Of a stretch of 64,000 nucleotides of DNA, positions 1 to 64,000 are shown piece by piece. This DNA comes from Eubacteriales bacterium (lineage in GTDB: Bacteria; Bacillota; Clostridia; Oscillospirales; SIG627). The stretch covers positions 3,065-67,064 of the forward strand of contig JAZQUE010000074.1 of assembly GCA_045631145.1 (NCBI GenBank). Reading direction: 5' to 3'. The position numbers and the translations under genes are program-made. Position 1 is the stretch's first letter. Each line of letters starts with the position of its first letter. Under the pieces are notes generated by a model, which saw nothing but the letters and a program-made list of their open reading frames with translations, did no database searches and was not told the origin of the DNA.

Positions 1-447
1 ACACCTTCAGATGATAAGAAATACCAACTTGATATAGCAGAAATTTTTATGCGTATCTGCGTGCTTATGCGATATGGATGTCTTGGTTACATTATGCGGC
101 ATGAGGATTACAAGAAAGCTCCACTCCCAAACTTATATGTTCAAATTGCAAGATGGTGTAATCAACCTGGGTTTTATCGGAATTTATCTTTCTGGGAATA
201 TTGCTACAAGAACCAAACATATTGGGAAGAACATACACTAGGGATAAAACACGATAGACTCAAGACCTATGAGGAATTTTTAGAAGACCTCCATAACGGT
301 TATTATAATGACAAGAAGATTTGCCTTACATTAAAGACCTGTCATGAATTCCTGGAAAGTCATAAAGTTCATAAGAAACTCTTCCTCAGTTTCTTTAACT
401 TGTCTTTTAAGAAAATGATAGATCCCAATCTATGGTTACGTAAATAA
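1..447 (+). CDS. hypothetical protein, 5'-truncated by the window edge
   Basis: Frame 1 is open from nt 1 (TPSDDKKYQLDIAEIF precedes the first Met at 49). Stop at 445-447. Only a 13-nt gap to the next + ORF. The Cys/Trp/Tyr-rich tail (RWCNQPGFY, WEYCYKNQTYW) could not be assigned to a family. Confidence 0.5.
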   Translation, partial: TPSDDKKYQLDIAEIFMRICVLMRYGCLGYIMRHEDYKKAPLPNLYVQIARWCNQPGFYRNLSFWEYCYKNQTYWEEHTLGIKHDRLKTYEEFLEDLHNGYYNDKKICLTLKTCHEFLESHKVHKKLFLSFFNLSFKKMIDPNLWLRK

Positions 448-460
448 AAATACTTTAAGT

Positions 461-1141
461 ATGGTAACATTCAGCATTGAAGATTTCTTTTCTAAGAAAT
501 TTGAGAAAGAATCGACTAACATCTTGTTAGAAAGGCCTGCATATTTTTCCGCAATAATGATGGAAAACTATGTGTATCAGCTTATGTGTTATGGTTTGGA
601 AGAATATATTTCATATATGGTTGCTAATCCAAATCAAATAGAAATTACTACTCGTGATATTACTCAACTCAGTAGTATTGATGACTGTACAACAAATATG
701 TGTAGGATAATGCTCGATAATAATAATCAAGGATTTACACTGACCGAGATTGCGACCAATTTACATAGTGATGACAGTTATAAGGATAATCCAGTTGCAC
801 TAACTAAATACGGTGAAAATCAAGTAAAAACTGCTTGTCAAATGGGATTAACTATTTTAAAAAACGAATTATGGTATCTTACAGGAGTTGGTTATGTTAT
901 TAACAACTTACCAGAAAATGTTAGGACAAAATATTTTGCAATTAACCTACTAAGAGACCCATTCTATAGCAAGGTTATACTATCGTTATATGAGAAGGAG
1001 ACAAATTTAAGGGACTTCATGGGTATTCTCTCAGAATCGACTCAAAAAAGAAGATCTTCTAGTTGTCAAAAAGTACTTGCATTTTATATTAAACAATGTC
1101 AAGTTGAAAACATAACTATTAATAACCTTACATTTAAATAA
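461..1141 (+). CDS. hypothetical protein (226 aa), first complete gene of the island operon
   Basis: Uninterrupted ORF. Its stop lies 1 nt before the ATG of the next gene (taatATG at 1139-1145). No motif recognised. Confidence 0.55.
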   Translation: MVTFSIEDFFSKKFEKESTNILLERPAYFSAIMMENYVYQLMCYGLEEYISYMVANPNQIEITTRDITQLSSIDDCTTNMCRIMLDNNNQGFTLTEIATNLHSDDSYKDNPVALTKYGENQVKTACQMGLTILKNELWYLTGVGYVINNLPENVRTKYFAINLLRDPFYSKVILSLYEKETNLRDFMGILSESTQKRRSSSCQKVLAFYIKQCQVENITINNLTFK

Positions 1142-1142
1142 T

Positions 1143-2876
1143 ATGTCTTACACAAATCATTCAAGAAGAACAGGAACTTTGGAACAAGTCATTTGCCGTC
1201 ACGAAGATGGTACTCTTCTTCAAGGAGAAGCTGACATGTATGAAAGAATCATAAGAGATTGTGAGGCAAGTGACTTGCATTGGCATTTGTGGTACGATTT
1301 GTCTCTACCTATTCAATATGCAGGGCAATCAGAAATACAAATAGATTTCTTATTGATTTGTGAAAAGGGTGCCATAATCTTAGAAGTAAAAGGTGGTGGC
1401 ATAGAGGTTGTTAATGGTCGTTATTATTATGTTCGCAATAATGGTCTCTCAAAGCAAATGAGTATTACTCCATTTGAGCAAGCACATAATTACAAATGGG
1501 CATTGCTGAATCATCGTGTGCTTAATGGAGAACAATTATTTGTTGACTATGCAGTTGCTTTTCCTCACCAAGAAATGAACAAAACAAATGAGAATGAATC
1601 TATCGACCAAAGTTTTTGGTTATGGGATAAGCAATTGCATGACAATAAGGATAATTCATTTGCTGATTTTTGTGAGAGTATATTAGATGATGCTAGAGAA
1701 AATTCATCAAGAAGTAGATTTGTACCTGTTCTTACAGAAAAAGAATTAGATGAAGTTGTGCAGGTTCTTTCTCCAACCTTAATAGATAAAAGTCGATATG
1801 CACAATCTACATTGTCAGAAGTGTTAAATTGGCTTCACATACAGAATTTGGATATTCTGGAATCTCTTGAAAGAAACAAACGAATCCTTATAGAAGGGGG
1901 GCCTGGAACAGGAAAAACAACCATGGCTAAAGCTTTTATAAAAAAGCACAAAGGGTTAAAAGGATTGTACTTATGCCAAAATATCTTATTATATGCAAAG
2001 ATAAGAGAGGAGTTAGTACAGGCCGATTTGTATAATTGTGATGTTTATACCTTAAATCGTTATCTTGGCATTATATCTCAGAATGTAGATTCAATGTATG
2101 TTTGGACTCCAAAGCTAGTAAAAGATATAATGCAGAAGACAAATCATAAGTTGTACGACTATGTAATAATAGATGAAGCACAAGACATTGCTGATAAGGG
2201 TATTGACATATTAATTGACAATCTTACTTCTATATCTGGAGACGGATTATCTACTGGAAATTATTTGATCTTCTATGACCTTGAGCAAGGCTACAATAGC
2301 AATTCACGCCATATTGATAATTTTGTGTCTTCATATTTACCTTTTTCTGCGCACTATAAGCTTAACGAAAATAAGCGTGTAATCACAAATAGAAAAATCG
2401 TAAGTTTAGCAAATAAACTTCTATTACAGGAAACAAAAGATGCATATACTGACTTTATCAAAGGCTTGGGTGAAGAATCAATACCTTATTTAAGAACAAC
2501 ATTTGTAAACTGCAATAAAGATTTATTTCGGGCATTCAAATCTGCAGTAAAACAGAGTGATGATATTGAGAGAACTGTAGTACTTGTACACTCTGCATTC
2601 AAACGTGTCATGTATCAAGGTGATAGCATATATGATTTATTATCCGACAAGCCAGGTGTGCATATGTTGGACGAAGATAATGTTGTTAATCCTGACAAGT
2701 CGAGCATACCTTTCACTAGTATTTTAAAATACAAAGGGCTTGAAACCAATAAAGTAATATTGGTAATTCCTGCGTCATGTGCCTCTGTTGACCTAAACAA
2801 CTTCCTATTTGAAATCTATGTTGGGTTTACACGTGCTATGATGGAACTTCAAATAATAATTTATTCAGAGCGTTAA
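1143..2876 (+). CDS. NERD nuclease-related domain fused to an SF1 (UvrD/AAA-like) P-loop ATPase/helicase
   Basis: N-terminal NERD-like D..E.K core (EIQIDFLLICEKGAIILEVKGG). Walker A GGPGTGKTT. Walker B/DEAQ box DYVIIDEAQD. C-terminal UvrD_C-like YVGFTRAMMEL. Confidence 0.8.
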   Translation: MSYTNHSRRTGTLEQVICRHEDGTLLQGEADMYERIIRDCEASDLHWHLWYDLSLPIQYAGQSEIQIDFLLICEKGAIILEVKGGGIEVVNGRYYYVRNNGLSKQMSITPFEQAHNYKWALLNHRVLNGEQLFVDYAVAFPHQEMNKTNENESIDQSFWLWDKQLHDNKDNSFADFCESILDDARENSSRSRFVPVLTEKELDEVVQVLSPTLIDKSRYAQSTLSEVLNWLHIQNLDILESLERNKRILIEGGPGTGKTTMAKAFIKKHKGLKGLYLCQNILLYAKIREELVQADLYNCDVYTLNRYLGIISQNVDSMYVWTPKLVKDIMQKTNHKLYDYVIIDEAQDIADKGIDILIDNLTSISGDGLSTGNYLIFYDLEQGYNSNSRHIDNFVSSYLPFSAHYKLNENKRVITNRKIVSLANKLLLQETKDAYTDFIKGLGEESIPYLRTTFVNCNKDLFRAFKSAVKQSDDIERTVVLVHSAFKRVMYQGDSIYDLLSDKPGVHMLDEDNVVNPDKSSIPFTSILKYKGLETNKVILVIPASCASVDLNNFLFEIYVGFTRAMMELQIIIYSER

Positions 2877-2879
2877 AAT

Positions 2880-5288
2880 ATGGATTTCAAGAAAGCATTA
2901 CAAACATTTGATAGTAATTTTGAGAGTATTCTTGAAATTATGAAACTCAGGAAAGAACCTGAGATGATTGACGCTGTCCGTAATCTATTACTTGTTGTAA
3001 ACCTTATTCTAGAATACTTCATGAATCGAGAAGATGATGAGTTGAAGATTCCTGTAATATATTTCCCAATAAGCCAAGAATACGCTCAAGAATTGTGTGA
3101 AGATTTTGTTACATTGAAACTTGGCTTATATACAAATAAAGATTGGAAAGAGCAATTGTGTTATTTATTATCAAAAAAAGACTTATATATCCCCTCTGAT
3201 ATAAAAACAAAGAAACAACATTTAGCATTACGTGAAAATCATAAGTATGAGAATAAACTCTCTGAAATCCTGTCGCGCTCTAGAAATGAATTCATAGATT
3301 ATGGAAAAACACTAATTTATAGTGAAAAATTACAAAAAGAACAAACCACATATCGTGAAGCTAATAAAGATTACAATAGGAAATCAGTTAATAAATACTG
3401 GTATCTAAGACATGCCATTAACGATTCGAACGATTTCTTACGAGGCGGTTGTCCTCTTTCATTGGTTTATGGGGATAGTGATTTCTTCTACGAACACATT
3501 ATTGAAAATGAAGGAAAAGTGAAAATCCAAAACATAATTGTTTTTCCAACAAAATCTGCAGATGGAAGGTATAGTGAGTTTTGTGCGAACTCATTTCAAA
3601 AACCTTATCTGGATGATTTCATAAGTACTGATTGTGGTTTGAAAAATGTATTTTTCTTTTGTTTCTCTCACAAACCTTATCGTCTTCGTAGACTGTTTGA
3701 CTTCAAACAAAGGATGAAAGAAAGAATACAAATATTTGAAGATGAAGTATATGATTTTATTTCATTCACGTATGAAGAAGCTCTTACTTTAACCAATCAA
3801 AATCCCCCAGAACATCTAGTTGTTAATATAGGTAAGGATAGTAACGAGATACAAGAAGATTACGAGACTCTATTTGATGATATTACAAATGGGTTGGATA
3901 GATATGTGTCTCGTAGAAACGAAATGTCTTTGTGCTTTAGTGATGCATTGAGCAAAGATTACGCAAATAGAATACTAGAAGAAACAGAAGCAGACGAAAA
4001 CTTGATTTCTGAGATTTTAAGATTTAATAGTCGATTATGGAAAGAAGAAGCAGAAGTCGCTCTACAGCATTTTGTCTTCAATAGTAATGTTTTCATTATT
4101 ACTGGCAATGACATAAATGAGCAACTTAAGAATTCTGTCCGTGTATTTCTCCAGCTATATTATAGCGCACAAAAAATTACGTTTGGAACCTTCGGAGATT
4201 TAAGAGGATATCTCTGTAATGGAGAATATCAAAATGAAATCAAGGACAAGAAAATCATTATTATATCATTTAGAAGTGATTATACTGATAGTATTTTTCA
4301 CAAATATCCAAACTCGTTTGATCCATATTGTATTAATGGTGATCAGCAAGTACTTGAGATTGCAAATTATTATTTCTTGCGTCAGTATTATGATTGGGGT
4401 AAATATAATTATGGTAAAGCAATTAGAAAAATCTTAAAATCTGAATTCCGTAATTCTGAGATGAGACCTATACTCGTGGAATATAAGCGTCCAACAAAAC
4501 GATTGCTAGAAGATACACGAGAAGAAGAGAGTGACAGAAACAATAGTCGTACAGTACAGAAAACGAAAGTGACTTATAATAATAATCACTCTCAGGAGTT
4601 TTGGAGGTCCGAATGGATGCTATATAAATTTGGAGATCATCTTAGCATTGCACCTTTATCAGATCTCGTGGATTTATATGAATCAGTTACAGACTTGTCT
4701 ATTCAGCCACTATCATGTCTAGTAAGACGTGTTAATAATCAATTCATTGACAGTCAAAAAGACAAAGACCACAAAAGTGAACGGATGTTCAAAGAGCAAT
4801 CTCTATATGGATTGACTCAGGAAGAGATAGATTCCGATACTCAATTATGGAAAATTCTTTTAGCTAAACGAGTTGAAAAGATGGGATGTAAAAATGTCTA
4901 TGAGGAAGTAATGGACAATTTCAATGAGAGATATAGAGTTAGTTACCATTCATTCAAAAGATGGTTAGAACCTGACTATGGTATTCCAAGAGCCAGAAAA
5001 GTTCAAAAATTCCTTGTGGAAAATTATCTTGGTATTAGACCTCCGTATATTAATCTCATACGTAGAATTAAGGAACGAACAAAAAGTGACACCGAAGGAA
5101 TAACAATTAACATTAGACATTTCCTTAACATTGCACTTTTAAACGATGATTTTAATATTGTTTACAATGCTTTAAGTGATGAAATCCGTGATTTGTTGGA
5201 CATTAATTCTTCAGAAGATGTCGAGAAAATCGTCACTGATGTAAAAGAAATAATAAACTTAGAACCCGTAAAATCTATTTCGCAATGA
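2880..5288 (+). CDS. large hypothetical protein (802 aa) translationally coupled to the downstream helicase
   Basis: Long clean ORF. Starts 3 nt after the previous stop. Its stop overlaps the next start as ATGA (5285-5288). No catalytic motif recognised. It occupies the position taken by DrmE or DruH in known helicase/DUF1998 systems. Confidence 0.7.
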   Translation: MDFKKALQTFDSNFESILEIMKLRKEPEMIDAVRNLLLVVNLILEYFMNREDDELKIPVIYFPISQEYAQELCEDFVTLKLGLYTNKDWKEQLCYLLSKKDLYIPSDIKTKKQHLALRENHKYENKLSEILSRSRNEFIDYGKTLIYSEKLQKEQTTYREANKDYNRKSVNKYWYLRHAINDSNDFLRGGCPLSLVYGDSDFFYEHIIENEGKVKIQNIIVFPTKSADGRYSEFCANSFQKPYLDDFISTDCGLKNVFFFCFSHKPYRLRRLFDFKQRMKERIQIFEDEVYDFISFTYEEALTLTNQNPPEHLVVNIGKDSNEIQEDYETLFDDITNGLDRYVSRRNEMSLCFSDALSKDYANRILEETEADENLISEILRFNSRLWKEEAEVALQHFVFNSNVFIITGNDINEQLKNSVRVFLQLYYSAQKITFGTFGDLRGYLCNGEYQNEIKDKKIIIISFRSDYTDSIFHKYPNSFDPYCINGDQQVLEIANYYFLRQYYDWGKYNYGKAIRKILKSEFRNSEMRPILVEYKRPTKRLLEDTREEESDRNNSRTVQKTKVTYNNNHSQEFWRSEWMLYKFGDHLSIAPLSDLVDLYESVTDLSIQPLSCLVRRVNNQFIDSQKDKDHKSERMFKEQSLYGLTQEEIDSDTQLWKILLAKRVEKMGCKNVYEEVMDNFNERYRVSYHSFKRWLEPDYGIPRARKVQKFLVENYLGIRPPYINLIRRIKERTKSDTEGITINIRHFLNIALLNDDFNIVYNALSDEIRDLLDINSSEDVEKIVTDVKEIINLEPVKSISQ

Positions 5289-8200
5289 TAACAAAAAAAC
5301 GCGATTCTTTAGAGTCTTTCATAAAGGAGCAAATAATAGGTCCTGGCGGCTGCAACTACCAGTATTATATAAAGCGTGAGGATAATAGCGAACGTTTGGA
5401 ACCCGGATATTCATATGGTGAAGTCCTTAATACGACTCCAGGAACCATTTACAGCTCTGCAATACTATTCCCACAGAAAGCAGTCGAAGATAATCGTACA
5501 ATCATAGACAACACTCAAGTTGATGACGAAAATTCGAATGAAGAAGTAGATGATATTCAAAATGTGTTAGAAGAGGAACTATCAGAGGAAAAAAATGTTG
5601 ACCATTCTGAAGATATTGATGCCTTGGGACGAAGATTTCCAAATAAGTTCGGAATATCCTGTTGTTTGGACTCAAATCTCATAAATGAGGGTCTTAAAGT
5701 CACCATATCTGGTAGATATTACAAAGAAATTAAATCTTCAACACTTCTTAGAATTAAGATAGAAGATGTAGAAGGATTTCAAACTTTCATTGAGGATGAT
5801 AAGTTTAAACAACTAATAGGAAAATTAGTTGCTATAGATGGTGATGCAATAAGAATAGTTATGGGCATCAAAGATAAGGAACTTAAAGAAAAAAAGGAAA
5901 GTCTTCGTGAAGTAAACAAACATTTCTGCAAAATTGTTGCTATTAATGATGATGGTTCTTTATGTGATATCTATAATGATGCATCGTTCAAACCTGAATA
6001 TAGATTCTTAAGTGCATATAAGGAGCGTTTATTTGCAAAACTCAACCATTTTGATACAGACAATAATTATACTTCTGCAGGCAGAGAAGAGGAAATAAAA
6101 AATAGAATTTCCAAAGTTGAGAAGTACGAAACATTTATCTCTTATATCGAAGATGTTATATCTGTTTTTGATTCGCAGGGTTTCGGTTATTGGGAAGCTA
6201 TCAACTTTGAGAAATCTATTGATCTTTCTGATATAGACCTTACTTCAAAAAGAGTCTTTAGAGCAGATGATTATCCTTCTTTAAAAGATATAGTCAAAGT
6301 TGAAGTAGGCAATGACACATATTTATCACTTGATGCATGGCTACAAGCCATTAAGAATCAAGGAAAAATTTACCTTAAGGTATTGCTAGTCAATAGTTCT
6401 ACACCTATAACTTCCGGAGATGTAAGATATTTTTCAATTGTAACAAAGAAGGTTAATGAGAGAAGTTTTTTTGGCGTTTCTATTAATATATCAAGTCCTC
6501 ATCTTTTGGAGTATCATAAAGAAAATACTTATGATGCCATCGATGAGGAAGCGAATGCGTTGAGATACTTGTATCGAAATATAAAGGATTTTGGTGTTGG
6601 ACATTTGTGTTCTGTCAATTGGGGAATTAAGAAAGGTGTCATGAATATATGGTCAGAGTTTCTACCAACTGTTGAAACACCTGACGTAGAACCAGTTCCA
6701 AGAAACAAAATGTTGGAGGATATCAGTTCAGATGGGAAAATATATGCAACTCCTTACTTGGAATCTCCCAAGTGCCTTCAATTCAAGTGGCTTTCAGTAT
6801 TTTCTGATGCTAAGGACGAAGATATAGCAAAGGGACTACTAGAATTTGCTGAGACATATAAGCATTGGATAGACAATTTATCAACCAATAATAGTCCAAT
6901 AGCTGAAGAGAATAAGCGCAGATGCAATATGGATTATTTACGTATAAAAAATAACGTTGTTGACTTCCTTTCTGATTCAAAAAAGATGCTTGCGTTCAGA
7001 CTTATGAACGCAGCCATGTTCATGCAATTATGGCATAATACCAATGACAATAAGAATAAAGTTGTTATTGATAAGACTAAGCTTACATTTGATTATTATA
7101 AAAAAGAGGCTGACGACACCACAATATTCAAAGGAATGAATGCTGCTTGGCGTCCATTCCAACTTGCTTTTATACTTCTGAACCTTGACGGCATTTTTCG
7201 AAGAAGTGCTGATACACCTTGGTTGGAAAGGAACGAATTGGTGGATCTTGTGTGGTTCCCTACAGGTGGTGGTAAAACAGAAGCCTATTTGGGTATCATA
7301 GCGCTCACTATTGTAAATAGAAGAAGGACTCAAGGCAAAAAGGGTGAAGGTACAGCTGCATTAATGCGTTATACCTTACGTCTTCTTACAACCCAACAAT
7401 TCCAACGTGCTTTACGACTCATTATGGCATTAGAACAAATAAGATTGTGGAATAACACAACTTATAATCTAGGTAATACGCAGATTTCCATAGGCCTTTA
7501 TGTCGGAAAAGCATCTCTTCCAAATACTAATGAAGATTTGGTTAAGGAAATACAAAATTGGGAACACACACACGGAAGAGTGCCACTAGATACATGTCCA
7601 TGGTGTGGTTCGCTGATTAATCCTATCAGAAAAAATAATGAACAACATTTTCGATGCAGTAATTTTAGATGTACATTTGGTGGTCAAAATACTTATCCCG
7701 TTTGTCTTTGTGATGAGCAAATTTACAAAACTCCTCCTACACTTCTATTTGGTACTGTAGATAAGTTTGCGCAATTAGCTCATAAGGTTGACGAGACAGA
7801 TGTGAAAAAAGACTCTAGAGGTATTTTTGGTATAAACAATGGTTGTCTGCCACCAGATTTGATTATTCAGGATGAGTTACACCTTTTGTTGGGCCCATTG
7901 GGTTCGGCAGTAAGTCTTTATGAGTGTGCTATTGACCAGTTATGTTCACAAAAAGACACAAAGGGAAATGTTATTCGTCCAAAGATCATTTCATCTACCG
8001 CAACTACTAGAAATACATCATTGCAAATAAGAGCTTTATATGATAGAAAAGTTAGCATTTTTCCGAAAAACGGAACCGACTATGACGATTCTTTTTTTGC
8101 ATTTTATAAGCGATTTAAGAATGAGGGAGATGCTGACTGGACATACGTAGCAAAACGAAAATATATGGGTGTGCTTCCTACTGGACGTACACAGATGACT

Positions 8201-9313
8201 ACACAGATTCGTCTTGCTGCAATCTTGTTCGTACATAGAGCGTTATTCGAACAACAGAACTATGAATTGATTAGCAACAAGGACTTTATCAAAGCTGCTG
8301 ATTATTATTACACTGTAATTTCATACTTCAACAGTTTGAAGGAAGTTGGTAAGACAGATGCACAATTCTATCAAGAGTTTACAAAATATACGCGAAGATT
8401 ATACAAGCGTGTTTTGAGATTCTCCCACATGCATGAGTGTCTCTATGTATATAATGATCATTTCCACAAGTCAGAGTTAACAGGTCGATTGACAGGTGAG
8501 GAAGCAGTAAAAGAACTTGCCGATGCTCAGAATCGCAAATGGGACCCCCAAATGCGCTTGCCATATCAAGATGAAGATAATAAGTGGCAAAGAGCGAAGC
8601 TTCCGGCCGATATGGTTCTAGCTACAAACATGATTTCAGTAGGTCTTGATGTGTCAAGATTTAACACAATCATCATGAATTCAATGCCACGAAACATTGC
8701 AGAATACATTCAGGCAAGTTCACGTGTGGCTCGCGAAAAGGAAGGATTGGTAATAACACTTCATAGTCCTTTCAACCAGAGAGATGTATCTCACTTCGAA
8801 AAGTTCAGGGAGTTCCACGAGAAGCTATATTATTATGTTGAACCAATATCTATTACTCCTTTCTCTCCTAAGTCGGTTGAAAGGTTCTTGCCTTTATATC
8901 TTGCTGCAATCATCAGACAGAAATATTCAGGATTGGGCAATCGTAAGGATGCAAGTAACATCAACGACTCACTTGCGACAAAAATTAAGGATGAATTAAA
9001 ACGCTACTTTACAGAGAGAGCTGATAGAAGTGATACTCTTCCATCGCAGGAAGCGGCAATTCTGACGCGTGGAATGTTGGACGTTATTATCAATCAAATT
9101 GATCTAAGTATTGGAATTTGGTTGGATGCTGCTAATAGAATGGGACAAAATTTAGTGTATTACATAACAAAATATGGTAGGCGTAATCCGAACGAGGTAT
9201 CACTATTTGCATCCCCGGAAGATTTTGAAGGAGATATGCCAACAGACAAGTGGCTCGTTCCGAATGCTTTGAGAGTTATTGAACCAGAATCTGTTATTCA
9301 TGTAATTCGTTAA
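5285..9313 (+). CDS. SF2 DExH-box helicase, DISARM DrmA-like / Druantia DruE N-terminal-like
   Basis: Motif I WFPTGGGKTEAYLG. Motif II IIQDELHLL. Motif VI EYIQASSRVAR. Inserted zinc ribbon CPWCGS...CSNFRC. Long non-helicase N-terminal region beginning SLESFIKEQIIGPGG. Confidence 0.85.
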   Translation: MITKKRDSLESFIKEQIIGPGGCNYQYYIKREDNSERLEPGYSYGEVLNTTPGTIYSSAILFPQKAVEDNRTIIDNTQVDDENSNEEVDDIQNVLEEELSEEKNVDHSEDIDALGRRFPNKFGISCCLDSNLINEGLKVTISGRYYKEIKSSTLLRIKIEDVEGFQTFIEDDKFKQLIGKLVAIDGDAIRIVMGIKDKELKEKKESLREVNKHFCKIVAINDDGSLCDIYNDASFKPEYRFLSAYKERLFAKLNHFDTDNNYTSAGREEEIKNRISKVEKYETFISYIEDVISVFDSQGFGYWEAINFEKSIDLSDIDLTSKRVFRADDYPSLKDIVKVEVGNDTYLSLDAWLQAIKNQGKIYLKVLLVNSSTPITSGDVRYFSIVTKKVNERSFFGVSINISSPHLLEYHKENTYDAIDEEANALRYLYRNIKDFGVGHLCSVNWGIKKGVMNIWSEFLPTVETPDVEPVPRNKMLEDISSDGKIYATPYLESPKCLQFKWLSVFSDAKDEDIAKGLLEFAETYKHWIDNLSTNNSPIAEENKRRCNMDYLRIKNNVVDFLSDSKKMLAFRLMNAAMFMQLWHNTNDNKNKVVIDKTKLTFDYYKKEADDTTIFKGMNAAWRPFQLAFILLNLDGIFRRSADTPWLERNELVDLVWFPTGGGKTEAYLGIIALTIVNRRRTQGKKGEGTAALMRYTLRLLTTQQFQRALRLIMALEQIRLWNNTTYNLGNTQISIGLYVGKASLPNTNEDLVKEIQNWEHTHGRVPLDTCPWCGSLINPIRKNNEQHFRCSNFRCTFGGQNTYPVCLCDEQIYKTPPTLLFGTVDKFAQLAHKVDETDVKKDSRGIFGINNGCLPPDLIIQDELHLLLGPLGSAVSLYECAIDQLCSQKDTKGNVIRPKIISSTATTRNTSLQIRALYDRKVSIFPKNGTDYDDSFFAFYKRFKNEGDADWTYVAKRKYMGVLPTGRTQMTTQIRLAAILFVHRALFEQQNYELISNKDFIKAADYYYTVISYFNSLKEVGKTDAQFYQEFTKYTRRLYKRVLRFSHMHECLYVYNDHFHKSELTGRLTGEEAVKELADAQNRKWDPQMRLPYQDEDNKWQRAKLPADMVLATNMISVGLDVSRFNTIIMNSMPRNIAEYIQASSRVAREKEGLVITLHSPFNQRDVSHFEKFREFHEKLYYYVEPISITPFSPKSVERFLPLYLAAIIRQKYSGLGNRKDASNINDSLATKIKDELKRYFTERADRSDTLPSQEAAILTRGMLDVIINQIDLSIGIWLDAANRMGQNLVYYITKYGRRNPNEVSLFASPEDFEGDMPTDKWLVPNALRVIEPESVIHVIR

Positions 9314-9318
9314 TCAAT

Positions 9319-11496
9319 ATGGATATTAATATAGACAAACAATATAACATCAGCTCCAGTAAATTTAAGATGCTATCATCTACTTCTGGAGTAGGCTCGG
9401 TTGTTACAACAAAATGGGGGGGATTCATTATGCCCCTTACGATCAATGAATGGGCGTTTATCCGTGCATTAACGGAAAGTATAAACAATCCAGCAAACTC
9501 GCAATACACTAATAAGGATCATCAGGCTGCTACTGGTGCAGAGATAGTTGATGATGAGAGGTTCATAAAATTCCTTCAGGCAAAAAAGGATTTTGTTAAT
9601 CTGAAATGTTTTGCAGCAATACCTCATGTAGGATTAAATGGTGCGAACTACATAGATTATAAGGAGCATCCGTTATATAAGGAGCAGGAATTAAAAAGCC
9701 GAGAGTTACGTCCCGATATGTTCTATATTCCTGCCGTTGATTTTCCTAAATGGTTTATATCATCAAAGTCGGAATTAAAGCGCATTGACGAATGGTTTGA
9801 CCTTTGGAAGCATGAAGAATTTACCAAGGGCGGACACAAACTGCGTCACAACGATGGGAAGGAGGAGTATTTTGCTCCACCAAGAGATCCTCATGGACCT
9901 ACCTTACGAAAGTTCAAGAATCAATTGAATGACCCTACTATCTACAGACCTCTATCACCAGTATCTTTAGTTCTTATATGTGAGAATGGTCATGCGTCTG
10001 ATATAGACTGGTATAACTATTTTTGTGCTTACCTTGATGGTAAGAAGAAAGAAATGACAAGCGAAGAGGGTTTTGATTTATTTGGATATGCTTGCGATAA
10101 CCATTGTACAGTAAACGTAAACGGAAGGCATAGCTTGAAATGGATAATGAACCGCAATCAATCGGAATCATGGGGTACACTCAAATGCGAATATTGTAAC
10201 AAGAGTGTTTCTTTAGCCGGTATTATGAATCTTAAAGTGTTTTGTCGAGGGGAAAAACCATGGGAACCATACCAGGGACAAAATTGGGTACCTTCTCATG
10301 AAAGGTGTATGAATGGTCACTCACGTTCAGTAATGCAGGTTGCAATGGTAACGAGTAATAGTATTTATTACGCTTCATCACAGAGCAGTCTCTATGTTCC
10401 TCTTTCATGGACATCACAAGGAGGGGTTAAATTACAAGGTGATGCATACGACTATCTTGTAGAATTGCAGAACCGTTATGCAAGAAAACTGACAAGGAAG
10501 TCCGATCTGACAAAGGAAGACTTTATAACATCTTTGGGCTATCTTGTAGATGCTGCTGATGCGGATGGCTATTCAATAGATGACAATGAAGCAGAAGCTA
10601 TCACAATTGAGTTCCTTGGTATATCAAATGAAGTTGACGTGGTTAAAACTTATCGTCTAGAGGAATTTAAGGTATTTGTAAATAATGACAATACACCCGA
10701 AGTTAACAGAAAATTTGAGTTTAACGATATTAACATGCGCGAATTCAAGAATGATTTACTTATAGAGAAGTTCTTGAAAATTAAACAAGTTCCGTTACTT
10801 GCTATAACGAGTACTCAGTTGGGGTTTGGACGTGTGAAGATGCCCTCACCTAAGTTAGTCAACGGACAAGTCGTATACAACAATGAGCAGATTCGTCCAA
10901 TCTATTCAGGGAACATTAATGATGTTAAGGTACTTCCTGCTAATCAGATTTATGGTGAGGGATTGTTTTTTGCGTTTGATATAGATAAAATAAAAGAATG
11001 GAGTGAGACCTATGGTCTTGAGAATTACTACAAGACAACGTTAGAAAATGGTAGCATGGGTGAGTTCCTAGCAAGTGAGATGGGAATTTATGGCCGAGCC
11101 AAATACTATCTCTTGCATACGTTCTCTCACCTAATAATGAAGGAATTAGAGTTCTCATGTGGATATCCTACAGCGAGTCTAAGTGAACGTTTATATTACT
11201 CTGATGAAATGTGTGGTGTACTGATATACACAGCAGATGGAGCTGAAGGCAGTATGGGTGGACTTGTATGGCAAGGACAGCCAGAACTAATTGAAAAAAT
11301 AATTATTTCAGCACTTCAACGTGCTTCTGATTGTTCAGCAGACCCTCTATGCTGGGATAATTCAGATGGTTTGAATAAAGCCGCATGTTTTTCATGTGCG
11401 ATGGTATCAGAAACATCATGCGAACAAGGAAATATGGGGCTTGACCGTAGAGCATTGGTGGATCCAGAGTTTGGATATTTTAAAGATTTGATATAA
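9319..11496 (+). CDS. DUF1998 (MrfA-type zinc-binding) domain protein, DISARM DrmB-like
   Basis: C-terminal signature HTFSHLIMKELE...GVLIYTADGAEGSMGGL...CSADPLCWDN...ACFSCAMVSETSCEQGNMGLDRRAL with four Cys. Additional Cys/His clusters in the N-terminal half. Starts 5 nt after the helicase stop. Confidence 0.85.
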   Translation: MDINIDKQYNISSSKFKMLSSTSGVGSVVTTKWGGFIMPLTINEWAFIRALTESINNPANSQYTNKDHQAATGAEIVDDERFIKFLQAKKDFVNLKCFAAIPHVGLNGANYIDYKEHPLYKEQELKSRELRPDMFYIPAVDFPKWFISSKSELKRIDEWFDLWKHEEFTKGGHKLRHNDGKEEYFAPPRDPHGPTLRKFKNQLNDPTIYRPLSPVSLVLICENGHASDIDWYNYFCAYLDGKKKEMTSEEGFDLFGYACDNHCTVNVNGRHSLKWIMNRNQSESWGTLKCEYCNKSVSLAGIMNLKVFCRGEKPWEPYQGQNWVPSHERCMNGHSRSVMQVAMVTSNSIYYASSQSSLYVPLSWTSQGGVKLQGDAYDYLVELQNRYARKLTRKSDLTKEDFITSLGYLVDAADADGYSIDDNEAEAITIEFLGISNEVDVVKTYRLEEFKVFVNNDNTPEVNRKFEFNDINMREFKNDLLIEKFLKIKQVPLLAITSTQLGFGRVKMPSPKLVNGQVVYNNEQIRPIYSGNINDVKVLPANQIYGEGLFFAFDIDKIKEWSETYGLENYYKTTLENGSMGEFLASEMGIYGRAKYYLLHTFSHLIMKELEFSCGYPTASLSERLYYSDEMCGVLIYTADGAEGSMGGLVWQGQPELIEKIIISALQRASDCSADPLCWDNSDGLNKAACFSCAMVSETSCEQGNMGLDRRALVDPEFGYFKDLI

Positions 11497-11545
11497 AGAG
11501 AAATTTTTCCAGAAATTTAATATGTTCGTGATATTTAATGAATTG

Positions 11546-11581
11546 CTATTATCCGAATCATGCACATGATTCGGATAATAG
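11546..11581 (+). terminator. perfect 15-bp stem hairpin downstream of the island operon
   Basis: ctattatccgaatca (11546-11560), 6-nt loop tgcaca, tgattcggataatag (11567-11581). Lies 50 nt after the DUF1998 stop. There is no strong T-run, so intrinsic-terminator function is an inference. Confidence 0.5.
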
Positions 11582-11767
11582 GTTATAAAATATCGTATTA
11601 AAAAATAACACTATTTGTCTGGAGCTACCGAAAAAAATGGATACTTTCGGACTAATTGTCTAAATATCTACTTGGACTGATAGTATCGGCGAAGCGGTAC
11701 CAAGAAAATGTAGGGTTTGCTCATTTATAAACCTCGTATCTTTGCGCTAAATATAGAGCGTGAAGAT

Positions 11768-12274
11768 ATGGCAAACCCCAATTTAACCATGCCGAAATTA
11801 AAACGTGCATTCCAACTGCTTGCGGCCAATGTCCCGCAACGCACCATTTGCGAACAGCTCCACATGGGACGCGGTGTTCTTTCCAAGTACAAGAAAGCTG
11901 CCGATGAGATGAAACTTTCCTATGAGGATGCCGGTCGCCTGAACAATGAGGAACTCGAAAGCTTCCTCCAGTCTGTAAAATCCGCTCCATGCGGTGTGTC
12001 TGCCCAAAGGAAACTTCTGGACGAACTGATTCCGGATTATGTCTCGGATCTTGCACACAACCGCTATCTGACTGTCCAACGCCTGCATGAGAAGTATCTG
12101 GAGAACCATCCTGACGGTTATGGATATACACAGTTCAAGAAAGCCATCCGTAATTATCAGTATGCACATAACCTGAGCTACCACAACACCTATCTTCCCG
12201 GTGCCGAACTCCAGATGGTACCGCTTCAGCGCTATCGGCATTTTATATCTCTTGAGCAGAAATTGTTGTTGTAA
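11768..12274 (+). pseudogene. IS21-family transposase (IstA-like) N-terminal fragment
   Basis: MANPNLTMPKLKRAFQLLAANVPQRTICEQLHMGRGVLSKY is an HTH-type N-terminus typical of Bacteroidota IS21 transposases. The ORF ends after about 170 aa with no DDE catalytic region and no istB partner. A TAnnTTTG box (tatctttg, 11735-11742) lies upstream. Confidence 0.6.
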
Positions 12275-12435
12275 ATAGTAAAAAAGGTTGTAGATATATA
12301 ACCTTATTGCAAACATTTAGTTGTTGGATGAGGATGAATATCGGTATTGGTAATTTTTTTTCACAATAGAAAACGCAACCCGCAACCCGCAACTTTTTTT
12401 GAAAATCACTTTTTAATGTTTGTGGTGTGGGTAGA

Positions 12436-12471
12436 TACAAAAAAGGCAGGTTTACTTTTGGTGAACCTGCC
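12436..12471 (-). terminator. rho-independent terminator, inferred to be the original mnmE terminator displaced by prophage insertion
   Basis: Read on the minus strand: GGCAGGTT, 11-nt loop, AACCTGCC, then TTTTTTG. Sits about 26 nt downstream of the orphan ...FCIGK-stop remnant at 12497-12514. Confidence 0.7.
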
Positions 12472-12496
12472 TTTGCTGTATATGTTTGTAGGATGC

Positions 12497-12514
12497 TTAT
12501 TTTCCGATGCAAAA
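12497..12514. repeat. prophage attachment-site core, left copy (attL/attR pair with 63026-63043)
   Basis: ttattttccgatgcaaaa versus ttatttcccgatgcaaaa at 63026-63043, 17 of 18 identical. The minus-strand reading is TTT TGC ATC GGR AAA TAA, which encodes F C I G K stop. Confidence 0.75.
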
Positions 12515-12820
12515 TTTCTTTTTAGGGATTTTTTACACCTGTACTATATTGTTATTCAAGCATTTACAATACTTTCGCTCCGCAGATTGTTGTTTTTGAG
12601 CAACAGAATAGCAACAGATTTGTATAAAACAACTTTCCGAGGAGTGTTGCTTGCGGTACAAAGATAAGCAATTTTAATGAGAAACGGGAGCAGTTTCCCG
12701 TCCCGTTTCCTGATACAGTTATTTTTCTCGAATACGCCGCACATTGCGTTCAAATTCTTTTCTGCTGTATTTTATAATGCCCGCAAAGAAAACGCCGTAT
12801 TCGCCGCCATTTCGCTTTGC

Positions 12821-13897
12821 TTATGCAAACCTCTTTGCTGCGGCTATGATTTCGTCAGCATACTGATAGATGTCGTCGATAGAGGCGATTTTGTTGTGGT
12901 GCTCCTTTTTCGCTTCATCGACGAACGTTATACGCTTGTTATTCTCGGAATCGAGATACAGGCGACAAACAGGCTTTCGATTGTTGTTGTCAATGAAGAT
13001 AGCGAAGTAGGTTTGTGCGTCACGGTAGGTAACACGTTCTGCAGGTACACAGCCTCGGAGGATAGCTTTCACGATATAGAACGCTTGCAGCTCCTCGTCC
13101 GTCGTAATAATTTTGCTTGCGGGTGTTTCCTCAACGGGTTCTGCTGCCGCCTGTGGTTCTGTTGCCTGTTCAACCGTCGGAGTGTCATTGTCCTTGATAG
13201 CTGCTTTCAGGCGTTCCGAAATTGTAGCGTTGATATAATTGCTGATTGTCCGCTTCAACAGGACGGTAAACTGTTCGAGGATTTTCTGTGTGAACACCCC
13301 CTCGTACACCTGTTTGCAGAGGAAACGCACAAGATCAGGCGAGGGACTCGCAAACTCTCTTTCGATAACTGCTTTCAGCTCGCCCATGTATTTAAGTTCG
13401 CTCGCTGTGCTCAATATCGCCCCAACATCAAAATAAGACCTGTGGAACTTTTTCAGTTCTTCGATTTGCTCGTCCTTGATGTCGAGCAGGTTCACTTCCA
13501 AGAAAGGTTTCTCATCCATTTTGTTTGGTTCGGCGAGGTCTGTGTAGAACTTGTAGATGATACCGTTTGTCAGGACACCGAACTTTGCTTTGGAAACGTG
13601 GAAGTAGCGGAGGAGTTGATTATCGTGCAGCGTGAGGTTCTGTTGCCAATGCTTGCACTCGATTAAGATTATAGGTTCGCCGTCACGGAGGATTGCGTAG
13701 TCTATTTTCTCGCCTTTCTTTGTGCCGATGTCACAGCACATTTCAGGCAGCACCTCCAATGGGTTGAAAACGTCGTAACCTAACGCACTAATGAACGGCA
13801 TAATGAGTGCCGTTTTCGTCGCCTCCTCGGTTGGGAGGTTTCCTTTCAGGCTTTCGATACGCTCGGACAGCCTCTTGATTGAATCCTTGAAATCCAT
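12821..13897 (-). CDS. HsdR_N-type (type I restriction enzyme R N-terminal-like) PD-(D/E)XK domain protein, prophage-end cargo
   Basis: N-terminus TEEATKTALIMPFISALGYDVFNP...EKIDYAILRDGEPIILIECK matches the HsdR_N nuclease-fold pattern (D...E.K). It is a solitary gene between attL and the lysis genes. Confidence 0.7.
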   Translation of the reverse strand: MDFKDSIKRLSERIESLKGNLPTEEATKTALIMPFISALGYDVFNPLEVLPEMCCDIGTKKGEKIDYAILRDGEPIILIECKHWQQNLTLHDNQLLRYFHVSKAKFGVLTNGIIYKFYTDLAEPNKMDEKPFLEVNLLDIKDEQIEELKKFHRSYFDVGAILSTASELKYMGELKAVIEREFASPSPDLVRFLCKQVYEGVFTQKILEQFTVLLKRTISNYINATISERLKAAIKDNDTPTVEQATEPQAAAEPVEETPASKIITTDEELQAFYIVKAILRGCVPAERVTYRDAQTYFAIFIDNNNRKPVCRLYLDSENNKRITFVDEAKKEHHNKIASIDDIYQYADEIIAAAKRFA

Positions 13898-14199
13898 ATA
13901 CTGTTACTTTATAGGTTATATCCTCAATCAAGGTTGCTACCGCCTGACAGACCCGCACATAAAAATAGCGTGGGATTCCTGTCGGTTTAGAGGTATCGCC
14001 AAACACCTTACGGACTAACAAGGAAATGCCCACGCATATTGCGGGCATCTACCACTGTTTTTAAGTCCGTGTTGAAATTGGCGATTTCCTAAACCTCAAA
14101 ACAATAGCAAACGCTATAATTTTCAAATATGTCGCTACAAAAGTAACCAAAGTTTTTCATACAATACGCTTTATAGCAAGAAAATCGCTATCTCACGGC

Positions 14200-14739
14200 T
14201 CAAAAACTGAAAAGGCTGTATGATACGCCTATACCTATGTACGGGGCAAATTGGGGCGTTTGCGTCAATGTTACCCCATATCCTGCCTGTATGCCGACGC
14301 TCCACCGTTTCGGTTTCTGCTTTATCTGTACAACCTGCCTTGGCTGTGTAATGAACAGGCTGTCGAGTGTCGGTCTGTAACCGCTGACATAGGCTCGGTA
14401 GGTGTCCGTTTCGTATCTTTTCTGCGTGATAGGTATCTGAACCGTTACGCTGTCTTCGGGAACAGTTTTACCGAAATTTTGTACACTATCCTGCAAGTTT
14501 GGAACGGTTTCAGGCATTTTTGGTTCGCTTGCAGGAAGTTTCTCTGTTATAAACCGCAACACAACACTGTCACGTGGCACGGGCTTATAATAAGGTATTG
14601 TGTCGTACACTGTCAGGGTGTCGGTATAAACGCCCAATGACAGCGATTGTTTACCCCTGTGGCATTGATATACGTTCAAGCACAGCAAAACGCCTACAAG
14701 GACGTAAACAAGGAATTTGGTTAGCTCTTTCATACGCAT
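14200..14739 (-). CDS. membrane-anchored lysis-cassette protein (spanin-like candidate)
   Basis: N-terminal hydrophobic segment FLVYVLVGVLLCLNVYQC. C-terminus GIGVSYSLFSF ends in an aromatic residue, as in OM beta-strands. Overlaps the amidase gene end by 10 nt. Confidence 0.45.
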   Translation of the reverse strand: MRMKELTKFLVYVLVGVLLCLNVYQCHRGKQSLSLGVYTDTLTVYDTIPYYKPVPRDSVVLRFITEKLPASEPKMPETVPNLQDSVQNFGKTVPEDSVTVQIPITQKRYETDTYRAYVSGYRPTLDSLFITQPRQVVQIKQKPKRWSVGIQAGYGVTLTQTPQFAPYIGIGVSYSLFSF

Positions 14740-15326
14740 TGTTTCAGATACATAATTATCCCCTCGACGTGAGCTTTGACGATAGCCTCTTTCCCCTCCT
14801 CGGAAATCAGAATAGCCAAATCCTCCTTGTTATCCATAAACAGGTTCTCGGTCAGAACAGCGGGGCAAGATGTCTTTTTCAATATCCAAAAGTTCTCCTC
14901 CCAATCAGCGTCACCGTCCGAGGTGTCTTTACGAAACTTTGTTCCCAACGGCAGGGCTTCCGCTGCGGCAAAATACAGGCAGTTGGCAAGTCTGTCTGAT
15001 TTTGTCGTTCCGACACTTGTATAGGCTGACCAACCACGGGCGGACTTCCATTCTCCACAGCCCGCCGCATTGACGTGTACTGATATGAGAATGACATTAT
15101 CCTTACCATATCGTCCGCAAATCTCATTCACTCGACGGGAACGCTCCGACAGTGCGATGTCCTGTTCCTCGGGAACGATACGCTGCACGTCGTAACCCCT
15201 GTTCTTCAACTCTGCTTCAATACGTCGGACTATTTCTCTCGCCCACGCATACTCACGAAAAGAACCGTCTGGGCTTCGCTTCCCTGCGGTTTCCTGTCCG
15301 TGTCCGTTATCCAATAAAATTTTCAT
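14730..15326 (-). CDS. N-acetylmuramoyl-L-alanine amidase (endolysin)
   Basis: MKILLDNGHGQETAGKRSPDG...ISVHVNAAG is an Amidase_3-like pattern. Adjacent to small membrane proteins. Confidence 0.8.
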   Translation of the reverse strand: MKILLDNGHGQETAGKRSPDGSFREYAWAREIVRRIEAELKNRGYDVQRIVPEEQDIALSERSRRVNEICGRYGKDNVILISVHVNAAGCGEWKSARGWSAYTSVGTTKSDRLANCLYFAAAEALPLGTKFRKDTSDGDADWEENFWILKKTSCPAVLTENLFMDNKEDLAILISEEGKEAIVKAHVEGIIMYLKQCV

Positions 15327-15329
15327 ACG

Positions 15330-15953
15330 CTATTTGTATTCAGGTAAAAGGTATTGAATGTTCATCGCTGCTGTGTGCATAATGTTGCGAGCTTCCTCCT
15401 CCGATACTGTCATTGGGTGTGTAAACTCACAGAAAATAGAACCCACCCAATCGTGAGTATTGTCATTCAGGCGTTTTACAATAGCCGCCTCGCAACCGCA
15501 ACTTGAAAAGATAGATTTTGCGTATTTGTCCTCTACCTGTTTGTCGATGTCAGAGATATACATAAACAGGTTGCGGACGAGGTCGCTGCTGAATTTTGCA
15601 ACGTCAGCAATCGGGAGGCTTTGGATATGGGGTTTCATCCCCTCAATGCCCTTTCGCTTCACCTCAAAATAAACGCTCAACATACTTTCATTACCGAGCG
15701 GGTGAGGTTGGACGATATACACACGGTCAGCGTCAAGCTCGTGGAGTACGTTCCACAGTTCGCCGTAAACGAGAGAACTGTTGTCGGCTCGGCGTTTCCC
15801 TTTGCGTTCCTCCTGTTGCTTGTACTGCTCGATTTTGAGGTCTGTGAGTTTGTTTTTAGTGTACTGATTGTAGGCGAACCAAGCAGCGAGAGGTGTAGCA
15901 ATTGCAGAAACAACACCCCCGATTGCTATGATGATGTCAGGTATGTTTTCCAT
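15330..15953 (-). CDS. hypothetical protein with N-terminal transmembrane anchor
   Basis: Start chosen at MENIPDIIIAIGGVVSAIATPLAAWFAY, which avoids overlap with the upstream gene. Function unknown. Confidence 0.5.
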   Translation of the reverse strand: MENIPDIIIAIGGVVSAIATPLAAWFAYNQYTKNKLTDLKIEQYKQQEERKGKRRADNSSLVYGELWNVLHELDADRVYIVQPHPLGNESMLSVYFEVKRKGIEGMKPHIQSLPIADVAKFSSDLVRNLFMYISDIDKQVEDKYAKSIFSSCGCEAAIVKRLNDNTHDWVGSIFCEFTHPMTVSEEEARNIMHTAAMNIQYLLPEYK

Positions 15954-15961
15954 AAGGCAAT

Positions 15962-16210
15962 TTAGTTGATTATGGCACGAAGAACGTACCTGATGAGTGT
16001 TCCGAACAACGAGCCGAGAACGGTCAGCCCGTAATCTATCCAATCCCATTTGCCGCCGTAAGCTCTGTCCTTGTATTCAAGACAGGTGGCAGCGATAACA
16101 GAACCAAATAGCGAGTGGCTGTAATCATTAGCCAAAAGACCGATGAATACACCACCCGCTAAATGCTTAATACGGTTGCTCTCTTTGAGCCAAGCGATTA
16201 CCTTTTTCAT
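15962..16210 (-). CDS. small membrane protein, putative holin
   Basis: Start at MKKVIAW (ATG 16210-16208). Hydrophobic segments GGVFIGLLA, FGSVIAATCL and LTVLGSLFGTLI. Lies upstream of the amidase. Confidence 0.45.
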   Translation of the reverse strand: MKKVIAWLKESNRIKHLAGGVFIGLLANDYSHSLFGSVIAATCLEYKDRAYGGKWDWIDYGLTVLGSLFGTLIRYVLRAIIN

Positions 16211-16234
16211 TGTGATACAGTTTGAATTACGGTA

Positions 16235-16242
16235 CAAAGGTA
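16235..16242 (-). promoter_or_regulatory. Bacteroidota-type -7 promoter box (TACCTTTG on minus strand)
   Basis: Matches the TAnnTTTG consensus. Lies 25 nt upstream of the holin-like start. Confidence 0.45.
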
Positions 16243-16250
16243 ATCAAACC

Positions 16251-16267
16251 GATTATAATATAATCAC
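16251..16267 (-). promoter_or_regulatory. 15-bp palindrome GATTATA-N-TATAATC plus AC, copy 1 of 3
   Basis: gattataatataatcac. An identical motif occurs at 48782-48798. A central-base variant occurs at 55951-55967. Each copy lies 4-8 nt upstream of a -7 box. Confidence 0.5.
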
Positions 16268-16280
16268 TTTGAAAGGCGAT

Positions 16281-16733
16281 TTATTTCAACAGCGGCTCCA
16301 ATTCGTTGATTTTATCCCTCAACGCCTGACGTTCCGTGTGCAACGCCGCAACATCGTAGGGGAGTTCCTGTCCTAACAGCGAAGCCTCGTAACACTTGGT
16401 TATCTTGTAGTCGCTGTCGGAAAGAGCGGTTTTAAGAGCTTCGATTTCGTCCCTGATTTTTCGCCTGTCGAACCGTTTTTCATACCTGTAAGCGATATGG
16501 TCGCCCGCATCATACGGAACAGGGACGACGATGTAGTTTTCCTCATCGCTTTGCATTTGTTCCTCTGAAATCAAATCAACGGGCTTCCACACCTCGGACA
16601 GTTCCGACACCTGTTGTTCCACTGTGATAACTTCAACTCTCTGCACACCGTCATTGTCGGTGTAAATACGGTTTATCGGCTCGATGAACCGTGAGTGGAG
16701 GTATTGACCCTCCATATATCCATACTCTACCAT
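16281..16733 (-). CDS. hypothetical tail-module protein (150 aa)
   Basis: ORF starts 3 nt after the tail tip gene stop. C-terminal coiled-coil-like segment. Function not recognised. Confidence 0.5.
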   Translation of the reverse strand: MVEYGYMEGQYLHSRFIEPINRIYTDNDGVQRVEVITVEQQVSELSEVWKPVDLISEEQMQSDEENYIVVPVPYDAGDHIAYRYEKRFDRRKIRDEIEALKTALSDSDYKITKCYEASLLGQELPYDVAALHTERQALRDKINELEPLLK

Positions 16734-16736
16734 AGT

Positions 16737-19700
16737 TTACCATTTTATACGATTTACCCACCATACCTCGGTTGTGACATTGTTTATCGCACACTTGCAG
16801 AACACGGCAATCAACATCTGCCCGCCACCGACATCGTAATAGTCGTTCTCCGTGTTATCGTCGTAAATATGCTGACCGCTTCGAGGATAAACACGCATTT
16901 TTCCGTCGTTTATCTGTTTGAGGAACACTATCTGTCCCTCACGGGTTGCGGCAGGGAGATATGTTACGCACGTTCCTGTTGCAAAACTAACCACCAATGA
17001 ATCGCTGTCATAGATATACTTTGACGTTACCGTTGTTCCGATTGTTTCAACGTTCAGCACAAGACCGTAAGCTTTCAGGTTATAGAACGCACCACCATAA
17101 TATGGGGCTGTTCCGCTGTTGGAAGCATTACCGTACACTCCCGCCAACATTTCCTGATCTGCGCCCATACTCCAAGCACTCTTATTCAAGTTACCGTAGC
17201 CCAATCCGACCAACGCTGCACGCTGTGTATATCCCGACGAAGCAGCTACACATTGCGTTCCTGCTCGATTTGCAAACACCCCCGTAGGAGAGATATAACT
17301 AACAGCACTATATCCGCTATTTGCTCGTGCCTCAATAGTACCGCTATTTGCGTCGAGCGTGATGTTCGAGCCGAGCGATTCCTGCGAGTAGTCGCCGCCT
17401 GATGAAGCCGAAGTAATCTTTATGCGACTGTTCTTTGCATCGAGTTCGATTTTGTTTCCGTTCTCGAGCGTCGAAACAATCTTGCCGCCACTAATGAACC
17501 AATCTCCGATATTGGCGTTTTCAGCCAATAACAGGTTTGTGGCTACACTCTCAAACGACGCTCCGAACGAGTTCCAATAGGAAGTGTTCGTTGGAGCTTT
17601 CCCGTTGAATGTCCCTGCGTCAATTCGTGCGATGTAATAAGTGTCGCCATACTTCACACAGTCAAGGCGGTTACTGTTTCCGTAGTAGGTTTTACCGCTG
17701 TCGTACTGCCCCCTGAACACCATAACAGGACTTTTCCCGTTCGCTCCGTCCTTGCCGTCGTAAGGTGTCATACGAATAGGCGTACTCCATTGTGAAACGA
17801 GAGCCGAACCGTCGCCCGTCTTTACGGCAAGCGTCATCCACAGGTATTGTGCCGTACCAACGCTTGGAACCGTTGTCGTCCAACCCGACGGATTGAGATC
17901 TGTTTTAGAGAGTGACGGAGCTGATGTAGTAGAACCATTCACAGCAAAACGGAGTTCGGTATAATTGCCGTCGCCTCCGTCGTCGCCTGTATCTCCCTTA
18001 TCGCCTTTCTCGCCCTTGATACTTCCGACATTTTCCCATTTTGAGCCGTTCCAAACATACAGGTTGCCACCGATGATGTATGCGTCACCCGCTGTTCCTG
18101 TCTTCGGCAGTTCTGATTCGCTTGCCAAAGTTCCTTTGATTGAAACGCTCGTTCCGTCCGCTCCGTCCTGTCCCTTTGAACCCGCAGCGATAATCTGCCA
18201 ATATGTAGAGCTTGTCGGAGCTACACCTTTTGCGGGGGTCGCATATATGTAGCGATAGGTCGATGTCAGCCCTGCAACCGTATATGTTACCTCGTCGCCC
18301 TGATAATAGGTGTAGGCGGCATTGTAAACTCCACGATAGCAGCCCAAGTATTCCTCCGCACCGCTTTGGCTCTGCACGATTGTACCCTGCAAACGCAGCT
18401 TCCCGTCGCCCTGTGAGTTGAAGTCAAACACGTTGCCGAGTCTCATAGCATTATTGAGCATATCGAAATATGATGTGCCCGAACCCGATACGATGCGGTC
18501 TGTGGTTATACGCCCTGGCAGTACTTCCGTGAATCCGTACAGTGAAGCGAAAGAACGTTCCTCGTCGTACTCACTGTTCAGCACACCCACGAGAAGATGA
18601 TAATAGCCTGACACGGCTTGCATTTTGATTGCCGTTTCAGACAGTACAAACTCGCCCGTTTCGTCGGCTGTCGAGCATTTCGCATACAGGTAGTATTTCT
18701 TTGTTCCGTCAGTCATAATGGCGGAGGTAAAAGCAGGAAGCGACCACACCTTGTATCCGCTGTGGGAAGAAGAAATATCCTTTATCCCGAGTGTCAGGTG
18801 CTGAATGAAACTTGCTCCGATTTTGAGTTGTTTGTTCGTTCCGTCCCAAACAACTGTGTCCGCCACCTGTGTGAAGTTTGTCAGGCTCTTTACGAAACGG
18901 AACTGCAAGCTCTCGTCGCCGACAAGCATTGACATCGTTTGAACGGCAATCGGGTTGATTGAGTTCGTGAAGTTGTCGAGCAGGGCTTCCTCCAACATCG
19001 AGATAGTTTCCCTTGCATCACGGAAGCGGCGTTTCGTGTACTGTATAGCGTCACGGTGGTAGTCCTCGACCAACACCTCCTCACTCTGCAGCTCCTTGAG
19101 TGTAGTCGAAAAACCGCTTGTCACGGTTGAATTGGATAGCGTCAATACAGGACTGTGCGGCTTGTTGATGTAGTCCTTTATGCCTGTGATACGCACAAGG
19201 ACACCCTCTTTTTGGAAGCGTTCGTCGCTGAACTTGATATAGCCGCCGAGCTTGATTTTCCCGCCAATGTTTACCCAATCCTTTTTCGACCAAATGCCGT
19301 CGAGTTCGCCTGTGAACGAGAACTTCACTTCCTCGTTATCGAACAGGTATTTCACGCCCGCACGGAACATATCCCACGAAGCACCCGATTTCGTTGCATT
19401 GTCACAGATATATGCGTCGGGAAGCATACAGTTGAACACGGCGTACGTGTCGCCCGCTTTCGGGGCAAATACGGCGTTCGGCATTGTCTGCCCGTAAATC
19501 TCCTGTGGCACGATTTCAAAACGACGTGCCGCCTGTTCCTTGCTTGTACCGACGTTCTTTGCCTCGTGAACGTACTTTACCTCGAACTCCTTGCCCGCAA
19601 GCATACCTGATTGGAACTTCACGGTCATAGTTTCGCCCGCTATCAGGTAGTCCTCATAATTCAACGTCGAGGGTATGCTGCTATCCACGATGTCATAGAA

Positions 19701-20612
19701 GCTTTCTTTCTCATCAACGACAACCACCTTTGAGATAGTGCCGACACGCTTTGGATAAATCTCCGAGCAGTCGAGGCTGTCTTCCGCAAGGCTTGTCAGC
19801 TGTTTGTCTGCTCGACGGATAGACAAGCCCAAATCATCTGTGATGTATGTTCGGGCGTTCGAGGCGTTGAAACCTCCCTCGTCCTCGAAATACTTACCGT
19901 CATAGGCTATTTGTTGGAGCTTCGGCAGGAGCAGTTCGTTATTTCCGTACTTGCTTCGGTCGATGTTCTCCACGCCGCCCTGTATAAACAGGATTTCGAC
20001 GGGTACATTGTCGCCATAATTACCTCGCCCGACGTTCGGCTTGAAGCCGTTGCCACGCCCGTATGAAAGGGCGAGAGGGCTGTTCTTGTTATACTCTATC
20101 TTGCGAAGCGAAGCCACCTTACCGTTGAACTCAAATTCGGTTTTCAGCTCCGCAGCCATTTGGGCGATTGCCTCATAGCAAAAAGCGTGATCATAGCTGA
20201 TAAGGACTTCCGCTCCGTCGATACACTCGCCGACAGTCCAACCGCTGTCACGACGGTTCATATTATCGACGAACATCTGCAAATGCTCTTTCGGCTTTGC
20301 TGTCAGGGAGAATTTCAGCCTACCGTCCACCGTGTTACGAAACTTCCATATCTTGGCTTTCGCCTCGGCGGATTCCATAATGACGGTGTACTCGAAATTG
20401 CGGCTGTGCTTCATCTTGAAGCTCTCGGGACGCATAAGGGTGTACCGCACATTCTCGAAGTTGCAATAAGCCCCGACAGGTATTTCTACGTGCTCGGCAA
20501 GGCTGTAATGAAGCGTGATATTATGGTCGCCCATTATAACCCTGTTTCGGTAGCTGTTATCATCAACTGTCACGTCAAGAACCTTGCGTCCCTCACTGTC
20601 GTATATTGTCAT
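16737..20612 (-). CDS. tail tip / host-specificity protein (Tal-like) with collagen-like triplets
   Basis: 1291 aa. The N-terminus resembles siphovirus tail-associated proteins. Gly-X-Y runs GEKGDKGDTGDDGGDG and GKDGANGKS. Placed by position after Dit in the tail module. Confidence 0.65.
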   Translation of the reverse strand: MTIYDSEGRKVLDVTVDDNSYRNRVIMGDHNITLHYSLAEHVEIPVGAYCNFENVRYTLMRPESFKMKHSRNFEYTVIMESAEAKAKIWKFRNTVDGRLKFSLTAKPKEHLQMFVDNMNRRDSGWTVGECIDGAEVLISYDHAFCYEAIAQMAAELKTEFEFNGKVASLRKIEYNKNSPLALSYGRGNGFKPNVGRGNYGDNVPVEILFIQGGVENIDRSKYGNNELLLPKLQQIAYDGKYFEDEGGFNASNARTYITDDLGLSIRRADKQLTSLAEDSLDCSEIYPKRVGTISKVVVVDEKESFYDIVDSSIPSTLNYEDYLIAGETMTVKFQSGMLAGKEFEVKYVHEAKNVGTSKEQAARRFEIVPQEIYGQTMPNAVFAPKAGDTYAVFNCMLPDAYICDNATKSGASWDMFRAGVKYLFDNEEVKFSFTGELDGIWSKKDWVNIGGKIKLGGYIKFSDERFQKEGVLVRITGIKDYINKPHSPVLTLSNSTVTSGFSTTLKELQSEEVLVEDYHRDAIQYTKRRFRDARETISMLEEALLDNFTNSINPIAVQTMSMLVGDESLQFRFVKSLTNFTQVADTVVWDGTNKQLKIGASFIQHLTLGIKDISSSHSGYKVWSLPAFTSAIMTDGTKKYYLYAKCSTADETGEFVLSETAIKMQAVSGYYHLLVGVLNSEYDEERSFASLYGFTEVLPGRITTDRIVSGSGTSYFDMLNNAMRLGNVFDFNSQGDGKLRLQGTIVQSQSGAEEYLGCYRGVYNAAYTYYQGDEVTYTVAGLTSTYRYIYATPAKGVAPTSSTYWQIIAAGSKGQDGADGTSVSIKGTLASESELPKTGTAGDAYIIGGNLYVWNGSKWENVGSIKGEKGDKGDTGDDGGDGNYTELRFAVNGSTTSAPSLSKTDLNPSGWTTTVPSVGTAQYLWMTLAVKTGDGSALVSQWSTPIRMTPYDGKDGANGKSPVMVFRGQYDSGKTYYGNSNRLDCVKYGDTYYIARIDAGTFNGKAPTNTSYWNSFGASFESVATNLLLAENANIGDWFISGGKIVSTLENGNKIELDAKNSRIKITSASSGGDYSQESLGSNITLDANSGTIEARANSGYSAVSYISPTGVFANRAGTQCVAASSGYTQRAALVGLGYGNLNKSAWSMGADQEMLAGVYGNASNSGTAPYYGGAFYNLKAYGLVLNVETIGTTVTSKYIYDSDSLVVSFATGTCVTYLPAATREGQIVFLKQINDGKMRVYPRSGQHIYDDNTENDYYDVGGGQMLIAVFCKCAINNVTTEVWWVNRIKW

Positions 20613-20689
20613 TTTACCTCCTGTTTTTGATTGTTAGTACTCTGTACCGAAAACCTCCCCACACAACGGGGGAGGCTCGATACCTGATG

Positions 20690-21067
20690 TTAGTTGATAC
20701 CCAATTCGGCACAGTCAGCGTCCACCTGTGTTTTGACTGCGTTACGCTCTGTGAGGAACGCTTTGTAGGCGGCTACCTTTGCGGCGGCTGTTTCCTCGTC
20801 GTAAACACCCAACTGTGCGGCGTTGTACTCGTTTACCAACTTCTGTTCGTAGTTGCTGTCCCACAGCTCACTGATTACAGCTTCGGTAATCTTGTTTGAG
20901 GTCACGGGTGCCCATACGGTCACTTCCTGACATTTCCACTGTGTGGTTGGCTCGCCGCCCTCCTCGTGTGCGGGCTGTTCCATTTCTACGATGTCCCAAC
21001 GGTATTTGTAGCTACCGTTTCCTACTGCCTCCAATACAGAGGGCTTGTGGTCATAAAATGCTTGCAT
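20690..21067 (-). CDS. hypothetical acidic protein (125 aa)
   Basis: Clean ORF between the RT and the tail tip gene. No motif recognised. Confidence 0.45.
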   Translation of the reverse strand: MQAFYDHKPSVLEAVGNGSYKYRWDIVEMEQPAHEEGGEPTTQWKCQEVTVWAPVTSNKITEAVISELWDSNYEQKLVNEYNAAQLGVYDEETAAAKVAAYKAFLTERNAVKTQVDADCAELGIN

Positions 21068-22072
21068 AATACTCTTTTTTAATGATTGATTTCAACAAAT
21101 GCTTACTGTTACTGTGTTTTGCCCAACCGAGCCAAGAGCAAATCCCTTGTTTATACTCCTTTGGTGGGAGCGGTGGGGTGCGTTTGTTCAGGCGGGCAAC
21201 GTGGCGGCAGAAATTCTTCTTGATACTTTTCCTGATGAGCTTCTGTTCACGGTAGAACTTGTAGCCGACATAATCAAGGGCACGTCCGCTTTTGTCGTAG
21301 CGGTTCTTTGCGATTGGGAACACCTGATAATTGCTTTTCACTTTCAAGTCCAAATCAGCCAAAAACGGCTAATCTCCTTGAATGCTTCGTGCAGCTTCTC
21401 TTTGCTGTCGCTAAAGAAACAGATGTCGTCGGCATACTCCGTTGCTTCGAGTTTCAGAACCTCGTTCACGAAGTGCATAAAGTAGGCAAGAAAAAGATTT
21501 GCCAAGAACTGTGACAGGTAATTTCCGATAGGTAAGCCCTCCGCACTGTCGATTATCTCGTCCAACAGCCACAGCAGGTCTTTATCTTTGATTTTCTTTC
21601 GGACAACCCGTTTCAGTACATCGTGGTTGATTGAGGGGTAGAACTTCTTGATGTCGATTTTCAGGCAATACAGGGGCTTACCCTTGTACTTTTTGATTAT
21701 CTTATCCACCTGTCGGGCACAGCCCTCAATGCCACGTTTCTTGATACACGAATACGTATTGTGCGTGAACACCTTGCTCCATATCGGTTCAAGGACATTC
21801 ATTACGGCGTGATGAACAATTCTGTCGGGATAATACGGGAGGCGGAAAATCAGCCTTTCTTTCGGCTCAAATACCGTAAACCTGTCATATTCCGAGGTCT
21901 TGAACGTCTTTGTCCGCAACGCCTCGTGTAGGGCAATGATATTCGCTTCACGGTTCTTATCGTGATGTCGAACTCCGTATGTGCGGAGCTTCCCACGTCG
22001 AGCCTTTTCATCAGCCCGACGCAGGTTCTCCACGGAGATTATCTGTTCGTATAAATTTCCTATACGCTTCAT
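21051..22072 (-). CDS. DGR reverse transcriptase, reading frame interrupted at a homopolymer
   Basis: MKRIGNLYEQIISVENLRRADEKARRGK N-terminus. DGR-specific motif LPIGNYLSQFLANLFL (IGxxxSQ). Catalytic YADD. The thumb region (LDYVGYKFYREQKLIRK) continues in another frame after the A5 run at 21361-21365. Confidence 0.85.
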
Positions 22073-22224
22073 TGCTTTGCTTTTCTTAATCGGAGTCTTC
22101 GATAGCCCATACAACAGGCATTTCTACCAACACCTTTCTGATTTGAGAAATCTTTTACCAAGAGGTAAGGTCGTCGCTCTTTTATTCTTTTATATTGCTT
22201 CGAGCCTTTGACAGCCCGCTTGAA

Positions 22225-22340
22225 AATCAGAGGTGAGAGCCGATGTTCGCATTCGTATTCGAGGGCACGTTATTCGAGTTCGCATAGGCGAAGCCTGCAT
22301 TCGCACCGTTATTCGCATTACCGCCGAACAGGACACCACA
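22225..22340 (-). repeat. DGR template repeat (TR)
   Basis: Aligns base-for-base with VR1 at an offset of 547 nt. 14 differences, of which 13 fall on TR plus-strand T, i.e. coding-strand A. TR codes an Asn-rich AAY-codon stretch (GGNANNGANAGFAYANSNNVPSNTNANIG). Confidence 0.85.
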
Positions 22341-22362
22341 AGAACGACCAACCTGTTATTTT

Positions 22363-22713
22363 TCACTCGAAATAGTATCTGTTACCGTTTCCTCGTAATG
22401 TTACTCTCCTCGGGAATTTGTTCAGCTCCTTAATCTTCTGCAAGATGTAGAGAATGTCAGCTGAACCCGTGAAGAACTTTTTCGCAGCACTGTCGGGGCT
22501 GTCCTTTTCAGGCTTGATTTTGACAAGCGTCTGACCTTTGTTCCCCTTTGCCTTGCTGAACTTCGTCGGAACGTCCTCGATGAAATCCACTACCCAAAAG
22601 GTTGTGTTCACGAGCTTGCTCTGCGTCGTTTCATCACAGTTGAAACTGCGGTTGTTCTCATCACGAGGAATTTTCAGGCATTCCAAAGAGCCGTCGTCAA
22701 TAATAGTTTCCAT
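22363..22713 (-). CDS. hypothetical protein in the Avd (DGR accessory) position
   Basis: 116-aa ORF between the VR1 target gene and TR. The sequence does not look like a basic four-helix Avd. Confidence 0.5.
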   Translation of the reverse strand: METIIDDGSLECLKIPRDENNRSFNCDETTQSKLVNTTFWVVDFIEDVPTKFSKAKGNKGQTLVKIKPEKDSPDSAAKKFFTGSADILYILQKIKELNKFPRRVTLRGNGNRYYFE

Positions 22714-22758
22714 ATCCTTATACAGTTAAATGGTTAGACGTGTACTCGTGGGGACGGG

Positions 22759-24201
22759 TTATCGAGGCAAAAAGCAAAGGCGAGAGCCGAAGTACGCAAG
22801 CGTAGAAGAGGGCACGTTAGTCGAGTACGCATAGGCGAAGCCCGCACCCGCACCGTAATTCGCATTACCGCCGAACAGGACACCACGGAGGGTTTCAGAG
22901 GTCGGGATGTTGGTATAGTGATAGTCACAATGGTAGGTAGTAGAACCGCCCCCAATTTCAGACGGCATAATCTCGCCATACTCTCCGAAGATAACCTGTT
23001 TCACGTAACCCTCTGCACGGGCTTCATTGCCGACGTGGCTGTAACCTGTGTAGCTGCTGTCTGTGAACTTTGACGGGTCGCTGCATACGAACACCTTGCT
23101 CAAATCGTCGCCGCCGTTGGCTGATGTCGGGCTGATACGGACATTGATACCGTCAGTCCACTGCCAAATATGCCCGAACGGATTTTCAACACCTCTGTAT
23201 CGAGGAACCTGTACCTCAATAGTGTTGTTTGAATCATACTCGGTCGGCATAGTGTATATTACCTCGCCTGTGTTGTTACCGAGGCTGTCGGTTGTTCCGC
23301 AAGGGATAACAGGATTGTAGCCGTTGAATGTACTCCACAGTGTACTGTTCAGGTTCGTTACGCCTGAACCCAAACCGCCCTGACGCAAGCCCTCGGAGGT
23401 CAAAACAGGGTTGTACGCCGCCTGTGTATTGAGTGTGGCGTATTCTGTCACGAACAGCCAATAGAGGGTTTTCTGTACGTCATACGTCATACAGTTCCAC
23501 TCGGTCGAGGTGGTCTTACGGTTACGGGCGTACTTACGGAAGTTCGTGCGGCTGATACTTGTTGCGGGCATACCGAGCATACTTCTGTATGTGCCGTCCC
23601 ATTCTGTGTTGTTGCCGCCACCTCGATAATCGACCGAAGTGTTCTTCACGGAGGCGAGCTTTGAGGTTGAACGCTGAACGGTTGCCTCGTAAGCTGATAC
23701 ATAACACCTTGGTACGGCGTGATAACCCGCAAGAGGCAGTTCGCTGATACGCACACGACGTTTGTTACCGTCGGTTTCAAACTTGCGGAAATGGGCGGGT
23801 ATTTCGACCATAACCTGACCTCGTGAACCGTCAAGGACATTGCCCGTCCAATCGTTAGGGTTCAGGTATTCCACTACATTGCCGTCGTCGTCAAGCAGAC
23901 AGCCTTTCATACGGCTGTGTACGGGTAGGCTCTTGTGCAGGTTGGTGTTTCCGATACGGGTACAGGTCGGCGATGATACTGTAACGTCAAACTCGACACC
24001 GTATGAACAATCGTCCTCCAAATAGGGGAGGAGGCTTGCGAGAGCCGCTTTCTTACTTTCTCCGTCCTCGTCGAGAACTTCGCAAAACAGGTTGTAAGGG
24101 TTAGTTCCCTCTACTTCGGGTAAGTCGCTCAAACGCTTACCGTTCTGAAACGCCTCGATGATCTGTTCGAGGATAGCTTCTTGTGCTTCTGTAAAAGCCA
24201 T
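22759..24201 (-). CDS. DGR target protein (C-type-lectin-fold-like variable C-terminus), probable receptor-binding protein
   Basis: C-terminus LFGGNANYGAGAGFAYAYSTNVPSSTLAYFGSRLCFLPR is encoded by VR1. Located in the tail module. Confidence 0.8.
   Translation of the reverse strand: MAFTEAQEAILEQIIEAFQNGKRLSDLPEVEGTNPYNLFCEVLDEDGESKKAALASLLPYLEDDCSYGVEFDVTVSSPTCTRIGNTNLHKSLPVHSRMKGCLLDDDGNVVEYLNPNDWTGNVLDGSRGQVMVEIPAHFRKFETDGNKRRVRISELPLAGYHAVPRCYVSAYEATVQRSTSKLASVKNTSVDYRGGGNNTEWDGTYRSMLGMPATSISRTNFRKYARNRKTTSTEWNCMTYDVQKTLYWLFVTEYATLNTQAAYNPVLTSEGLRQGGLGSGVTNLNSTLWSTFNGYNPVIPCGTTDSLGNNTGEVIYTMPTEYDSNNTIEVQVPRYRGVENPFGHIWQWTDGINVRISPTSANGGDDLSKVFVCSDPSKFTDSSYTGYSHVGNEARAEGYVKQVIFGEYGEIMPSEIGGGSTTYHCDYHYTNIPTSETLRGVLFGGNANYGAGAGFAYAYSTNVPSSTLAYFGSRLCFLPR
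22772..22887 (-). repeat. DGR variable repeat VR1 (3' end of target gene)
   Basis: See the TR feature. The 3' boundary block aagcaaaggcgagagccga is shared exactly with VR2 but differs from TR at 3 positions, consistent with IMH versus IMH*. A hairpin ACTCGT-GGGG-ACGGGT at 22744-22759 follows the stop. Confidence 0.85.
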
Positions 24202-24233
24202 AATCTAAAAGTTTTAATGGTTGAACAATGATT

Positions 24234-25034
24234 TTAATTCAATCGTAACGCTCCGCCCTGTGTGAAACGTAGCTGCTTACGGGTGTTTACCATACGGAGC
24301 GACGGAGCTGTAACCTCAATCTGCAGCGTCTTGGCGAGAGCCGTGTTCATCGTCGGAATGACGTGTACCGTGCTTCTGCCCTTTGCCACAACCTGAATAC
24401 GCCCGTCAGGGGCGACCGTTACCGCTTTGTTATCACATAGGAAGATTACATTTTTCAGCGTTCCTGCGGGCGTAAGAACAACGTTAATCGGCTTCGGGGA
24501 TAGGTTGCCAAATGTTATGCGTTCCATACACTCAACCTCCAACGTGAACGGCACAATGCCGCCGAAAGCGGCAAGGATTTCCGCTGTGGCATTGTTCGCT
24601 GCCGCCGTTGCCTCCTCGGCTTCCGCTGTGGCTTCCTTTGCCTCCTGTGTAGCCTTGTCAGCGTTGGTCGTCGCTGTGATTGCTTTCGCCGTTGCGGAGT
24701 CCGCATTTGAAGTTGCCGTCTTTGCCTTACCTGTTGCGTCGTCGGCGTTCTTTGTTGCCGTTTCCGCAGCCGTCGTTGCAGTTTTAGCCTTGTTTGTTGC
24801 ATCGACAGCGTTGTTAGTTGCCGTTACGGCATTGTTCTTGGCTGTCGTAGCCGCCGAAGCTGCATTGTTCGCTGCCGCCGTTGCTGCGTTCGCCTTGCTG
24901 ACAGCCTGTGTGGTTTCCTGTTCGACGAACTCCAAGGACACTTTGACGCTGTTGTTGTTAGCGTCCGTACCGATAGTAAACAGCCCTTTCAGGGTGCTGT
25001 ATAACGGTAGTTCTGAAATCTTGATTTTCTTCAT
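24234..25034 (-). CDS. tail fibre/whisker-like protein: Ala/Thr-rich coiled coil plus Ig-like C-terminal domain
   Basis: Long low-complexity helical repeat (ATAAANNAASAATTAKNNAVTATNNAVDATNKAKTATTAAETATKNADDA...). C-terminal beta-rich region resembles Big_2 (VTVAPDGRIQVVAKGRSTVHVI). Confidence 0.55.
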   Translation of the reverse strand: MKKIKISELPLYSTLKGLFTIGTDANNNSVKVSLEFVEQETTQAVSKANAATAAANNAASAATTAKNNAVTATNNAVDATNKAKTATTAAETATKNADDATGKAKTATSNADSATAKAITATTNADKATQEAKEATAEAEEATAAANNATAEILAAFGGIVPFTLEVECMERITFGNLSPKPINVVLTPAGTLKNVIFLCDNKAVTVAPDGRIQVVAKGRSTVHVIPTMNTALAKTLQIEVTAPSLRMVNTRKQLRFTQGGALRLN

Positions 25035-25045
25035 ATTCTTATCTG

Positions 25046-26056
25046 CTAATTGTTGAACCTTATACCTCCGTTACCTGTCAGGCGAATAGTCATACGGTCA
25101 TTGACAAGACGGACAGACGGAATGAGATATTTATCAGGACGCAACTCGATAGCGTATGTGCCGTCCTCTGTGAACACCACAATGCCGTCCTCGGAAGCGA
25201 GAACAATATCCTCCTCGCCGATACGAAAATCCTGCGTGAATGTAACTGTGAGCGTGAACTGCAACCATATCCTGTCTGTCGGGCAGAACTTCGTTACCTG
25301 ACAGCTCTTGTAGTGGAACAGGAACTCACGTTCCAAATCATCAACCCACAGCGACCGTTCATTCGGGCGAATCAGATCATACAGGAAAGCGTCATAGTTC
25401 CGCCACAACTCATCGAGCGTTTCAGCCCTCATCAGGCAGTACAGCTTCACGTCCTTGCTCTTGTAGGTTACCTGCTTTGCGTCATACTCTACACCTTTCT
25501 GTGTAGGGATATTTCGCAACAGGTTCGTTTTCACAACCGCCGAACGCACAATCTCATCATAGCTTCCCGTAAGGATACGCAACCCGTAGCTCGTGAAAGG
25601 CAACCCGTCAAAAGTGTAGTCGGCGGAGTACATCACGGAACTGTACGGAGCTTTGTAGCTATATCCGTCAAGCGGGAAGTCGTCGGCAAACTTCAATGTC
25701 GCTTGCCCGAGTATCTTAATGGCTTTCAGGTTCGGCTGCTGTGTGAGGCGAAGCCTGTAAACACGCCCGATTTCCGCACAACTGAATGTATGGTAAGCCC
25801 CGTCAGAGAGAACGTCGAGAAAATCGAACAGGGAGGAATACAAGCCCGAAATGGCGAACTTTATCGACACCTCACGGGTATTCAGAACGGGGGCTGATAG
25901 GTCAGCTTCAATGCCGTCCTCCTCCTGCCAATCGTTCTTTTCGACATCTTTCAACGGGGGAAAGGCTACAAGCTCATTATAGCCCCCCTCGACGACGTAC
26001 ATACCGAACTGTTTGTACACGTCGTAACCGTCCACATATAGAGCACCTGTCTTCAT
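25046..26056 (-). CDS. distal tail protein (Dit-like)
   Basis: 336 aa, lying between the tape measure gene and the fibre genes. The assignment is positional only. Confidence 0.45.
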   Translation of the reverse strand: MKTGALYVDGYDVYKQFGMYVVEGGYNELVAFPPLKDVEKNDWQEEDGIEADLSAPVLNTREVSIKFAISGLYSSLFDFLDVLSDGAYHTFSCAEIGRVYRLRLTQQPNLKAIKILGQATLKFADDFPLDGYSYKAPYSSVMYSADYTFDGLPFTSYGLRILTGSYDEIVRSAVVKTNLLRNIPTQKGVEYDAKQVTYKSKDVKLYCLMRAETLDELWRNYDAFLYDLIRPNERSLWVDDLEREFLFHYKSCQVTKFCPTDRIWLQFTLTVTFTQDFRIGEEDIVLASEDGIVVFTEDGTYAIELRPDKYLIPSVRLVNDRMTIRLTGNGGIRFNN

Positions 26057-26478
26057 AATATCAGAGCATTTTCAGAGGTGTTCTTCAAATAGGCACAGCC
26101 CTGTTCAGCTTTCACGAACACGACAGACCATTTCGACGCATTGATGTTCGCCCTCGCCCCGTGAAGCAACACAATCTCGTGGCGTTCGAGTTCCGAGCAG
26201 TTGATTGTCGCACTCGTCCGTCCGATAAGAATAGCACGTGTCGGGTTATTGAGAGTGATAGCCCCTGCGTCGATGTATATTCCGTAACGCTCGACGTTGT
26301 GCTTCTTGAACAGGCGGAGCGTGGCGATATTCGGGAAATGGTGTGTCATACAAAACTCCAATCCCTGTGTCGTCGTAAACAGGCGTATAATGCCCTGTAA
26401 GTCCTCCGTTCCTTTGAACAGAGGACAACAGCCTAACAGCTTGGCTTGGGCGTAGATGTTCTTTATAACCGATTCCAT
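26053..26478 (-). CDS. hypothetical tail-module protein (141 aa)
   Basis: ORF overlaps the next gene by 4 nt and starts 4 nt after the tape measure stop. Confidence 0.45.
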   Translation of the reverse strand: MESVIKNIYAQAKLLGCCPLFKGTEDLQGIIRLFTTTQGLEFCMTHHFPNIATLRLFKKHNVERYGIYIDAGAITLNNPTRAILIGRTSATINCSELERHEIVLLHGARANINASKWSVVFVKAEQGCAYLKNTSENALIL

Positions 26479-26482
26479 ATCG

Positions 26483-29400
26483 TTACTGTATTTTAATTCC
26501 TTTGATTACAATATCTTCCACTGTCGATTTCACGTCACGGATATTCTCCTCGACCTTTTCCATACGGGCGGATATACGTTCCGTGTGCATTTCGATATTG
26601 AGGACACTTTCAAGGATTCCCGCCGCTGTTGCTACCAACTGCTTTGTGTTCTCGCTGATTGAGTAGGTGTGTCCCTGTATCGCTGTTGCTCGACCGTTCA
26701 ATTCATCCACGCTTTCCTGCGAGGCTGTGGCTATTCCCTCCTGTGAGGCTTCACGTGAAGCGGCTGTCGTTGTGAACATATTCTTCACGCTGTCAGGTAG
26801 GCTCTCCCAAATCACAGCGAAATCCTCGCCGACAGAGTTCAGGTCGGCTGCAAAACCTGACATCGAATTGATAACAGCGTCAAGCCCCACAAACTGCCCG
26901 TCCTTGAACCATTTTTCCTTGTACTTGTTGAAGATTTCTCCGAGAGGTTCTTCAAGGAATTTGCTCACGAGCATACGCTGCATAACGTCCGCTACGATAT
27001 CCTTTACCTTGTCGCCCCAAGCCTCGGCGTAGTCCTCGCCATTCTTGAAAGCCTCGAAGAAAGCGTCCCCGAGTTCCTTTGCGATGTCCTCCGATGAACC
27101 GCCGATAATATCCTCTACCATTTCGTTGATAATGGTAACAGCCTGTTCTCCGAGTTCCTGTATCTGCTGTTCCCATTCTTCAATCTTCCCGTGGTCGGTT
27201 TTCTTTTTGTCCTCCTCGTTCCTGATCTGTTCCTGAATGAGGAGCTGCTGTTTGGCGATGTTCTCCAACTGTGATTTAGCGTCACTGTATTTCGCACCAC
27301 CGATAGCCTTGTCTTCTGTGTAGGCGATGTTGGCGTAAGCCTTTGCCACCTTTTCGGCTGACTGTTGGAGCAGTTGGTTATTGTTCGACAGTGTACTGAA
27401 CAGTGTTCCCCATACGCCTGATATGTTGTTCATTCTGTAATGAAGCGTAACCAATTCCTGACGAGCCTCGGCGGTTGCCTTGCGGAGCATATCCATAGCC
27501 TTGAAACTGTTGTTCTGCAAGCGGACAGCGTCGGCATTGTCGAGTTCCCATTGAAGTTGGTCGATACGGTCTTGCAGGGCTTCGATTTCTTCCTGTTTCT
27601 TGTCGTCGTTGTTGAACAGGTTGATAATCTGCATGGCAATCTGCATAGCCGCCGAAATGACCGCCAAAATCACAGAGGCTTTCTCAACAGTTGAAATGGC
27701 TGTCTCCGCAGCTGTGGCAGTTCCCTGCATACCTGTTGCGGACATATTCACGAGCTGCACAATGCCGTTTATCATTGACAGGGTAGAAGCCATAATGTTG
27801 CCTGTGGTGGAAATGATTTCACCCGCAACACCTCCGACAGCGTCCCCGATTTCATCAAACGACTTGCAGCAGTCGTCCAATGATTCCCGTAGGTCGTTCC
27901 ACTGTTCGATACTCCGTTTGTTGGGGGCAACGTCGTTCTGTGCGTTCGCCTTTTCGACCTTGCTCTTTGCGGTGGCTACTTTTGCTCGGGCAACGGCTAT
28001 CTGCTTTCCGTCGGCTGTCCCTGATTCTTCGAGCTTCTTCAATTCCTTTTCAGCCTGTTCGAGAACTCCTTGAAGCTGTTGCAACGATAGGTTGGCAATT
28101 GCTTCGCACCACGCCTGATAACTTGCCTCACGCTGTGCGAACTGTTCGTCAATGGCTGTCAGGGCGTTTTGCTCCTGTGTGTTCAGCTCGTCGATATTAC
28201 CCTGTGTTACGCCCTCACGAAGTCCCTTGCTTTTGTCTCCGTCCACATACAGAGCCTTGCGTTTACGCTCGTAATCTTCTGTGATTTCCGTACGTTTTTG
28301 CTCGTAGGTCATAAACTCCGACAGGGCTTTATCGAGGCTGTCTTTATTGGCTTTCGCTCGTATATCGCTTGCAATTCGCTCGTATTCTCTGATGATTTGA
28401 AGCTGCTCTGACGAGAGGTCGGCTGCGGTAACAGAGGAACGGTCAAACGACAGTCCCTGCTCCTTTGCTTTCGGGTTGGCGTTCTCCCATTCAAGCTGCT
28501 TTTTATCCCGTAGGGCTTCAACCATTTCTTCCTGACGACGGAGGTTTGCTTCGGTCAGGCGTTTATAGTTGAGTTCGTTCTGTGCGAGTTCCTTTTCCAA
28601 GCCCTCCTGCATACCGTCAATACGGGCTTGCTCGATGTCGAGTTCAGCCTGTCGTGCCTCACGGGCGACATCTTCCCCGTATTGCCTGATTTTCTCGTTT
28701 CTCTCGGCTGTTTGAACGGCAATGGTGTTCTCCTCTTTCTGCTCACGATTGGCGGCTGTCGTGCCCTTTGTAACGCTGTAAGCGTCAATCTGCTTTTGAG
28801 CCTCGGCAATGTTAGCACGGATTTTCTTCGCTTCCTTGGTCTGCAACTGTGCAGCTGTCATAGCGTCCAACAATCCCTGCTGCTCTTTCTTGTAGTCCTC
28901 CCAATACTTTTTGTTCTTCACAACTTCGGTAGGCTTGCCGCCGTCCTCTGTTCCGCTTCCCGCTTGTGGGTTGCCTCCATACAGGCGGTTAGCTTCTGCC
29001 ATAGTATTGTCAAAAATACCCCTTGCACGTTGGGCGGCTGTGATTTGGTTTTGCATAGGGTTGTACTGATATGAGCCGCCGCCTCCAAACATACCGCCTC
29101 CATAATAGCCTGTACGCTCGAATTGGTTGATTATCCCCTGTACCTCGGCAGTCATTTCCTGTTTGCCCTCCAAGACGGGAACAATCTTCCAATAATAAGT
29201 TTCGGCAAGGCTAATTCCGTCTGCGCCTGTCTGTCCTTTGAACTTATCGTTCAACAGTTCCATTATCTCCTCTTTTGCGTCGGCTTCTTTCTCGGCGTAG
29301 GTATCGGCTGCGTCCTTTGTAGCAGCTTCCAACGCTCGGGCTTTGGCGGCTTCCCTGGCAGCAGCAGTAACAGCCTTATACGCTCCCTCAACGTCCTGTA

Positions 29401-30703
29401 ACGACTGAACCTCCTTGCTCAACCCTTTCAGATAATCGCCGTACTGATTGAGGATAGCCTGTTTGGCTGACTTGTACTCGTCCGTGCCCTCCTTGGCTGC
29501 TTTCAAGCGGGCAAAGAGGCTGTCAATCTGAACACGTTCTGACGCTACCTCCTTGTTGAACTTTTCTGTCGTTTCGTTGAGTTTCGCTTGTGCCTTTTCA
29601 GCGTCAGTCTGATAGGTCACGAGCTTGTATATTCCATAAGCCAATGCAGCGACAGCAGCAGCGGCAAGTACATACGGGTTTTTAAGGATTGTCGCATTGA
29701 GAAGCTTCTGTGCTTTCTCAACGAGCAACAGGGCATTGTAATGTAACAGCTCGGAAGCCGTCCAACCTGCGTTTACAGAGGTTGCAACCGATTTTGTGGC
29801 TGTCAGTGTAATGAGGGCGGCTTTGTACACGCCATAAGTAACAACGAGTTCGCCGATAATCTCACCGACCTTTTCGTAGCTGTTCACGAGTTCCGTTGCC
29901 GCCTGTATTGAGCCTGTAATGACACCCTCCGAGTTCTCGCCAATCTTGTTGAACATATCTTCGATAGCTCCCTCCAAGTTTGAGATAGACCCCTTTATGC
30001 CCTTGCTCTGCGCTTCGAGCATACCGTTGAACTTTCCGCCCTCCGAGGTTGCGTCCATAAATGCTTTGGTAATCATTTCGGCAGAGATTGAACCCGCAGC
30101 CATTTCCTCTTTGAGCGTACCGATAGACTTGCCCGTTTGTTCGCTGATAACCGACAGTGGGTTGAAACCTGCGTTAATCATCTGCAGCAAGTCCTGTCCC
30201 ATAAGTTTGCCCGTCGATTGCATCTGTGAGAAAGCAAGCACAAGAGAATTGAATTTCTGTGCGTCACCCATTGCAATATCTCCGATAGCTCGGAGTATAG
30301 GCATAACGTTCTGTGCCTCGACATTGAACGAGAGGAGTGTTTGAGCACCTTTGGCGAGGTCACCCATAGCCATAGGAGTTGTTACGGCAAAATCCTTGAT
30401 GTCGCCGAACAGCTTCCTGCCCTGTGTCTTACCTGCAAGGATTTCAAACGACTTTTCGAGGCTTTCAATCTCGCCCCTGACATTGACCACCTGTTTGGCA
30501 AATGCCGCCGCCTGTTGTATAGTGAACACACCCGCAATAGTTTTCCCGACACGGCTAAACGCTGCGTCGATGTTGTTGCCCTCCTGTACCGCCGTTTTGC
30601 CGATACTCTGCAAAATGTTTCTTGATTGGGCTGCGTCCGCTTGCAGGGTTGAATTGTCAATACCTGTGGCGAAATGTAGTCTTCCGTTATCTGCTTTGCT
30701 CAT
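26483..30703 (-). CDS. tail tape measure protein
   Basis: 1406 aa. Highly helical and Ala/Glu/Lys/Gln-rich with a hydrophobic glycine-rich central segment. Follows the chaperone pair. Confidence 0.85.
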   Translation of the reverse strand: MSKADNGRLHFATGIDNSTLQADAAQSRNILQSIGKTAVQEGNNIDAAFSRVGKTIAGVFTIQQAAAFAKQVVNVRGEIESLEKSFEILAGKTQGRKLFGDIKDFAVTTPMAMGDLAKGAQTLLSFNVEAQNVMPILRAIGDIAMGDAQKFNSLVLAFSQMQSTGKLMGQDLLQMINAGFNPLSVISEQTGKSIGTLKEEMAAGSISAEMITKAFMDATSEGGKFNGMLEAQSKGIKGSISNLEGAIEDMFNKIGENSEGVITGSIQAATELVNSYEKVGEIIGELVVTYGVYKAALITLTATKSVATSVNAGWTASELLHYNALLLVEKAQKLLNATILKNPYVLAAAAVAALAYGIYKLVTYQTDAEKAQAKLNETTEKFNKEVASERVQIDSLFARLKAAKEGTDEYKSAKQAILNQYGDYLKGLSKEVQSLQDVEGAYKAVTAAAREAAKARALEAATKDAADTYAEKEADAKEEIMELLNDKFKGQTGADGISLAETYYWKIVPVLEGKQEMTAEVQGIINQFERTGYYGGGMFGGGGSYQYNPMQNQITAAQRARGIFDNTMAEANRLYGGNPQAGSGTEDGGKPTEVVKNKKYWEDYKKEQQGLLDAMTAAQLQTKEAKKIRANIAEAQKQIDAYSVTKGTTAANREQKEENTIAVQTAERNEKIRQYGEDVAREARQAELDIEQARIDGMQEGLEKELAQNELNYKRLTEANLRRQEEMVEALRDKKQLEWENANPKAKEQGLSFDRSSVTAADLSSEQLQIIREYERIASDIRAKANKDSLDKALSEFMTYEQKRTEITEDYERKRKALYVDGDKSKGLREGVTQGNIDELNTQEQNALTAIDEQFAQREASYQAWCEAIANLSLQQLQGVLEQAEKELKKLEESGTADGKQIAVARAKVATAKSKVEKANAQNDVAPNKRSIEQWNDLRESLDDCCKSFDEIGDAVGGVAGEIISTTGNIMASTLSMINGIVQLVNMSATGMQGTATAAETAISTVEKASVILAVISAAMQIAMQIINLFNNDDKKQEEIEALQDRIDQLQWELDNADAVRLQNNSFKAMDMLRKATAEARQELVTLHYRMNNISGVWGTLFSTLSNNNQLLQQSAEKVAKAYANIAYTEDKAIGGAKYSDAKSQLENIAKQQLLIQEQIRNEEDKKKTDHGKIEEWEQQIQELGEQAVTIINEMVEDIIGGSSEDIAKELGDAFFEAFKNGEDYAEAWGDKVKDIVADVMQRMLVSKFLEEPLGEIFNKYKEKWFKDGQFVGLDAVINSMSGFAADLNSVGEDFAVIWESLPDSVKNMFTTTAASREASQEGIATASQESVDELNGRATAIQGHTYSISENTKQLVATAAGILESVLNIEMHTERISARMEKVEENIRDVKSTVEDIVIKGIKIQ

Positions 30704-30715
30704 TGATAGTCATTG

Positions 30716-30871
30716 TTATTCGATTGAATCTAAAAATTTCCTTACTCGCTCCCTGTTGGCAGGGTCGTCGGCTCGTACAATTTCCTCGTCCTTTTTCCCC
30801 TCCGCCGAATCTTTCGGCTTCTTGTAACTCGGGAGAACAGCCCCGTACATAATCAGATTGACGTAACTCAT
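30716..30871 (-). CDS. tail assembly chaperone extension (gpT-like), possibly expressed by -1 frameshift from the upstream gene
   Basis: The -1 frame relative to 30925-31458 is open from the chaperone 3' end (GCA TTT GGG CAG TAA) through to the stop at 30716. The internal ATG at 30871 would give only 51 aa. Confidence 0.35.
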   Translation of the reverse strand: MSYVNLIMYGAVLPSYKKPKDSAEGKKDEEIVRADDPANRERVRKFLDSIE

Positions 30872-30924
30872 TTCGTACAGGACGTAATCAATGGGGAGGT
30901 TGTAAGCCTTGACAGTACCTGCGA

Positions 30925-31458
30925 TTACTGCCCAAATGCTGTCGTTTCTTCCACTTTCGTCTGTCGCAGCAGGTTTATCTCTATCAGGAAAGTGGTAAGA
31001 CCGAAAAAATCAGCCAACTGCATACGTTGTAGGAGTTGTCCCGCTAACGTGTGGAGCTGTCGGGGTGTCAGGTCTTCGAGAAGCTGACGGGCGAGTTCCG
31101 CTTTACGGTCGATAACTGTTTCCACTTCGACGGTCTTATTAAAACGCAAAAGCCCCCAAAACAGGCGTTTTTCTTTCGTCTGCGGGGCTTTCACTGTTTC
31201 CGTGAGGTGTTTTGCACCAAGCAAAAAAATCGCAACGATTTCGCCCAATTTTTGGCATTCTTTCGCTGCGTATAAACTTTCCTCTGCAAGTCTTTTCTCA
31301 TCGAGCTTCAACTGCGGGAGTTGGGAAATAGCCTCCGAAGCGAGTATCAACGTCGCCGTGCTTGGCGGATAAAACTTGTATATCTTGTCGCCGACCTTGA
31401 TGTCTTCGGGCTGCTGTAAGACAGCCTGTGCGACCTTTTTTTCTACTGTTGCTTCCAT
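30925..31458 (-). CDS. tail assembly chaperone (gpG-like)
   Basis: Start chosen at MEATVEKKV, because the longer track ORF would run through the tRNA. Lies between the major tail and tape measure genes. Confidence 0.55.
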   Translation of the reverse strand: MEATVEKKVAQAVLQQPEDIKVGDKIYKFYPPSTATLILASEAISQLPQLKLDEKRLAEESLYAAKECQKLGEIVAIFLLGAKHLTETVKAPQTKEKRLFWGLLRFNKTVEVETVIDRKAELARQLLEDLTPRQLHTLAGQLLQRMQLADFFGLTTFLIEINLLRQTKVEETTAFGQ

Positions 31459-31480
31459 ACTGTCATATTTCTGTAATGAG

Positions 31481-31552
31481 TTGCGGGGGAGGGAATCGAA
31501 CCCTCGACCTTTGGGATATGAGCCCAATGAGCTACCGCTGCTCTACCCCGCT
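31481..31552 (-). tRNA. tRNA-Met (anticodon CAU), initiator-like
   Basis: Minus-strand read AGCGGGGTAGAGCAGCGGTAGCTCATTGGGCTCATATCCCAAAGGTCGAGGGTTCGATTCCCTCCCCCGCAA folds as a cloverleaf. U8 is present. D stem GAGC/GCTC with A11:U24. Anticodon stem ends in GGG/CCC. Anticodon loop CUCAUAU. T loop TTCGATT. 1:72 mismatch (A:A). No encoded CCA. Confidence 0.85.
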
Positions 31553-31647
31553 GTATGTCGGTTTTCTCCTGCCAACCGAAAAGGGTGTCTTTCCACTCGT
31601 CAAACGGTATTGACCGACCGTCAACGGCAGCAACAAAATGGTGTCGG

Positions 31648-32103
31648 TTACGAACCCTGACCCTCTGTATAAGGTTTCACGGTCTTACCTGTCTTCGGCT
31701 TCAAGCACTTCGCAACATAGTGCAACATCTTACCTTCTGCGGTAGAGTATCGCTCCTCGCAACGAACAACGCTGCGGTCAATCTGAATACCCTCGCAATC
31801 GGTGTCCTCGAGAGGTGTTACACGGAAAGCGTGTTCGCCTGAAATCAGACCGTCATTATCTTCAAACGGACGTTCTTTGCCTTTCTTTACGAAAAGGTCA
31901 AACTCGAACGTATAGGTGGTTTTACCGTAACGAGCGTCCACAACTTCGCCACCCTCCTCAGTCGCAAGCGTTTCCGCACCTGCGGTTGGGGTTAGTTTGG
32001 TGGTGTCCTGCTTCGGGGTGTCAATCTCCTTCCAAGATTCGGTGGGTGCCCCGTCAGTTGATACTGCGTGCTTAATGGCGCACTTGCCCCAAGATAAAAT
32101 CAT
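31648..32103 (-). CDS. major tail protein (positional call)
   Basis: 151-aa beta-rich ORF immediately upstream of the chaperone/tape measure block. Confidence 0.45.
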   Translation of the reverse strand: MILSWGKCAIKHAVSTDGAPTESWKEIDTPKQDTTKLTPTAGAETLATEEGGEVVDARYGKTTYTFEFDLFVKKGKERPFEDNDGLISGEHAFRVTPLEDTDCEGIQIDRSVVRCEERYSTAEGKMLHYVAKCLKPKTGKTVKPYTEGQGS

Positions 32104-32136
32104 AACTTTCTAAATTTTTATGTTATTACTTGATTA

Positions 32137-32550
32137 CTACTCATATAATCTGTATCGAAGCTTCACGACGACGAAATGCTGATTGATTTCTGGCTCGGCT
32201 TCGGTATAGATCGTCTGTTGCAACTCAAACAGGTAATTAGTTCCGCTTCCTGACAGGCTATCCACCCAACGCTGTGCAAGAGCTTCGAGAGCTTCGGCAC
32301 GTTCTCCGTCCTCGACTTGAACCCCGTCACTGTAAGGGTCGATGTCAGGGAGGTAGATATTGACTGTTACCACGCCCGTTTGTATCTCGTCAGGAAGTCC
32401 CGTCGTGAATATCACTATGATGTCTTCCTTTCGGCTGTCACGGGGGCGATAACCCTTGCGGTAAATCTCGCCTGTAACCTCCGCAGCGAGTTCACTGTTT
32501 TGGAGCAGGTCGATGATATCCGTCTGTACCTGTTTTGATGTCTTCTTCAT
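32137..32550 (-). CDS. head-tail joining / tail completion protein
   Basis: Small ORF in the connector block. Positional call. Confidence 0.4.
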   Translation of the reverse strand: MKKTSKQVQTDIIDLLQNSELAAEVTGEIYRKGYRPRDSRKEDIIVIFTTGLPDEIQTGVVTVNIYLPDIDPYSDGVQVEDGERAEALEALAQRWVDSLSGSGTNYLFELQQTIYTEAEPEINQHFVVVKLRYRLYE

Positions 32551-32552
32551 AA

Positions 32553-32993
32553 TTACTTCAATCCGAGTTGTTTCAACATTTGAGGAACTAACCTGTCAGC
32601 GAGGAGTTCCGCACTATCCTGAACGTCATAACCCTTTGCAGAAACATAGGCTGCGTAGTTCATACCCGCAACTACTATGAGGACTATTCCTGTCGGGTAT
32701 TCTCGGGCGAGCTGCTTTGCATATTCAGCACCCGCCTTTGAACCCTCGTGACCCTGTTTCACTGTTTCAAAACTCGAGATTTGCACGACCTGTCCGTCCT
32801 CCACGATTATGTAACCAAGACTACTTCGGAGGTTTCCCGTTTGGTCTTTGTATGAATCAGTCGAACGGGCGGTATTAAGAACCTGTTCCCCGACGTAGGC
32901 AAAGTTTCTGATGATGAGTTTTCGCCATATCTCCAACTTGCTTTCGATGTAGCCGTTGATTTCGGCTTCTGTGGTAACCTGTCTTATTCCCAT
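32553..32993 (-). CDS. head-tail joining protein (gp10-like position)
   Basis: Small ORF in the connector block. Positional call. Confidence 0.4.
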   Translation of the reverse strand: MGIRQVTTEAEINGYIESKLEIWRKLIIRNFAYVGEQVLNTARSTDSYKDQTGNLRSSLGYIIVEDGQVVQISSFETVKQGHEGSKAGAEYAKQLAREYPTGIVLIVVAGMNYAAYVSAKGYDVQDSAELLADRLVPQMLKQLGLK

Positions 32994-33097
32994 ATCGTTA
33001 TTTTTCTCGAATCTCCCGTATTTTGCGTTTTCTTTTCGCTCTCGTATGTTTTTATGAGTTTGAAAAGAAAACCCGCCATTCGGGCTGAAAACGTTTA

Positions 33098-33415
33098 TCA
33101 GATAAGCAGCCTGATTTCACAGACCGCCTCCAAAGGTTCTACCGACATAATCGAGAACTCTCCGAGCTCTTTTCCTGTACGGTCTTTCAGCCTGATTTGC
33201 TCTGCGTTGAACTCCTGTTCCTCAATCAGTACCGTGTACTGTGCGACAGTGAAATGTTCGCCGTTCACGACCCCGAGCTTGTTATGCTTGTTGGGGATAT
33301 ACTGACAGGGGATAGGCTCTCCCCACGTAGCTTCGGCTTTCTGCGGGTAGCCCTTTTGGTTCAGCCCGCCGCCCGTCTTGCTCTTGACCTCGATTGTTCC
33401 GTTAGCGATTATCAT
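33098..33415 (-). CDS. head-tail adaptor/closure protein
   Basis: Overlaps the upstream ORF by 4 nt. Positional call. Confidence 0.4.
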   Translation of the reverse strand: MIIANGTIEVKSKTGGGLNQKGYPQKAEATWGEPIPCQYIPNKHNKLGVVNGEHFTVAQYTVLIEEQEFNAEQIRLKDRTGKELGEFSIMSVEPLEAVCEIRLLI

Positions 33416-33750
33416 AGTCTGTTACCCTTGTATCCGTAAATAGGTTTATTCTGTCCCGCTTCCTGTGCCGACAAATACTGCTGTTGCAGCTGTTTGGCTC
33501 GGTTGCGAAGCTGTACACGCTGTTCGTCCGTGAAAGAGAACGACTGCCCGCCCTGTGAAATGTCAGGAGCGAACGAGAGCCACAGAAGCAGGTCTGCGAG
33601 GGCGAGGTTGTATTTCGCCCCACGCAAGACCTCCTGTGTAGCTTCTTCGGTTTGCAGCAGCCCCCGACGCTCGATAGTCTCCAAGAGAGTACGGAGCGGA
33701 ATCGGGTATGCGTTTACCGCTTTCAGGCTTTCAAGAACTGTCGCTGCCAT
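33412..33750 (-). CDS. head-tail connector protein
   Basis: Directly downstream of the capsid gene. Positional call. Confidence 0.4.
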   Translation of the reverse strand: MAATVLESLKAVNAYPIPLRTLLETIERRGLLQTEEATQEVLRGAKYNLALADLLLWLSFAPDISQGGQSFSFTDEQRVQLRNRAKQLQQQYLSAQEAGQNKPIYGYKGNRL

Positions 33751-33763
33751 AATCCGTCAGTTT

Positions 33764-34855
33764 TTACTCCCACGCCTTAGCGTCGGTCTTGACATACAGG
33801 TTGCGGTAAGCTGTGTCGAACACAGGAACTGCGTCTGCCTGTCCGATTGTAACTTCGCTCTGCGGCTCGGCTGTACCGTACTTCTTGATAACGGTATGAG
33901 CACGCTCGGCACGGATAATGGTGTCGTTGTTCTCCTGCAGGATGTCGTACTGTGTAGTACCCAAACGCTCTGTCTCGGAGAGGATCAGGCGGCTGTTCTC
34001 GAACGGGTTGCCCGAAGTCGATGTACCGTCTGTGAACTCACGAGTGATAGTTTGGTCGATAACACGCAACTGAATACCGTTGAGCCAAGCCTGTTTTGCA
34101 AGCATAGCATTTACGGCTGTCAGGTCAGGTGTCTGTGCCATACCAACAGCGTTAGCGAGGTAAGAAGCACACGCCTTGATAACCTGTTCAGAAGAACAAA
34201 TCTTGTAGAGCTCGTCGAGGTTCACGAAAGCGAATTTCGGATTGAGCTTGTGGTCTTTGGCATACTTCACGAGTTTTGCCAAGTCACCGATTACGTCGGC
34301 TGAACTTGCGTTAGCCCAATCGGTTTTGGTTGCCTGTTTCAACTCGTCGTACACGTCGTAGTCCAAGTCGAACTCGTTTGCGTAAGTTGCGTTGTTGGTA
34401 GTTGTGAAAGACAACTTACCCGCATTTGAAGCGAGCTTCCAAGCGATGTACTCCAACTCGGACTGAACACCGTTGAAGCAGAAGTCCACGTCTTCGCCCC
34501 AATACTGTACGAGCTTCGTTGCGTCGTCGTCCTGTGCGAAAGCGAGGGCAGTCTGATAATCCTTGATTTCAGAACGGGTAAGCTCACGGCTTATGCTGAT
34601 GAAAGGAATATCACCCTTTGCGCTCTCGAAGATAGGGCGACGCTTACGGATAATCGTACCGTTGTCGGTGTGCAGGTCGGCGGCTACGTTAGCCTTTCCG
34701 AGTTGGTTCTGCAATGTTCGCCAAATGAAGCCATTTACCTTTTTGACAGGGAAATGCTTGCCGAAAAGGAACGGGTTTGCGTCAGCGGTGTTCAGACGTG
34801 CCTGCACCATTTGCTGATTCAATCCCTGAATTAGCGTATTTACAATAGTTGCCAT
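33764..34855 (-). CDS. major capsid protein
   Basis: 363 aa, preceded by scaffold-like and decoration-like genes. The N-terminus MATIVNTLIQGLNQQMVQARLNTADANPF and the size fit lambda gpE-type / HK97-fold capsid proteins. Confidence 0.7.
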   Translation of the reverse strand: MATIVNTLIQGLNQQMVQARLNTADANPFLFGKHFPVKKVNGFIWRTLQNQLGKANVAADLHTDNGTIIRKRRPIFESAKGDIPFISISRELTRSEIKDYQTALAFAQDDDATKLVQYWGEDVDFCFNGVQSELEYIAWKLASNAGKLSFTTTNNATYANEFDLDYDVYDELKQATKTDWANASSADVIGDLAKLVKYAKDHKLNPKFAFVNLDELYKICSSEQVIKACASYLANAVGMAQTPDLTAVNAMLAKQAWLNGIQLRVIDQTITREFTDGTSTSGNPFENSRLILSETERLGTTQYDILQENNDTIIRAERAHTVIKKYGTAEPQSEVTIGQADAVPVFDTAYRNLYVKTDAKAWE

Positions 34856-34866
34856 AATTCGTCAGA

Positions 34867-35436
34867 TTAGTAGTTGATGATACCTGTTAGATACTTAGCC
34901 ACACATTCAGGCAGAGGATTGCCCTTGGTAACGCCGATAACCCAAGCGTCGGTGTCGATGTTCTGTCCCTTTGCGACAGGCTTACCTGTGCCGACGATTG
35001 ATAGCGGAGTGTACTTCAATGCAGAAGTGCTTGCGGTTGATTCCGCAGCCGCCTCGACAATGAAACCGCCTGACTTGATTACACCGAGAGCTGTGCCGAT
35101 TGTGATTTCGTCGTAGGACTTGTTGGTGTCGTTGATTGCTGTAACGGCATAAGCCTTACCGCCAACGTTTACCATAACGAAGTCGCCTACCTTGAAGTTG
35201 TGTCCTTTCTTCACCTTGATAACCTTGTCGGTTTCGGCTACATCAGCCACAACGACGGCAACCTTTACGACGTGACAAATACCGTTAATCGGTGCGCTCA
35301 ATACTGAACCCTCGTTCAGAAAATCGCCGCCAAGCTCGGCAGAGTGTACAGAAACACCACCTCGAATGTCAGCGACTTTGTGCATAATGACACGAGGAAC
35401 GTTGCTGTCCTTGCGTCTTGATACTGTCATTCCCAT
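34867..35436 (-). CDS. head decoration / head fibre-like structural protein
   Basis: Sits between the scaffold-like and capsid genes. An alternative start at MHKVADIRGG (35385) is possible. Confidence 0.4.
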   Translation of the reverse strand: MGMTVSRRKDSNVPRVIMHKVADIRGGVSVHSAELGGDFLNEGSVLSAPINGICHVVKVAVVVADVAETDKVIKVKKGHNFKVGDFVMVNVGGKAYAVTAINDTNKSYDEITIGTALGVIKSGGFIVEAAAESTASTSALKYTPLSIVGTGKPVAKGQNIDTDAWVIGVTKGNPLPECVAKYLTGIINY

Positions 35437-35463
35437 TTTCTTTTGATGTTAGATTGTGAAACA

Positions 35464-36168
35464 TTAGAACGGCTGACCTCCCGAAGACGGAGTGTTCTCA
35501 CGGTGTGCGATAGCCTCCTCCTGTTCTTTGGTCAGTGCGCCCCCTTGATTTGAACCGCTTTGTGCGGCGGGTTTTCCGAATACAGCCCCTTTGGCAGCTG
35601 TCGCAGAACAAATGCCCTCAACCTCTGTCGATACCTCGCCAAGTAGTGTTGTGAACTCCTCGTCTGAAAGGTTCTCAATCGGTGTGCGTTCATAAGCCTT
35701 GCGGACGTTCTCATCGGTCAATTTCCCGATTACTGCATTAAGTTGCTGTCTGCGGGTTTCTGTGACACGACCCGTTTTGAGTGCGGCGATTTCATCTGTC
35801 AGCGGTTTTACTGCTGCCGAAACGGCTGCTGCAATCTGTGCTGCGATGTCACCCCCTGCTGCGGGCTGTGTTTCAGTCTGCACGGTTGTCGTAGTGGTCT
35901 GCTGTCCGCTGCCACCCCCGTCAATTTTCTGCCCGTCTTTCAAACCGTACTTCGTTTCGTATGTGTGTACGGCTGTCTGTTGGGCTTCGGTTGCTCGGCT
36001 GTCGCCGTAGCTCTCAATGACCTGCTGAATGGTTACCCCCTCAACAGCGGTTGCAACCTGTTCGGCTGTAACTACAGTTCTTGCCAACTTTGTGGCTACC
36101 CTGTCTAAAATCGCTTCGCTGACCCCCACAAACTTGGCTTTCAGCGCATCCAAAATTGTTTTTTTCAT
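35464..36168 (-). CDS. scaffolding protein (positional call)
   Basis: 234-aa helical, Ala/Thr/Gln-rich protein immediately upstream of the decoration and capsid genes. Confidence 0.5.
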   Translation of the reverse strand: MKKTILDALKAKFVGVSEAILDRVATKLARTVVTAEQVATAVEGVTIQQVIESYGDSRATEAQQTAVHTYETKYGLKDGQKIDGGGSGQQTTTTTVQTETQPAAGGDIAAQIAAAVSAAVKPLTDEIAALKTGRVTETRRQQLNAVIGKLTDENVRKAYERTPIENLSDEEFTTLLGEVSTEVEGICSATAAKGAVFGKPAAQSGSNQGGALTKEQEEAIAHRENTPSSGGQPF

Positions 36169-36201
36169 ATCGATAATCGTAAACTGTTTGGTTTAATGCC
36201 A

Positions 36202-36209
36202 CAAAAGTA
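36202..36209 (-). promoter_or_regulatory. -7 promoter box TACTTTTG (minus strand) upstream of the head operon
   Basis: Matches TAnnTTTG. Lies 34 nt upstream of the scaffold start. Confidence 0.4.
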
Positions 36210-36385
36210 ATGGAAATTTTTTAAGTGTTTACAATATAATCGGGTAAAATTTGGTTTATTGGAGTATATTTCTATAAAAGGAAGATTTACATCACCATTC
36301 CTGTGATTGCACCGAGAATCAAAGAAAATTAACCGTGCAGTTAAAAATACTCGGAGAAAAATTTGTTATTAGCAAAATAGTTCAC

Positions 36386-36401
36386 TTATATTTGCACCGT
36401 G
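36386..36401 (+). promoter_or_regulatory. promoter core TTATATTTGCACCGTG (contains -7 box TATATTTG) for the + strand accessory module
   Basis: The identical 16-mer occurs on the minus strand at 60394-60409, upstream of the early operon. A TTTG at 36362-36365 could be the -33 element. Confidence 0.55.
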
Positions 36402-36443
36402 TTTATGAGGTAAACACTTTGATAACCCAAAAATAACAGAAAG

Positions 36444-36683
36444 ATGAAAGCAACAGCATTGAACTATACAACAGCCGAAATCAACCGCAACTACCGCATT
36501 AAGGTTTCAGGTATCGATAACAACGGTAACAAAATCCACAAACTCGTTGGCGTATCGAGAGCGATTGACCTTATCGGCATTGAAATGTTGAATAAGTTTC
36601 TTGACAGAGCAGCCAACTGTATGGAGGACGTTTGTGTATGCAAGCTCCGCAGGGGTATCAAATTCAGTTTCTACAACAAGTAA
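36444..36683 (+). CDS. hypothetical protein (79 aa)
   Basis: First ORF after the promoter. No motif recognised. Confidence 0.45.
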   Translation: MKATALNYTTAEINRNYRIKVSGIDNNGNKIHKLVGVSRAIDLIGIEMLNKFLDRAANCMEDVCVCKLRRGIKFSFYNK

Positions 36684-36704
36684 TAACCAATAAATGACAG
36701 CGAT

Positions 36705-36953
36705 ATGTATAGCAAGATTACGAAACTTGAATTCGTTTTTAACGAAGTTTTCGACGCTCACCCGTTTGTGAAAATGCTTATGGATTCAGCTATCACAGAT
36801 TTGACAATGAGCACATCAGCACAGGACTACACCTGCACAGTGGTTTATGAGATTGACGAGGGCTGTATCGACCCACAGGACGCAATCGACGATGACTTGG
36901 ATTTTCTGCGAGGCGAGAATATAACCCCGAAGTCTTACCGCATAATCGAATAA
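36705..36953 (+). CDS. hypothetical acidic protein (82 aa)
   Basis: Clean ORF. Asp/Glu-rich C-terminal half. Confidence 0.45.
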   Translation: MYSKITKLEFVFNEVFDAHPFVKMLMDSAITDLTMSTSAQDYTCTVVYEIDEGCIDPQDAIDDDLDFLRGENITPKSYRIIE

Positions 36954-36956
36954 CCT

Positions 36957-37076
36957 ATGGCACAGATCATCGAAGCAGCATATCTATCAGGATTTGAACC
37001 AAGCTCGGACAACCTGACACCCGCCGCCCTGTATGAGGAGGCACAGGAGTATCTATTGAATTCAATCAGTTTTTAA
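36957..37076 (+). CDS. possible small ORF (39 aa)
   Basis: ATG 3 nt after the previous stop. MAQIIEAAYLSGFEPSSDNLTPAALYEEAQEYLLNSISF. Below the ORF-track size threshold. Confidence 0.3.
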   Translation: MAQIIEAAYLSGFEPSSDNLTPAALYEEAQEYLLNSISF

Positions 37077-37097
37077 CCCAATAACAGTTTTTCAATT

Positions 37098-38243
37098 ATG
37101 ACACAGCAAGCAACAATGAGCCACCAAGAGGGCTTGAACGAAGTAGTGATGAACAAAGTTCAGAGAATGATTGACGGTAAAGCCGTCGGAGTACAGGCAA
37201 CAATGGAACGCCTTATCAACGAGGGAAAGATAGCACAGGACTATATCGCACCCCTCGGCGTTGAATTGAAGCGAAACGACCACACGCCTGTTATCACGTT
37301 CAACGGCGACGAGGGCTTGAAGATGAATATGCCCGACGGACAGTTCTCGCTCCACGCAAATGCAATCGGACAGCTCGCCGACCGTATGGGTATTCCGCAG
37401 CGTTACCTCCGCACACTTGCGGGAGGGGCTGAATGGCAGATAGCCCTCGCCGCTACAATGTTGAACGAGCACAGCGGTTGGACGCAGCGAAGCCGTGTTC
37501 TCGTGAGAACCGTCGGCACACAGGTAAGAGGTGTTTTAAGCGACAGCTACCGCCGCCTGAACAGCGTTGAAATCCTGACCGCCTTTGTTCAGGAAGCCGC
37601 ACAGCAGGGGGCGGTTATCTCGGACGCTTATATGAATGACACGAAAGTATGGGCGGAAACGATACTCCCGCAGCCGCTTGTTATCCCGACAGCCAAGAAT
37701 GGCGATGTGATAATCTTCGCAGGGGCACGATTCAGCACCTCGGACTACGGCGACGGAGCAGTTGATATGCGTTCGTTCCTGTTGAACGGGGCTTGCCTCA
37801 ATGGTATGGTTCGAGAGAGCGTTATGAAGCAGGTACACCTCGGTTCGAAGCTCCCTGACAACCTCCGACTATCACAGGAAACCTACGAGCTTGACACGAA
37901 GACAACCGTATCAGCCGTTAGGGACTTGACATCGGGACTGTTCAGCCGTGACACGCTCATGCAGAAAGCCTACGAGATACAGGGGGCAAGCGAAATGGAA
38001 GTTGACCTCGACCGTGAGTTGAACAACCTCACGAAGAACGGACACCTGCTGAAACAGGAGGGACAGGAAGTTCAGAAAATCCTGATGAGGAACGACCCCG
38101 AGGACGGCGTTCAGGGAGCAGCCACCCTTTGGAAACTGACACAGGCTATCACGGCTCACGCCCGAGAGCTTACGCCTGAAAGAAGCCGTGAACTACACGA
38201 AATTTCAGGTTCATTGATGAACAGGGTTAAATTACACGCATAA
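37098..38243 (+). CDS. DUF932-family protein (phage/plasmid-like protein)
   Basis: HANAIGQLADRMGIPQRYLRTL and RVLVRTVGTQVRGVLSDSYRRLNSVEIL match the conserved DUF932 pattern. Confidence 0.65.
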   Translation: MTQQATMSHQEGLNEVVMNKVQRMIDGKAVGVQATMERLINEGKIAQDYIAPLGVELKRNDHTPVITFNGDEGLKMNMPDGQFSLHANAIGQLADRMGIPQRYLRTLAGGAEWQIALAATMLNEHSGWTQRSRVLVRTVGTQVRGVLSDSYRRLNSVEILTAFVQEAAQQGAVISDAYMNDTKVWAETILPQPLVIPTAKNGDVIIFAGARFSTSDYGDGAVDMRSFLLNGACLNGMVRESVMKQVHLGSKLPDNLRLSQETYELDTKTTVSAVRDLTSGLFSRDTLMQKAYEIQGASEMEVDLDRELNNLTKNGHLLKQEGQEVQKILMRNDPEDGVQGAATLWKLTQAITAHARELTPERSRELHEISGSLMNRVKLHA

Positions 38244-38305
38244 AAGACAATCGCCCGCCATTCGGCTTGAAAACAGCGTGAGTGGCGGGCATAACTTTCC
38301 ACAAT

Positions 38306-38773
38306 ATGGCAGACAATATCAAGACATTACCAAGCGGCTTGCAGTACAGCCGTGATTTCAGCGAGTATGACGGTTGTGTGGTTATGCACAACGCCAAGAC
38401 AATCAACCGTTACAGGGAGCTGCAGGAGGAGAAGTCGAAACAGGACTGTTACCGCTATGACTGTTTCTTCGCTTTCAGTAACCAACAGTTCGCCGAGGGA
38501 TTGAAGAAGATACGCCCATTGAAAGAGGGGGAGAAGCTCGTCAGCGTCGGAGCGGGTATGTACGGCACACGTGACGGGGTTGATAAGTTCTTCGCCGCCT
38601 ATGACGAAATCGACAAGCGTATCAAACAGGAATGCGACCCGCAGGAGGTTTACTTCTATGAGTACAACAATCACGAGAGTATGATTTCGTGGGACGGGGA
38701 CGCTGAACCGTTCAAGATTATCAGGAGGATATGGGGCGACGAAACAGCCGCTAAAATCGTAAGACTTCCATAA
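38306..38773 (+). CDS. hypothetical protein (155 aa)
   Basis: ATG at 38306 preferred over the GTG at 38282. No motif recognised. Confidence 0.5.
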   Translation: MADNIKTLPSGLQYSRDFSEYDGCVVMHNAKTINRYRELQEEKSKQDCYRYDCFFAFSNQQFAEGLKKIRPLKEGEKLVSVGAGMYGTRDGVDKFFAAYDEIDKRIKQECDPQEVYFYEYNNHESMISWDGDAEPFKIIRRIWGDETAAKIVRLP

Positions 38774-38880
38774 CAATTCTATAACAATGTTATAACGGTG
38801 TTATACGATGTTAATAACAACGGGATAACTATAAGAGAAGAGAATAGAAGAGAATAGAAGAAAAGAGAATATATATATAT
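38771..38880. repeat. composite repeat cluster: ATAAC/GTTAT half-sites, GAAGAGAATA iterons and an (AT)n tract
   Basis: ataacaatgttataac (38781-38796) is the exact reverse complement of 53986-54001. gaagagaata occurs at 38837-38846 and 38847-38856. atatatatat at 38871-38880. Confidence 0.7.
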
Positions 38881-38941
38881 CGCTTAATAAATTAAGCTCG
38901 TATAAAATCGCCCCCTGTTCAGGGGCAAAAATCAAAAAACT

Positions 38942-39160
38942 ATGGCAAAAAAGAATTTCAAAATCAGAGCAAAGTTCGTATTTGACGGACAGGTAATCAT
39001 CAGGGCAAACAACAGACAGGAGGCGGAGGCGGCTGCAGAAAAATATATCGCCGCACACCTCGGGAACGTTCAGCCACTCGACGAGTGTATCAAGGATTGG
39101 GATTTCAGCTTGAAATCTTCGACAGTCGTAAACCGTAAGCGTGAGGAGGCAGGATTATGA
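38942..39160 (+). CDS. hypothetical protein (72 aa)
   Basis: Clean ORF. Its stop overlaps the next start (ATGA at 39157). Confidence 0.45.
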   Translation: MAKKNFKIRAKFVFDGQVIIRANNRQEAEAAAEKYIAAHLGNVQPLDECIKDWDFSLKSSTVVNRKREEAGL

Positions 39161-39717
39161 CAACAGTAAGCAGCGAACAATACGAGAGCTTGAAAAAGAA
39201 GCTCCGCAAGTTACAGGCTCTTGCCGAACAGGGTTACAGGGGCGAGGCTGAAAACGCCCGCCGAGCAATCGAAAGAATCTGCGAACAGTACGGGTTGAAG
39301 ATTGAAGACATCTTGGATATCGAAACCAAACACCGATACACGTTCGAGATAGGACGGGCAAAGGAAATGATGAACTTGTTTATCCGCTGCCTGTCGGCGG
39401 TCTGTGATACAACCGATATGGGGTATTGGAAGCCTACACGGTCGTCGATAAAAGTTGAACTGACAGCCCTGCAATATGCCGAGGTTTCAAGCCTGTTCGG
39501 GTGGCATAAGGAGAACTACAAACGTGAGTTGGAGGAGTTCGAGCGGTCGTTTATGAGTGCGTACATCGGGAAACACAACCTGTATTTCGACGAAGAACGA
39601 AACTACAAAGGGGAAGACGAGGAACTGACAGAGGAAGACATAGCCCGCTTGCGTCGTGTATTGAAAATGCGTGAGGCTATGAGCGATAACACTTACCACA
39701 AACTGTTGGAGGCGTAA
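39157..39717 (+). CDS. DUF2786-like protein
   Basis: N-terminus KKKLRKLQALAEQGYRGEAENARRAIERICEQYGL fits the DUF2786 helical motif. Confidence 0.5.
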   Translation: MTTVSSEQYESLKKKLRKLQALAEQGYRGEAENARRAIERICEQYGLKIEDILDIETKHRYTFEIGRAKEMMNLFIRCLSAVCDTTDMGYWKPTRSSIKVELTALQYAEVSSLFGWHKENYKRELEEFERSFMSAYIGKHNLYFDEERNYKGEDEELTEEDIARLRRVLKMREAMSDNTYHKLLEA

Positions 39718-39719
39718 CA

Positions 39720-39962
39720 ATGAAGAAAGAGCATATTTATCGGGTGGCTTTCAATGAGCCGCCCATTCAGGACGACGACCGCACGGAGTTTTTCTTTACC
39801 TCTCTGTCGGCGATATATGAGGAGTTCACGCCTGATCAGGTGGGCTGCAAGGTTACACGCCTTTGGAATATCGGCGTATCAGGTGGAACTCCCTACGAGG
39901 GGGCGAAATGTAAAATTACTCGTGAACCCCTACGGAGTAAGAGCCAAAATAAGCCGATTTGA
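39720..39962 (+). CDS. hypothetical protein (80 aa)
   Basis: Starts 2 nt after the previous stop. Confidence 0.45.
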   Translation: MKKEHIYRVAFNEPPIQDDDRTEFFFTSLSAIYEEFTPDQVGCKVTRLWNIGVSGGTPYEGAKCKITREPLRSKSQNKPI

Positions 39963-40245
39963 GCCGTTTCGAGTGTTGGGATAATAAAACCCTCGCTCGA
40001 CGAAAGAAAAGGCGACAGCGGGGCTAAAACGGGGCGAATTTGGGGTGTTTGCGATTATATTGTAATCAGGTTTTCAGACCTACCTCGATTTTGCCCTGTT
40101 TCCGTTCGGCTTACAGAGGCGTTTCAGGAGGAACAGGCGACGACACGCAGAAACCGCCCAAATTCAGGCGAACGGGAGCGGGGATAATAACTTGCCCTAT
40201 GAAAACATTTGAAGCCGACAGACGGCGATTTCGAGAAAAATAACG

Positions 40246-40253
40246 TAATTTTG
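40246..40253 (+). promoter_or_regulatory. -7 promoter box TAATTTTG
   Basis: Matches TAnnTTTG. Lies 23 nt upstream of the ATG at 40276. Confidence 0.4.
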
Positions 40254-40275
40254 CAACATCAAAAGCAGCAAGAGT

Positions 40276-40497
40276 ATGACAAATGAAGAATTGCAGGAGA
40301 TTATGAACAACCCAAACGGTATATCTCCCGAAGATGTCGATAGAATTTGGGACGATTTGAAAGCCCGTGACGCTCGTCGTGAGGCAGAGTTCAACGCCTT
40401 GCCCGAGGAGGAAAGAAAACGCCTCGAAAGAGAGTTTTCCGACCCGTCGCTTGACAGGTTTATAGAAGACCCCTTGGGAGGCGATGATGAAGATTAA
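40276..40497 (+). CDS. small acidic hypothetical protein (73 aa)
   Basis: Clean ORF converging on the gp7-ART gene. Its stop overlaps that gene's stop region. Confidence 0.45.
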   Translation: MTNEELQEIMNNPNGISPEDVDRIWDDLKARDARREAEFNALPEEERKRLEREFSDPSLDRFIEDPLGGDDED

Positions 40498-42182
40498 ATC
40501 TCTGTCAGGTAGAAAACATATCTACCGTCTTCAATTTCCAATTTATCAAATCTAAATTCGCAACCGCTATCAAACAGCACTTCACGTTGGTTGGACTTTC
40601 CTGTGAAGCGTCCTCCGAACTGTGAGAAATCCTCAATCGGGTGTCCTGACTTGCCTCGTATAACAAGCAGAACATCCGTTTCATTTTTCTTTGGCTTGCT
40701 GTTGGCACGGAAATCAATAGCAGCTTGACGATCTAAACTTGTTGATGTGAATCCCTTAAAAACGGCAGTTTCTTTTTTCCCTGCCAAAGATAGATATTCC
40801 CCTAAATTCGTCTTGTTCAAACGCACTTTCCTGTAAACCGTTTCAGTGGTTGTTTCCAATTTGGAAAGACCCTGTGACAAGAGCTGTGAAAATGCCTCGT
40901 TGAACTCCGATAGACTCCCTTTGCGGAGTTGATTGTTCAACTGACGGAACGCTGCACCCTCGCCCTTTGTGTAGTGGTAGATAGCAGCCTTTTCCGTGTT
41001 CGGGATTTCAGGATATTTTCTTTGTAGGAAAATGCCGAGGGATTCCTGCATAGCCTCGTTGGTTTTCCTTGCCCGTGTGAATTTTCGTTCGGCTTTCGTG
41101 TAGGTATCAACCTCGAACCCTCGGACGTACTGCGGGTTATGCCTGATGAAATACGGCATAGACGACCAACCCTTTGCCCGTTCTTTGTTGTCCTCTACCC
41201 AAGTATTGAACTGCTCGGGAACGTCGCCGACGGTGTTCACGCTCCGTGTACTGACGGGTTGCCCTGCCATAATACGCCTGTTGTCCTCCGCCATTTCTTC
41301 GGGCGTTTTCAGGATTGTTACGACGTGGCAGCGACAATGCGGGTGCCAACCTACGAACTTGAAATCTTTCGGGTATTTCCCTTTCAGAAAATCGCAAATG
41401 TCCTCAAACGGTACGCCGTTGAGCGTATGGTTGTTCGATAGGCGTATTTCAATGCCGACGACAAAATCAAGCTGCTGCCAACGGACATAATCAGCCGTGC
41501 GGTAAGCCATATTCGTTTCTGTCACAGCGAGGCGGCGGGCGTTTTTGTAGCTGCTTCGGTACACTCCCTGCCCTGGGTGGAAAGCCTGTGCCGCCTTTGA
41601 AAGTTGCAGAACACCGTGCTCATCACGGACACGTCGAAACAGTTTGTCAGGGTAACGGAGGTATTGTCGAAGCTCTCGGCTCAATTCATCAGCCGACAAC
41701 CCGTCACGCAGCCCGATGTCAATACCCATTTCGATTTCAGACTTGAACTGTTCCGTGTACCGCCACACCCTGTCGGAAAGGTTCATTCCTGCCGTCTTTC
41801 TCTCGACGAAAGCCTGTCGGGCTGTGTCGTTGGAGCTGTAATACTTTCTGCTCTGTTCTTCCGTCAGGTTCTCGGCATTGTCCCCGAAAACTTGGTTTGC
41901 GAGTTCGCTGTTCTTGTTGTTCGCCAACGTCCACTCACTTTCAATGCCGTTCACGATAACCGCTGTAAGGTTGTTTTTCAGCCCCGACAACAGCTTTTCA
42001 ACTCTTTTCCGTGTAACAGGATAGTCAGCGAATGAAAACGGCTTGTCGGGCTTGACAACGCCCGCAGACGAAGCGACAGCAGCAGCCTCACGGGCAGCGG
42101 ATTGAAATATCTTATCAATCTGCCGCTCGTATGAAGTCACGTTCTGTTGATGTCGTTTTTCCCATTTATCCAATCGTGCCAT
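40494..42182 (-). CDS. head morphogenesis protein (SPP1 gp7 / Mu F-like) fused to a C-terminal ADP-ribosyltransferase domain
   Basis: gp7 motif VGWHPHCRCHVVTIL. ART R-S-E elements VYRKVRL, FKGFTSTSLD and NQREVLFDSG. Start chosen at MARLDKWEKRH. Confidence 0.75.
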   Translation of the reverse strand: MARLDKWEKRHQQNVTSYERQIDKIFQSAAREAAAVASSAGVVKPDKPFSFADYPVTRKRVEKLLSGLKNNLTAVIVNGIESEWTLANNKNSELANQVFGDNAENLTEEQSRKYYSSNDTARQAFVERKTAGMNLSDRVWRYTEQFKSEIEMGIDIGLRDGLSADELSRELRQYLRYPDKLFRRVRDEHGVLQLSKAAQAFHPGQGVYRSSYKNARRLAVTETNMAYRTADYVRWQQLDFVVGIEIRLSNNHTLNGVPFEDICDFLKGKYPKDFKFVGWHPHCRCHVVTILKTPEEMAEDNRRIMAGQPVSTRSVNTVGDVPEQFNTWVEDNKERAKGWSSMPYFIRHNPQYVRGFEVDTYTKAERKFTRARKTNEAMQESLGIFLQRKYPEIPNTEKAAIYHYTKGEGAAFRQLNNQLRKGSLSEFNEAFSQLLSQGLSKLETTTETVYRKVRLNKTNLGEYLSLAGKKETAVFKGFTSTSLDRQAAIDFRANSKPKKNETDVLLVIRGKSGHPIEDFSQFGGRFTGKSNQREVLFDSGCEFRFDKLEIEDGRYVFYLTEI

Positions 42183-42390
42183 TGTCTGTACGCTGTTTGA
42201 AATGTTCGCACTGTGGGTCTGACAGGAACTTGCACCACCTGCCAAACTCGGTTTTCTCGTCGAGCTTGCAACGGCAAAGTATCAGATGTCCGTCGAGGGC
42301 TTTACTGTGCCAATCATAGCTGTTAGCACAATCCCTACACCTGAACTTCGGCTGCTCCGCCTGTTTCCTGTTCTGAACCCTCTTTGCCAT
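42166..42390 (-). CDS. small zinc-ribbon protein
   Basis: CRDC...WHSK...CRC...CEHF Cys/His pattern. Lies between the portal and gp7 genes. Confidence 0.45.
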   Translation of the reverse strand: MAKRVQNRKQAEQPKFRCRDCANSYDWHSKALDGHLILCRCKLDEKTEFGRWCKFLSDPQCEHFKQRTDNGTIG

Positions 42391-42393
42391 ACG

Positions 42394-43788
42394 TTACTCG
42401 GTTAGGTTAAAACTGTCCTGCATACTTTCCTCGGCGATTTCTTTCATCGTCTGATCTACGTCGCTGCTGTGTCCGTATTCCTCGATACTTTCACGCTGCG
42501 ACATAATCGGCTTGCCTCCGTTGGCTGTTACGAGGTTCGTGATAGTGTCTTTCTCGTCCGTGATTGTGAACGGGGTGATAACGGTCTTTACAGACAGTGC
42601 GTCAATGTCAGCGTGGTAGGCTTCTCCGAGCATAACTTTTGCGAACGCCTTGATAACGTTCGTTTCACGGTCGAACATTTCCAACAGGCGACCGCTTTCG
42701 TCCTTGACTTTCATCTGTGCGTCAATGAAAAGCTGCTTGCGGCTCTCACCCGATAGGGCTTGCTGCGACATTTTCTCATACGACCAATCAGGAAGCTGCA
42801 GGAGGGTAAAGAACAGGGTACGCAATTCCCCGACATAGTATTTCAGGTTCTCGACAGCCTGTTGCCAAGTGATGTACTGTGCTGTACTGCCTTTCGGATA
42901 TTGCATAACAGCCTTGAACTCCTTGTTAGGCGATTTCTCGTCGCCGTAGCTTATCGCTTCATCAGCGAACACGACGAAAAGCGGCTTGGAGTTTTCACGC
43001 AGGTAGTTTCCGTCACGGCTCAACGCCCACTCAATCTCATAGACGATATTCGAGTTGTCCTCCCAAATCGGTGTCGGGCGGTAGGCATAGACAGCGGGGA
43101 TTTTGCCGATAACAGTAATGTCCTCATTCTCGACTTCCTCCCAATCTCCGTTGGCGTTGCTCCATTTGATATGCTTGTTTGACGTGTAGGTGTCGAAATA
43201 CTGAATGAGCTTCTTTCCACTCTTACGGCTGTACCCGATAGACATTGCAATCATATCGCCGTACTCGTCAAACAACGGGTACAGGTCGTCGCCTAACATC
43301 GGGGTAAAGTTCCTGCAACGGAGCTTCAACAAAGACTTCTTGCCGTCGTACAGGGTGTTTTCCTGTTCAACAGCATACCACAGTGTCAGCACCTCACAAC
43401 CCGCAAAGAGCATATTCAGACGGTCGGTATTTACGCTGTCAATGCGGTTTTTCTCATAGATAGCCTCAATGAAAGCGGCAATGTCCTTTTGCTTGTCGTT
43501 CTGTGGCTTGTACACTCGCTTGATAGGAATGCCACAGACAAGCTCCGTCATACGCTTTGTGGCGAGGCGTTGCAGGTCACAGGTTACACGGGTTACAGGC
43601 TGTATGCCGTCCTCCGTTACGATGTCAGGGTACTTCGCTTTGCTCATTACAGGGTGTTTCTTGGGGTCGAACTCCTGCGACAAGCCGTTACGTCCCGACC
43701 AAATGGGGACGATGATTGCTTTTTCTTTCAACGCCGCAATGATGTTGGCAGCGTTATTTCCCGAGTTGAGAATTTCTTCGATTGTCAT
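42394..43788 (-). CDS. portal protein
   Basis: 464 aa, immediately downstream of the large terminase. Size and position fit an SPP1-type portal. Confidence 0.7.
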   Translation of the reverse strand: MTIEEILNSGNNAANIIAALKEKAIIVPIWSGRNGLSQEFDPKKHPVMSKAKYPDIVTEDGIQPVTRVTCDLQRLATKRMTELVCGIPIKRVYKPQNDKQKDIAAFIEAIYEKNRIDSVNTDRLNMLFAGCEVLTLWYAVEQENTLYDGKKSLLKLRCRNFTPMLGDDLYPLFDEYGDMIAMSIGYSRKSGKKLIQYFDTYTSNKHIKWSNANGDWEEVENEDITVIGKIPAVYAYRPTPIWEDNSNIVYEIEWALSRDGNYLRENSKPLFVVFADEAISYGDEKSPNKEFKAVMQYPKGSTAQYITWQQAVENLKYYVGELRTLFFTLLQLPDWSYEKMSQQALSGESRKQLFIDAQMKVKDESGRLLEMFDRETNVIKAFAKVMLGEAYHADIDALSVKTVITPFTITDEKDTITNLVTANGGKPIMSQRESIEEYGHSSDVDQTMKEIAEESMQDSFNLTE

Positions 43789-43806
43789 ACTGATATGAAT
43801 TATTGA

Positions 43807-45381
43807 TTAGCGTCTTACAATTCTTGCCAAACGGTTTATGTCAATTGCCTTGCGGCTGTTTATCGGATAGAACGTGTTGGCGAGTGCGTCGAACTTGTCA
43901 GGCGAACGTCCGAGGCGTTCCTTGATGTCTTCCTTTGGCTCGATGATTATCTTTCCGTCAGAGCGGAACGACCAACGTATCTCGGTTGCTTCCTCGTCGA
44001 ACTTATCGTCAGGCGGCAACATAGCCCCTGTTTCGTTTTTCGGGTTCAGCCAATCACGGATAGCCCAAAAGAGCCAAGCTCGCATATTCACGAACCCGTA
44101 CTGCCCTGTAATATCCGTCATATCCTTGCCGCTCGCCGTCTTTGCCGCTTCACTGTATTTGCAGCTGATGATATGGGCTTCTCCGTCAAGCTCCACACAA
44201 CGGCTGTAAACTCCTGCACCCTCGCCAATGGTATCAATGCTCACGAACAGGTCAGGCTCGTGTCGGCGGGCTGATATAATCTGTCCCGCAACCGCCATGT
44301 GGTCAGCAGAACCGCCCGAGTTGTGCGTCTTGAACTCGCCAACCCAATTGCCTTTCCTTTCAACGAAACAGGTACAGTCACGTCCCATACCCGCCACATC
44401 GACACCAAGAATTCGAGCGTCCTGTCCGAGAGGTTCCCGCCCGTGTGCCATTCTCCAACGCTCGTGTGCGAGGTCGAGCCACTGTTGCGGAATAAGAACA
44501 TCGTCGCCGACTTTCGGAAACTTACCGAGAACCTTTTTGCGGAACAGGTCTTCGGGTCTGTACCAACGCCCCTCAAACTGAAAGTCGTCGAACTCCTCTC
44601 TGACCTCCGCTTCGGTTATCGGCGTACACCATTGTTCGAGCTTGTCAGCCACCCACTCATAGTCCACCTGACCTGGGATTATGATACGTTTTTCAAGCAC
44701 ATTCGGGGCTGTCAGGCTATTTAGACGGAACTTTGCCCAACGGTCGCCCTTTTGGCTCTTGGCTGCATATCCGACAGGGGTGTTCGGGTTGAACACGAGA
44801 AGAATACGGCTGTCGCCTTGCAGGTTACCCTCAATAGCGGCAAAGGTGTCGTCGCTGACACCCGAAGCCTCGGTAACGACAAACATTGTGTGGACGGCGT
44901 GGAAACCTGACCACGCTTCGTGGTTATGCTCGTCCGCCTTGAAACCTGTCAAGAACCACTCCTCGTTGTCCGTTCTGATGTCGTAGGTGTTGAGCCGTCC
45001 TGTAAGTTGTATGCCACGAGCCTTTGCCCTGTTATACAGGCGGCTGATTTCGGGCATCATAATGTTCTTTACCTGACGGTCTGTCGGGGCTGTTAGGGCT
45101 ACTTTCGTGTTCTCTATCAGTTCCCTGTTCCTGTTCCAACGGGGTGTGAGGTAGAGGAATGAAACGGCAGCACAAGCGGCTACGAAGTCCTTACCTCGGG
45201 CTGTGCCTGACGCAACAGATGTACGGGGATTGAACTGTACGGAGGACAGGATTTCCTGCTGCTCACGGTCGAGCGTAACGCCGAGAGCGTCACGGACGAA
45301 CCTGTTCCAATCAGCCCGCCAAGAGTTCATCAGGGCTATTCCCCGCTTACGCATTATTTCATCACTCAACCTGTTAGCCAT
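43807..45381 (-). CDS. terL: terminase large subunit
   Basis: N-terminal ATPase region (SVASGTARGKDFVAACA, ILLVFNPNT). C-terminal RNase H-like nuclease motif ILGVDVAGMGRDCTCFV. Confidence 0.8.
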   Translation of the reverse strand: MANRLSDEIMRKRGIALMNSWRADWNRFVRDALGVTLDREQQEILSSVQFNPRTSVASGTARGKDFVAACAAVSFLYLTPRWNRNRELIENTKVALTAPTDRQVKNIMMPEISRLYNRAKARGIQLTGRLNTYDIRTDNEEWFLTGFKADEHNHEAWSGFHAVHTMFVVTEASGVSDDTFAAIEGNLQGDSRILLVFNPNTPVGYAAKSQKGDRWAKFRLNSLTAPNVLEKRIIIPGQVDYEWVADKLEQWCTPITEAEVREEFDDFQFEGRWYRPEDLFRKKVLGKFPKVGDDVLIPQQWLDLAHERWRMAHGREPLGQDARILGVDVAGMGRDCTCFVERKGNWVGEFKTHNSGGSADHMAVAGQIISARRHEPDLFVSIDTIGEGAGVYSRCVELDGEAHIISCKYSEAAKTASGKDMTDITGQYGFVNMRAWLFWAIRDWLNPKNETGAMLPPDDKFDEEATEIRWSFRSDGKIIIEPKEDIKERLGRSPDKFDALANTFYPINSRKAIDINRLARIVRR

Positions 45382-45949
45382 TTATCTGTTCCTCCGCTTC
45401 GTCTATCATTCCACTTTCAACGAGCAACGCCGCAAAGGACAGGTCGCCCGAAATGTCTTTCTTTTCAGGAGCGTACAAGCCGAGGAGCTTGCGGCGTTCC
45501 ATAAGCTGCTGTCGGATTTCGGCGATGTACTGCGGGTTGCCAAGTCCGACAACCGTTGCCGTGCGTCTTTCAACGCTGTACGTCTTGATATTTTCCTCGC
45601 CTGTTTCCTTGTTTCGAGAGGGTGCGCCCTTGCTCGTGTTCGTGGTCTTGTTGTAGTCCTCTTTTGATTTCTCCCACTGTGCCCACAACTCACGACAGGT
45701 GTCGTCGATACGTTCAAGCTCCAATTGGAGGGCGGCGTCCATATCCTCGATACGGTTCTCTCGCCACTCCTCCAACAGGGTTTTGATGTCTTTCTGAACT
45801 GTGCCCAACGAATAGCTGTCAAGAGCGAGGCGTTTCATTACCTCCTCCCTGATCTGTCGGCAGGAGTAACCACGCTTGTAGAGTTTTGACACGATTTCCA
45901 TTCGTGCCTGTTTCTCCTGATTACGCTTCTTTTGTTGTGCTTTGCTCAT
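45374..45949 (-). CDS. terS: terminase small subunit
   Basis: 191 aa, basic N-terminus with an HTH-like region (KLYKRGYSCRQIREEV). Overlaps terL by 8 nt. Confidence 0.6.
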   Translation of the reverse strand: MSKAQQKKRNQEKQARMEIVSKLYKRGYSCRQIREEVMKRLALDSYSLGTVQKDIKTLLEEWRENRIEDMDAALQLELERIDDTCRELWAQWEKSKEDYNKTTNTSKGAPSRNKETGEENIKTYSVERRTATVVGLGNPQYIAEIRQQLMERRKLLGLYAPEKKDISGDLSFAALLVESGMIDEAEEQING

Positions 45950-45951
45950 AG

Positions 45952-46230
45952 TTACAGGTCTTTTGTCAATTCAATGAATTTCGTAAAGAAATCAGGGTTG
46001 CAGCTTGACAGCTCAATGTAGGTTTTGCCGAACTCGGGGAACGTGTGTACGGCGAAATGGCTCTCTGTGAGCAGCCACAACGCTGTATATCCCTGCGGCG
46101 TAAAATGGTGGTCTGTGAAGCACAGGATATTGAACCCCGACTTTTTCAGGGCTTCATCAAATATCTCCCGTATCTTCTGTGGATTCGTTTCCTGTATCCA
46201 CTTTGAATCGTTCCAAATCTTCGCTTGCAT
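45952..46230 (-). CDS. S-adenosylmethionine decarboxylase-like protein (SpeH/class 1 pyruvoyl AdoMetDC-like), short form
   Basis: GYTALWLLTESHFAVHTFPEFGKTYIELSSCN parallels the AdoMetDC core V(V/L)ISESH(L/I)(T/S)IHTWPE...D(I/L)FTC, including the Glu-Ser self-cleavage site. Overlaps the upstream methyltransferase gene by 74 nt. Confidence 0.6.
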   Translation of the reverse strand: MQAKIWNDSKWIQETNPQKIREIFDEALKKSGFNILCFTDHHFTPQGYTALWLLTESHFAVHTFPEFGKTYIELSSCNPDFFTKFIELTKDL

Positions 46231-47719
46231 ATTCTATCTTCTTGAAGTTGTTCTTGATTTCCTTTGTCTTGCCCTTGTAGAACACGAGGATATTTTGGTG
46301 CATCTTTGCAACCTTTCGGCTCTCCATATATCGACCTGCTCGCAGGGCTGTACTTGCCCCCGTTTCAACGAGGATAATTTCATTGTAGAGAGGCATTCCC
46401 GCTTCCTTGAAAATGCGTTTGATATCGCCGCAGAAGTCGTAATAGAAGCCTGTTGATTTATCTCTTACATCGCCTACGACGATAACCGCAAAACGGTTTT
46501 CTTTCAGACAGCCGACAGCCGCCTTGAAAGCGTTCTCCAATATCTTGATGAAATCCTCGTAGCTATCCTGATTGCTTGCGTCGTTCTCGAGGTCGCTGTA
46601 TTTCTCGAGGTCGAAATAAGGCGGGCAGCTGAACAGGAGGTCTTGGCTGTCAGGGGCGATATGTTGTGCGACGTTCTGACCGTCGTCGTTGATGTATCGG
46701 GCTGTCATTCCCTCCACACGTTCGTTATTGAGGCGAGCCTGTTCAGGACGAAGCTCAATGCCGACGAACTCATTTCCGAGGTGTGCAGAAACGTAACCGA
46801 AGACGCTATCTCCTGCGAAGCAGTCAAACGTCTTGCAGTTGTCCTGTCCGAACCAACGGCAGACGATTTCAGCCATAACAGGGTCGAGCAGGGAAACGCC
46901 CGCCGACAGAACCTTGCTTGCTTCACGTTCTTTCACGTCGTCGGGAACATACTTGTCGAGGTATTCCTTGAACGTGATACCCAATTCCTCACGGTGCTGT
47001 CGTGTACGCTGATACAGGTCTTTGTACTTGATTTCGGGCGAGGTTATGAGGGTGTCGTTACGGCTCTCTCCATTGTCGCCGATAAGCTCACGCCATTTCT
47101 TTTTCCGTTCCTGCCAATATCCCTTTCGGGTGTCGAGGATTGAGAAAGGAGGGACTATAAATCGGTCGTTCAGGGAAGCGTTGGCGGGCTTACTGTTGGT
47201 TGCTCCGCTTGACTCTCCGTTCTCCCATTCCTTGTTTTGCCACACGTCAAGTCCCCAATCGTCGAGTTCTTCTGCGTCCCACTCGTTGGCGAGTGCGTCC
47301 ATATCCCATTCTCCATATCCGACGTTATCCTTGATGATGAACTCCCGCTGTTCCTCCTCGGACAGTTCCGTCGCCTTGATGATATGAGCTGTCGGCTTGT
47401 CTTTCCAACGCTGCCAATACTCAATGAGGTTGTCCTGTTCGGCTGCTGTCTTCTTCTGAAAATCCCTTGCTTCTGACAGGCGGGATTTCAGCTCTGCCTC
47501 GTCCATATCGGAAATGGCTGTCAATGCCCTGTAACGCATATTGCCGCCGAGAGCTACAAAGGTGTTATCAACGACAATAGGGCGGAGTTCCAACATCTTC
47601 GGAAGCACGAGGATTGAACAGATAAGCTTCTCAAACTTGTCGTCCTTGATGATACGGGGGTTCGCCCCGTTTACCTGTATCTGCGACAGGTTTACGATTT
47701 CTGTTTTCATTGTTCCCAA
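46157..47719 (-). CDS. ParB-like nuclease domain fused to a DNA methyltransferase domain
   Basis: N-terminal ParB-like IVNLSQIQVNGANPRIIKDDKFEKL...LRPIVVD. Motif I-like FDCFAGDSVFGY. Motif IV-like FSCPPYFDLEKY. Confidence 0.75.
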   Translation of the reverse strand: MGTMKTEIVNLSQIQVNGANPRIIKDDKFEKLICSILVLPKMLELRPIVVDNTFVALGGNMRYRALTAISDMDEAELKSRLSEARDFQKKTAAEQDNLIEYWQRWKDKPTAHIIKATELSEEEQREFIIKDNVGYGEWDMDALANEWDAEELDDWGLDVWQNKEWENGESSGATNSKPANASLNDRFIVPPFSILDTRKGYWQERKKKWRELIGDNGESRNDTLITSPEIKYKDLYQRTRQHREELGITFKEYLDKYVPDDVKEREASKVLSAGVSLLDPVMAEIVCRWFGQDNCKTFDCFAGDSVFGYVSAHLGNEFVGIELRPEQARLNNERVEGMTARYINDDGQNVAQHIAPDSQDLLFSCPPYFDLEKYSDLENDASNQDSYEDFIKILENAFKAAVGCLKENRFAVIVVGDVRDKSTGFYYDFCGDIKRIFKEAGMPLYNEIILVETGASTALRAGRYMESRKVAKMHQNILVFYKGKTKEIKNNFKKIEYASEDLERFKVDTGNESTEDTGDI

Positions 47720-48735
47720 ACTTTATCCTGTTGATACTCTCCGAACAGTCCCCAACGACACATTGAAGCATAAATCGGGGTGTCGAGCTTAAATTTGCGG
47801 CGAAGTTCTGCAGGGCTGAACATTGTCGTTCCCTCCTCGATGACGTTGCCCGCACAGTCCTGTATGCATATATCGACCTCCTGTTTGCCTATGCAGCAAG
47901 CGAGGCTGACATACACGTCGCATTCGTGTTCTTCGGCATAACTCTTGGCAAGGGAACGGGCTGCAAGGTTCAGCGTGAGGTCTGCTTTGCTTGCGTCTTT
48001 CGTCCAAGGGCTACCGCCGCCGAGCTTGCAGTTTCCGCCGTAGAAGTCCACAGCGAGTTTTCGCCCTGTTGTACCACAATCCGCACGGCTGCTGTGCTGA
48101 ACGTAACGTCCTGTGCCGTTCACGATAAGTTCGTATTTTCCTGCCACCTTTGAACGGACAAAATCCTCGACGGTCTTTGTGTCCTGTTCGGGTAACAGGG
48201 GGATAGCAACGATAATTTTTGTAATAACATCGTTATCGGTTACTACCTGCGTCTTAATGTCAAGTCCACCGATACCGCTGTCGAAAAGCTCCTTACACAG
48301 ACGTTTGGCTACGGCGTGGTCGATAGGCATATAACAGTCCGACGGTCGCCATTCAGCCATACCGAAGAAAATGCCTTGGTCGCCCCAACCCGAAAGCCCC
48401 TGTGCGATGTCGGGGGACTGTTGGCTGATAAGCGACGTTACCTCCAACAGGTCTCCGCAAATGGTATTCTCTGCTCCCCATTTGTGCAGATAGTCCATTG
48501 TGTAGCCGATTTCGTTTACTGCCGCACGGACGTGCTGTCTTATCTCCGACGGGCTGAACTTACACTTGGACGATACCTCGCCGCCGAGCGTAACTTGGTA
48601 GTCCTTGATTTGTACCTCGACAGCGTAACGGGTGTCGGGGTCTTGCTCGATGTAGCGGTCTAACAGATACTGACTGATGTAGTCGGCAATCTTGTCAGGG
48701 TGTCCGAGCGATACGTACTCTGAAAATTTTATCAT
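47707..48735 (-). CDS. metK: S-adenosylmethionine synthetase (MetK) homologue, phage-encoded and divergent
   Basis: GHPDKIADYIS, QQSPDIAQG, GDQGIFFG, NGTGRYV and DCGTTGRKLAVDFYGGNCKLGGGSPWTKDASKAD align with the conserved MetK blocks. Start chosen at MIKFSEYV. Confidence 0.8.
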   Translation of the reverse strand: MIKFSEYVSLGHPDKIADYISQYLLDRYIEQDPDTRYAVEVQIKDYQVTLGGEVSSKCKFSPSEIRQHVRAAVNEIGYTMDYLHKWGAENTICGDLLEVTSLISQQSPDIAQGLSGWGDQGIFFGMAEWRPSDCYMPIDHAVAKRLCKELFDSGIGGLDIKTQVVTDNDVITKIIVAIPLLPEQDTKTVEDFVRSKVAGKYELIVNGTGRYVQHSSRADCGTTGRKLAVDFYGGNCKLGGGSPWTKDASKADLTLNLAARSLAKSYAEEHECDVYVSLACCIGKQEVDICIQDCAGNVIEEGTTMFSPAELRRKFKLDTPIYASMCRWGLFGEYQQDKVWEQ

Positions 48736-48765
48736 TGCTATAATTGTTAGAAAATTACTGTGGCA

Positions 48766-48773
48766 CAAAATTA
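48766..48773 (-). promoter_or_regulatory. -7 promoter box TAATTTTG (minus strand) upstream of metK-like gene
   Basis: Matches TAnnTTTG. Lies 31 nt upstream of the start. Confidence 0.45.
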
Positions 48774-48781
48774 TTCAAAAT

Positions 48782-48798
48782 GATTATAATATAATCAC
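48782..48798 (-). promoter_or_regulatory. 15-bp palindrome GATTATA-N-TATAATC plus AC, copy 2 of 3
   Basis: gattataatataatcac, 8 nt upstream of the -7 box. Confidence 0.5.
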
Positions 48799-48820
48799 AT
48801 TTGAGGCAAAAAAAGGGGTT

Positions 48821-49195
48821 TTAGGGGGTAGAATCACCCGAAATTGCCGTTTTTATGAGATTTAGGGTTGCGGTCTTGTATAAATCATCAGGCGTGACAC
48901 GGAACACCCGCCAACCCATTAGCGTTGCGGTATTGTACTTCTCGATGTCGCCGAGGAAACCCTGTGGGGAGGTGTGTCGTCCTCCCGTCCATACGCCGCC
49001 CTCTACCTCGAGGGCTATTTTGTGTTCGAGGATAGCATAGTCAAAACGCCATTTCCTGACGGGGTGAAATTTATGCTCCTTGACAACGTCGATATGGAGG
49101 TCTGTTTTGCAGATGATTGTGAAAACGTCCCTTATTTTTTGCTGATTCGCCGTCTGTCGGCTTTTCTTCTTCGATTGGTATGTTTGCTTATCCAT
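48821..49195 (-). CDS. PD-(D/E)XK-type endonuclease, possible Holliday junction resolvase
   Basis: KWRFDYAILEHKIALEVEGGVWTGGRH...DIEKYNTATLMGWRVFRVT shows a D...E.E...K pattern. Start chosen at MDKQTYQ. Confidence 0.5.
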   Translation of the reverse strand: MDKQTYQSKKKSRQTANQQKIRDVFTIICKTDLHIDVVKEHKFHPVRKWRFDYAILEHKIALEVEGGVWTGGRHTSPQGFLGDIEKYNTATLMGWRVFRVTPDDLYKTATLNLIKTAISGDSTP

Positions 49196-49286
49196 AGAAA
49201 GATGTTTTGAAATACGGGCTGATTTGGGCTTTGGACGACAAAACGGGGATTGCTCCCCGCCTTGCCTGTGTGAACCCGTGTCAGGT

Positions 49287-49658
49287 TTAGAACGGCAGAT
49301 CGTCGTCGTCAGCAAATGCCGTGTTGTCGAGTGTACCCGTTACGTTCATAGTCGCTTGCTTCTTCTCAATGGCGTGCATACCGCCGAGGATAGGAATAGC
49401 CTTGATTTGTTCCTCTGTCATTGCGTCCCGCTGTTCCTTTGGCAAATCCGCCTTGATACAGTGAGTGTCGCTGTACTTCGGTTCTTGCATTTCAATGGCT
49501 GTCAGGTTCAGGTAGCAGCCCTTTTCGCCGAGGAACATTCCGTCGCAATCATCGACAGGGATAATCAAGCAGCGTTTTACACTTGTCTTGCCTTGCAAGT
49601 TCTTCATAAATGCCCCCTTGAGTTTGAGGCAGTCGATTTTGATACCAAAATTGCTCAT
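49287..49658 (-). CDS. single-stranded DNA-binding protein (non-canonical)
   Basis: The C-terminal acidic tip DDDDLPF is the hallmark SSB protein-interaction tail. Lies in the replication module. Confidence 0.6.
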   Translation of the reverse strand: MSNFGIKIDCLKLKGAFMKNLQGKTSVKRCLIIPVDDCDGMFLGEKGCYLNLTAIEMQEPKYSDTHCIKADLPKEQRDAMTEEQIKAIPILGGMHAIEKKQATMNVTGTLDNTAFADDDDLPF

Positions 49659-49679
49659 AGTGTCTAAAAATTAAATGGT

Positions 49680-50537
49680 TTATACTAAATTGAACTCAAT
49701 CTTCGAGAGATTCTTCTGAAACTTAATCATCGCCGTTTCAATAACAGGCGTTATCTTGATTTCATTATTGCCGAGGTAAGCGTCCATACAGGTGTAAAGC
49801 TCGTCGATACAGGGCAGATGTCCCTCACGAGCTTCCCCAAGCTTCTGTGCTATCATAGCTGTCATACGGTTTTCGTGCTTGCGTACCTCACGGCAGAACA
49901 TCATCGAGAGGAAAGCGTATGTTCGCATTTCGTCGTACTCGATTTTCAGGTGTTGGCGGTTGATTTCATTGCAGGTCGAATAATAAAGGATTTGGAAGTC
50001 AAACGCACACACGTTGATGAGCTCATCTGCCTGTGAGAGTATCTTATTCAGGTGCTCCCTGTCAAGGTCTTTGCTCAACTGTACGAGATAGTGTTCCCTT
50101 AGTTGCTTTACCGTGCGTGAGAGCTTCTTCACCTCGGAGATACGCTTATCGGCACAATATCTTACCACCTTATCGGCATAAACCCACGCCACCTGTGCAA
50201 TGATGAGCGGAACGAATGCTATCTGTACGTGCTCCTCGAAAGTGAAGCTCTCCATAAGTGCTTTGGTGTCGGCGTTGCACTGTTCCTTGAACTGCTTTTC
50301 CTGTACCTCGGCGGGAGTGCGTACCTCCCAAGTGAAACGCTCTGCGTTGCAGCGGACAGTCTTGTGCTTCTTCCTGTCCTTGTCAATAACGAGAACCGTC
50401 GCCCCGCTTTTGAGCTGCTCAACCCTGTTCACGTGGTATATTCCGCCCACCTTAATTTCGGGCTGTACCTTGTCGCTTACCTTGCGGGCTGTTATCTCTA
50501 TGAAGTCGCCCGCCTTTGCTGCTGTTTTCTTTGCCAT
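49680..50537 (-). CDS. hypothetical protein (285 aa)
   Basis: Clean ORF. No motif recognised. Confidence 0.5.
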   Translation of the reverse strand: MAKKTAAKAGDFIEITARKVSDKVQPEIKVGGIYHVNRVEQLKSGATVLVIDKDRKKHKTVRCNAERFTWEVRTPAEVQEKQFKEQCNADTKALMESFTFEEHVQIAFVPLIIAQVAWVYADKVVRYCADKRISEVKKLSRTVKQLREHYLVQLSKDLDREHLNKILSQADELINVCAFDFQILYYSTCNEINRQHLKIEYDEMRTYAFLSMMFCREVRKHENRMTAMIAQKLGEAREGHLPCIDELYTCMDAYLGNNEIKITPVIETAMIKFQKNLSKIEFNLV

Positions 50538-50593
50538 AATCTGTTATTTTTGAGGTCATTTTATACTTGTTTATTTTATTTGCGTTCAGCCCG

Positions 50594-51133
50594 TCAATAC
50601 CCTTTCCCGTGCTTTTTCGGGCGTGTCCTGTTGTAAGCCATTTTCAGCTCGATATGGGTACGGAGGTCAATCTCTTTCTGTGCTGCAAGAGTGCATATCA
50701 TTGAAAGTGAATAGTTTAGCCTGACATACAGGTCGTCAGCCGTTCCTCCTCCTGCTATAAATCTGCAAATGGTAAGGATATTTTCCGTGAACAATTTCGT
50801 GGGTTCTATCTCGACCGTCTGCTGTCCGCCGAAGTCCAAATCAATGTTCCGAAGCCCTGCGAGGTCGCAAATACGTATGCAAGCGTCTGCAAGTTCATCC
50901 TCGACTGTATCTTTGACATACAGGAGGAAATTCTTTTCAAAGAGCCGTCCATAAGCCTTTAGAAACTTTACTGCCCCTTGGTCTGCCCGAAGACCTTTTC
51001 TGTCAGCTTCGACCGCTTCCATAAGCTCTGATATAATCAAGCACTTCAAATGGTCATCGCTTTGCTCCTGTTCGTGGAAGCCGTGTTCTTTGGCTATCCT
51101 GTACGCTTCCTCTTTGTACATATTGAAATTCAT
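50594..51133 (-). CDS. MazG-like nucleotide pyrophosphohydrolase (all-alpha NTP-PPase) candidate
   Basis: SELMEAVEADRKG and TVEDELADACIRICDLAGLRNIDL resemble the MazG EExxE/D metal-binding helices. ATGA overlap with the upstream gene. Confidence 0.45.
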   Translation of the reverse strand: MNFNMYKEEAYRIAKEHGFHEQEQSDDHLKCLIISELMEAVEADRKGLRADQGAVKFLKAYGRLFEKNFLLYVKDTVEDELADACIRICDLAGLRNIDLDFGGQQTVEIEPTKLFTENILTICRFIAGGGTADDLYVRLNYSLSMICTLAAQKEIDLRTHIELKMAYNRTRPKKHGKGY

Positions 51134-51621
51134 ATTCTCCTCCTTTCGTAATAATGTCCGCAAACGAACATATCTTCTGTTACCTGTTGGGTGGGGTTGT
51201 TACCGCCCGCCATATAGCAAGCTCCTTTCTTGTAGAAATAGCAGGTTGAGCATTTTTCCGCCCTTTGCTTCTTGGCTGCTTCTATGCTTATAATCTTGTC
51301 ATAGAAGCTGTACGTCGGCTTCCCTCCCCAAAAACAGGGACGTAGTTCGCCTTTCTTTCCAATCGCATAACCTGTGAGCATACCCGCAACCTGATACTGT
51401 CGACCGAGCTTGTTTTTCGGCTTGGCTGCATACTCGGGCATCATTCTTGACCGTGTTTCCTCGGTTACCTCGAGTTTTACGATTACCTGTTGATACTTTC
51501 TGAACGGGAACGGTAGCCGCTCCTCTGTGTACTGCCATTCGGCTTTGTTCAATTCTGCGTAAGCCTCGGAAACTTTCTGTTCCTTTTCCTGTCGCAGCTT
51601 CTGTAATTCTTCAAATGTCAT
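51130..51621 (-). CDS. hypothetical protein with C-terminal Cys cluster
   Basis: CSTCYFYKKGACYMAGG...FVCGHY. Function unknown. Confidence 0.5.
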   Translation of the reverse strand: MTFEELQKLRQEKEQKVSEAYAELNKAEWQYTEERLPFPFRKYQQVIVKLEVTEETRSRMMPEYAAKPKNKLGRQYQVAGMLTGYAIGKKGELRPCFWGGKPTYSFYDKIISIEAAKKQRAEKCSTCYFYKKGACYMAGGNNPTQQVTEDMFVCGHYYERRRI

Positions 51622-51639
51622 ACGCTGTATATTTGGTTA

Positions 51640-53460
51640 TTAAAATGGGCAATCATCTTCGGGGAGGTCGTCGAAGTCAAACACGGATGCTGCTTCGGCT
51701 TCCTCATAACGTCTGCGGGCTTCTTCCTGTAAATGGTTGGTATTGTCCCAATCAGGTTCAGAACCGCCCGTATAAGGGCTGTAACGCCCGTTGTTCAGGT
51801 TGTATTTGAATTGTGCCATACCGCACTCTCCGAGGTGTCGGAACTTCACTTTCTGAATGTGAACCTCCGTGATGTTCTCAATGCGGTTTCGATGTACGAC
51901 GATACCGAAGTCCGCTTTGTTATAGAAGTTAGCTGAACCGCTGATGTCATACAGGGTCGGGGTTTCTATAATACCGTCTTTGTTCTTCGGCATTTTTGTC
52001 GGGTGTGCCATAAGGATAATCAGAATGTCATTCTGCTGTGCGAAATTCGTCAGACGGTCGAGCGTTTCGCTGATGTATAGCGTTTCATTACGTCCTCCGC
52101 TGTGTTGGTTCTCCAAACGGTTGTACGGGTCAATCACGAGGGCTTTTATACCCTTGCGTCTTACGAGGAATTTTGCTTTTTCGAGAATGGTTTCAAGCCT
52201 GAAATCATTGTGCGGGCTGATAAAGAAGAAGTCCTGTTCGAGGTGTTCCTTTACCTGTCTGTATTCCCCGTAGCCGAGGTGCTGCTTGTCGAACTTCTTT
52301 CCCGTGAACTTTTCTATCAGCTTCGAGGCGTGATAGGCGAGCGGGGCGTTCTCGGGGCTGAAAAAAGCGAACCTCCAACCGTAACGCATATTCAGGCGTT
52401 CAGCTATTTCGTCGATGAACTCCGACTTACCGCTGCCTGGAATACCTGTCACGATACAGAGGCGTTTGGTCTCGAAAGAACACAGGCGGTCGAAGTTGTC
52501 GTGCCCGATTGTTACGCCTTTCTGCATACCGAACTCAAACAGTGCGTCGAGCGACTGTTCAAAGTCCTGTATAGTGAAAACCCCCTCAATCTTCGTTTCG
52601 GGAGCGTCAGCGAGGCATTTCAACAGGCTTTCCCGTCCGAACTTTATCAGGTGTTCGTTAGCGTCCTTGCAGCCCTCGCCATACTCCAACACTCGGCAGC
52701 GTTCAACGCCGAAGCGACGGAGAAGCTCGTCCCGAAGTTCCACGCCCTTTGTATCGGTGTCCGAGGCAATGTAGATAACGTCCTTATCATCGAAATACTC
52801 CTCGATGTAGTCGTCGAGGTAGGAGAGGTTGGCGTTAGCCCCGTTCGGAACGCTGATCACGTCGGTTCGTCCGCACTCAACGAAAGAAAGAGCGTCCATT
52901 TCCCCCTCCGTTATGATACACTCGTTCTTGCCTTTGATACCGTCGATATTGTACGGCAGGAGTTCCGCCCCTGAACAGAGCTTGAAGCATTTGTCCCCTG
53001 TGCGGAACTTCGTGTTCACGAGCTGCCCGCCCTTGTAGTAGTTGAATTGAATCGTATTCGCCTGTCCGTTCTTCTGCGGCATAAACTCCATACCCTCTGT
53101 AACTCTCATCGCCGTGAGCGTAGCAGGGCTTATGCCTCGTCCCTTGAACCAAGCGAGAGCCTTTTCACTCAACGCCGAGCTGCCTGTCCGTGTGGGCTTC
53201 TTGTAGGTCGGCTTCTGATGTTTGAGCGGAGCGGGGTTGTAGAACGGCTTCTTCCATTCCTCCTGTTCACGCTCGGCAGCGCAACCGCTATACCCGCAGT
53301 AGTGGCAGTTGAACATTCCCGTAGAGAGGTCACAGGAAAGGCTCTTGTCACGCTTGTCGTGGCGTTGGTCTCTGCACTGCGGGCAGTGTACTTTCACGTT
53401 CCCTGATGTCCTGTTATACGGGATGTCAATGCCGTATTTCTTCCAATCCATTCGTGTCAT
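51640..53460 (-). CDS. bifunctional DNA primase/helicase (zinc finger, Toprim, DnaB/gp4-like P-loop)
   Basis: Zinc finger HCPQCRD...CHYCGYSG. Toprim ECIITEGEMDALSF. Walker A VTGIPGSGKSEF. Start at the ATGA overlap (53460). Confidence 0.85.
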   Translation of the reverse strand: MTRMDWKKYGIDIPYNRTSGNVKVHCPQCRDQRHDKRDKSLSCDLSTGMFNCHYCGYSGCAAEREQEEWKKPFYNPAPLKHQKPTYKKPTRTGSSALSEKALAWFKGRGISPATLTAMRVTEGMEFMPQKNGQANTIQFNYYKGGQLVNTKFRTGDKCFKLCSGAELLPYNIDGIKGKNECIITEGEMDALSFVECGRTDVISVPNGANANLSYLDDYIEEYFDDKDVIYIASDTDTKGVELRDELLRRFGVERCRVLEYGEGCKDANEHLIKFGRESLLKCLADAPETKIEGVFTIQDFEQSLDALFEFGMQKGVTIGHDNFDRLCSFETKRLCIVTGIPGSGKSEFIDEIAERLNMRYGWRFAFFSPENAPLAYHASKLIEKFTGKKFDKQHLGYGEYRQVKEHLEQDFFFISPHNDFRLETILEKAKFLVRRKGIKALVIDPYNRLENQHSGGRNETLYISETLDRLTNFAQQNDILIILMAHPTKMPKNKDGIIETPTLYDISGSANFYNKADFGIVVHRNRIENITEVHIQKVKFRHLGECGMAQFKYNLNNGRYSPYTGGSEPDWDNTNHLQEEARRRYEEAEAASVFDFDDLPEDDCPF

Positions 53461-54407
53461 AAGATTATCCATTGAGAGGTTGAAGTATTCCAAGCGTGAC
53501 GCTCACTCGGGCGTGGCGGTGCGTCGTTGGGGATTGTCGCCCGTCCTGTGCCGTATGTGCGTCGTCCTGTTGCGTCGATAAACTCACCTACGCCGAGCTG
53601 TATGTTCGCCTGTTGTGGGGCTTGTTTGCTTCCTCTGTTGTTGTCATAGTTGCCCTCCATGACCTTTACCCAATTTTTCGGGCTGTCAAACACCCAATCG
53701 AATGTTGCCGTCCATTGATGATTGTTGTTGCCCCGAAGAAAATCAGAAGCGGCAATTCTTTCAAACAGGGCTTCAATGGTCGGCATCCATTCTTCCTGTT
53801 TGCCGAACTCCTGTAAACGAGCCTTGATTTTATTGCGTCGTGCCTCCGAGAGCTTCTGTACTTTCGGGAGGAACGCCCCGCAGATAGAGTTCCACTTGTC
53901 GGCAATATCCTGATAAGGATATCTAACTCTATTCTCTTCTATTCTATTTTCTTCTAATCTATTCTCTTCTATTATGTTATCTGATGTTATAACATTGTTA
54001 TCGGGTGCTATATCCTTGTTACGGTTTCCCCAACGTGAAGACATACCACGTTTGCCCGCTTCTGAACGGCGTTGGAAGCGTTCGATAATGCTTTGGAAAC
54101 GGCGTTGGTGTGCTGTGCTGAACAGGCGGGTGCCGTCCTGTTGCAGAAGCCCGATTTTACAACAGTAGTCCACGATTTCGGATAACTCCTGTACTGACAC
54201 GTCAAAATCAGCGGCGAGGAGTTCTTTCGTCACATCGTCATACCCGATTTCAAACGCTTCAACATCAGTCAGAACCTCCAAGAGATAGTTCCACACGGCA
54301 TACCCTGTGTGAGAGAATTTTCGGCGGAGAGCCTTTATCTTCACGTCGTTTCGCATATCAGCGTCGTGCGTGAAGTATTGAGCCGCAAGTTTACCATTTA
54401 GTGCCAT
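53457..54407 (-). CDS. DUF4373 (Lin1244/Lin1753-like) replication initiator/replisome organiser
   Basis: N-terminus YFTHDADMRNDVKIKALRRKFSHTGYAVWNYLLEVL is typical of DUF4373. An iteron-like DNA repeat lies inside the gene (53929-54001). Confidence 0.7.
   Translation of the reverse strand: MALNGKLAAQYFTHDADMRNDVKIKALRRKFSHTGYAVWNYLLEVLTDVEAFEIGYDDVTKELLAADFDVSVQELSEIVDYCCKIGLLQQDGTRLFSTAHQRRFQSIIERFQRRSEAGKRGMSSRWGNRNKDIAPDNNVITSDNIIEENRLEENRIEENRVRYPYQDIADKWNSICGAFLPKVQKLSEARRNKIKARLQEFGKQEEWMPTIEALFERIAASDFLRGNNNHQWTATFDWVFDSPKNWVKVMEGNYDNNRGSKQAPQQANIQLGVGEFIDATGRRTYGTGRATIPNDAPPRPSERHAWNTSTSQWIIL
53929..54001. repeat. iteron-like repeat cluster inside the replication initiator gene (candidate ori)
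   Basis: tattctcttc occurs at 53930-53939 and 53960-53969. gttataacattgttat occurs at 53986-54001. This is an inverted counterpart of 38781-38856. Confidence 0.65.
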
Positions 54408-54416
54408 AACTATGAT

Positions 54417-55796
54417 TTATTGAATTGTTGCTATGATTGATTTCCTGAGTTTCTCATTCTTGGCACTCCATTCAAAATTGTTCAACATCCATTGCCGATA
54501 GTTCAACGGAATGTCGCAAATGCGTTCGCCCTTGTATTTTCCGAAAGGCATTATCTCAATCGGCTGCTCGGCTTGCTTGTCAATGGCTGCAGTGTCCTCA
54601 CGGGTTATCTTCCCGATGTCAGTTATCGGAATGCCGCTCAACAGGCGACCGCCTGTCCCGAACATTCGCCATATCTTGCCTTGCTCGAAAGTGATGTCCT
54701 CGACACGTCCGAAGCGTGAAACATTACCGCCCAAATCAACTATCAGTGCGTCCTCCTTGCCCTCGTCAATACGGGTGGCACGTCCGATAATCTGATAGTA
54801 CAGGGCTATGGAGGCTGTCGATATTCCGAGGATAATACAGTCAATGCCTGTATAGTCGAAACCTGTCGAAAGCACCCGCACGTTAAAAATTACCCTGATT
54901 CTGCCCGCTTTGAACTCGTTGATAATGTTTGCCCTCTCTGCGGGCTTCATATCGCCGTAAATCACAGCAGAACCCGTGTAGCGGTGCGATAAGTCGATTG
55001 CGTCCTGTACCGAGGGACAGAACACGAGGATATGCTGCCTGTCCGTGTGCTTGTCGAGGGCTTCGATTATACCCTGTTCCCCTCCGTTGGCTTCATAAGC
55101 CCGCAGGACGCTGTCCTCCGTGAACTCCGATTTCGAGGTGTTGTAAACCAACATACTGCTGTCGAAGTCGGCGGCTTCATAGCGGAGTTTGCTCCAAAAG
55201 CCGAGCTGTACCATTTCAGATACCTGTCCGACGTGGATAATGTCTTTATAGAAATTGCCTTTCTTGCTGCGTGATGTCAGCATAACGAGCTTTGAGAATG
55301 TGCCGCCGTCCTGATCATAGTTCTGTTGGAGCTTTACAGGCGTTGCGGTTATACCGAGGACGTGTGTTATCCCGCTGTCAGCGAGGAAACGTCCTAACAT
55401 ACTGTCAGCCTCACGGGGATATAGGTGTGCCTCGTCGATGAGTACTTTCGTGAAGCCCATTTCCTTGAACTGCGCCCCGAGGTTCTTTATCGAGCCGATT
55501 GTAGCGTAGGTTATCTGTGCGATTTCCTTTCGCCCGAATGAAGCCGAGTAAATGCCCGCATTCACAGCGAAACCGTCACACAGGGCGTAGTACTTCTTGA
55601 TGTTCTGTTCCAACAGCTCCTTTGAGGGTTGGAGAACCAAGAGCCTGTCGTTACAGTTCATTGCGACAAAAGCCGTCAGGATTGATTTGCCCCACGCTGT
55701 TGGCAGGACTATCAAACTTGGCTTCGGCTTCTGCTGCTTGAAGAACTCAATCGCTTTCTGTATCGGTTCGGTTTGGTTTGACCGTAATTGTATCAT
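54417..55796 (-). CDS. SF2 DEAD/DEAH-box helicase
   Basis: Walker A LPTAWGKS. DEAH box LIDEAHLY. Motif VI-like QIIGRATR. Start chosen at MIQLRSNQ. Confidence 0.8.
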   Translation of the reverse strand: MIQLRSNQTEPIQKAIEFFKQQKPKPSLIVLPTAWGKSILTAFVAMNCNDRLLVLQPSKELLEQNIKKYYALCDGFAVNAGIYSASFGRKEIAQITYATIGSIKNLGAQFKEMGFTKVLIDEAHLYPREADSMLGRFLADSGITHVLGITATPVKLQQNYDQDGGTFSKLVMLTSRSKKGNFYKDIIHVGQVSEMVQLGFWSKLRYEAADFDSSMLVYNTSKSEFTEDSVLRAYEANGGEQGIIEALDKHTDRQHILVFCPSVQDAIDLSHRYTGSAVIYGDMKPAERANIINEFKAGRIRVIFNVRVLSTGFDYTGIDCIILGISTASIALYYQIIGRATRIDEGKEDALIVDLGGNVSRFGRVEDITFEQGKIWRMFGTGGRLLSGIPITDIGKITREDTAAIDKQAEQPIEIMPFGKYKGERICDIPLNYRQWMLNNFEWSAKNEKLRKSIIATIQ

Positions 55797-55938
55797 TGTT
55801 GCTATGAGAAAAGGAAAGCCGCACGTAGGGCTAACCACGCATAACAGTTGCGTCGGGCTTCCTTTCGGAGCAGCCCACCCGTGTGCGGCTTTGTATATAT
55901 TTCAACGATGAATCTCATATCTGTTCTTTTGGTTATCG

Positions 55939-55946
55939 CAAAGTTA
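55939..55946 (-). promoter_or_regulatory. -7 promoter box TAACTTTG (minus strand)
   Basis: Matches TAnnTTTG. Lies upstream of the helicase/replication operon. Confidence 0.4.
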
Positions 55947-55950
55947 AAAC

Positions 55951-55967
55951 GATTATATTATAATCAC
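55951..55967 (-). promoter_or_regulatory. 15-bp palindrome GATTATA-N-TATAATC plus AC, copy 3 of 3
   Basis: gattatattataatcac, 4 nt from the -7 box. Overlaps the stop codon of the upstream 69-aa ORF. Confidence 0.5.
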
Positions 55968-56173
55968 TTTTGATTTCGAGAATTTTTTAACCGTTCAGGT
56001 AAATCAGAGGGCGAAAACGGCTGTTTCTTCATCAACTCCCTACGGAGTATCTTCGCTCGTCGGCATAGGTTGAACACCCGTGTATTGCTGCTGCTCACGT
56101 CCTTGTTGCTCTCACACAGGTAGTCGATATAGCGGATAATCTCGTCACGCTGTTGGTTAGATATTGCAATCAT
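55964..56173 (-). CDS. hypothetical protein (69 aa)
   Basis: Clean ORF. No motif recognised. Confidence 0.4.
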   Translation of the reverse strand: MIAISNQQRDEIIRYIDYLCESNKDVSSSNTRVFNLCRRAKILRRELMKKQPFSPSDLPERLKNSRNQK

Positions 56174-56192
56174 TTTCGCTCTGTTTTACGGG

Positions 56193-57134
56193 TTATTTCA
56201 ACAGGAAGCGTCGAGCCCCTGTAACGGTCTTTGTAAACTCTCTCGCAAGGTCAGGATGTGCGGCTTGAAAAGCCTTTGCGTCGAACTTCTCACTGTCTTT
56301 CGGGGCTTTCCAAGTAGCGATTGTCTGTCCCCCGTAGCTGATAGCCTCTGCGTCACCGAAACCGAGCTTAATGCGTCCCTCCAATTCCTCTTTGCGTTCT
56401 TCGAGGCGGGAGAGTTCTTCTTTTACCCCTTTCAGTTGATTGTAGGCTTCAAAGATTTCCTCCGTCACTTCGAGAACCTTGCCCGCTGTGTGGCGGTTGT
56501 ATTTCAGGAGAACGTCCTGTACGGAAACGGCTGACGGTTCTTGCTTTCCAAGGATATTGTCAGTCCAAAATCGCTCAACCTCCTCAACGAGCCAAGCGTA
56601 GAAGTCGGGAACGAGCATAAGGTCTTTATACCCGAACTCCCTGCCCTGTGTGAGCCAAGCGATACTGCCCTGTGTGAGTTCCGCTCCTCCGAGCTGATAC
56701 TGAACCTGACAGAACCAATGCTTCGGGAGGTCGTCCCCGTCAATGGCTTTCTGTGTTGTCTTACACTCCAAAATGCCCTTGTTTTGGTCGTTGTGCTTCA
56801 TACCCTCCAACCAATATGTACGGTCGGGAGAAACCTGTATAAACTGTTTCTCGTTGTTGCGGATAATCCAATCCCCGACAGAGCGTTTGATAACCTCACG
56901 TCCTGTTGCGTCCTGCCAAAACTGCGAAACAGCGTCCTCGAGGTAGTGTCCCGCTTTCATCGCAAAGGTTTCCTCTTTCGGAGCGTCAAGCCCGATTTTA
57001 CGTCTCCATAACTGATACGGGGTTTCCCAAGGGTTCAAGCCTACGATAGTGGCTACCTCGCTGCTGCCGATACCTGATTTTCTGAACTCCAACCATTCGG
57101 CACGGTCTTTCGGTCTGATAACTGTAACACTCAT
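56193..57134 (-). CDS. YqaJ-like recombination exonuclease (lambda Exo-type PD-(D/E)XK)
   Basis: N-terminus DRAEWLEFRKSGIGSSEVATIVGLNPWETPYQLWRRKIG is the YqaJ signature. Confidence 0.8.
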   Translation of the reverse strand: MSVTVIRPKDRAEWLEFRKSGIGSSEVATIVGLNPWETPYQLWRRKIGLDAPKEETFAMKAGHYLEDAVSQFWQDATGREVIKRSVGDWIIRNNEKQFIQVSPDRTYWLEGMKHNDQNKGILECKTTQKAIDGDDLPKHWFCQVQYQLGGAELTQGSIAWLTQGREFGYKDLMLVPDFYAWLVEEVERFWTDNILGKQEPSAVSVQDVLLKYNRHTAGKVLEVTEEIFEAYNQLKGVKEELSRLEERKEELEGRIKLGFGDAEAISYGGQTIATWKAPKDSEKFDAKAFQAAHPDLAREFTKTVTGARRFLLK

Positions 57135-57445
57135 TTCTGTTCCTCCTCTTCGATTTCGTTAATAACTTCGGCTGCAACCTTGCAGAATTTTTTCATCATA
57201 GATTCAGCGGCTAATTCCTTACAGGCTCTGCGAATGAGCTTTGGCAAATCAGGGCAATCTTTGAATGCTCCTTTCAACATTGCAACGATGTGCTCTCCTG
57301 AACCCGCTAACCCCGCTGATAATGAATACTGCTTGTGGGTTTCATCTGTTCCTGTCAGCTCTGTTGTCAGTACGATAATTGCTCTCTTGTCGTTGTCAGC
57401 TTCCTGCCATTTGGCGAGGTTTTCAATAAGTTCTTTACGTTCCAT
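57131..57445 (-). CDS. hypothetical protein (104 aa)
   Basis: ATGA-type overlap with the exonuclease gene. Confidence 0.45.
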   Translation of the reverse strand: MERKELIENLAKWQEADNDKRAIIVLTTELTGTDETHKQYSLSAGLAGSGEHIVAMLKGAFKDCPDLPKLIRRACKELAAESMMKKFCKVAAEVINEIEEEEQK

Positions 57446-57503
57446 ATTATCTGTTTTTTACGGTTATGAAATATGGGAGAGCCGAAGCCCTCCCGATGAT
57501 ACT

Positions 57504-58079
57504 TTATGCGTCCTTGCGGGTTAGGAGATAGTCAGCCCAAATGCCGATGAACTGCTTGCCGCAGTACGTGGCGAGTTCGGGGGTTTTCAAGCAAAGGCGA
57601 GAGCCGACGCTCGCAAACGTATACGAGGGCACGAGATTCGAGTACGCAAAGGCGAAGCCAGCATAGTCTGTAACATAGTCGCCTGTGTTCATCATACGAC
57701 GGTCGTTCTTCTCGTCCTCGTCCATATCCTCAATTTCCTGTTCGGTGTAGAGCCAAAACCAAGGATAATAACGCCATTCCTCCGTTGTGAACTGTGGCTT
57801 CCAACCCTCATTCAACGCCTGTACGATGATACGGAGCTTGAAATATGCGAGGATATCAGGCTCAACATCAGAGTAACCGTCCTCCCAACCCTCGGGGTCG
57901 TTTATGCCTACCGCCTTTGCTGCGTCGGCAAACGTCTTGATACGTTCTGTTACAGGGCGATTATCCGCTGTCTGTGGGGTTTCAAACTGTGCTTCGGGGA
58001 AAAGAGCTTGAAGCATTTTTTTACCGCTGTCGTCGGCTGTATTATAAGCCGCAACGAGATTTTCTTTCTTGATTTCCAT
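57504..58079 (-). CDS. small protein carrying a second DGR variable-repeat-like segment (VR2)
   Basis: DYAGFAFAYSNLVPSYTFASVGSRLCL is encoded by DNA matching TR. Trp/Tyr-rich core (WRYYPWFWLY) is compatible with a compact C-type-lectin-like fold. Confidence 0.7.
   Translation of the reverse strand: MEIKKENLVAAYNTADDSGKKMLQALFPEAQFETPQTADNRPVTERIKTFADAAKAVGINDPEGWEDGYSDVEPDILAYFKLRIIVQALNEGWKPQFTTEEWRYYPWFWLYTEQEIEDMDEDEKNDRRMMNTGDYVTDYAGFAFAYSNLVPSYTFASVGSRLCLKTPELATYCGKQFIGIWADYLLTRKDA
57589..57665 (-). repeat. DGR variable repeat VR2 (partial, remote)
   Basis: 70-nt alignment to TR 22232-22301 with 12 differences, all at TR plus-strand T (coding-strand A). The 19-nt boundary block is identical to VR1. 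Confidence 0.75.
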
Positions 58080-58100
58080 TTTGTTGCTGATTATGGGTTA

Positions 58101-58982
58101 TTACTTTTGATTGTCGATGATTTCGCCCGTTTCGGGGTTCACGTTGGCGGGAACATTGCCTGTTGCCTGTGCAATAGCCTTTGTCGCCTTATCCTGTGCC
58201 GAGGTCGTTTTCTTCTTCGCTTCGGCTTCCTTTTTGGCTTCAAGGGCGGGTTTCACGAAACATTCCTGTACGGTTGTCGTTCCCTCCTTAATGGCGTTCC
58301 AAGTGGCTCTCAATTCAAAGAGGGCTTCCTTGTCGATGTCCGCTACACTGTTCTTGCCGAGATACTCCAAGAGCATTTTTTCTGTTACGCCTGATTTAGC
58401 GAAATTGGCGATACAGTTCTGACGGGCTGTCTCGATGTCGATTGCCTGTCCGAGGGCGACCTGTTTAACGTCGTTGATAACACGCTTTGTCACAGCCTTT
58501 GGGATAACAGCCAACACGGCGTTTCGGAAAGCGATTGAAGCGGCGGCGTTGCCTGTAACAACCTGCATATCCTCGCTGTACGTTCTTCCGTTCTTGTCAG
58601 TGATACGGCGTTTCACTTCCTTGCTTACGGCGAAGTTGGTTTCAAGGTCGTGGCAGATAGCCTGTGCGGTTATCATTCGTCCGTCGTTGCCGATGATACG
58701 GGTTTGCACTCGGAGGTTACCCCAAGCCCCTGCGATGATTTCAGCCATACGAACCGATAAGCCCTCAATGACACTGTCCTGTCCGTTCTGTCCCTTGCGG
58801 CGGAGAACATAAAAACAGTCCTCGGCGGTTTCCCTATCCATAGTGGCGTAGGTTGCAATCTTATTCAGAGTTGCGTTCAGATCACGTGGATACTGCTTTG
58901 CGGTCGAGATTTGAATGTCCACTTCCGCACGGTTGATTGCTTGCAGCATATCAGCCTGTTTGATTTCGATAATGTCGTTCAT
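58101..58982 (-). CDS. putative ssDNA-annealing recombinase (RecT/Red-beta-like)
   Basis: Start at MNDIIEIK avoids overlap with the upstream gene. GLSVRMAEIIAGAWGNLRV resembles annealase cores. There is a partner YqaJ exonuclease two genes downstream. Confidence 0.5.
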   Translation of the reverse strand: MNDIIEIKQADMLQAINRAEVDIQISTAKQYPRDLNATLNKIATYATMDRETAEDCFYVLRRKGQNGQDSVIEGLSVRMAEIIAGAWGNLRVQTRIIGNDGRMITAQAICHDLETNFAVSKEVKRRITDKNGRTYSEDMQVVTGNAAASIAFRNAVLAVIPKAVTKRVINDVKQVALGQAIDIETARQNCIANFAKSGVTEKMLLEYLGKNSVADIDKEALFELRATWNAIKEGTTTVQECFVKPALEAKKEAEAKKKTTSAQDKATKAIAQATGNVPANVNPETGEIIDNQK

Positions 58983-58989
58983 ACTGTTA

Positions 58990-59241
58990 TTATTGATTAT
59001 TGCCCTCTGACAGCTTCGGGCTTTGCTTTTCGTGATAGTAAACTTTGTATTTTCGTCCGTCGGGAGCAACCTCCCAATAGTCCTTGATGTGGAAGCCCTC
59101 GTCACGGAGCGTTGAAATAATCTTTCGGAAATCAATGGTGTGTCCGATTTGGTTGCCTGTGTACGTTGTCAGGCGTTCGCCCCTTTCAAGTGCCGCCCTG
59201 ATGAGCTGCTTAGGCGATGTTTGCGGGTTCTGATTTCGCAT
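58990..59241 (-). CDS. small DNA-binding-like protein (83 aa)
   Basis: Basic winged-helix-like sequence. Function unknown. Confidence 0.4.
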   Translation of the reverse strand: MRNQNPQTSPKQLIRAALERGERLTTYTGNQIGHTIDFRKIISTLRDEGFHIKDYWEVAPDGRKYKVYYHEKQSPKLSEGNNQ

Positions 59242-59246
59242 AGCTG

Positions 59247-59540
59247 TTACTTTTTATGAGTTGATACATAGGTCGAAGCCTTGCTTCTTATTTCCTTGTC
59301 TGTTTTTACCTCCCGTTCCAACATCCACTCCTCGAGTTCCTGTTTCTTGAAATAGAGTTTGCGGTTCTTCTTGTAGTGGGGGATTTGTCGCTTGCTTGTC
59401 AGGTTATACAGGTGGCTCTCGCTGTAGCCTGTGAACACTGCCGCTTCGGAGAGGTCGAGGACGGTTTTTGAACCTATCATCGCCAACTGCTCGATACGGT
59501 CGAGCTTGTCGTTCATTTCTTGAATTGCCTCGTTGCTCAT
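59247..59540 (-). CDS. excisionase-family helix-turn-helix protein
   Basis: VLDLSEAAVFTGYSESHLYNLTSKRQIPHYKKNRKLYFKKQELEEWM is the MerR/excisionase-type HTH_17 pattern. Confidence 0.65.
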   Translation of the reverse strand: MSNEAIQEMNDKLDRIEQLAMIGSKTVLDLSEAAVFTGYSESHLYNLTSKRQIPHYKKNRKLYFKKQELEEWMLEREVKTDKEIRSKASTYVSTHKK

Positions 59541-59779
59541 ACCTCGTCCTCCTCAATGTCTTTTTTTACACGTTCAGGGAGCAAGTCTTCTGCATACAGC
59601 TTCTTGGCTATGAGATAGCAGATATACAACACGAAGCCCGCCGCAAGTTTCCATAGGAAGAATTGCTCCAAAGGCATTTCGTCACTTTCGCCGCAGAACA
59701 CCATAAATGCGATTGCCCCGACTGTCAGGAGTATTGCGAACAATACCCATTTCCCGATTTCCTTACAGATTGTTTTCAT
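59537..59779 (-). CDS. small two-pass membrane protein
   Basis: WVLFAILLTVGAIAFMVF and LAAGFVLYICYLIA hydrophobic segments. Confidence 0.5.
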   Translation of the reverse strand: MKTICKEIGKWVLFAILLTVGAIAFMVFCGESDEMPLEQFFLWKLAAGFVLYICYLIAKKLYAEDLLPERVKKDIEEDEV

Positions 59780-60092
59780 ATTCCAACTGATTTAGTCCGA
59801 TTTTGATAATCTCTTGATACTTTTGCAAGAGGCGTATTAGCCGCCTGTTTTCAGAGTTGAGTGTCCTGTTCGCCTGTTCCAACGCCTTGATGTAGCGTTC
59901 GTCCGTATGTCCGTTCCGTTGAACAGTCACCGTTACCGTTTCAAGGTTGGGGAGGAGTTCTTCGGTTATGGAAACCGTTACCTCGACCTTTCCTTTCCGT
60001 TTCGCTGCCTTGCGTTCCCAATAGCCGTCCTGATACTTTTTGTTGTACAGATACTTCTCGTGGGCGGCTTCAGGGCTCAACCTCTTGCTCAT
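59763..60092 (-). CDS. hypothetical protein (109 aa)
   Basis: Clean ORF in the early operon. Confidence 0.45.
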   Translation of the reverse strand: MSKRLSPEAAHEKYLYNKKYQDGYWERKAAKRKGKVEVTVSITEELLPNLETVTVTVQRNGHTDERYIKALEQANRTLNSENRRLIRLLQKYQEIIKIGLNQLEYENNL

Positions 60093-60325
60093 GCTGTTGC
60101 CTCCTCTCGTTTTAATCGTTCCTCAACCCGCTTGCGGATTGTGTAGATAGTTCCCTCGGAGTTGATACCGTACTTCTTCATCAGGTGCTGATTTACTACG
60201 GTCTTGCTTTGCTCCTTGTCAGCAGTGAGTTCGTTGTACTCATTGTAAATAGCCAAGTCACGTTCCTGTCGTGCCATTTGGCAATCTGTCATTTTTGGAA
60301 TCACCTCTTTCATTTTTATTTTCAA
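60089..60325 (-). CDS. first early-operon protein (78 aa), possible Cro-like regulator
   Basis: Divergent from the HTH genes across the 150-nt switch region. The assignment is positional only. Confidence 0.4.
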   Translation of the reverse strand: MKIKMKEVIPKMTDCQMARQERDLAIYNEYNELTADKEQSKTVVNQHLMKKYGINSEGTIYTIRKRVEERLKREEATA

Positions 60326-60393
60326 TTTTACTTATTGGTTTATTTCCGATTTTATTTCCTTTTTCGTATCTTTGTTGCGATATTAAATTGTAT

Positions 60394-60409
60394 CACGGTG
60401 CAAATATAA
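60394..60409 (-). promoter_or_regulatory. early promoter core TTATATTTGCACCGTG (minus strand)
   Basis: Contains the -7 box TATATTTG (60401-60408). Identical 16-mer to 36386-36401. Confidence 0.55.
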
Positions 60410-60477
60410 ACAAAGTTTCGATTATAGAAACAGAAATCGAAACAAAATTTCGCTCCAAAAATTAAAATAATTTGTAT

Positions 60478-60900
60478 ATGACTGAAAATCAGCGTATTAA
60501 AAAGGCGATAAATTGGTTAATATTTCAAGGTGTCGCAGAAAGCGAAAAAGAGCTTGCAGACCTGTTAGGATATACCAAATCCTCATTTTCGCAGATTGTG
60601 AACGGAAAAGTCCCCTTGTCGGAAAAGTTTGTAAAAAAGCTCTGTGGGCTTGATGAAAATATAAACGAAGTTTGGATTTTACGAGGAGAGGGAGATTTGC
60701 TCAAAAATAACCCGAACGGTTTACAGACGGTTGAAATCTCCCGTGAGGCTTGGAGAATTATACAGTTACAGGCGGAAAGTCTCGCCGCCCGTGATAAACA
60801 GATTGACGAGCTTGTCGGATTGCTGAAAGAACAGCTCCGTGAACAGAAAAAAACAGTTGCCCCGACGGACGGAGCTGCAACCTCTGCCGTTGCAGGGTAA
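60478..60900 (+). CDS. XRE-type HTH regulator (repressor candidate 1)
   Basis: ELADLLGYTKSSFSQIVNGKVPLSEKFVKKL...VWILRGEGDLL. Confidence 0.65.
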   Translation: MTENQRIKKAINWLIFQGVAESEKELADLLGYTKSSFSQIVNGKVPLSEKFVKKLCGLDENINEVWILRGEGDLLKNNPNGLQTVEISREAWRIIQLQAESLAARDKQIDELVGLLKEQLREQKKTVAPTDGAATSAVAG

Positions 60901-60936
60901 CGCTGTTCGGGAAAACCCCATTATATTGATGTGCCT

Positions 60937-61413
60937 ATGAAAGACAGGTTACAGATGATTATCGATTATAAGACAGGCGGGAAGCAGACCGCATTTGCCA
61001 AACAGCTGGGGTGGACTCCTCAATACCTTGCTAAATTACTGCGAGGAGAGAACTTCGGCATTCAGCCTGTTATTACTTTGCTATCCTCGTTCCCCGAGAT
61101 TGACGCACGTTGGCTGTTGCTCGGAGAGGGGAAGATGTTAGCCAATGAAGCGTACACGGGTATTCGTCAGGGAATGTACGCCCACATACAGGACATTCTC
61201 GAATTGGAAAAATATCTGCCGTATATGCAGCCGAATGAACTACACGAGTTTGAACAGGCTGTGATTACAGGCAAAATCCCTGTTTTTAGCCCCGACACGC
61301 TTTCCAAATGGCAAAGACAGGCAAGCGAACGAGAAAATGAAATAAATGTAAAATTCGCCGTTGCGGGCGGTAAATCAGATATGTTATGCAAACAGCAGAC
61401 AGCCAAAAAGTGA
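60937..61413 (+). CDS. XRE-type HTH regulator (repressor candidate 2)
   Basis: QTAFAKQLGWTPQYLAKLLRGENFGIQPVITLL...RWLLLGEGKML. Confidence 0.65.
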   Translation: MKDRLQMIIDYKTGGKQTAFAKQLGWTPQYLAKLLRGENFGIQPVITLLSSFPEIDARWLLLGEGKMLANEAYTGIRQGMYAHIQDILELEKYLPYMQPNELHEFEQAVITGKIPVFSPDTLSKWQRQASERENEINVKFAVAGGKSDMLCKQQTAKK

Positions 61414-61655
61414 TTAAGAGGTTTTTCGAGGCAATATACGCCCTGAAAGCTGCGGGAACGATAAGAGGGAAACAAACCTTTACCAATCAGTACGAGATAA
61501 ACCGTTGGAATTTCAACACCCTTGAAAAAGAACCCGAACGGGATATTTTTCAGACAGCTTGGCTGACATATCTTGTGCGTGATTACGGAGTGTCGGCGAC
61601 TTGGCTTCTGACAGGTGTCGGAGATATGTTTGCAAAGAAAAACGGGGCGAAATAA
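61386..61655 (+). CDS. small HTH-like DNA-binding protein (regulator candidate 3)
   Basis: Ends in ATWLLTGVGDMF, the same W-L-L-x-G-x-G motif as the two upstream regulators. Confidence 0.55.
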   Translation: MQTADSQKVIKRFFEAIYALKAAGTIRGKQTFTNQYEINRWNFNTLEKEPERDIFQTAWLTYLVRDYGVSATWLLTGVGDMFAKKNGAK

Positions 61656-61665
61656 GCCCCGTTCG

Positions 61666-62838
61666 TCATTTCTTATCATTGCCTCCATTCAGATCAGGGA
61701 GGATTGTCGGTATTTTCTGCACCGCCGCCTGTTTGTTCTTGTCAAGGACTTTGGCGTATATCTGCGTTGTGGATAGCTCTCGGTGTCCGAGCAGTTTGCT
61801 GACAGTATAGATGTCTGTCCCCAAATCCAACATCATAACGGCAAACGTGTGCCGTCCACAATGGAACGAAATCTTCTTGTCGATACCTGCCCGCAGAACC
61901 CAATTCTGAATAGCCTTGTTGGTACAGTCAGGCGTATAGAGGTCATAGAACACGAGGTCGTCCGACTTGCCACGTTCGCCCATAAACTCAAGAGCCTGTG
62001 GTGTGATGTCGAGATATTCCTGTCCCTGTGTTTTCTTCTGTCGGAAGATGATACGGGTAAATTCCCCCTGTTGATGAACATCGCCCCAACGTAACCGCAC
62101 AACGTCGCTCCGACGCAGTCCTGTCAAGCAAGAGAACAGGAACGCCCGTTTCACACCCGCATACTCACATTCAGTATCGACGAGCTTTCGGAGTTCTTCA
62201 AGTGTCAGGTACATACGTGTTCCCTCCTCAGCCTTGAAGTTCTCCACGCCTCGACAGGGGTTGGTAGGAATTATCCTGTCCTCGAACGCCTGATTTAGAC
62301 AGGCTCGCAGCTTGTTGAAATACGAGAGCTTCGAGTTTCGGGACAGCGGCTTTTCCTTGACACGTTCCCTCTTGTCGTGAGCCCAAGCAATCGCCTTGTT
62401 GTCGAGGTAGTCTTTGAAGCCCTGAACCCATTCGGGCGTAATCTCCGCAAAGGTTATTTTCTCCCGTTTCTCATAAATGCGTAGGTGGTGCAGGCAGGAA
62501 TACCAATTCCCCCAATTACCTCGGCTCTCGGGTGTACCAAGTCGCTTTTCGCACATCATATTGTAATAATCGAAAAACAGGGTGTCAGTCGGGTATTCCG
62601 ACTTGAAACCAAACTCGCCGTTACGAAGCTCTACAATTCGTTTCGCCTTGATAGCTTCTGCGAGTTGCAGGGTTTCTTGGTTCTTCGCCTTGTCGGCTCT
62701 TGTACGCTCGGGAATGAGGTACATTTTCAGATACTCGTATGAACGCTGTCCGTTCAGGTAAATGTCGAGGTACAGAGATATGTTCCCCGTTGGTGTTTTC
62801 CGCTTTCGTAGGCGGATAGGTTCTTTAGATGTTCCCAT
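61666..62838 (-). CDS. tyrosine-type site-specific integrase
   Basis: HCGRHTFAVMMLDLGTDIYTVSKLLGHRELSTTQIYAKV (R..H..R..Y catalytic region). N-terminal SLYLDIYLNGQRSYEYL is typical of Bacteroidota phage/CTn integrases. Start chosen at MGTSKEPIRL. Confidence 0.9.
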   Translation of the reverse strand: MGTSKEPIRLRKRKTPTGNISLYLDIYLNGQRSYEYLKMYLIPERTRADKAKNQETLQLAEAIKAKRIVELRNGEFGFKSEYPTDTLFFDYYNMMCEKRLGTPESRGNWGNWYSCLHHLRIYEKREKITFAEITPEWVQGFKDYLDNKAIAWAHDKRERVKEKPLSRNSKLSYFNKLRACLNQAFEDRIIPTNPCRGVENFKAEEGTRMYLTLEELRKLVDTECEYAGVKRAFLFSCLTGLRRSDVVRLRWGDVHQQGEFTRIIFRQKKTQGQEYLDITPQALEFMGERGKSDDLVFYDLYTPDCTNKAIQNWVLRAGIDKKISFHCGRHTFAVMMLDLGTDIYTVSKLLGHRELSTTQIYAKVLDKNKQAAVQKIPTILPDLNGGNDKK

Positions 62839-62930
62839 TGATTTTGTTGCTTTTGTTGTCCGTAACCATTCGAGCAACAAAAGTACAACAAAATTGTAAT
62901 AACCTCCAAGTAACTTAAAACAAATTTCAT

Positions 62931-62970
62931 CAAAAATAAAAGCGGCGTAAACCGTTGTGATTTAGCCGCT
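62931..62970 (-). terminator. rho-independent terminator now serving mnmE (phage-supplied side of att)
   Basis: Minus strand AGCGGC(T)AAA ... TTTACGCCGCT stem followed by TTTATTTTTG. Confidence 0.55.
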
Positions 62971-63025
62971 TATTTGTTATTAGTTACTCCCAATTTACTT
63001 TGAGTTACTATGTCTATTTTGTTGA

Positions 63026-63043
63026 TTATTTCCCGATGCAAAA
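63026..63043. repeat. prophage attachment-site core, right copy
   Basis: ttatttcccgatgcaaaa. Forms the last five codons plus stop of mnmE. Confidence 0.75.
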
Positions 63044-64000
63044 ATGCTTAAAAATATTCCCCAAAACATCTTCCACATCAAAAGCACCACCCACAATTTC
63101 AGCCAAATGTGACAAACACTCGCGTAAGTCTTGCGAAACGAAATCGCCGGAGAGGTTCATCAGCAATCCGTCCTGTACACGATGGATGGATTCTAAAGCA
63201 CGCACCAAGGCTTCGTAATGGCGTATGTTGGTGACAATCACATCGTTCTGAGAAATCTCGGGGAGGGCAGCGGTTTCTATCAAGAGGGCTTCCAGCTCGT
63301 CCAGTCCCTTGCGGTTCTTGGCTGAAAGGAAGAGCTTGGGGGCATCCACTTCTTGGAATGATTCATTCAACTCTTCACATCTTTCCGAAGAAACTTTGTC
63401 GCATTTGTTGAACAGAACGATGAGATTCTTTCCTTCGCAATGGGGGAGGATTTCGCTCTTCAAGGCTTCCCAATCCACTTCGCTATCCGAGTCAATCATC
63501 CAGAGCACGATGTCAGCTTGGCTCATCTTCTGGAAGGTGCGCTCGATGCCGATGCTTTCCACCACATCGGTGGTCTGACGGATACCGGCTGTATCGATGA
63601 AACGGAAGGTGATGCCACGAAGGTTAATGGTATCTTCGATCACGTCGCGGGTGGTACCGTGGATATCGCTTACGATGGCTTTTTCTTCGTTCAGAAGGGC
63701 GTTGAGAAGGGTAGACTTACCGGCATTCGTTTCGCCGATAATGGCCACAGGAACCCCGTTCTTGATCGCATTCCCCACATTGAATGAATGGGCCAATCGG
63801 GCGATGACGCGTTCGATTTCATCGGCTATCTGCGAAAGTTCGGTACGGTCGGCAAACTCCAGTTCCTCGTGGTCGCTGAAGTCGAGTTCGAGTTCCATTA
63901 AAGACGTGAGGTGCAATAACTTGTCGCGCAATAGTGACAACTCCTTGCTGAATCCGCCACGCATCTGGTTCATGGCCATCCGGTGGGTTGCTGTTGAGGT
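63026..64000 (-). CDS. mnmE: tRNA modification GTPase MnmE (TrmE), 3' portion; 5' end beyond the window
   Basis: G-domain motifs GETNAGKSTLLNAL, DTAGIR and FNKCD. C-terminal tetrapeptide CIGK. The frame is open to nt 64000. Confidence 0.9.
   Translation of the reverse strand, partial: TSTATHRMAMNQMRGGFSKELSLLRDKLLHLTSLMELELDFSDHEELEFADRTELSQIADEIERVIARLAHSFNVGNAIKNGVPVAIIGETNAGKSTLLNALLNEEKAIVSDIHGTTRDVIEDTINLRGITFRFIDTAGIRQTTDVVESIGIERTFQKMSQADIVLWMIDSDSEVDWEALKSEILPHCEGKNLIVLFNKCDKVSSERCEELNESFQEVDAPKLFLSAKNRKGLDELEALLIETAALPEISQNDVIVTNIRHYEALVRALESIHRVQDGLLMNLSGDFVSQDLRECLSHLAEIVGGAFDVEDVLGNIFKHFCIGK

Follow-up and report, generated by a model that had tools for sequence, protein, structure and literature searches.

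The helicase and DUF1998 genes lie in a six-gene operon

Is a helicase-DUF1998 pair with neither a methyltransferase nor a PLD gene in view a methylase-less DISARM derivative or a split Druantia-like system, and is its architecture possibly undescribed? The question is raised by positions 2880-11496 of the window (the whole stretch of 64,000 nucleotides that was analysed), for which a sequence-only reading had proposed these alternatives. Three open reading frames were confirmed at 2880-5288 (802 aa), 5285-9313 (1342 aa) and 9319-11496 (725 aa); the stop of the first and the start of the helicase gene share ATGA, and the third lies 5 nt past the helicase stop. They are the last three of six genes, in the order radical-SAM (rSAM), 226-aa protein, NERD-SF1 helicase, 802-aa DrmE-like protein, DrmA and DrmB, with intergenic gaps of 13, 1, 3, -4 and 5 nt. 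The unit exceeds the three genes noted earlier (2880-11496), which are the restriction half of the operon. The window holds the 3′ end of the rSAM gene (1-447, forward strand; last 148 codons), assigned by its CxxxCxxC motif, fold and synteny; the whole gene (C74:2081-3511 on the contig; 476 aa counted from its ATG) has its first 984 nt upstream of position 1. The 3 kb of contig upstream of the window carries an HTH gene and the rSAM gene only, so that no methyltransferase or PLD gene was hidden there, and Pfam and PADLOC searches of the operon and its surroundings, these 3 kb included, found neither, in agreement with the earlier description.

A perfect 17-bp inverted repeat at 11546-11581, 50 nt past the DrmB stop, may be the operon end; its stem is AT-rich and it was not called by a simple terminator scan. 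At ∼11692-12201 there is a fragment like the transposase gene istA of the IS21 family, recognised by DNA similarity alone (69% identity over ∼510 nt to part of istA from Segatella copri DSM 18205), and the ORFs across it gave no intact transposase ORF and no Pfam transposase domain. By this match the fragment appears to mark the downstream edge of the island, whose GC content is 32-39% versus 45-50% in the flanks. The ORFs, motifs, ATGA overlap, hairpin and IS fragment of the sequence-only reading were thus all found in the translations, the repeat and the DNA match; for the last two, what failed was the terminator call and the transposase domain.

Islands with this rSAM gene have mobile surroundings, with integrases, primases and VapE-like genes, and an XRE-type HTH gene is often near (66 of 160 loci).

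The restriction half is of the DISARM type

The translation of the 1342-aa gene (forward strand) contains FPTGGGKTEAYLG, QDELHLL and QASSRVAR, and an inserted CPWC...CSNFRC zinc ribbon, within a DExH helicase of the YprA family. PADLOC called it DrmA (1.1e-167), the NCBIfam DrmAS model gave 699 bits, under its equivalog cut-off of 950, and the sole PDB match was DISARM DrmA (7S9V_A, 3.8e-106). The 725-aa OB-CON-DUF1998 (MZB) protein (forward strand) carries four cysteines at its C-terminus (CSADPLCW...CFSC...SC), exceeded the NCBIfam DrmB_fam cut-off of 240 bits (263 bits), and matched PADLOC DrmB (8e-52), Pfam MZB/DUF1998 and, as sole PDB match, DrmB (7S9V_B, 2.7e-36). In a DrmB tree the rSAM-linked DrmBs formed one clade (support 99). 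Judged by these matches, the two proteins are true homologues of DISARM DrmA and DrmB (complex 7S9V).

The 802-aa protein (forward strand) had no match in Pfam, PADLOC or NCBIfam. When its enriched profile (79 sequences) was aligned with DrmE by hhalign, residues 653-754 matched with a probability of 93.6% (E 2.1e-7), and an atlas lead pointed to DrmE_C clusters; the homology is limited to ∼100 residues in the C-terminal domain. In the structure model (pLDDT 86) the N-terminal half is SF2-helicase-like (Foldseek E ∼1e-5; VIA, Z 8.6 over ∼180 residues), and neither Walker A nor DExx is conserved in the family. This family has 182 representatives, and the most distant one with readable flanks sits in the same context. 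To judge from its DrmE_C-like domain, the protein is a remote, very diverged DrmE homologue.

A split Druantia-like system had been considered on the basis of the combined size and the helicase plus DUF1998 content, which resemble those of DruE. We regard this as extremely improbable: PADLOC DruE covered 43 residues of generic helicase (E 5e-5), against 1e-167 for DrmA, no DruH match was obtained with PADLOC, the PDB matches were to DISARM DrmA and DrmB alone, the 802-aa protein is DrmE-like, and the helicase/DUF1998 split is typical of the DISARM branch (PMC12458937). The DISARM side of the earlier reading, with DrmE at the 802-aa position, is therefore supported, and its Druantia side, with DruH there, is not; the PADLOC check that it proposed named DrmA and DrmB (8e-52) and left the 802-aa protein without a call, and the likely roles of the rSAM and the NERD-helicase had been missed.

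The 577-aa protein (1143-2876, forward strand) combines a NERD (PD-(D/E)xK) nuclease with an SF1 UvrD/RecD-like helicase, as revealed by Pfam (NERD 2e-11, AAA_19, UvrD_C_2), PADLOC ('NERD+UvrD' and RTasNERD-Hel) and the motifs D...EVK, GGPGTGKT and IIDEAQD. Since homologues of it adjoin DrmA or DrmB in 6 of the 11 methylase-type DISARM loci from this phylum, it likely replaces DrmC (PLD) and probably serves as the nuclease effector.

A radical-SAM gene heads the operon and other restriction cassettes

The CxxxCxxC and an N-domain motif are invariant across the rSAM family, and Pfam Radical_SAM scored 22.6 bits, under its cut-off of 29.5 bits. The predicted fold has a Rossmann/B12-binding-like domain followed by a radical-SAM barrel, and was matched by MgmA (Z 14.4), AprD4 (14.0), MiaB (12.7) and RimO (12.6), and by OxsB with Foldseek (2.5e-7); TsrM, TokK and CysS were also among the best structural matches, and viperin was low (Z 6.2 vs 14.4 for MgmA). 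In its modelled fold the protein resembles the B12-dependent radical-SAM methylases and MiaB/RimO, and from this we infer cobalamin binding. Class B radical-SAM methylases and MiaB/RimO have the same N-terminal Rossmann domain and CxxxCxxC barrel, but they belong to biosynthetic, tRNA or ribosomal contexts, whereas the rSAM accompanies restriction modules, and no solved member is significantly similar to it in sequence. Since the family has no significant relative among PDB sequences, its chemistry is not transferable from any known enzyme. Its N-domain lacks conserved cysteines for a methylthiotransferase auxiliary cluster, and besides CxxxCxxC just two more cysteines are conserved.

The 226-aa protein (461-1141, forward strand), an accessory of the rSAM module, has its homologue in the C-terminal domain of rSAM fusion proteins that occur naturally (704 aa; BLASTP E 8e-9). 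It was found in 6 of 19 cluster architectures and is optional within the family. Atlas language-model leads to wHTH and FokI-recognition domains, all below 0.9 and sub-threshold, suggest that it is possibly a winged-helix DNA-recognition domain; this part of the structure model was of low confidence (pLDDT <50 at residues 585-626).

A gene-neighbourhood survey of the 802-aa homologues, as had been proposed, revealed a conserved order. Of 64 evaluable loci, 63 had the rSAM gene upstream of the 802-like, DrmA and DrmB genes, as had all 19 clusters; it was always first and on the same strand, at a median distance of 26 nt from the next gene, and the order was kept in loci reached through individual homologues as low as 26% identity. 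The family-wide invariant core is thus rSAM, DrmE-like protein, DrmA and DrmB, closely packed on a single strand, and the rSAM is an obligate partner, with or without the 226-aa protein. The genes upstream had rightly been described as not methyltransferases, but they are more than context.

Within the same phylum, 11 DrmE_C loci have the order DrmMII-DrmE-DrmA-DrmB, and the C5 methyltransferase takes the position that the rSAM has in the present lineage. No rSAM was found in these 11 methylase-type loci, and no DrmMII-like gene in the 80 rSAM-type loci. Since the rSAM occupies the exact slot of DrmMII, it is likely a replacement of the methylase. The same rSAM heads cassettes of other kinds in other genomes: DndFGH (DndF 5e-90, DndG 8e-35, DndH E=0), PbeABCD (PbeA 2.5e-205, PbeC 1.4e-74), SNF2, McrBC-like (AAA_5 + LlaJI-like) and GmrSD-like. 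The rSAM tree requires at least 20 partner changes, and the rSAM of the window falls inside a Pbe-linked clade (support 99). Some loci (L179, L188) retain an intact rSAM beside a broken-up DrmA and 802-like gene. The operon is a horizontally mobile defence unit of gut and rumen Bacteroidales and a separate DISARM lineage.

Discussion

The present operon is closest to DISARM class 2 (DrmE-DrmA-DrmB-DrmC-DrmMII), whose Bacteroidota form is DrmMII-DrmE-DrmA-DrmB plus the NERD-helicase (loci L204-L213). In both, the DrmA helicase and the DrmB DUF1998 protein form a split pair, a DrmE-family protein (∼800-880 aa) lies immediately upstream of DrmA, and the operon is close-packed on one strand inside a defence island, and the Bacteroidota form shares the NERD-SF1 helicase within the cassette. 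However, the operon lacks a C5/N6 methyltransferase and the PLD protein DrmC and has a B12-type rSAM at its head; the NERD-helicase and DrmE have exchanged places, DrmE is too divergent for the models of Pfam and PADLOC, the DrmBs make up a clade of their own, and DrmA is under the NCBIfam equivalog cut-off. No earlier description of an rSAM-headed DISARM was found in the literature searched, and the architecture seems undescribed, as had been suspected. The YprA-family helicase with DUF1998 is also central to ARMADA, BRIGADE, TALON and Druantia, where it is DUF1998-fused, contains a BrxA-like insert, in most cases carries a nuclease at its C-terminus, and has BrxHII/PglX, 7-deazaguanine genes or TPR-CSD/TBP proteins as partners (PMC12458937). 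TALON likewise pairs a helicase with a NERD-type nuclease, and in BRIGADE and Dpd YprA helicases are coupled to non-methyl DNA base modification; none among ARMADA, BRIGADE, TALON and Druantia, however, has a head gene of this rSAM family or a DrmE homologue.

The DNA phosphorothioation (PT) defence systems (DndABCDE + DndFGH; DndCDEA + PbeABCD/CxC-ABC; SspABCD + SspE) likewise consist of a modification module and interchangeable restriction modules, and members of the rSAM family stand first in DndFGH, PbeABCD and GmrSD-type cassettes elsewhere among Bacteroidales. Within the window, Dnd, Pbe and Ssp genes are all absent, and its head enzyme is a member of the radical-SAM superfamily and not of the PP-loop DndC/SspD family; among the rSAM loci that were annotated, none showed a recognisable cysteine desulfurase. 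We infer that DNA is the sole substrate that partner modules so unrelated have in common.

The best explanation as a whole, which we hold to be moderately probable, is an rSAM-headed DISARM variant with the rSAM as self-marking enzyme. The rSAM would then likely take the place of the methyltransferase, its activity on DNA being putative, and the system, although without a methylase, is probably not modification-less. Aided by the 226-aa probable DNA-binding domain where present, the rSAM would mark host DNA covalently by a radical, possibly cobalamin-dependent C-methylation, or by a related modification of base or backbone. DrmA-DrmB, scaffolded or regulated by the SF2-like and catalytically dead DrmE homologue, would load onto incoming unmarked DNA, and the NERD-helicase would break down this DNA in the role of DrmC. 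Against this last step, the NERD-helicase is missing from 6 of 19 rSAM-DISARM clusters. The GmrSD-like and McrBC-like partners, usually modification-dependent, also fit self-marking less neatly; SspE, which shares the architecture of the GmrSD-type partner, is PT-sensing. Published DISARM work reports activation of DrmAB by DNA ends or ssDNA, so that a self-mark is perhaps not strictly required.

This activation would also agree with an effector role, in which the rSAM, beside a modification-independent DrmAB machine sensing DNA ends, would either produce a modified nucleotide or act on invading nucleic acid by damaging or modifying it, in a viperin-like or Ophion-like manner. pVips are radical-SAM defence effectors. 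Ophion is a further radical-SAM defence effector (bioRxiv preprint 10.1101/2025.09.30.679545), and the association with GmrSD and McrBC-like modules, which are type-IV-like, would be sensible if the rSAM marked foreign DNA for cleavage. Nevertheless, we consider this role unlikely, given the low rank of viperin in the fold search, the large Rossmann N-domain and frequent fusion to a putative DNA-recognition domain, and the exact DrmMII slot in sister loci. An effector is not expected as one constant gene ahead of six unrelated nuclease/translocase modules, and in Pbe/CxC systems the rSAM slot is held by PT-modification genes or cytosine methylases, with which these systems pair (PMC10853773). 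A sub-case of self-marking, with a specific chemistry, is that the rSAM module introduces, or imitates, phosphorothioate or another modification of the backbone, by a new route to a Dnd/Pbe/Ssp-type mark, and that DISARM was recruited as its reader. DndFGH and PbeABCD, both PT-linked, are among the partners together with a GmrSD-type DUF262/DUF1524 protein, the fold is akin to the sulfur-inserting MiaB and RimO (Z 12.6-12.7), and class-B rSAMs include the P-methylase PhpK. But the N-domain lacks the auxiliary-cluster cysteines, with two further conserved cysteines in the protein, neither a cysteine desulfurase nor a DndC/SspD-like gene was recognised in the annotated loci, and DndFGH and Pbe/CxC are often uncoupled from PT genes (PMC10853773), which makes this chemistry quite unlikely. 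Finally, the rSAM could be functionally independent and merely co-travelling, as a mobile-element neighbour, a defence-island entry point, or a protein maturase or regulator. The integrases, primases and VapE-like genes of the islands, the nearby XRE-type HTH genes (66/160) and the action of several closest structural matches (MgmA, RimO) on proteins would agree with this. We judge it very unlikely, however, since the rSAM is always first, on the same strand and 26 nt (median) from the next gene, accompanies the 802-family in 19/19 clusters, and is fused to the 226-aa partner, which is otherwise encoded within the cassette; no protein that could serve as a common substrate is shared by the partner modules, and an intact rSAM beside a broken DrmA and 802-like gene, as in L179 and L188, is expected of a modification gene.

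If the self-marking explanation is true, the rSAM hints at an undescribed way by which bacteria mark their own DNA.

A DISARM-type core in a larger operon

The operon is larger than the unit that a sequence-only reading of the window had described. The 3,064 nt of contig C74 upstream of the window hold just two genes: a 66-aa XRE/RstR-like HTH gene (C74:1747-1947, + strand; L001:1747-1947) and, after ~130 nt, a 476-aa radical-SAM gene (rSAM), which begins with an ATG at C74:2081, ends at window nt 447, and carries a CxxxCxxC motif and a sub-threshold Radical_SAM match. Downstream of it are a 226-aa gene (461-1141), a NERD-helicase gene (1143-2876), an 802-aa gene (2880-5288), and genes for a 1342-aa helicase (5285-9313) and a 725-aa protein (9319-11496), with successive intergenic gaps of 13, 1, 3, -4 and 5 nt. 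The sequence-only reading had placed the last three open reading frames exactly, with their ATGA overlap and 5-nt gap. The helicase motifs that it listed (FPTGGGKTEAYLG, QDELHLL, QASSRVAR and the CPWC...CSNFRC ribbon) were found in the translation, and its four-Cys cluster is present at the C-terminal end of the 725-aa protein. Its hairpin is a perfect 17-bp inverted repeat (11546-11581), which was not called by a terminator scan, and its IS fragment (~11692-12201) shows 69% identity to a portion of an IS21 istA gene.

The 1342-aa SF2 DExH helicase is DrmA, of the DISARM branch (PADLOC, 1.1e-167); its NCBIfam DrmAS score of 699 bits lies below the strict equivalog cut-off of 950. The 725-aa protein is DrmB (NF038324 DrmB_fam, 263 bits with a cut-off of 240; PADLOC DrmB, 8e-52) and, as in DISARM, it is encoded by a separate DUF1998/MZB gene that starts 5 nt past the DrmA stop. 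The sole PDB sequence matches were to the Serratia DISARM complex 7S9V (DrmA to 7S9V_A, 3.8e-106; DrmB to 7S9V_B, 2.7e-36). Druantia type III consists of DruE, a fused helicase-DUF1998 protein with C-terminal PLD-like domains, and DruH, whereas here the helicase and DUF1998 are split and there is no PLD. The alternative of a split Druantia-like system did not survive the PADLOC search, in which the DruE model matched 43 residues only (E 5e-5) and the DruH model found no match. As judged by these profile matches, the core is DrmA/DrmB rather than Druantia.

According to a survey of YprA systems (PMC12458937), DISARM is alone among the YprA branches in consistently encoding the helicase and OB-CON-DUF1998 by two genes, with a PLD nuclease normally next. 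In the same survey, ARMADA carries a BrxHII-like helicase and a PglX-like methylase, and TALON carries TPR-CSD and TBP proteins, beside a fused YprA helicase; domain scans found these partner domains neither in the six proteins of the operon nor in the flanks. No DndA-E, SspA-D, DndFGH, PbeABCD or SspE gene was detected in the window by PADLOC, and DndFGH and PbeABCD occur only in sister cassettes of other genomes that have a member of the rSAM family at their head.

Missing methylase and PLD nuclease

As reportedly defined by Ofir and colleagues in 2018, DISARM has a drmA, drmB, drmC core plus a methylase and drmD or drmE. Domain scans revealed no PLD domain (DrmC) in the six proteins or flanks, and the sole PLDc_2 match of the assembly sits on another contig, C112. 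Similarly, no methylase domain, whether of the DrmMI (N6) or the DrmMII (C5) type, was found in the operon or less than about 10 kb from it; the methylase matches of the genome are on other contigs, or 35 kb off and broken. The absence of PLD and methyltransferase noted from the sequence thus stands with the upstream contig sequence included. The match 35 kb from the cassette, N6_N4 DNA-methylase-like and with an in-frame TGA (~46157-46642, - strand; C74:49221-49706), is probably a defunct R-M gene that has nothing to do with the operon. Because both DrmC and the methyltransferase are absent, the operon was not filed as canonical DISARM class 1 or 2, and we classify it as a new DISARM-derived variant, which has a NERD nuclease-helicase and no PLD-family nuclease.

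Eleven loci of the phylum with a DrmE_C protein have the order DrmMII (C5 methylase), DrmE (~860-880 aa), DrmA, DrmB, and none of the 11 has an rSAM; DrmMII in these loci occupies the slot that rSAM has in the window lineage. Since a NERD-helicase (~580 aa) adjoins DrmA or DrmB in six of them (L204, L205, L207, L209, L211 and L213), it already belongs to DISARM in this phylum, and it plausibly takes the place of the PLD protein DrmC. The sub-architecture DrmMII-DrmE-DrmA-DrmB plus NERD-SF1 helicase is unmentioned in the DISARM literature examined. On a FastTree phylogeny of DrmB, which has long branches, one such branch (support 99) separates all 25 rSAM-linked sequences from the 12 methylase-linked ones.

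The 802-aa protein is a putative diverged DrmE

Neither the 802-aa nor the 226-aa protein gave any match in Pfam, PADLOC or NCBIfam scans, and the Pfam DrmE_C model matched 0 of 26 members of the 802-aa family, even at E≤1. A language-model search led from the 802-aa protein to clusters bearing Pfam DrmE_C (score 0.90). Within the phylum, 13 of 400 other genomes encode true DrmE_C proteins, and profiles of the 802-aa family were compared with 11 true DrmE proteins by hhalign. A 26-sequence profile gave a non-significant probability of 1.6%; of the profiles tried, only an enriched one of 79 sequences, with the most divergent members included, was significant (probability 93.6%, E 2.1e-7). The match spans residues 653-754, i.e., ~100 C-terminal residues, on the DrmE_C region. 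With the 26-sequence profile, an L. plantarum plasmid protein in the 'DrmE position' gave 0.3%, a comparison that is uninformative because the PADLOC DrmE models do not recognize that protein. A DISARM class 2 DrmE beside DrmA is thus indicated solely by profile-profile comparison, which identifies the 802-aa protein as a predicted remote homologue. The gene had been thought to sit where DrmE or DruH would; the DrmE half of that proposal holds at this remote level, and the DruH half falls with the PADLOC search.

The AlphaFold model of the 802-aa protein (pLDDT 86) has an SF2-helicase-like two-lobe fold over residues ~1-530 (Foldseek E ~1e-5; against HsdR and HrpB, VIA gave Z 8.6 across 164-184 residues). 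In the alignment of 26 family members neither Walker A nor DExx is conserved, hence the protein probably lacks ATPase activity. Only 182 representatives of this small family occur among 1.84 billion proteins, and across genera it is rare (about 6/36,145, mostly Bacteroidia). A previously unannotated family is now assigned to DrmE, and the model provides a first structural clue to DrmE, as an SF2-like, probably ATPase-dead protein.

rSAM heads the DISARM-derived cassette

The same gene order is kept around homologues that share 26-54% identity with the 802-aa protein, and around a more distant member detected by profile search (847 aa, E 1e-29). A census was seeded from the 802-aa family in metagenomes; a locus was evaluable if 1.5 kb or more of sequence lay upstream, and loci were clustered at 90% identity. 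rSAM was the first gene in 63 of 64 evaluable loci and in 19 of 19 clusters, at a median distance of 26 nt from the next gene. Six clusters had the 226-aa gene and the NERD-helicase, seven the NERD-helicase alone, and six neither; a DrmMII-like methylase was found in 0 of the 80 related loci of this census and in none of the 19 clusters. With rSAM constant and the other two genes optional, the invariant core is rSAM, 802-like, DrmA and DrmB. Cross-genus censuses, with one genome per genus, gave 66 mostly distant rSAM carriers and about six of the 802-aa family; both families are too rare in such a sample for it to be informative about linkage.

In metagenome loci L179 and L188 (also L170 and L182), DrmA and the 802-like gene are broken into several ORFs; rSAM is intact in L179 and L188 despite this. 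The L188 contig has 39x coverage, so its decay is probably real.

rSAM heads unrelated restriction modules

We typed 80 rSAM loci from named genomes by the gene after rSAM. Their hosts are mostly gut and rumen Bacteroidales, isolates included, with a few Firmicutes, Treponema and Kiritimatiellia MAGs. A DrmAB cassette followed in 37 loci (type A); PbeA (2.5e-205), a small protein, PbeC (1.4e-74) and a PbeD-like protein in 11 (type B); DndF (5e-90), DndG (8e-35) and DndH (E=0) in 18 (type C); and an SNF2-helicase cassette with a 226-like gene at its end in 11 (type D). Single loci had an AAA_5 McrB-like plus an LlaJI-like gene (type E) and a 226-like gene plus a GmrSD-type DUF262/DUF1524 protein (type F), and one was untyped. 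Partner type changes at least 20 times on the rSAM tree, where the minimum possible is 6, and the window rSAM is nested in a Pbe-linked clade (support 99). The rSAM-headed DndFGH, PbeABCD, SNF2, McrB/LlaJI-like and GmrSD-like cassettes, among them those of Paraprevotella clara YIT 11840 (L081:9962-19729), Prevotella sp. tc2-28 (L060) and Bacteroides ndongoniae (L032), as well as L042, L056 and L091, show no Dnd or Ssp modification genes in their annotated sequence. The rSAM head may account for 'orphan' DndFGH and Pbe modules. Pbe/CxC systems have been described as coupled to PT-modification genes or cytosine methylases, with a radical-SAM partner unmentioned (PMC10853773).

Near-identical rSAMs were seen across phyla, in a Clostridia MAG (L085) and Parabacteroides segnis (L094), and in a Lachnospiraceae MAG (L071) and a Bacteroides MAG (L069), which reflects either very recent transfer or binning contamination of a mobile island.

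Predicted fold and possible cofactor of rSAM

Residues C192, C196 and C199 (CxxxCxxC) are invariant in aligned rSAM homologues, and read as Cys in 66, 66 and 54, respectively, of 60-66 census carriers. The N-terminal motif IGLVDADLLxNGTRHPNL...GGTG is also invariant in the alignment. Pfam PF04055 scored 22.6 bits, short of its cut-off of 29.5. rSAM matches more than 3,700 clusters, among them many 704-aa proteins in which it is fused to a homologue of the 226-aa protein; the alignment was built on these natural fusions, and free-standing 226-aa proteins, misplaced by MAFFT, were left out. The 226-aa protein itself shows just lead-level similarity to winged-helix and FokI-recognition domains. 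The fusion model (pLDDT 84) has an N-terminal Rossmann domain and a radical-SAM barrel, with fold matches to MgmA (Z 14.4, 296 residues aligned), AprD4 (14.0), MiaB (12.7) and RimO (12.6), and further to OxsB (Foldseek 2.5e-7), TsrM, CysS and TokK; viperin reached only Z 6.2. Searched with a profile of the rSAM family, the PDB gave no significant relative in sequence. The CxxxCxxC [4Fe-4S] motif in a predicted partial TIM barrel places rSAM in the radical-SAM superfamily.

In the predicted fold, residues 1-135 alone resemble B12-binding domains (AerR, Z 5.9; photocobilin, Z 5.4); AprD4, MiaB and RimO share the same layout and do not use B12. The N-domain invariants are R-H-P-N, S-x-V ~49 residues on, and G-G ~30 further (residues 20-104 of protein P0193; ~24-108 of P0002, the rSAM of the window), a spacing that we take to resemble the classical DxHxxG...SxL...GG cobalamin-binding motif, with the Asp not conserved. 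An auxiliary Fe-S cluster or methylthiotransferase enzyme was considered and rejected as unsupported: the N-domain has no conserved Cys and just two further Cys are conserved.

Genomic setting

The source MAG (window, G000:C74:3065-67064) is fragmentary (1.2 Mb, 262 contigs, 71% complete). The GC content of the island is 32-39%, and that of the sequence beyond nt 12500 is 45-50%. The IS fragment is closely followed by genes for a 358-aa protein that has the N-terminal domain of type I HsdR (PD-(D/E)xK-like; 12821-13897, - strand), a DUF6808 protein and an Amidase_3 (N-acetylmuramoyl-L-alanine amidase) protein (14200-14739 and 14730-15326, both - strand); they may be left over from another element, of the defence or prophage kind. 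Of 160 related loci, 66, of DrmAB and Pbe types alike, have a homologue of the XRE-type HTH gene upstream in the same orientation, and thus this gene may regulate the cassette. In other loci (L005:321-2516, L007:105-2391 and the contig of protein P0296) the cassette neighbours are VapE/BT4734-like primase-helicase, tyrosine integrase, resolvase and Prim-Pol/D5 genes. These neighbours, and the length of many cassette-bearing contigs (13-16 kb), suggest carriage on small integrative mobile elements.

Discussion

In characterized DISARM, self and non-self are told apart by a classical SAM-dependent DNA methyltransferase; the whole DISARM lineage reported here has a radical-SAM enzyme in its place. 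We infer that rSAM would put a mark on host DNA, and that DrmE-like, DrmA and DrmB, with or without the NERD-helicase, would restrict unmarked DNA. The mark would come from radical, possibly B12-dependent, chemistry on the bases or the backbone of DNA. The unrelated partner modules have only DNA in common, and rSAM replaces DrmMII in DISARM and the PT/methylase genes beside Pbe systems (PMC10853773); these are the reasons for placing the mark on DNA. Extended to the family, rSAM with its optional winged-helix-like partner would be a new DNA self-marking enzyme of gut and rumen Bacteroidales, an interchangeable 'M' for at least six unrelated restriction machineries (DISARM-type, DndFGH, PbeABCD, SNF2, McrBC-like and GmrSD-like), a proposal that we hold tentatively, at a little under an even chance.

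Other explanations of rSAM remain: it could be the effector of the system, an enzyme that modifies a protein, or a mere hitch-hiker of the cassette. An intact rSAM beside decayed DrmA and 802-like genes is what one would expect if the restriction half were lost while the modification gene was kept. Since several carrier strains are cultured isolates, the self-marking hypothesis is directly testable.

No description of the rSAM family with DISARM, Dnd or Pbe modules was found in the literature searched, which covered few subscription journals, so that an earlier report is possible; an association of radical SAM with DNA modification in defence islands is likewise undescribed there. The YprA survey, which covers ARMADA, BRIGADE and TALON, does not include an rSAM-headed system (PMC12458937), and Ophion, a radical-SAM defence system of rSAM, PHP and PRTase, has an architecture unrelated to that of rSAM-DISARM.

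If rSAM modifies DNA, it could represent a modification module of a new class; self-marking, if true, would amount to an epigenetic mark not recognized before and to R-M-like immunity of a new class. It would bring new chemistry to bacterial epigenetics, in some of the bacteria most abundant in gut and rumen, would account for the lack of self-attack by 'orphan' DndFGH and Pbe modules that have no PT genes, and would offer a handle on the barriers to phage therapy and genetic manipulation of Bacteroidales.

Follow-up and report, generated by a model that had tools for sequence, protein, structure and literature searches.

The helicase and the DUF1998 protein encoded side by side in this window, by which we mean the entire 64,000-nucleotide stretch of DNA that was analysed, are a real DrmA/DrmB pair and constitute the downstream part of an undescribed six-gene defence cassette. 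Its genes encode, in this order, a radical-SAM enzyme, the protein p226, a NERD-nuclease/SF1-helicase, the 802-aa protein p800, DrmA and DrmB, and it is very probable that they represent a distinct and conserved cassette derived from DISARM. Neither a classical methyltransferase nor a PLD protein is encoded inside or beside it. The radical-SAM enzyme is the likeliest stand-in for the missing modification enzyme, and the NERD nuclease with its SF1 helicase is a likely stand-in for the missing nuclease. In the searchable part of the literature, we found no description of a DrmAB cassette headed by a radical-SAM gene, and the system may possibly use a new DNA-marking chemistry.

A first-pass annotation of this DNA had proposed a helicase plus DUF1998 core of DrmA/DrmB type, and the open reading frames on which it relied are indeed present on the forward strand at positions 2880-5288 (802 aa), 5285-9313 (1342 aa) and 9319-11496 (725 aa), with the ATGA overlap between the 802-aa gene and the helicase gene and the 5-nt gap before the 725-aa gene as described. 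The 1342-aa protein, an SF2 helicase of the YprA family, matches the PADLOC DrmA model at 1e-167 and the solved DrmA from Serratia (PDB 7S9V) at 4e-106; against the NCBIfam model DISARM_DrmAS it reaches 699 bits, which is below the equivalog cutoff of 950. The protein retains intact motifs I, II and VI; the three motifs that had been listed lie at residues 658 (FPTGGGKTEAYLG), 862 (QDELHLL) and 1143 (QASSRVAR), and the inserted Cys4 zinc ribbon CPWC...CSNFRC occupies residues 771-796. The 725-aa protein exceeds the NCBIfam cutoff for DrmB_fam (262.8 bits; cutoff 240), matches PADLOC DrmB at 8e-52 and Pfam MZB/DUF1998 at 8e-6, and ends in a four-Cys cluster at residues 672-693 (C672, C678, C690, C693), as had been noted.

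The 577-aa protein encoded at positions 1143-2876 (+ strand) fuses a NERD nuclease of the PD-(D/E)xK type to an SF1 helicase (Pfam: NERD 2e-11, AAA_19 and UvrD_C_2; PADLOC: RTasNERD-Hel 1e-22 and NERD+UvrD 3e-10); it contains a Walker A motif (GGPGTGKT, residue 252) as well as the nuclease motif D...EVK. Its neighbor p800 had been called motif-less, and Pfam, PADLOC and NCBIfam yield nothing for it. The AF2 model of p800 (pLDDT 87.4) predicts a degenerate double RecA fold resembling that of SF2 helicases plus a C-terminal beta/helical region. Foldseek relates this model to RIG-I, MDA5, SNF2 and XPB (2e-5 to 1e-3), and VIA-align scores for residues ~10-305 are 8.7 for DinG, 8.4 for HsdR, 8.3 for HrpB and 8.0 for Hna. 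p800 contains neither a Walker A nor a DExx motif, and its alignment has no invariant acidic or GKT column. The family comprises 178 representatives in 1.84 billion proteins, and within the cassette p800 evolves fastest, with a median identity to the window protein of 26% versus 49% for DrmA. The earlier proposal that p800 takes the place of DrmE or DruH found no support: PADLOC gave no match for the window protein or for ten distant relatives, and the predicted fold is that of a degenerate SF2 helicase.

The head of the operon lies outside the window, starting 984 nt before position 1. At positions 1-447, the 5'-open reading frame comprises the 3' end of a radical-SAM gene (476 aa, + strand; C74:2081-3511 in contig coordinates), which the first-pass annotation missed because the window cuts it. 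The statement that the upstream genes are not methyltransferases is thus correct for classical enzymes only. The radical-SAM CxxxCxxC motif is 100% conserved, and residues C355 and C381 are kept in phage homologues as well. By fold, the protein belongs to the two-domain radical-SAM methylases and thiotransferases and is nearest to B12-type methylases and MiaB/RimO; its top match is the B12-type C-methylase MgmA, and the tRNA and protein modifiers MiaB and RimO and the non-methylating sugar dehydratase AprD4 are also among the matches. We saw no TRAM domain and no conserved N-terminal Cys triad to hold the auxiliary cluster by which methylthiotransferases are defined. Radical-SAM enzymes are not known to act on DNA, with the exception of spore photoproduct lyase.

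The following gene, p226 (positions 461-1141, + strand; 226 aa), encodes a putative DNA-recognition partner of the radical-SAM enzyme. It has no family match in Pfam, PADLOC or NCBIfam, and Atlas comparisons to wHTH and FokI recognition domains (scores 0.84-0.86) are leads only. In many genomes, p226 follows the radical-SAM protein as a C-terminal fusion (704-aa forms), and in locus L025 it is joined to a Peptidase_S24 domain. It diverges far faster than its partner (27% identity where the radical-SAM part retains 79%), and the segment KYGEN..KT..QLGL is conserved. Most DrmAB-type cassettes do without p226, so there is no need for a separate specificity domain.

The best explanation for the surroundings of the cassette is that it is a self-contained, horizontally mobile cargo of a Bacteroidota prophage, adjoining the lysis genes. 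The GC content of the island, 32-39%, is low in comparison with the 45-50% found downstream. The hairpin reported at the operon end is present at positions 11546-11581 (+ strand), with a perfect 17-bp stem and a predicted energy of -22 kcal/mol; a terminator scan missed it because it has no T-run. A mouse-gut contig is 95-99% identical over window positions 1-11621 and divergent beyond, which sets the right-hand boundary of the transferable cassette about 40 nt past the drmB hairpin. The 185-aa reading frame at positions 11717-12274 (+ strand) had been taken for an IS fragment; by eye, its translation does resemble a transposase N-terminus, but Pfam gives no match. A direct repeat of ~160 bp brackets the island (left copy at C74:1431-1593, outside the window; right copy at 12324-12481, + strand). 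Its copies are 83% identical over 164 bp, and their alignment shows that the repeat duplicates the final ~30 nt of the phage gene upstream together with the hairpin region that follows this gene. At the right repeat, gut metagenomes display very high contig depth and many contig breaks.

The gene-neighborhood survey of p800 homologues that had been recommended was carried out and revealed a near-invariant NERD-p800-DrmA-DrmB order. Among loci centered on p800, DrmA is present in 56/56, DrmB in 49/50 and a NERD gene, immediately 5' of p800, in all 71 with room for it; a radical-SAM gene adjoins in 57/61, and three more are displaced by an insertion (about 60/61). This order persists at p800 identities of 26-43% and with differing flanks, in agreement with the earlier suspicion of an undescribed architecture, and the four-gene core is retained even in the most distant p800 relatives; in one distant branch, L094, NERD-p800-DrmA occurs without a radical-SAM gene directly upstream. 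Of the flanking families in 39 genome loci, none recurs in more than 3, and the flanking genes that do recur in metagenome loci encode regulators and ATPases rather than methyltransferases or PLD proteins.

The radical-SAM gene also heads other modules. In 79 species-genome loci, it directly precedes DrmAB-type genes (40), DndFGH (17), PbeA/PbeC (12), ParB-like/SNF2 genes (7) and a GmrSD-like gene (1); DndC was not found in five genomes holding such radical-SAM-headed loci. With Pbe-type copies, the radical-SAM protein of the window shares 79-87% identity, compared with 47-56% for most DrmAB-type copies, and cassette types are interleaved in the radical-SAM tree, whose node supports are weak (0.2-0.77). 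Pbe-type modules are reported with phosphorothioation genes or cytosine methylases as partners (PMC10853773). DndFGH is reported to be frequently uncoupled from modification modules (PMC10853773), so its presence does not call for a marking enzyme. Homologues occur on 142 viral contigs, with a ParB_N-N6/N4 methyltransferase as neighbor in 36 of 76 loci, a C5 methylase in 18 and a SAM-synthetase-like gene in 14; the phage neighborhood argument is one of guilt by association only.

We consider the chances evenly balanced for a model in which the radical-SAM enzyme, with p226, writes a self mark and the NERD-helicase, p800 and DrmAB restrict unmarked DNA; for the assignment of the radical-SAM enzyme as a DNA self-marking module, taken by itself, they lie slightly below even. 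NERD-helicase, p800, DrmA and DrmB would form one restriction machine, in which DrmAB would load onto incoming DNA and translocate, as in DISARM, and the NERD nuclease would cut, the role ascribed to the PLD protein DrmC in DISARM. p800 may be a non-catalytic, fast-evolving scaffold or sensor. In place of a methyltransferase, the radical-SAM enzyme would mark host DNA using SAM and its Fe-S cluster, and p226, where present, could be its exchangeable DNA-recognition domain. Candidate chemistries are C-methylation (B12-type or Cys-dependent) or another radical adduct, and restriction would fall on DNA without the mark. Phage homologues beside phage DNA methyltransferases might then serve counter-defence.

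Prokaryotic viperins are radical-SAM enzymes with an antiviral role that does not involve marking. Such a precedent, shared by the radical-SAM enzyme OpnA of Ophion (bioRxiv 10.1101/2025.09.30.679545), favors restriction that is independent of modification, an alternative that we regard as rather unlikely. DrmAB, p800 and the NERD-helicase would sense DNA ends or replication intermediates, and the radical-SAM protein would produce an antiviral nucleotide or small molecule as viperin does, modify RNA or protein like MiaB/RimO, or act as a redox- or SAM-sensing regulator. The fold neighbors MiaB, RimO and AprD4, the frequent decoupling of DndFGH from modification genes that has been reported (PMC10853773) and the arrangement in L094 all speak for it. 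Improbable is a sulfur-containing mark, phosphorothioate-like or methylthio, with the radical-SAM enzyme as a one-protein substitute for DndABCDE/SspABCD: the missing Cys triad and TRAM domain and the best fold match, a C-methylase, speak against it, and in the literature surveyed nothing connects the DrmAB proteins of DISARM with the sensing of phosphorothioates.

That this is a canonical DISARM system of class 1 or 2, with its methyltransferase, DrmC and DrmD/DrmE located elsewhere or just outside the window, is highly improbable despite the strong DrmA and DrmB scores. The only genes in the 3 kb upstream are a phage gene, an XRE-type HTH gene (66 aa; C74:1747-1947) and, where a methyltransferase or PLD gene had been envisaged, the radical-SAM gene; more than 100 related loci of varied context contain no recurrent methyltransferase or PLD gene, and the mouse-gut contig carries the same cassette before it diverges. 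An N6/N4 DNA methyltransferase does exist in the prophage 35 kb away, but on the opposite strand and in the phage replication region. Hardly credible is also a split Druantia, proposed earlier, in which the helicase and DUF1998 parts of DruE would be separate genes and p800 would be a DruH analogue: summed size (~2067 aa) and common YprA-family ancestry (PMC12458937) are outweighed by a best DruE match of 5e-5 over a 43-residue helicase motif versus 1e-167 for DrmA, by the failure of DruH and every other Druantia model to match, by the lack of a C-terminal PLD or Vsr domain, and by the separate helicase and DUF1998 genes, a hallmark of the DISARM branch (PMC12458937).

Among known systems, DISARM (class 1, DrmD-DrmMI-DrmA-DrmB-DrmC; class 2, DrmE-DrmA-DrmB-DrmC-DrmMII) likewise has a DrmA-type helicase gene adjoining a separate drmB and a large extra protein just upstream, and presumably shares the R-M-like attack on incoming DNA. 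Unlike DISARM, the cassette is devoid of DrmC and DrmMI/DrmMII, its DrmA falls below the equivalog cutoff, and DrmD/DrmE are not detectable by HMM; it possesses instead the NERD-SF1 helicase-nuclease, the motif-less SF2-like p800 and the radical-SAM enzyme with or without p226. Druantia type III (DruH-DruE) also combines a YprA-family helicase and a DUF1998 module with a large partner to which no function is assigned, whereas HMMs assign the window helicase to the DrmA type, and it is encoded apart from DUF1998 and has neither DruH nor a C-terminal nuclease domain with it. ARMADA, BRIGADE and TALON are likewise newly recognized defences built around a YprA/DrmA-like helicase, and TALON also recruited a NERD nuclease (Bell et al., 2025, PMC12458937). 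In contrast to our cassette, however, ARMADA depends on a BrxHII-like helicase together with a PglX-like methyltransferase, the helicase of TALON is fused rather than split and is accompanied by TPR-CSD and TBP genes, and all three lack a radical-SAM gene, the term "radical SAM" occurring 0 times in that report (PMC12458937). With the Class B (cobalamin-type) radical-SAM methyltransferases and methylthiotransferases MgmA, TsrM, TokK, MiaB and RimO, the window protein shares only 11-16% identity; it has conserved motifs of its own (DADLL.NGTRHPN, YHGDFIFAFD and ARW.NQ), and the proposed DNA substrate would be unprecedented for this class. Finally, the phosphorothioation restriction modules Pbe/CxC-ABC-DndE and DndFGH likewise combine with interchangeable modification modules, and in Bacteroidales Pbe/DndFGH and the DrmAB cassette are headed by the same radical-SAM gene; with no Dnd or Pbe proteins in the window, this shared radical-SAM (and p226) module is the only link between them.

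The three ORFs that the first-pass annotation had described between positions 2880 and 11496 lie where it placed them, and their sequences contain the reported helicase motifs (among them QDELHLL and QASSRVAR), the CPWC...CSNFRC zinc ribbon, the four-Cys cluster at the end of the 725-aa protein and the ATGA overlap. Its reading of the helicase plus DUF1998 pair as DrmA/DrmB-like, one of two that it offered, is borne out by both PADLOC and NCBIfam. The 1342-aa protein matches DrmA in PADLOC (1e-167) and PDB entry 7S9V (4e-106), and scores 699 bits against the NCBIfam model DISARM_DrmAS, below its equivalog cutoff of 950. Encoded by a separate gene that, as reported, begins 5 nt after drmA, the 725-aa protein exceeds the cutoff of the NCBIfam model DrmB_fam (262.8 bits versus 240) and matches Pfam MZB. 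The PADLOC models for DruE, DpdJ and DpdF give marginal matches that involve generic helicase motifs only. Upstream, p226, a 226-aa protein (461-1141, plus strand) with no family match, is followed by a NERD nuclease-SF1 helicase fusion (1143-2876, plus strand), whose Walker A and D...EVK nuclease motif are intact. The 5'-open ORF at 1-447 is the 3' end of a 476-aa radical-SAM gene (2081-3511 of contig JAZQUE010000074.1, hereafter C74, of which the window covers 3065-67064), which is preceded by a gene for a 66-aa XRE-type HTH protein (C74:1747-1947, in L001, the window's own locus). Of 67 genome loci, 19, spread over the DrmAB, Pbe and other types, have a homologue of the latter no more than 900 bp upstream, as do 10 of 57 metagenome loci; this protein is likely a transcriptional regulator of the module. 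At the other end, the hairpin reported after the 725-aa gene exists as a perfect 17-bp stem (11546-11581); because it has no T-run, a scan 3' of drmB found no consensus terminator. What had been called an IS fragment (11717-12274) finds no match in Pfam, its likeness to the N-terminus of a transposase being visual only. The GC content of the island is 32-39% versus 45-50% downstream. Contigs from a metatranscriptome run (X17) span only 5323-11474, i.e., drmA/drmB; with DNA carry-over being possible and the gap in coverage carrying no weight, they are not taken as a sign of expression.

Between the NERD-helicase and DrmA lies p800 (802 aa; 2880-5288), whose fold is SF2-like but has no ATPase motifs. 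Its homologues form 93 clusters when grouped at 90% identity, and at the 50% level there are 178 representatives among 1.84 billion proteins; their length is about 770-850 aa throughout, and none carries a domain annotation or name. Neither p800 nor p226 has a match in PADLOC, Pfam or NCBIfam, and PDB sequence searches with p800 and the radical-SAM protein returned nothing usable. At E<=0.01, PADLOC gave no match at all, DrmD and DrmE included, for p800 and 10 of its distant relatives, though remote DrmE homology may escape such a search.

The gene order radical SAM, optional p226, NERD-helicase, p800, DrmA, DrmB is kept between loci whose p800 proteins are only 26-43% identical and whose flanks are unrelated. 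In our set of 79 metagenome loci around p800, where each gene was scored only on contigs long enough to hold it, the NERD-helicase is immediately upstream of p800 in 71 of 71 loci, and DrmA (56 of 56) and DrmB (49 of 50) are downstream. The radical-SAM gene is adjacent in 57 of 61, and in three of the four exceptions it is located further upstream, beyond an inserted gene or IS. Even the most distant p800 relatives retain NERD-p800-DrmA(-DrmB), one such locus (L094) having no adjacent radical-SAM gene. No flanking family occurs in more than 3 of 39 genome loci. A redundant human-gut group has recurrent flanks, namely a Schlafen/AlbA-type regulator, a vWA protein, a CoiA-like protein and AAA_14/DUF4143 ATPases, and there is no methyltransferase or PLD among them. 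About ten studies of the bovine and mouse gut have yielded metagenomes with near-identical cassette DNA. One mouse-gut contig corresponds to window positions 1-11621 at 95-99% identity and diverges beyond, and this divergence fixes the right edge of the transferable unit. In a locus from the human gut (L202, at 5530-7476), the NERD-helicase gene is interrupted by an IS with an rve integrase and reduced to a 202-aa NERD fragment, a natural knockout of the nuclease arm.

The radical-SAM gene is not confined to this company. A scan for it in which every species was represented by a single genome yielded 79 loci, almost all of them from gut or rumen Bacteroidales (Prevotella, Bacteroides, Phocaeicola, Paludibacteraceae, Parabacteroides, Dysgonomonas). 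A DrmAB-type unit follows the radical-SAM gene directly in 40 of these, five without NERD and some cut by the contig end. DndF-DndG-DndH takes this position in 17 loci (PADLOC 5e-90, 8e-35 and E=0 in Paraprevotella clara; the others by homology), a p226 fusion with PbeA, PbeC and small proteins in 12 (PADLOC 2.5e-205 and 1e-74), and p226 with a GmrSD-like enzyme in one; two loci are too short for classification. Seven further loci (L025, L046, L047, L061, L065, L074 and L090) carry a ParB-like protein of 337 aa, a 138-aa protein, a ZorD/DpdE-like SNF2 protein of 489 aa, a ParB-like/PD-Lambda-5_A-like protein of 328 aa and p226 fusions of 232-812 aa, one of them with Peptidase_S24; this five-gene set would seem to be a further cassette that has not been described. 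A search of five genomes with radical-SAM-headed loci, four of which are isolate assemblies, found no DndC (TIGR03183), and none of DndC, DndA, DndD and DndE is encoded in the window's cassette. The window's radical-SAM protein is 79-87% identical to copies from Pbe-type loci and 47-56% identical to most other DrmAB-type copies, and cassette types interleave in the radical-SAM tree, where parsimony calls for at least 14 switches among 64 tips at weak node support (0.2-0.77). This linkage survey, the identity pattern and the interleaved tree thus show the radical-SAM gene, alone or together with p226, to be a constant, exchangeable module placed before variable restriction-type modules. Pbe-type modules have been described to pair with either phosphorothioation genes or cytosine methylases, so that their modification partner is interchangeable; a radical-SAM partner is not mentioned there (Krishnan, Aravind and colleagues, PMC10853773). 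Our searches of open-access papers and bioRxiv found neither a link of a radical-SAM enzyme to DrmAB, DndFGH or Pbe nor a description of the cassette.

The protein p226 is fused to the radical-SAM protein in Pbe-type loci, separate in the window's clade, and missing from most DrmAB-type cassettes. Sequence identity reaches only 27% for p226 in a comparison that gives 79% for the radical-SAM part, and p226 contains a conserved segment, KYGEN..KT..QLGL. In one system it is fused, as the N-terminal part, to a LexA-like S24 peptidase domain; LexA-type repressors have their DNA-binding domain at the N-terminus. Its look-alikes in the Atlas are wHTH folds and the FokI recognition domain (scores of 0.84-0.86), which are weak leads only. 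We consider p226, with moderate confidence, to be a DNA-recognition domain.

The 476-aa protein itself carries the CxxxCxxC radical-SAM motif as CFRRCPFC, with C188, C192 and C195 invariant among homologues, and its partial TIM barrel matches many radical-SAM structures, although its Pfam score (22.6) is under the gathering threshold (29.5). Its family, with more than 5000 matches, is far larger than that of p800, and many members of about 704 aa are fusions with a p226 homologue. The very confident AF2 model (pLDDT 91.7, pTM 0.87) predicts an N-terminal Rossmann-like domain, the radical-SAM barrel and a C-terminal helical domain. The protein may or may not belong with the class B (cobalamin-dependent) methyltransferases, in which an N-terminal Rossmann-like cobalamin-binding domain precedes the radical-SAM domain. 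C355 and C381 are nearly invariant in cellular and phage homologues alike. Complex prediction for the radical-SAM protein and p226 gave a score of 0.00, which is evidence neither way.

DISARM, Dnd and Pbe are thought to separate self from foreign DNA by means of a modification enzyme. A whole set of their restriction halves, common in gut and rumen Bacteroidales, travels behind one radical-SAM enzyme with no known modifier. Our data lend themselves to a model in which DrmA-DrmB, p800 and the NERD-helicase would form one restriction machine: DrmAB would act as a DNA-loading translocase, as in DISARM, NERD would be the nuclease replacing the PLD protein DrmC, and p800 might serve as a non-catalytic adaptor. 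The radical-SAM enzyme would mark host DNA, replacing DrmMI/DrmMII here or DndABCDE in the sister systems, and phages would copy it for escape. That this enzyme is a DNA self-marking module replacing the usual modifiers is, in our estimate, a little short of an even chance. More tentative is the full proposal that the radical-SAM protein and the exchangeable DNA-recognition domain p226 constitute a new kind of self-marking enzyme that writes its mark by radical chemistry, the common modification half for at least five restriction modules of gut Bacteroidales (DrmAB/NERD, DndFGH, Pbe, SNF2/ParB-like and GmrSD-like), captured by phages, next to their methyltransferases, for escape. The chief rival explanation, which we judge unlikely, gives the enzyme another role, be it on a small-molecule, RNA or protein substrate or in regulation, with discrimination being independent of modification. 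A variant of marking in which the mark is sulfur is possible, but the hallmarks of methylthiotransferases are missing. In MiaB, RimO and MtaB, an N-terminal UPF0004 domain supplies three Cys residues to an auxiliary cluster, and a TRAM domain forms the C-terminus. In our protein no such N-terminal triad is conserved (C17 persists in 48% of the cellular and 1% of the phage homologues), and the C-terminus is helical and not TRAM-like in the AF2 model. Because this triad is lacking, a canonical methylthiotransferase is ruled out. The radical-SAM module is a candidate for something categorically new. If the enzyme marks DNA, restriction-modification based on radical-SAM chemistry would be seen for the first time, with new DNA modification chemistry and possibly a new modification; the lack of self-attack by 'orphan' DndFGH and Pbe modules in these genomes would be accounted for, and many unexplained radical-SAM genes in phage methyltransferase clusters would be given a function. 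Since every cassette type is represented among cultured isolates, the marking idea is open to direct test: Parabacteroides segnis BX2 and Dysgonomonas sp. 520 have the DrmAB type, Paraprevotella clara YIT 11840 and Prevotella sp. tc2-28 the DndFGH type, and Bacteroides ndongoniae the Pbe type.

Homologues of the radical-SAM protein occur in 142 viral contigs and 17 annotated phage records, including Bacteroides and Phocaeicola phages; Bacteroides phage BKO1-TP3 and an Oscillospiraceae phage are among the carriers. Identity ranges from 24 to 41%, except for values of 52-55% in two viral contigs and one unannotated record. Most cover residues ~1-400. In 36 of 76 viral loci a ParB_N-N6/N4 DNA methyltransferase is nearby, mostly as the adjacent gene, and other neighbours are a C5 cytosine methylase (18 loci), the small terminase (16) and a SAM-synthetase-like protein (14). 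Phage genes for anti-restriction DNA modification are usually found in such neighbourhoods, a parallel by association only.

The window's island itself resides, just past the lysis genes, in a Bacteroidota-type, siphovirus-like prophage that makes up most of the window (14200-64000). Direct repeats of ~160 bp flank the island, duplicating the 3' end of the phage gene next to it; its position and this repeat scar look as expected of accessory cargo. All on the minus strand, the phage genes comprise an endolysin (14730-15326), a tail fibre-like protein (16737-20612), the tape measure (26483-30703), an SPP1-type portal related to those of Porphyromonas and Riemerella phages (42394-43788), the large terminase (43807-45381), a primase/helicase (51640-53493), a DNA helicase (54417-55838) and an integrase (61666-62880). 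A megablast search of 26000-50000 against the phage collection gave no match. In two gut metagenomes, 12181-12600 stands out by an increase of about 10- to 100-fold in summed contig depth, and a large number of contigs end at 12320-12417. This is the bracketing direct-repeat element, which seems to be common to many related phages and is likely a recombination point for cargo exchange. Between island and lysis genes, a 358-aa protein with only the N-terminal (PD-(D/E)xK) domain of type I restriction HsdR (12821-13897, minus strand) may be another small defence or nuclease gene. Beside the portal gene lies a 583-aa phage protein with a C-terminal ADP-ribosyltransferase domain (40494-42245, minus strand; Pfam ART 2e-11, ADPrib_exo_Tox 4e-9). 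A 520-aa prophage protein with a C-terminal N6/N4 DNA methyltransferase domain (46157-47719, minus strand) has the look of an orphan methylase of the phage and is not related to the conserved cassette. Also encoded on the minus strand are a tRNA-Met (CAT) between the tape-measure region and the head genes (31481-31552) and two RNAs above their Rfam gathering scores: RT-17 (22073-22172; 47.5 bits) and, just upstream of the helicase gene, c4-2 (55814-55891; 48.4 bits), from a family of phage antisense RNAs of the c4 type. The longest contig by a wide margin in a fragmentary 1.2-Mb, 262-contig MAG, C74 has a tetranucleotide correlation with the rest of 0.54-0.62 versus 0.90-0.99 for other contigs over 9 kb. 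C74 has probably been mis-binned, and the taxonomy of the MAG is consequently unfit for the cassette. For this reason, and since the true host group is Bacteroidales, our p800 survey of 401 genomes in the MAG's phylum, with the window's own genome as sole match, is uninformative.

How does the cassette compare with known systems? The first-pass annotation had left two options, a methylase-less DISARM derivative or a split Druantia-like system. The second falls away, as PADLOC finds DruE at 5e-5 over 43 residues only and no match to DruH, and the window's cassette differs from Druantia type III, which is made up of a fused DruE (helicase-DUF1998-nuclease) and DruH. The gene order conserved across loci, their varied, unrelated flanks and the right edge fixed by the mouse-gut contig also lead us to reject a canonical DISARM whose missing genes would lie elsewhere. 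PADLOC and Pfam detect no DrmC/PLD match in the cassette proteins or in the 3 kb upstream, no PLD/DrmC-type flank gene recurs across about 120 related loci, and no methyltransferase domain corresponding to DrmMI/DrmMII is present in the cassette or its recurrent flanks. According to Bell et al. 2025 (PMC12458937), a consistent division of helicase and DUF1998 array into two genes sets DISARM apart from all other YprA branches, and the window locus splits them likewise. The hallmarks of ARMADA, a BrxHII-like helicase and a PglX-like methyltransferase (PMC12458937), are absent from PADLOC and Pfam scans of the cassette. TALON combines an ARMADA-like YprA helicase with NERD nuclease, TPR-CSD and TBP genes; Pfam finds no TPR, CSD or TBP domain in our cassette, whose NERD, unlike that of TALON, is fused to an SF1 helicase and whose YprA-type helicase is split in the manner of DISARM. 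PADLOC v2, NCBIfam and Pfam hold no model for the radical-SAM protein, p226 or p800. Even if the radical-SAM enzyme does not mark DNA, the NERD-helicase, p800 and DrmAB make up a conserved DISARM derivative outside these three collections, and this cassette is, in all likelihood, a distinct DISARM-derived system.
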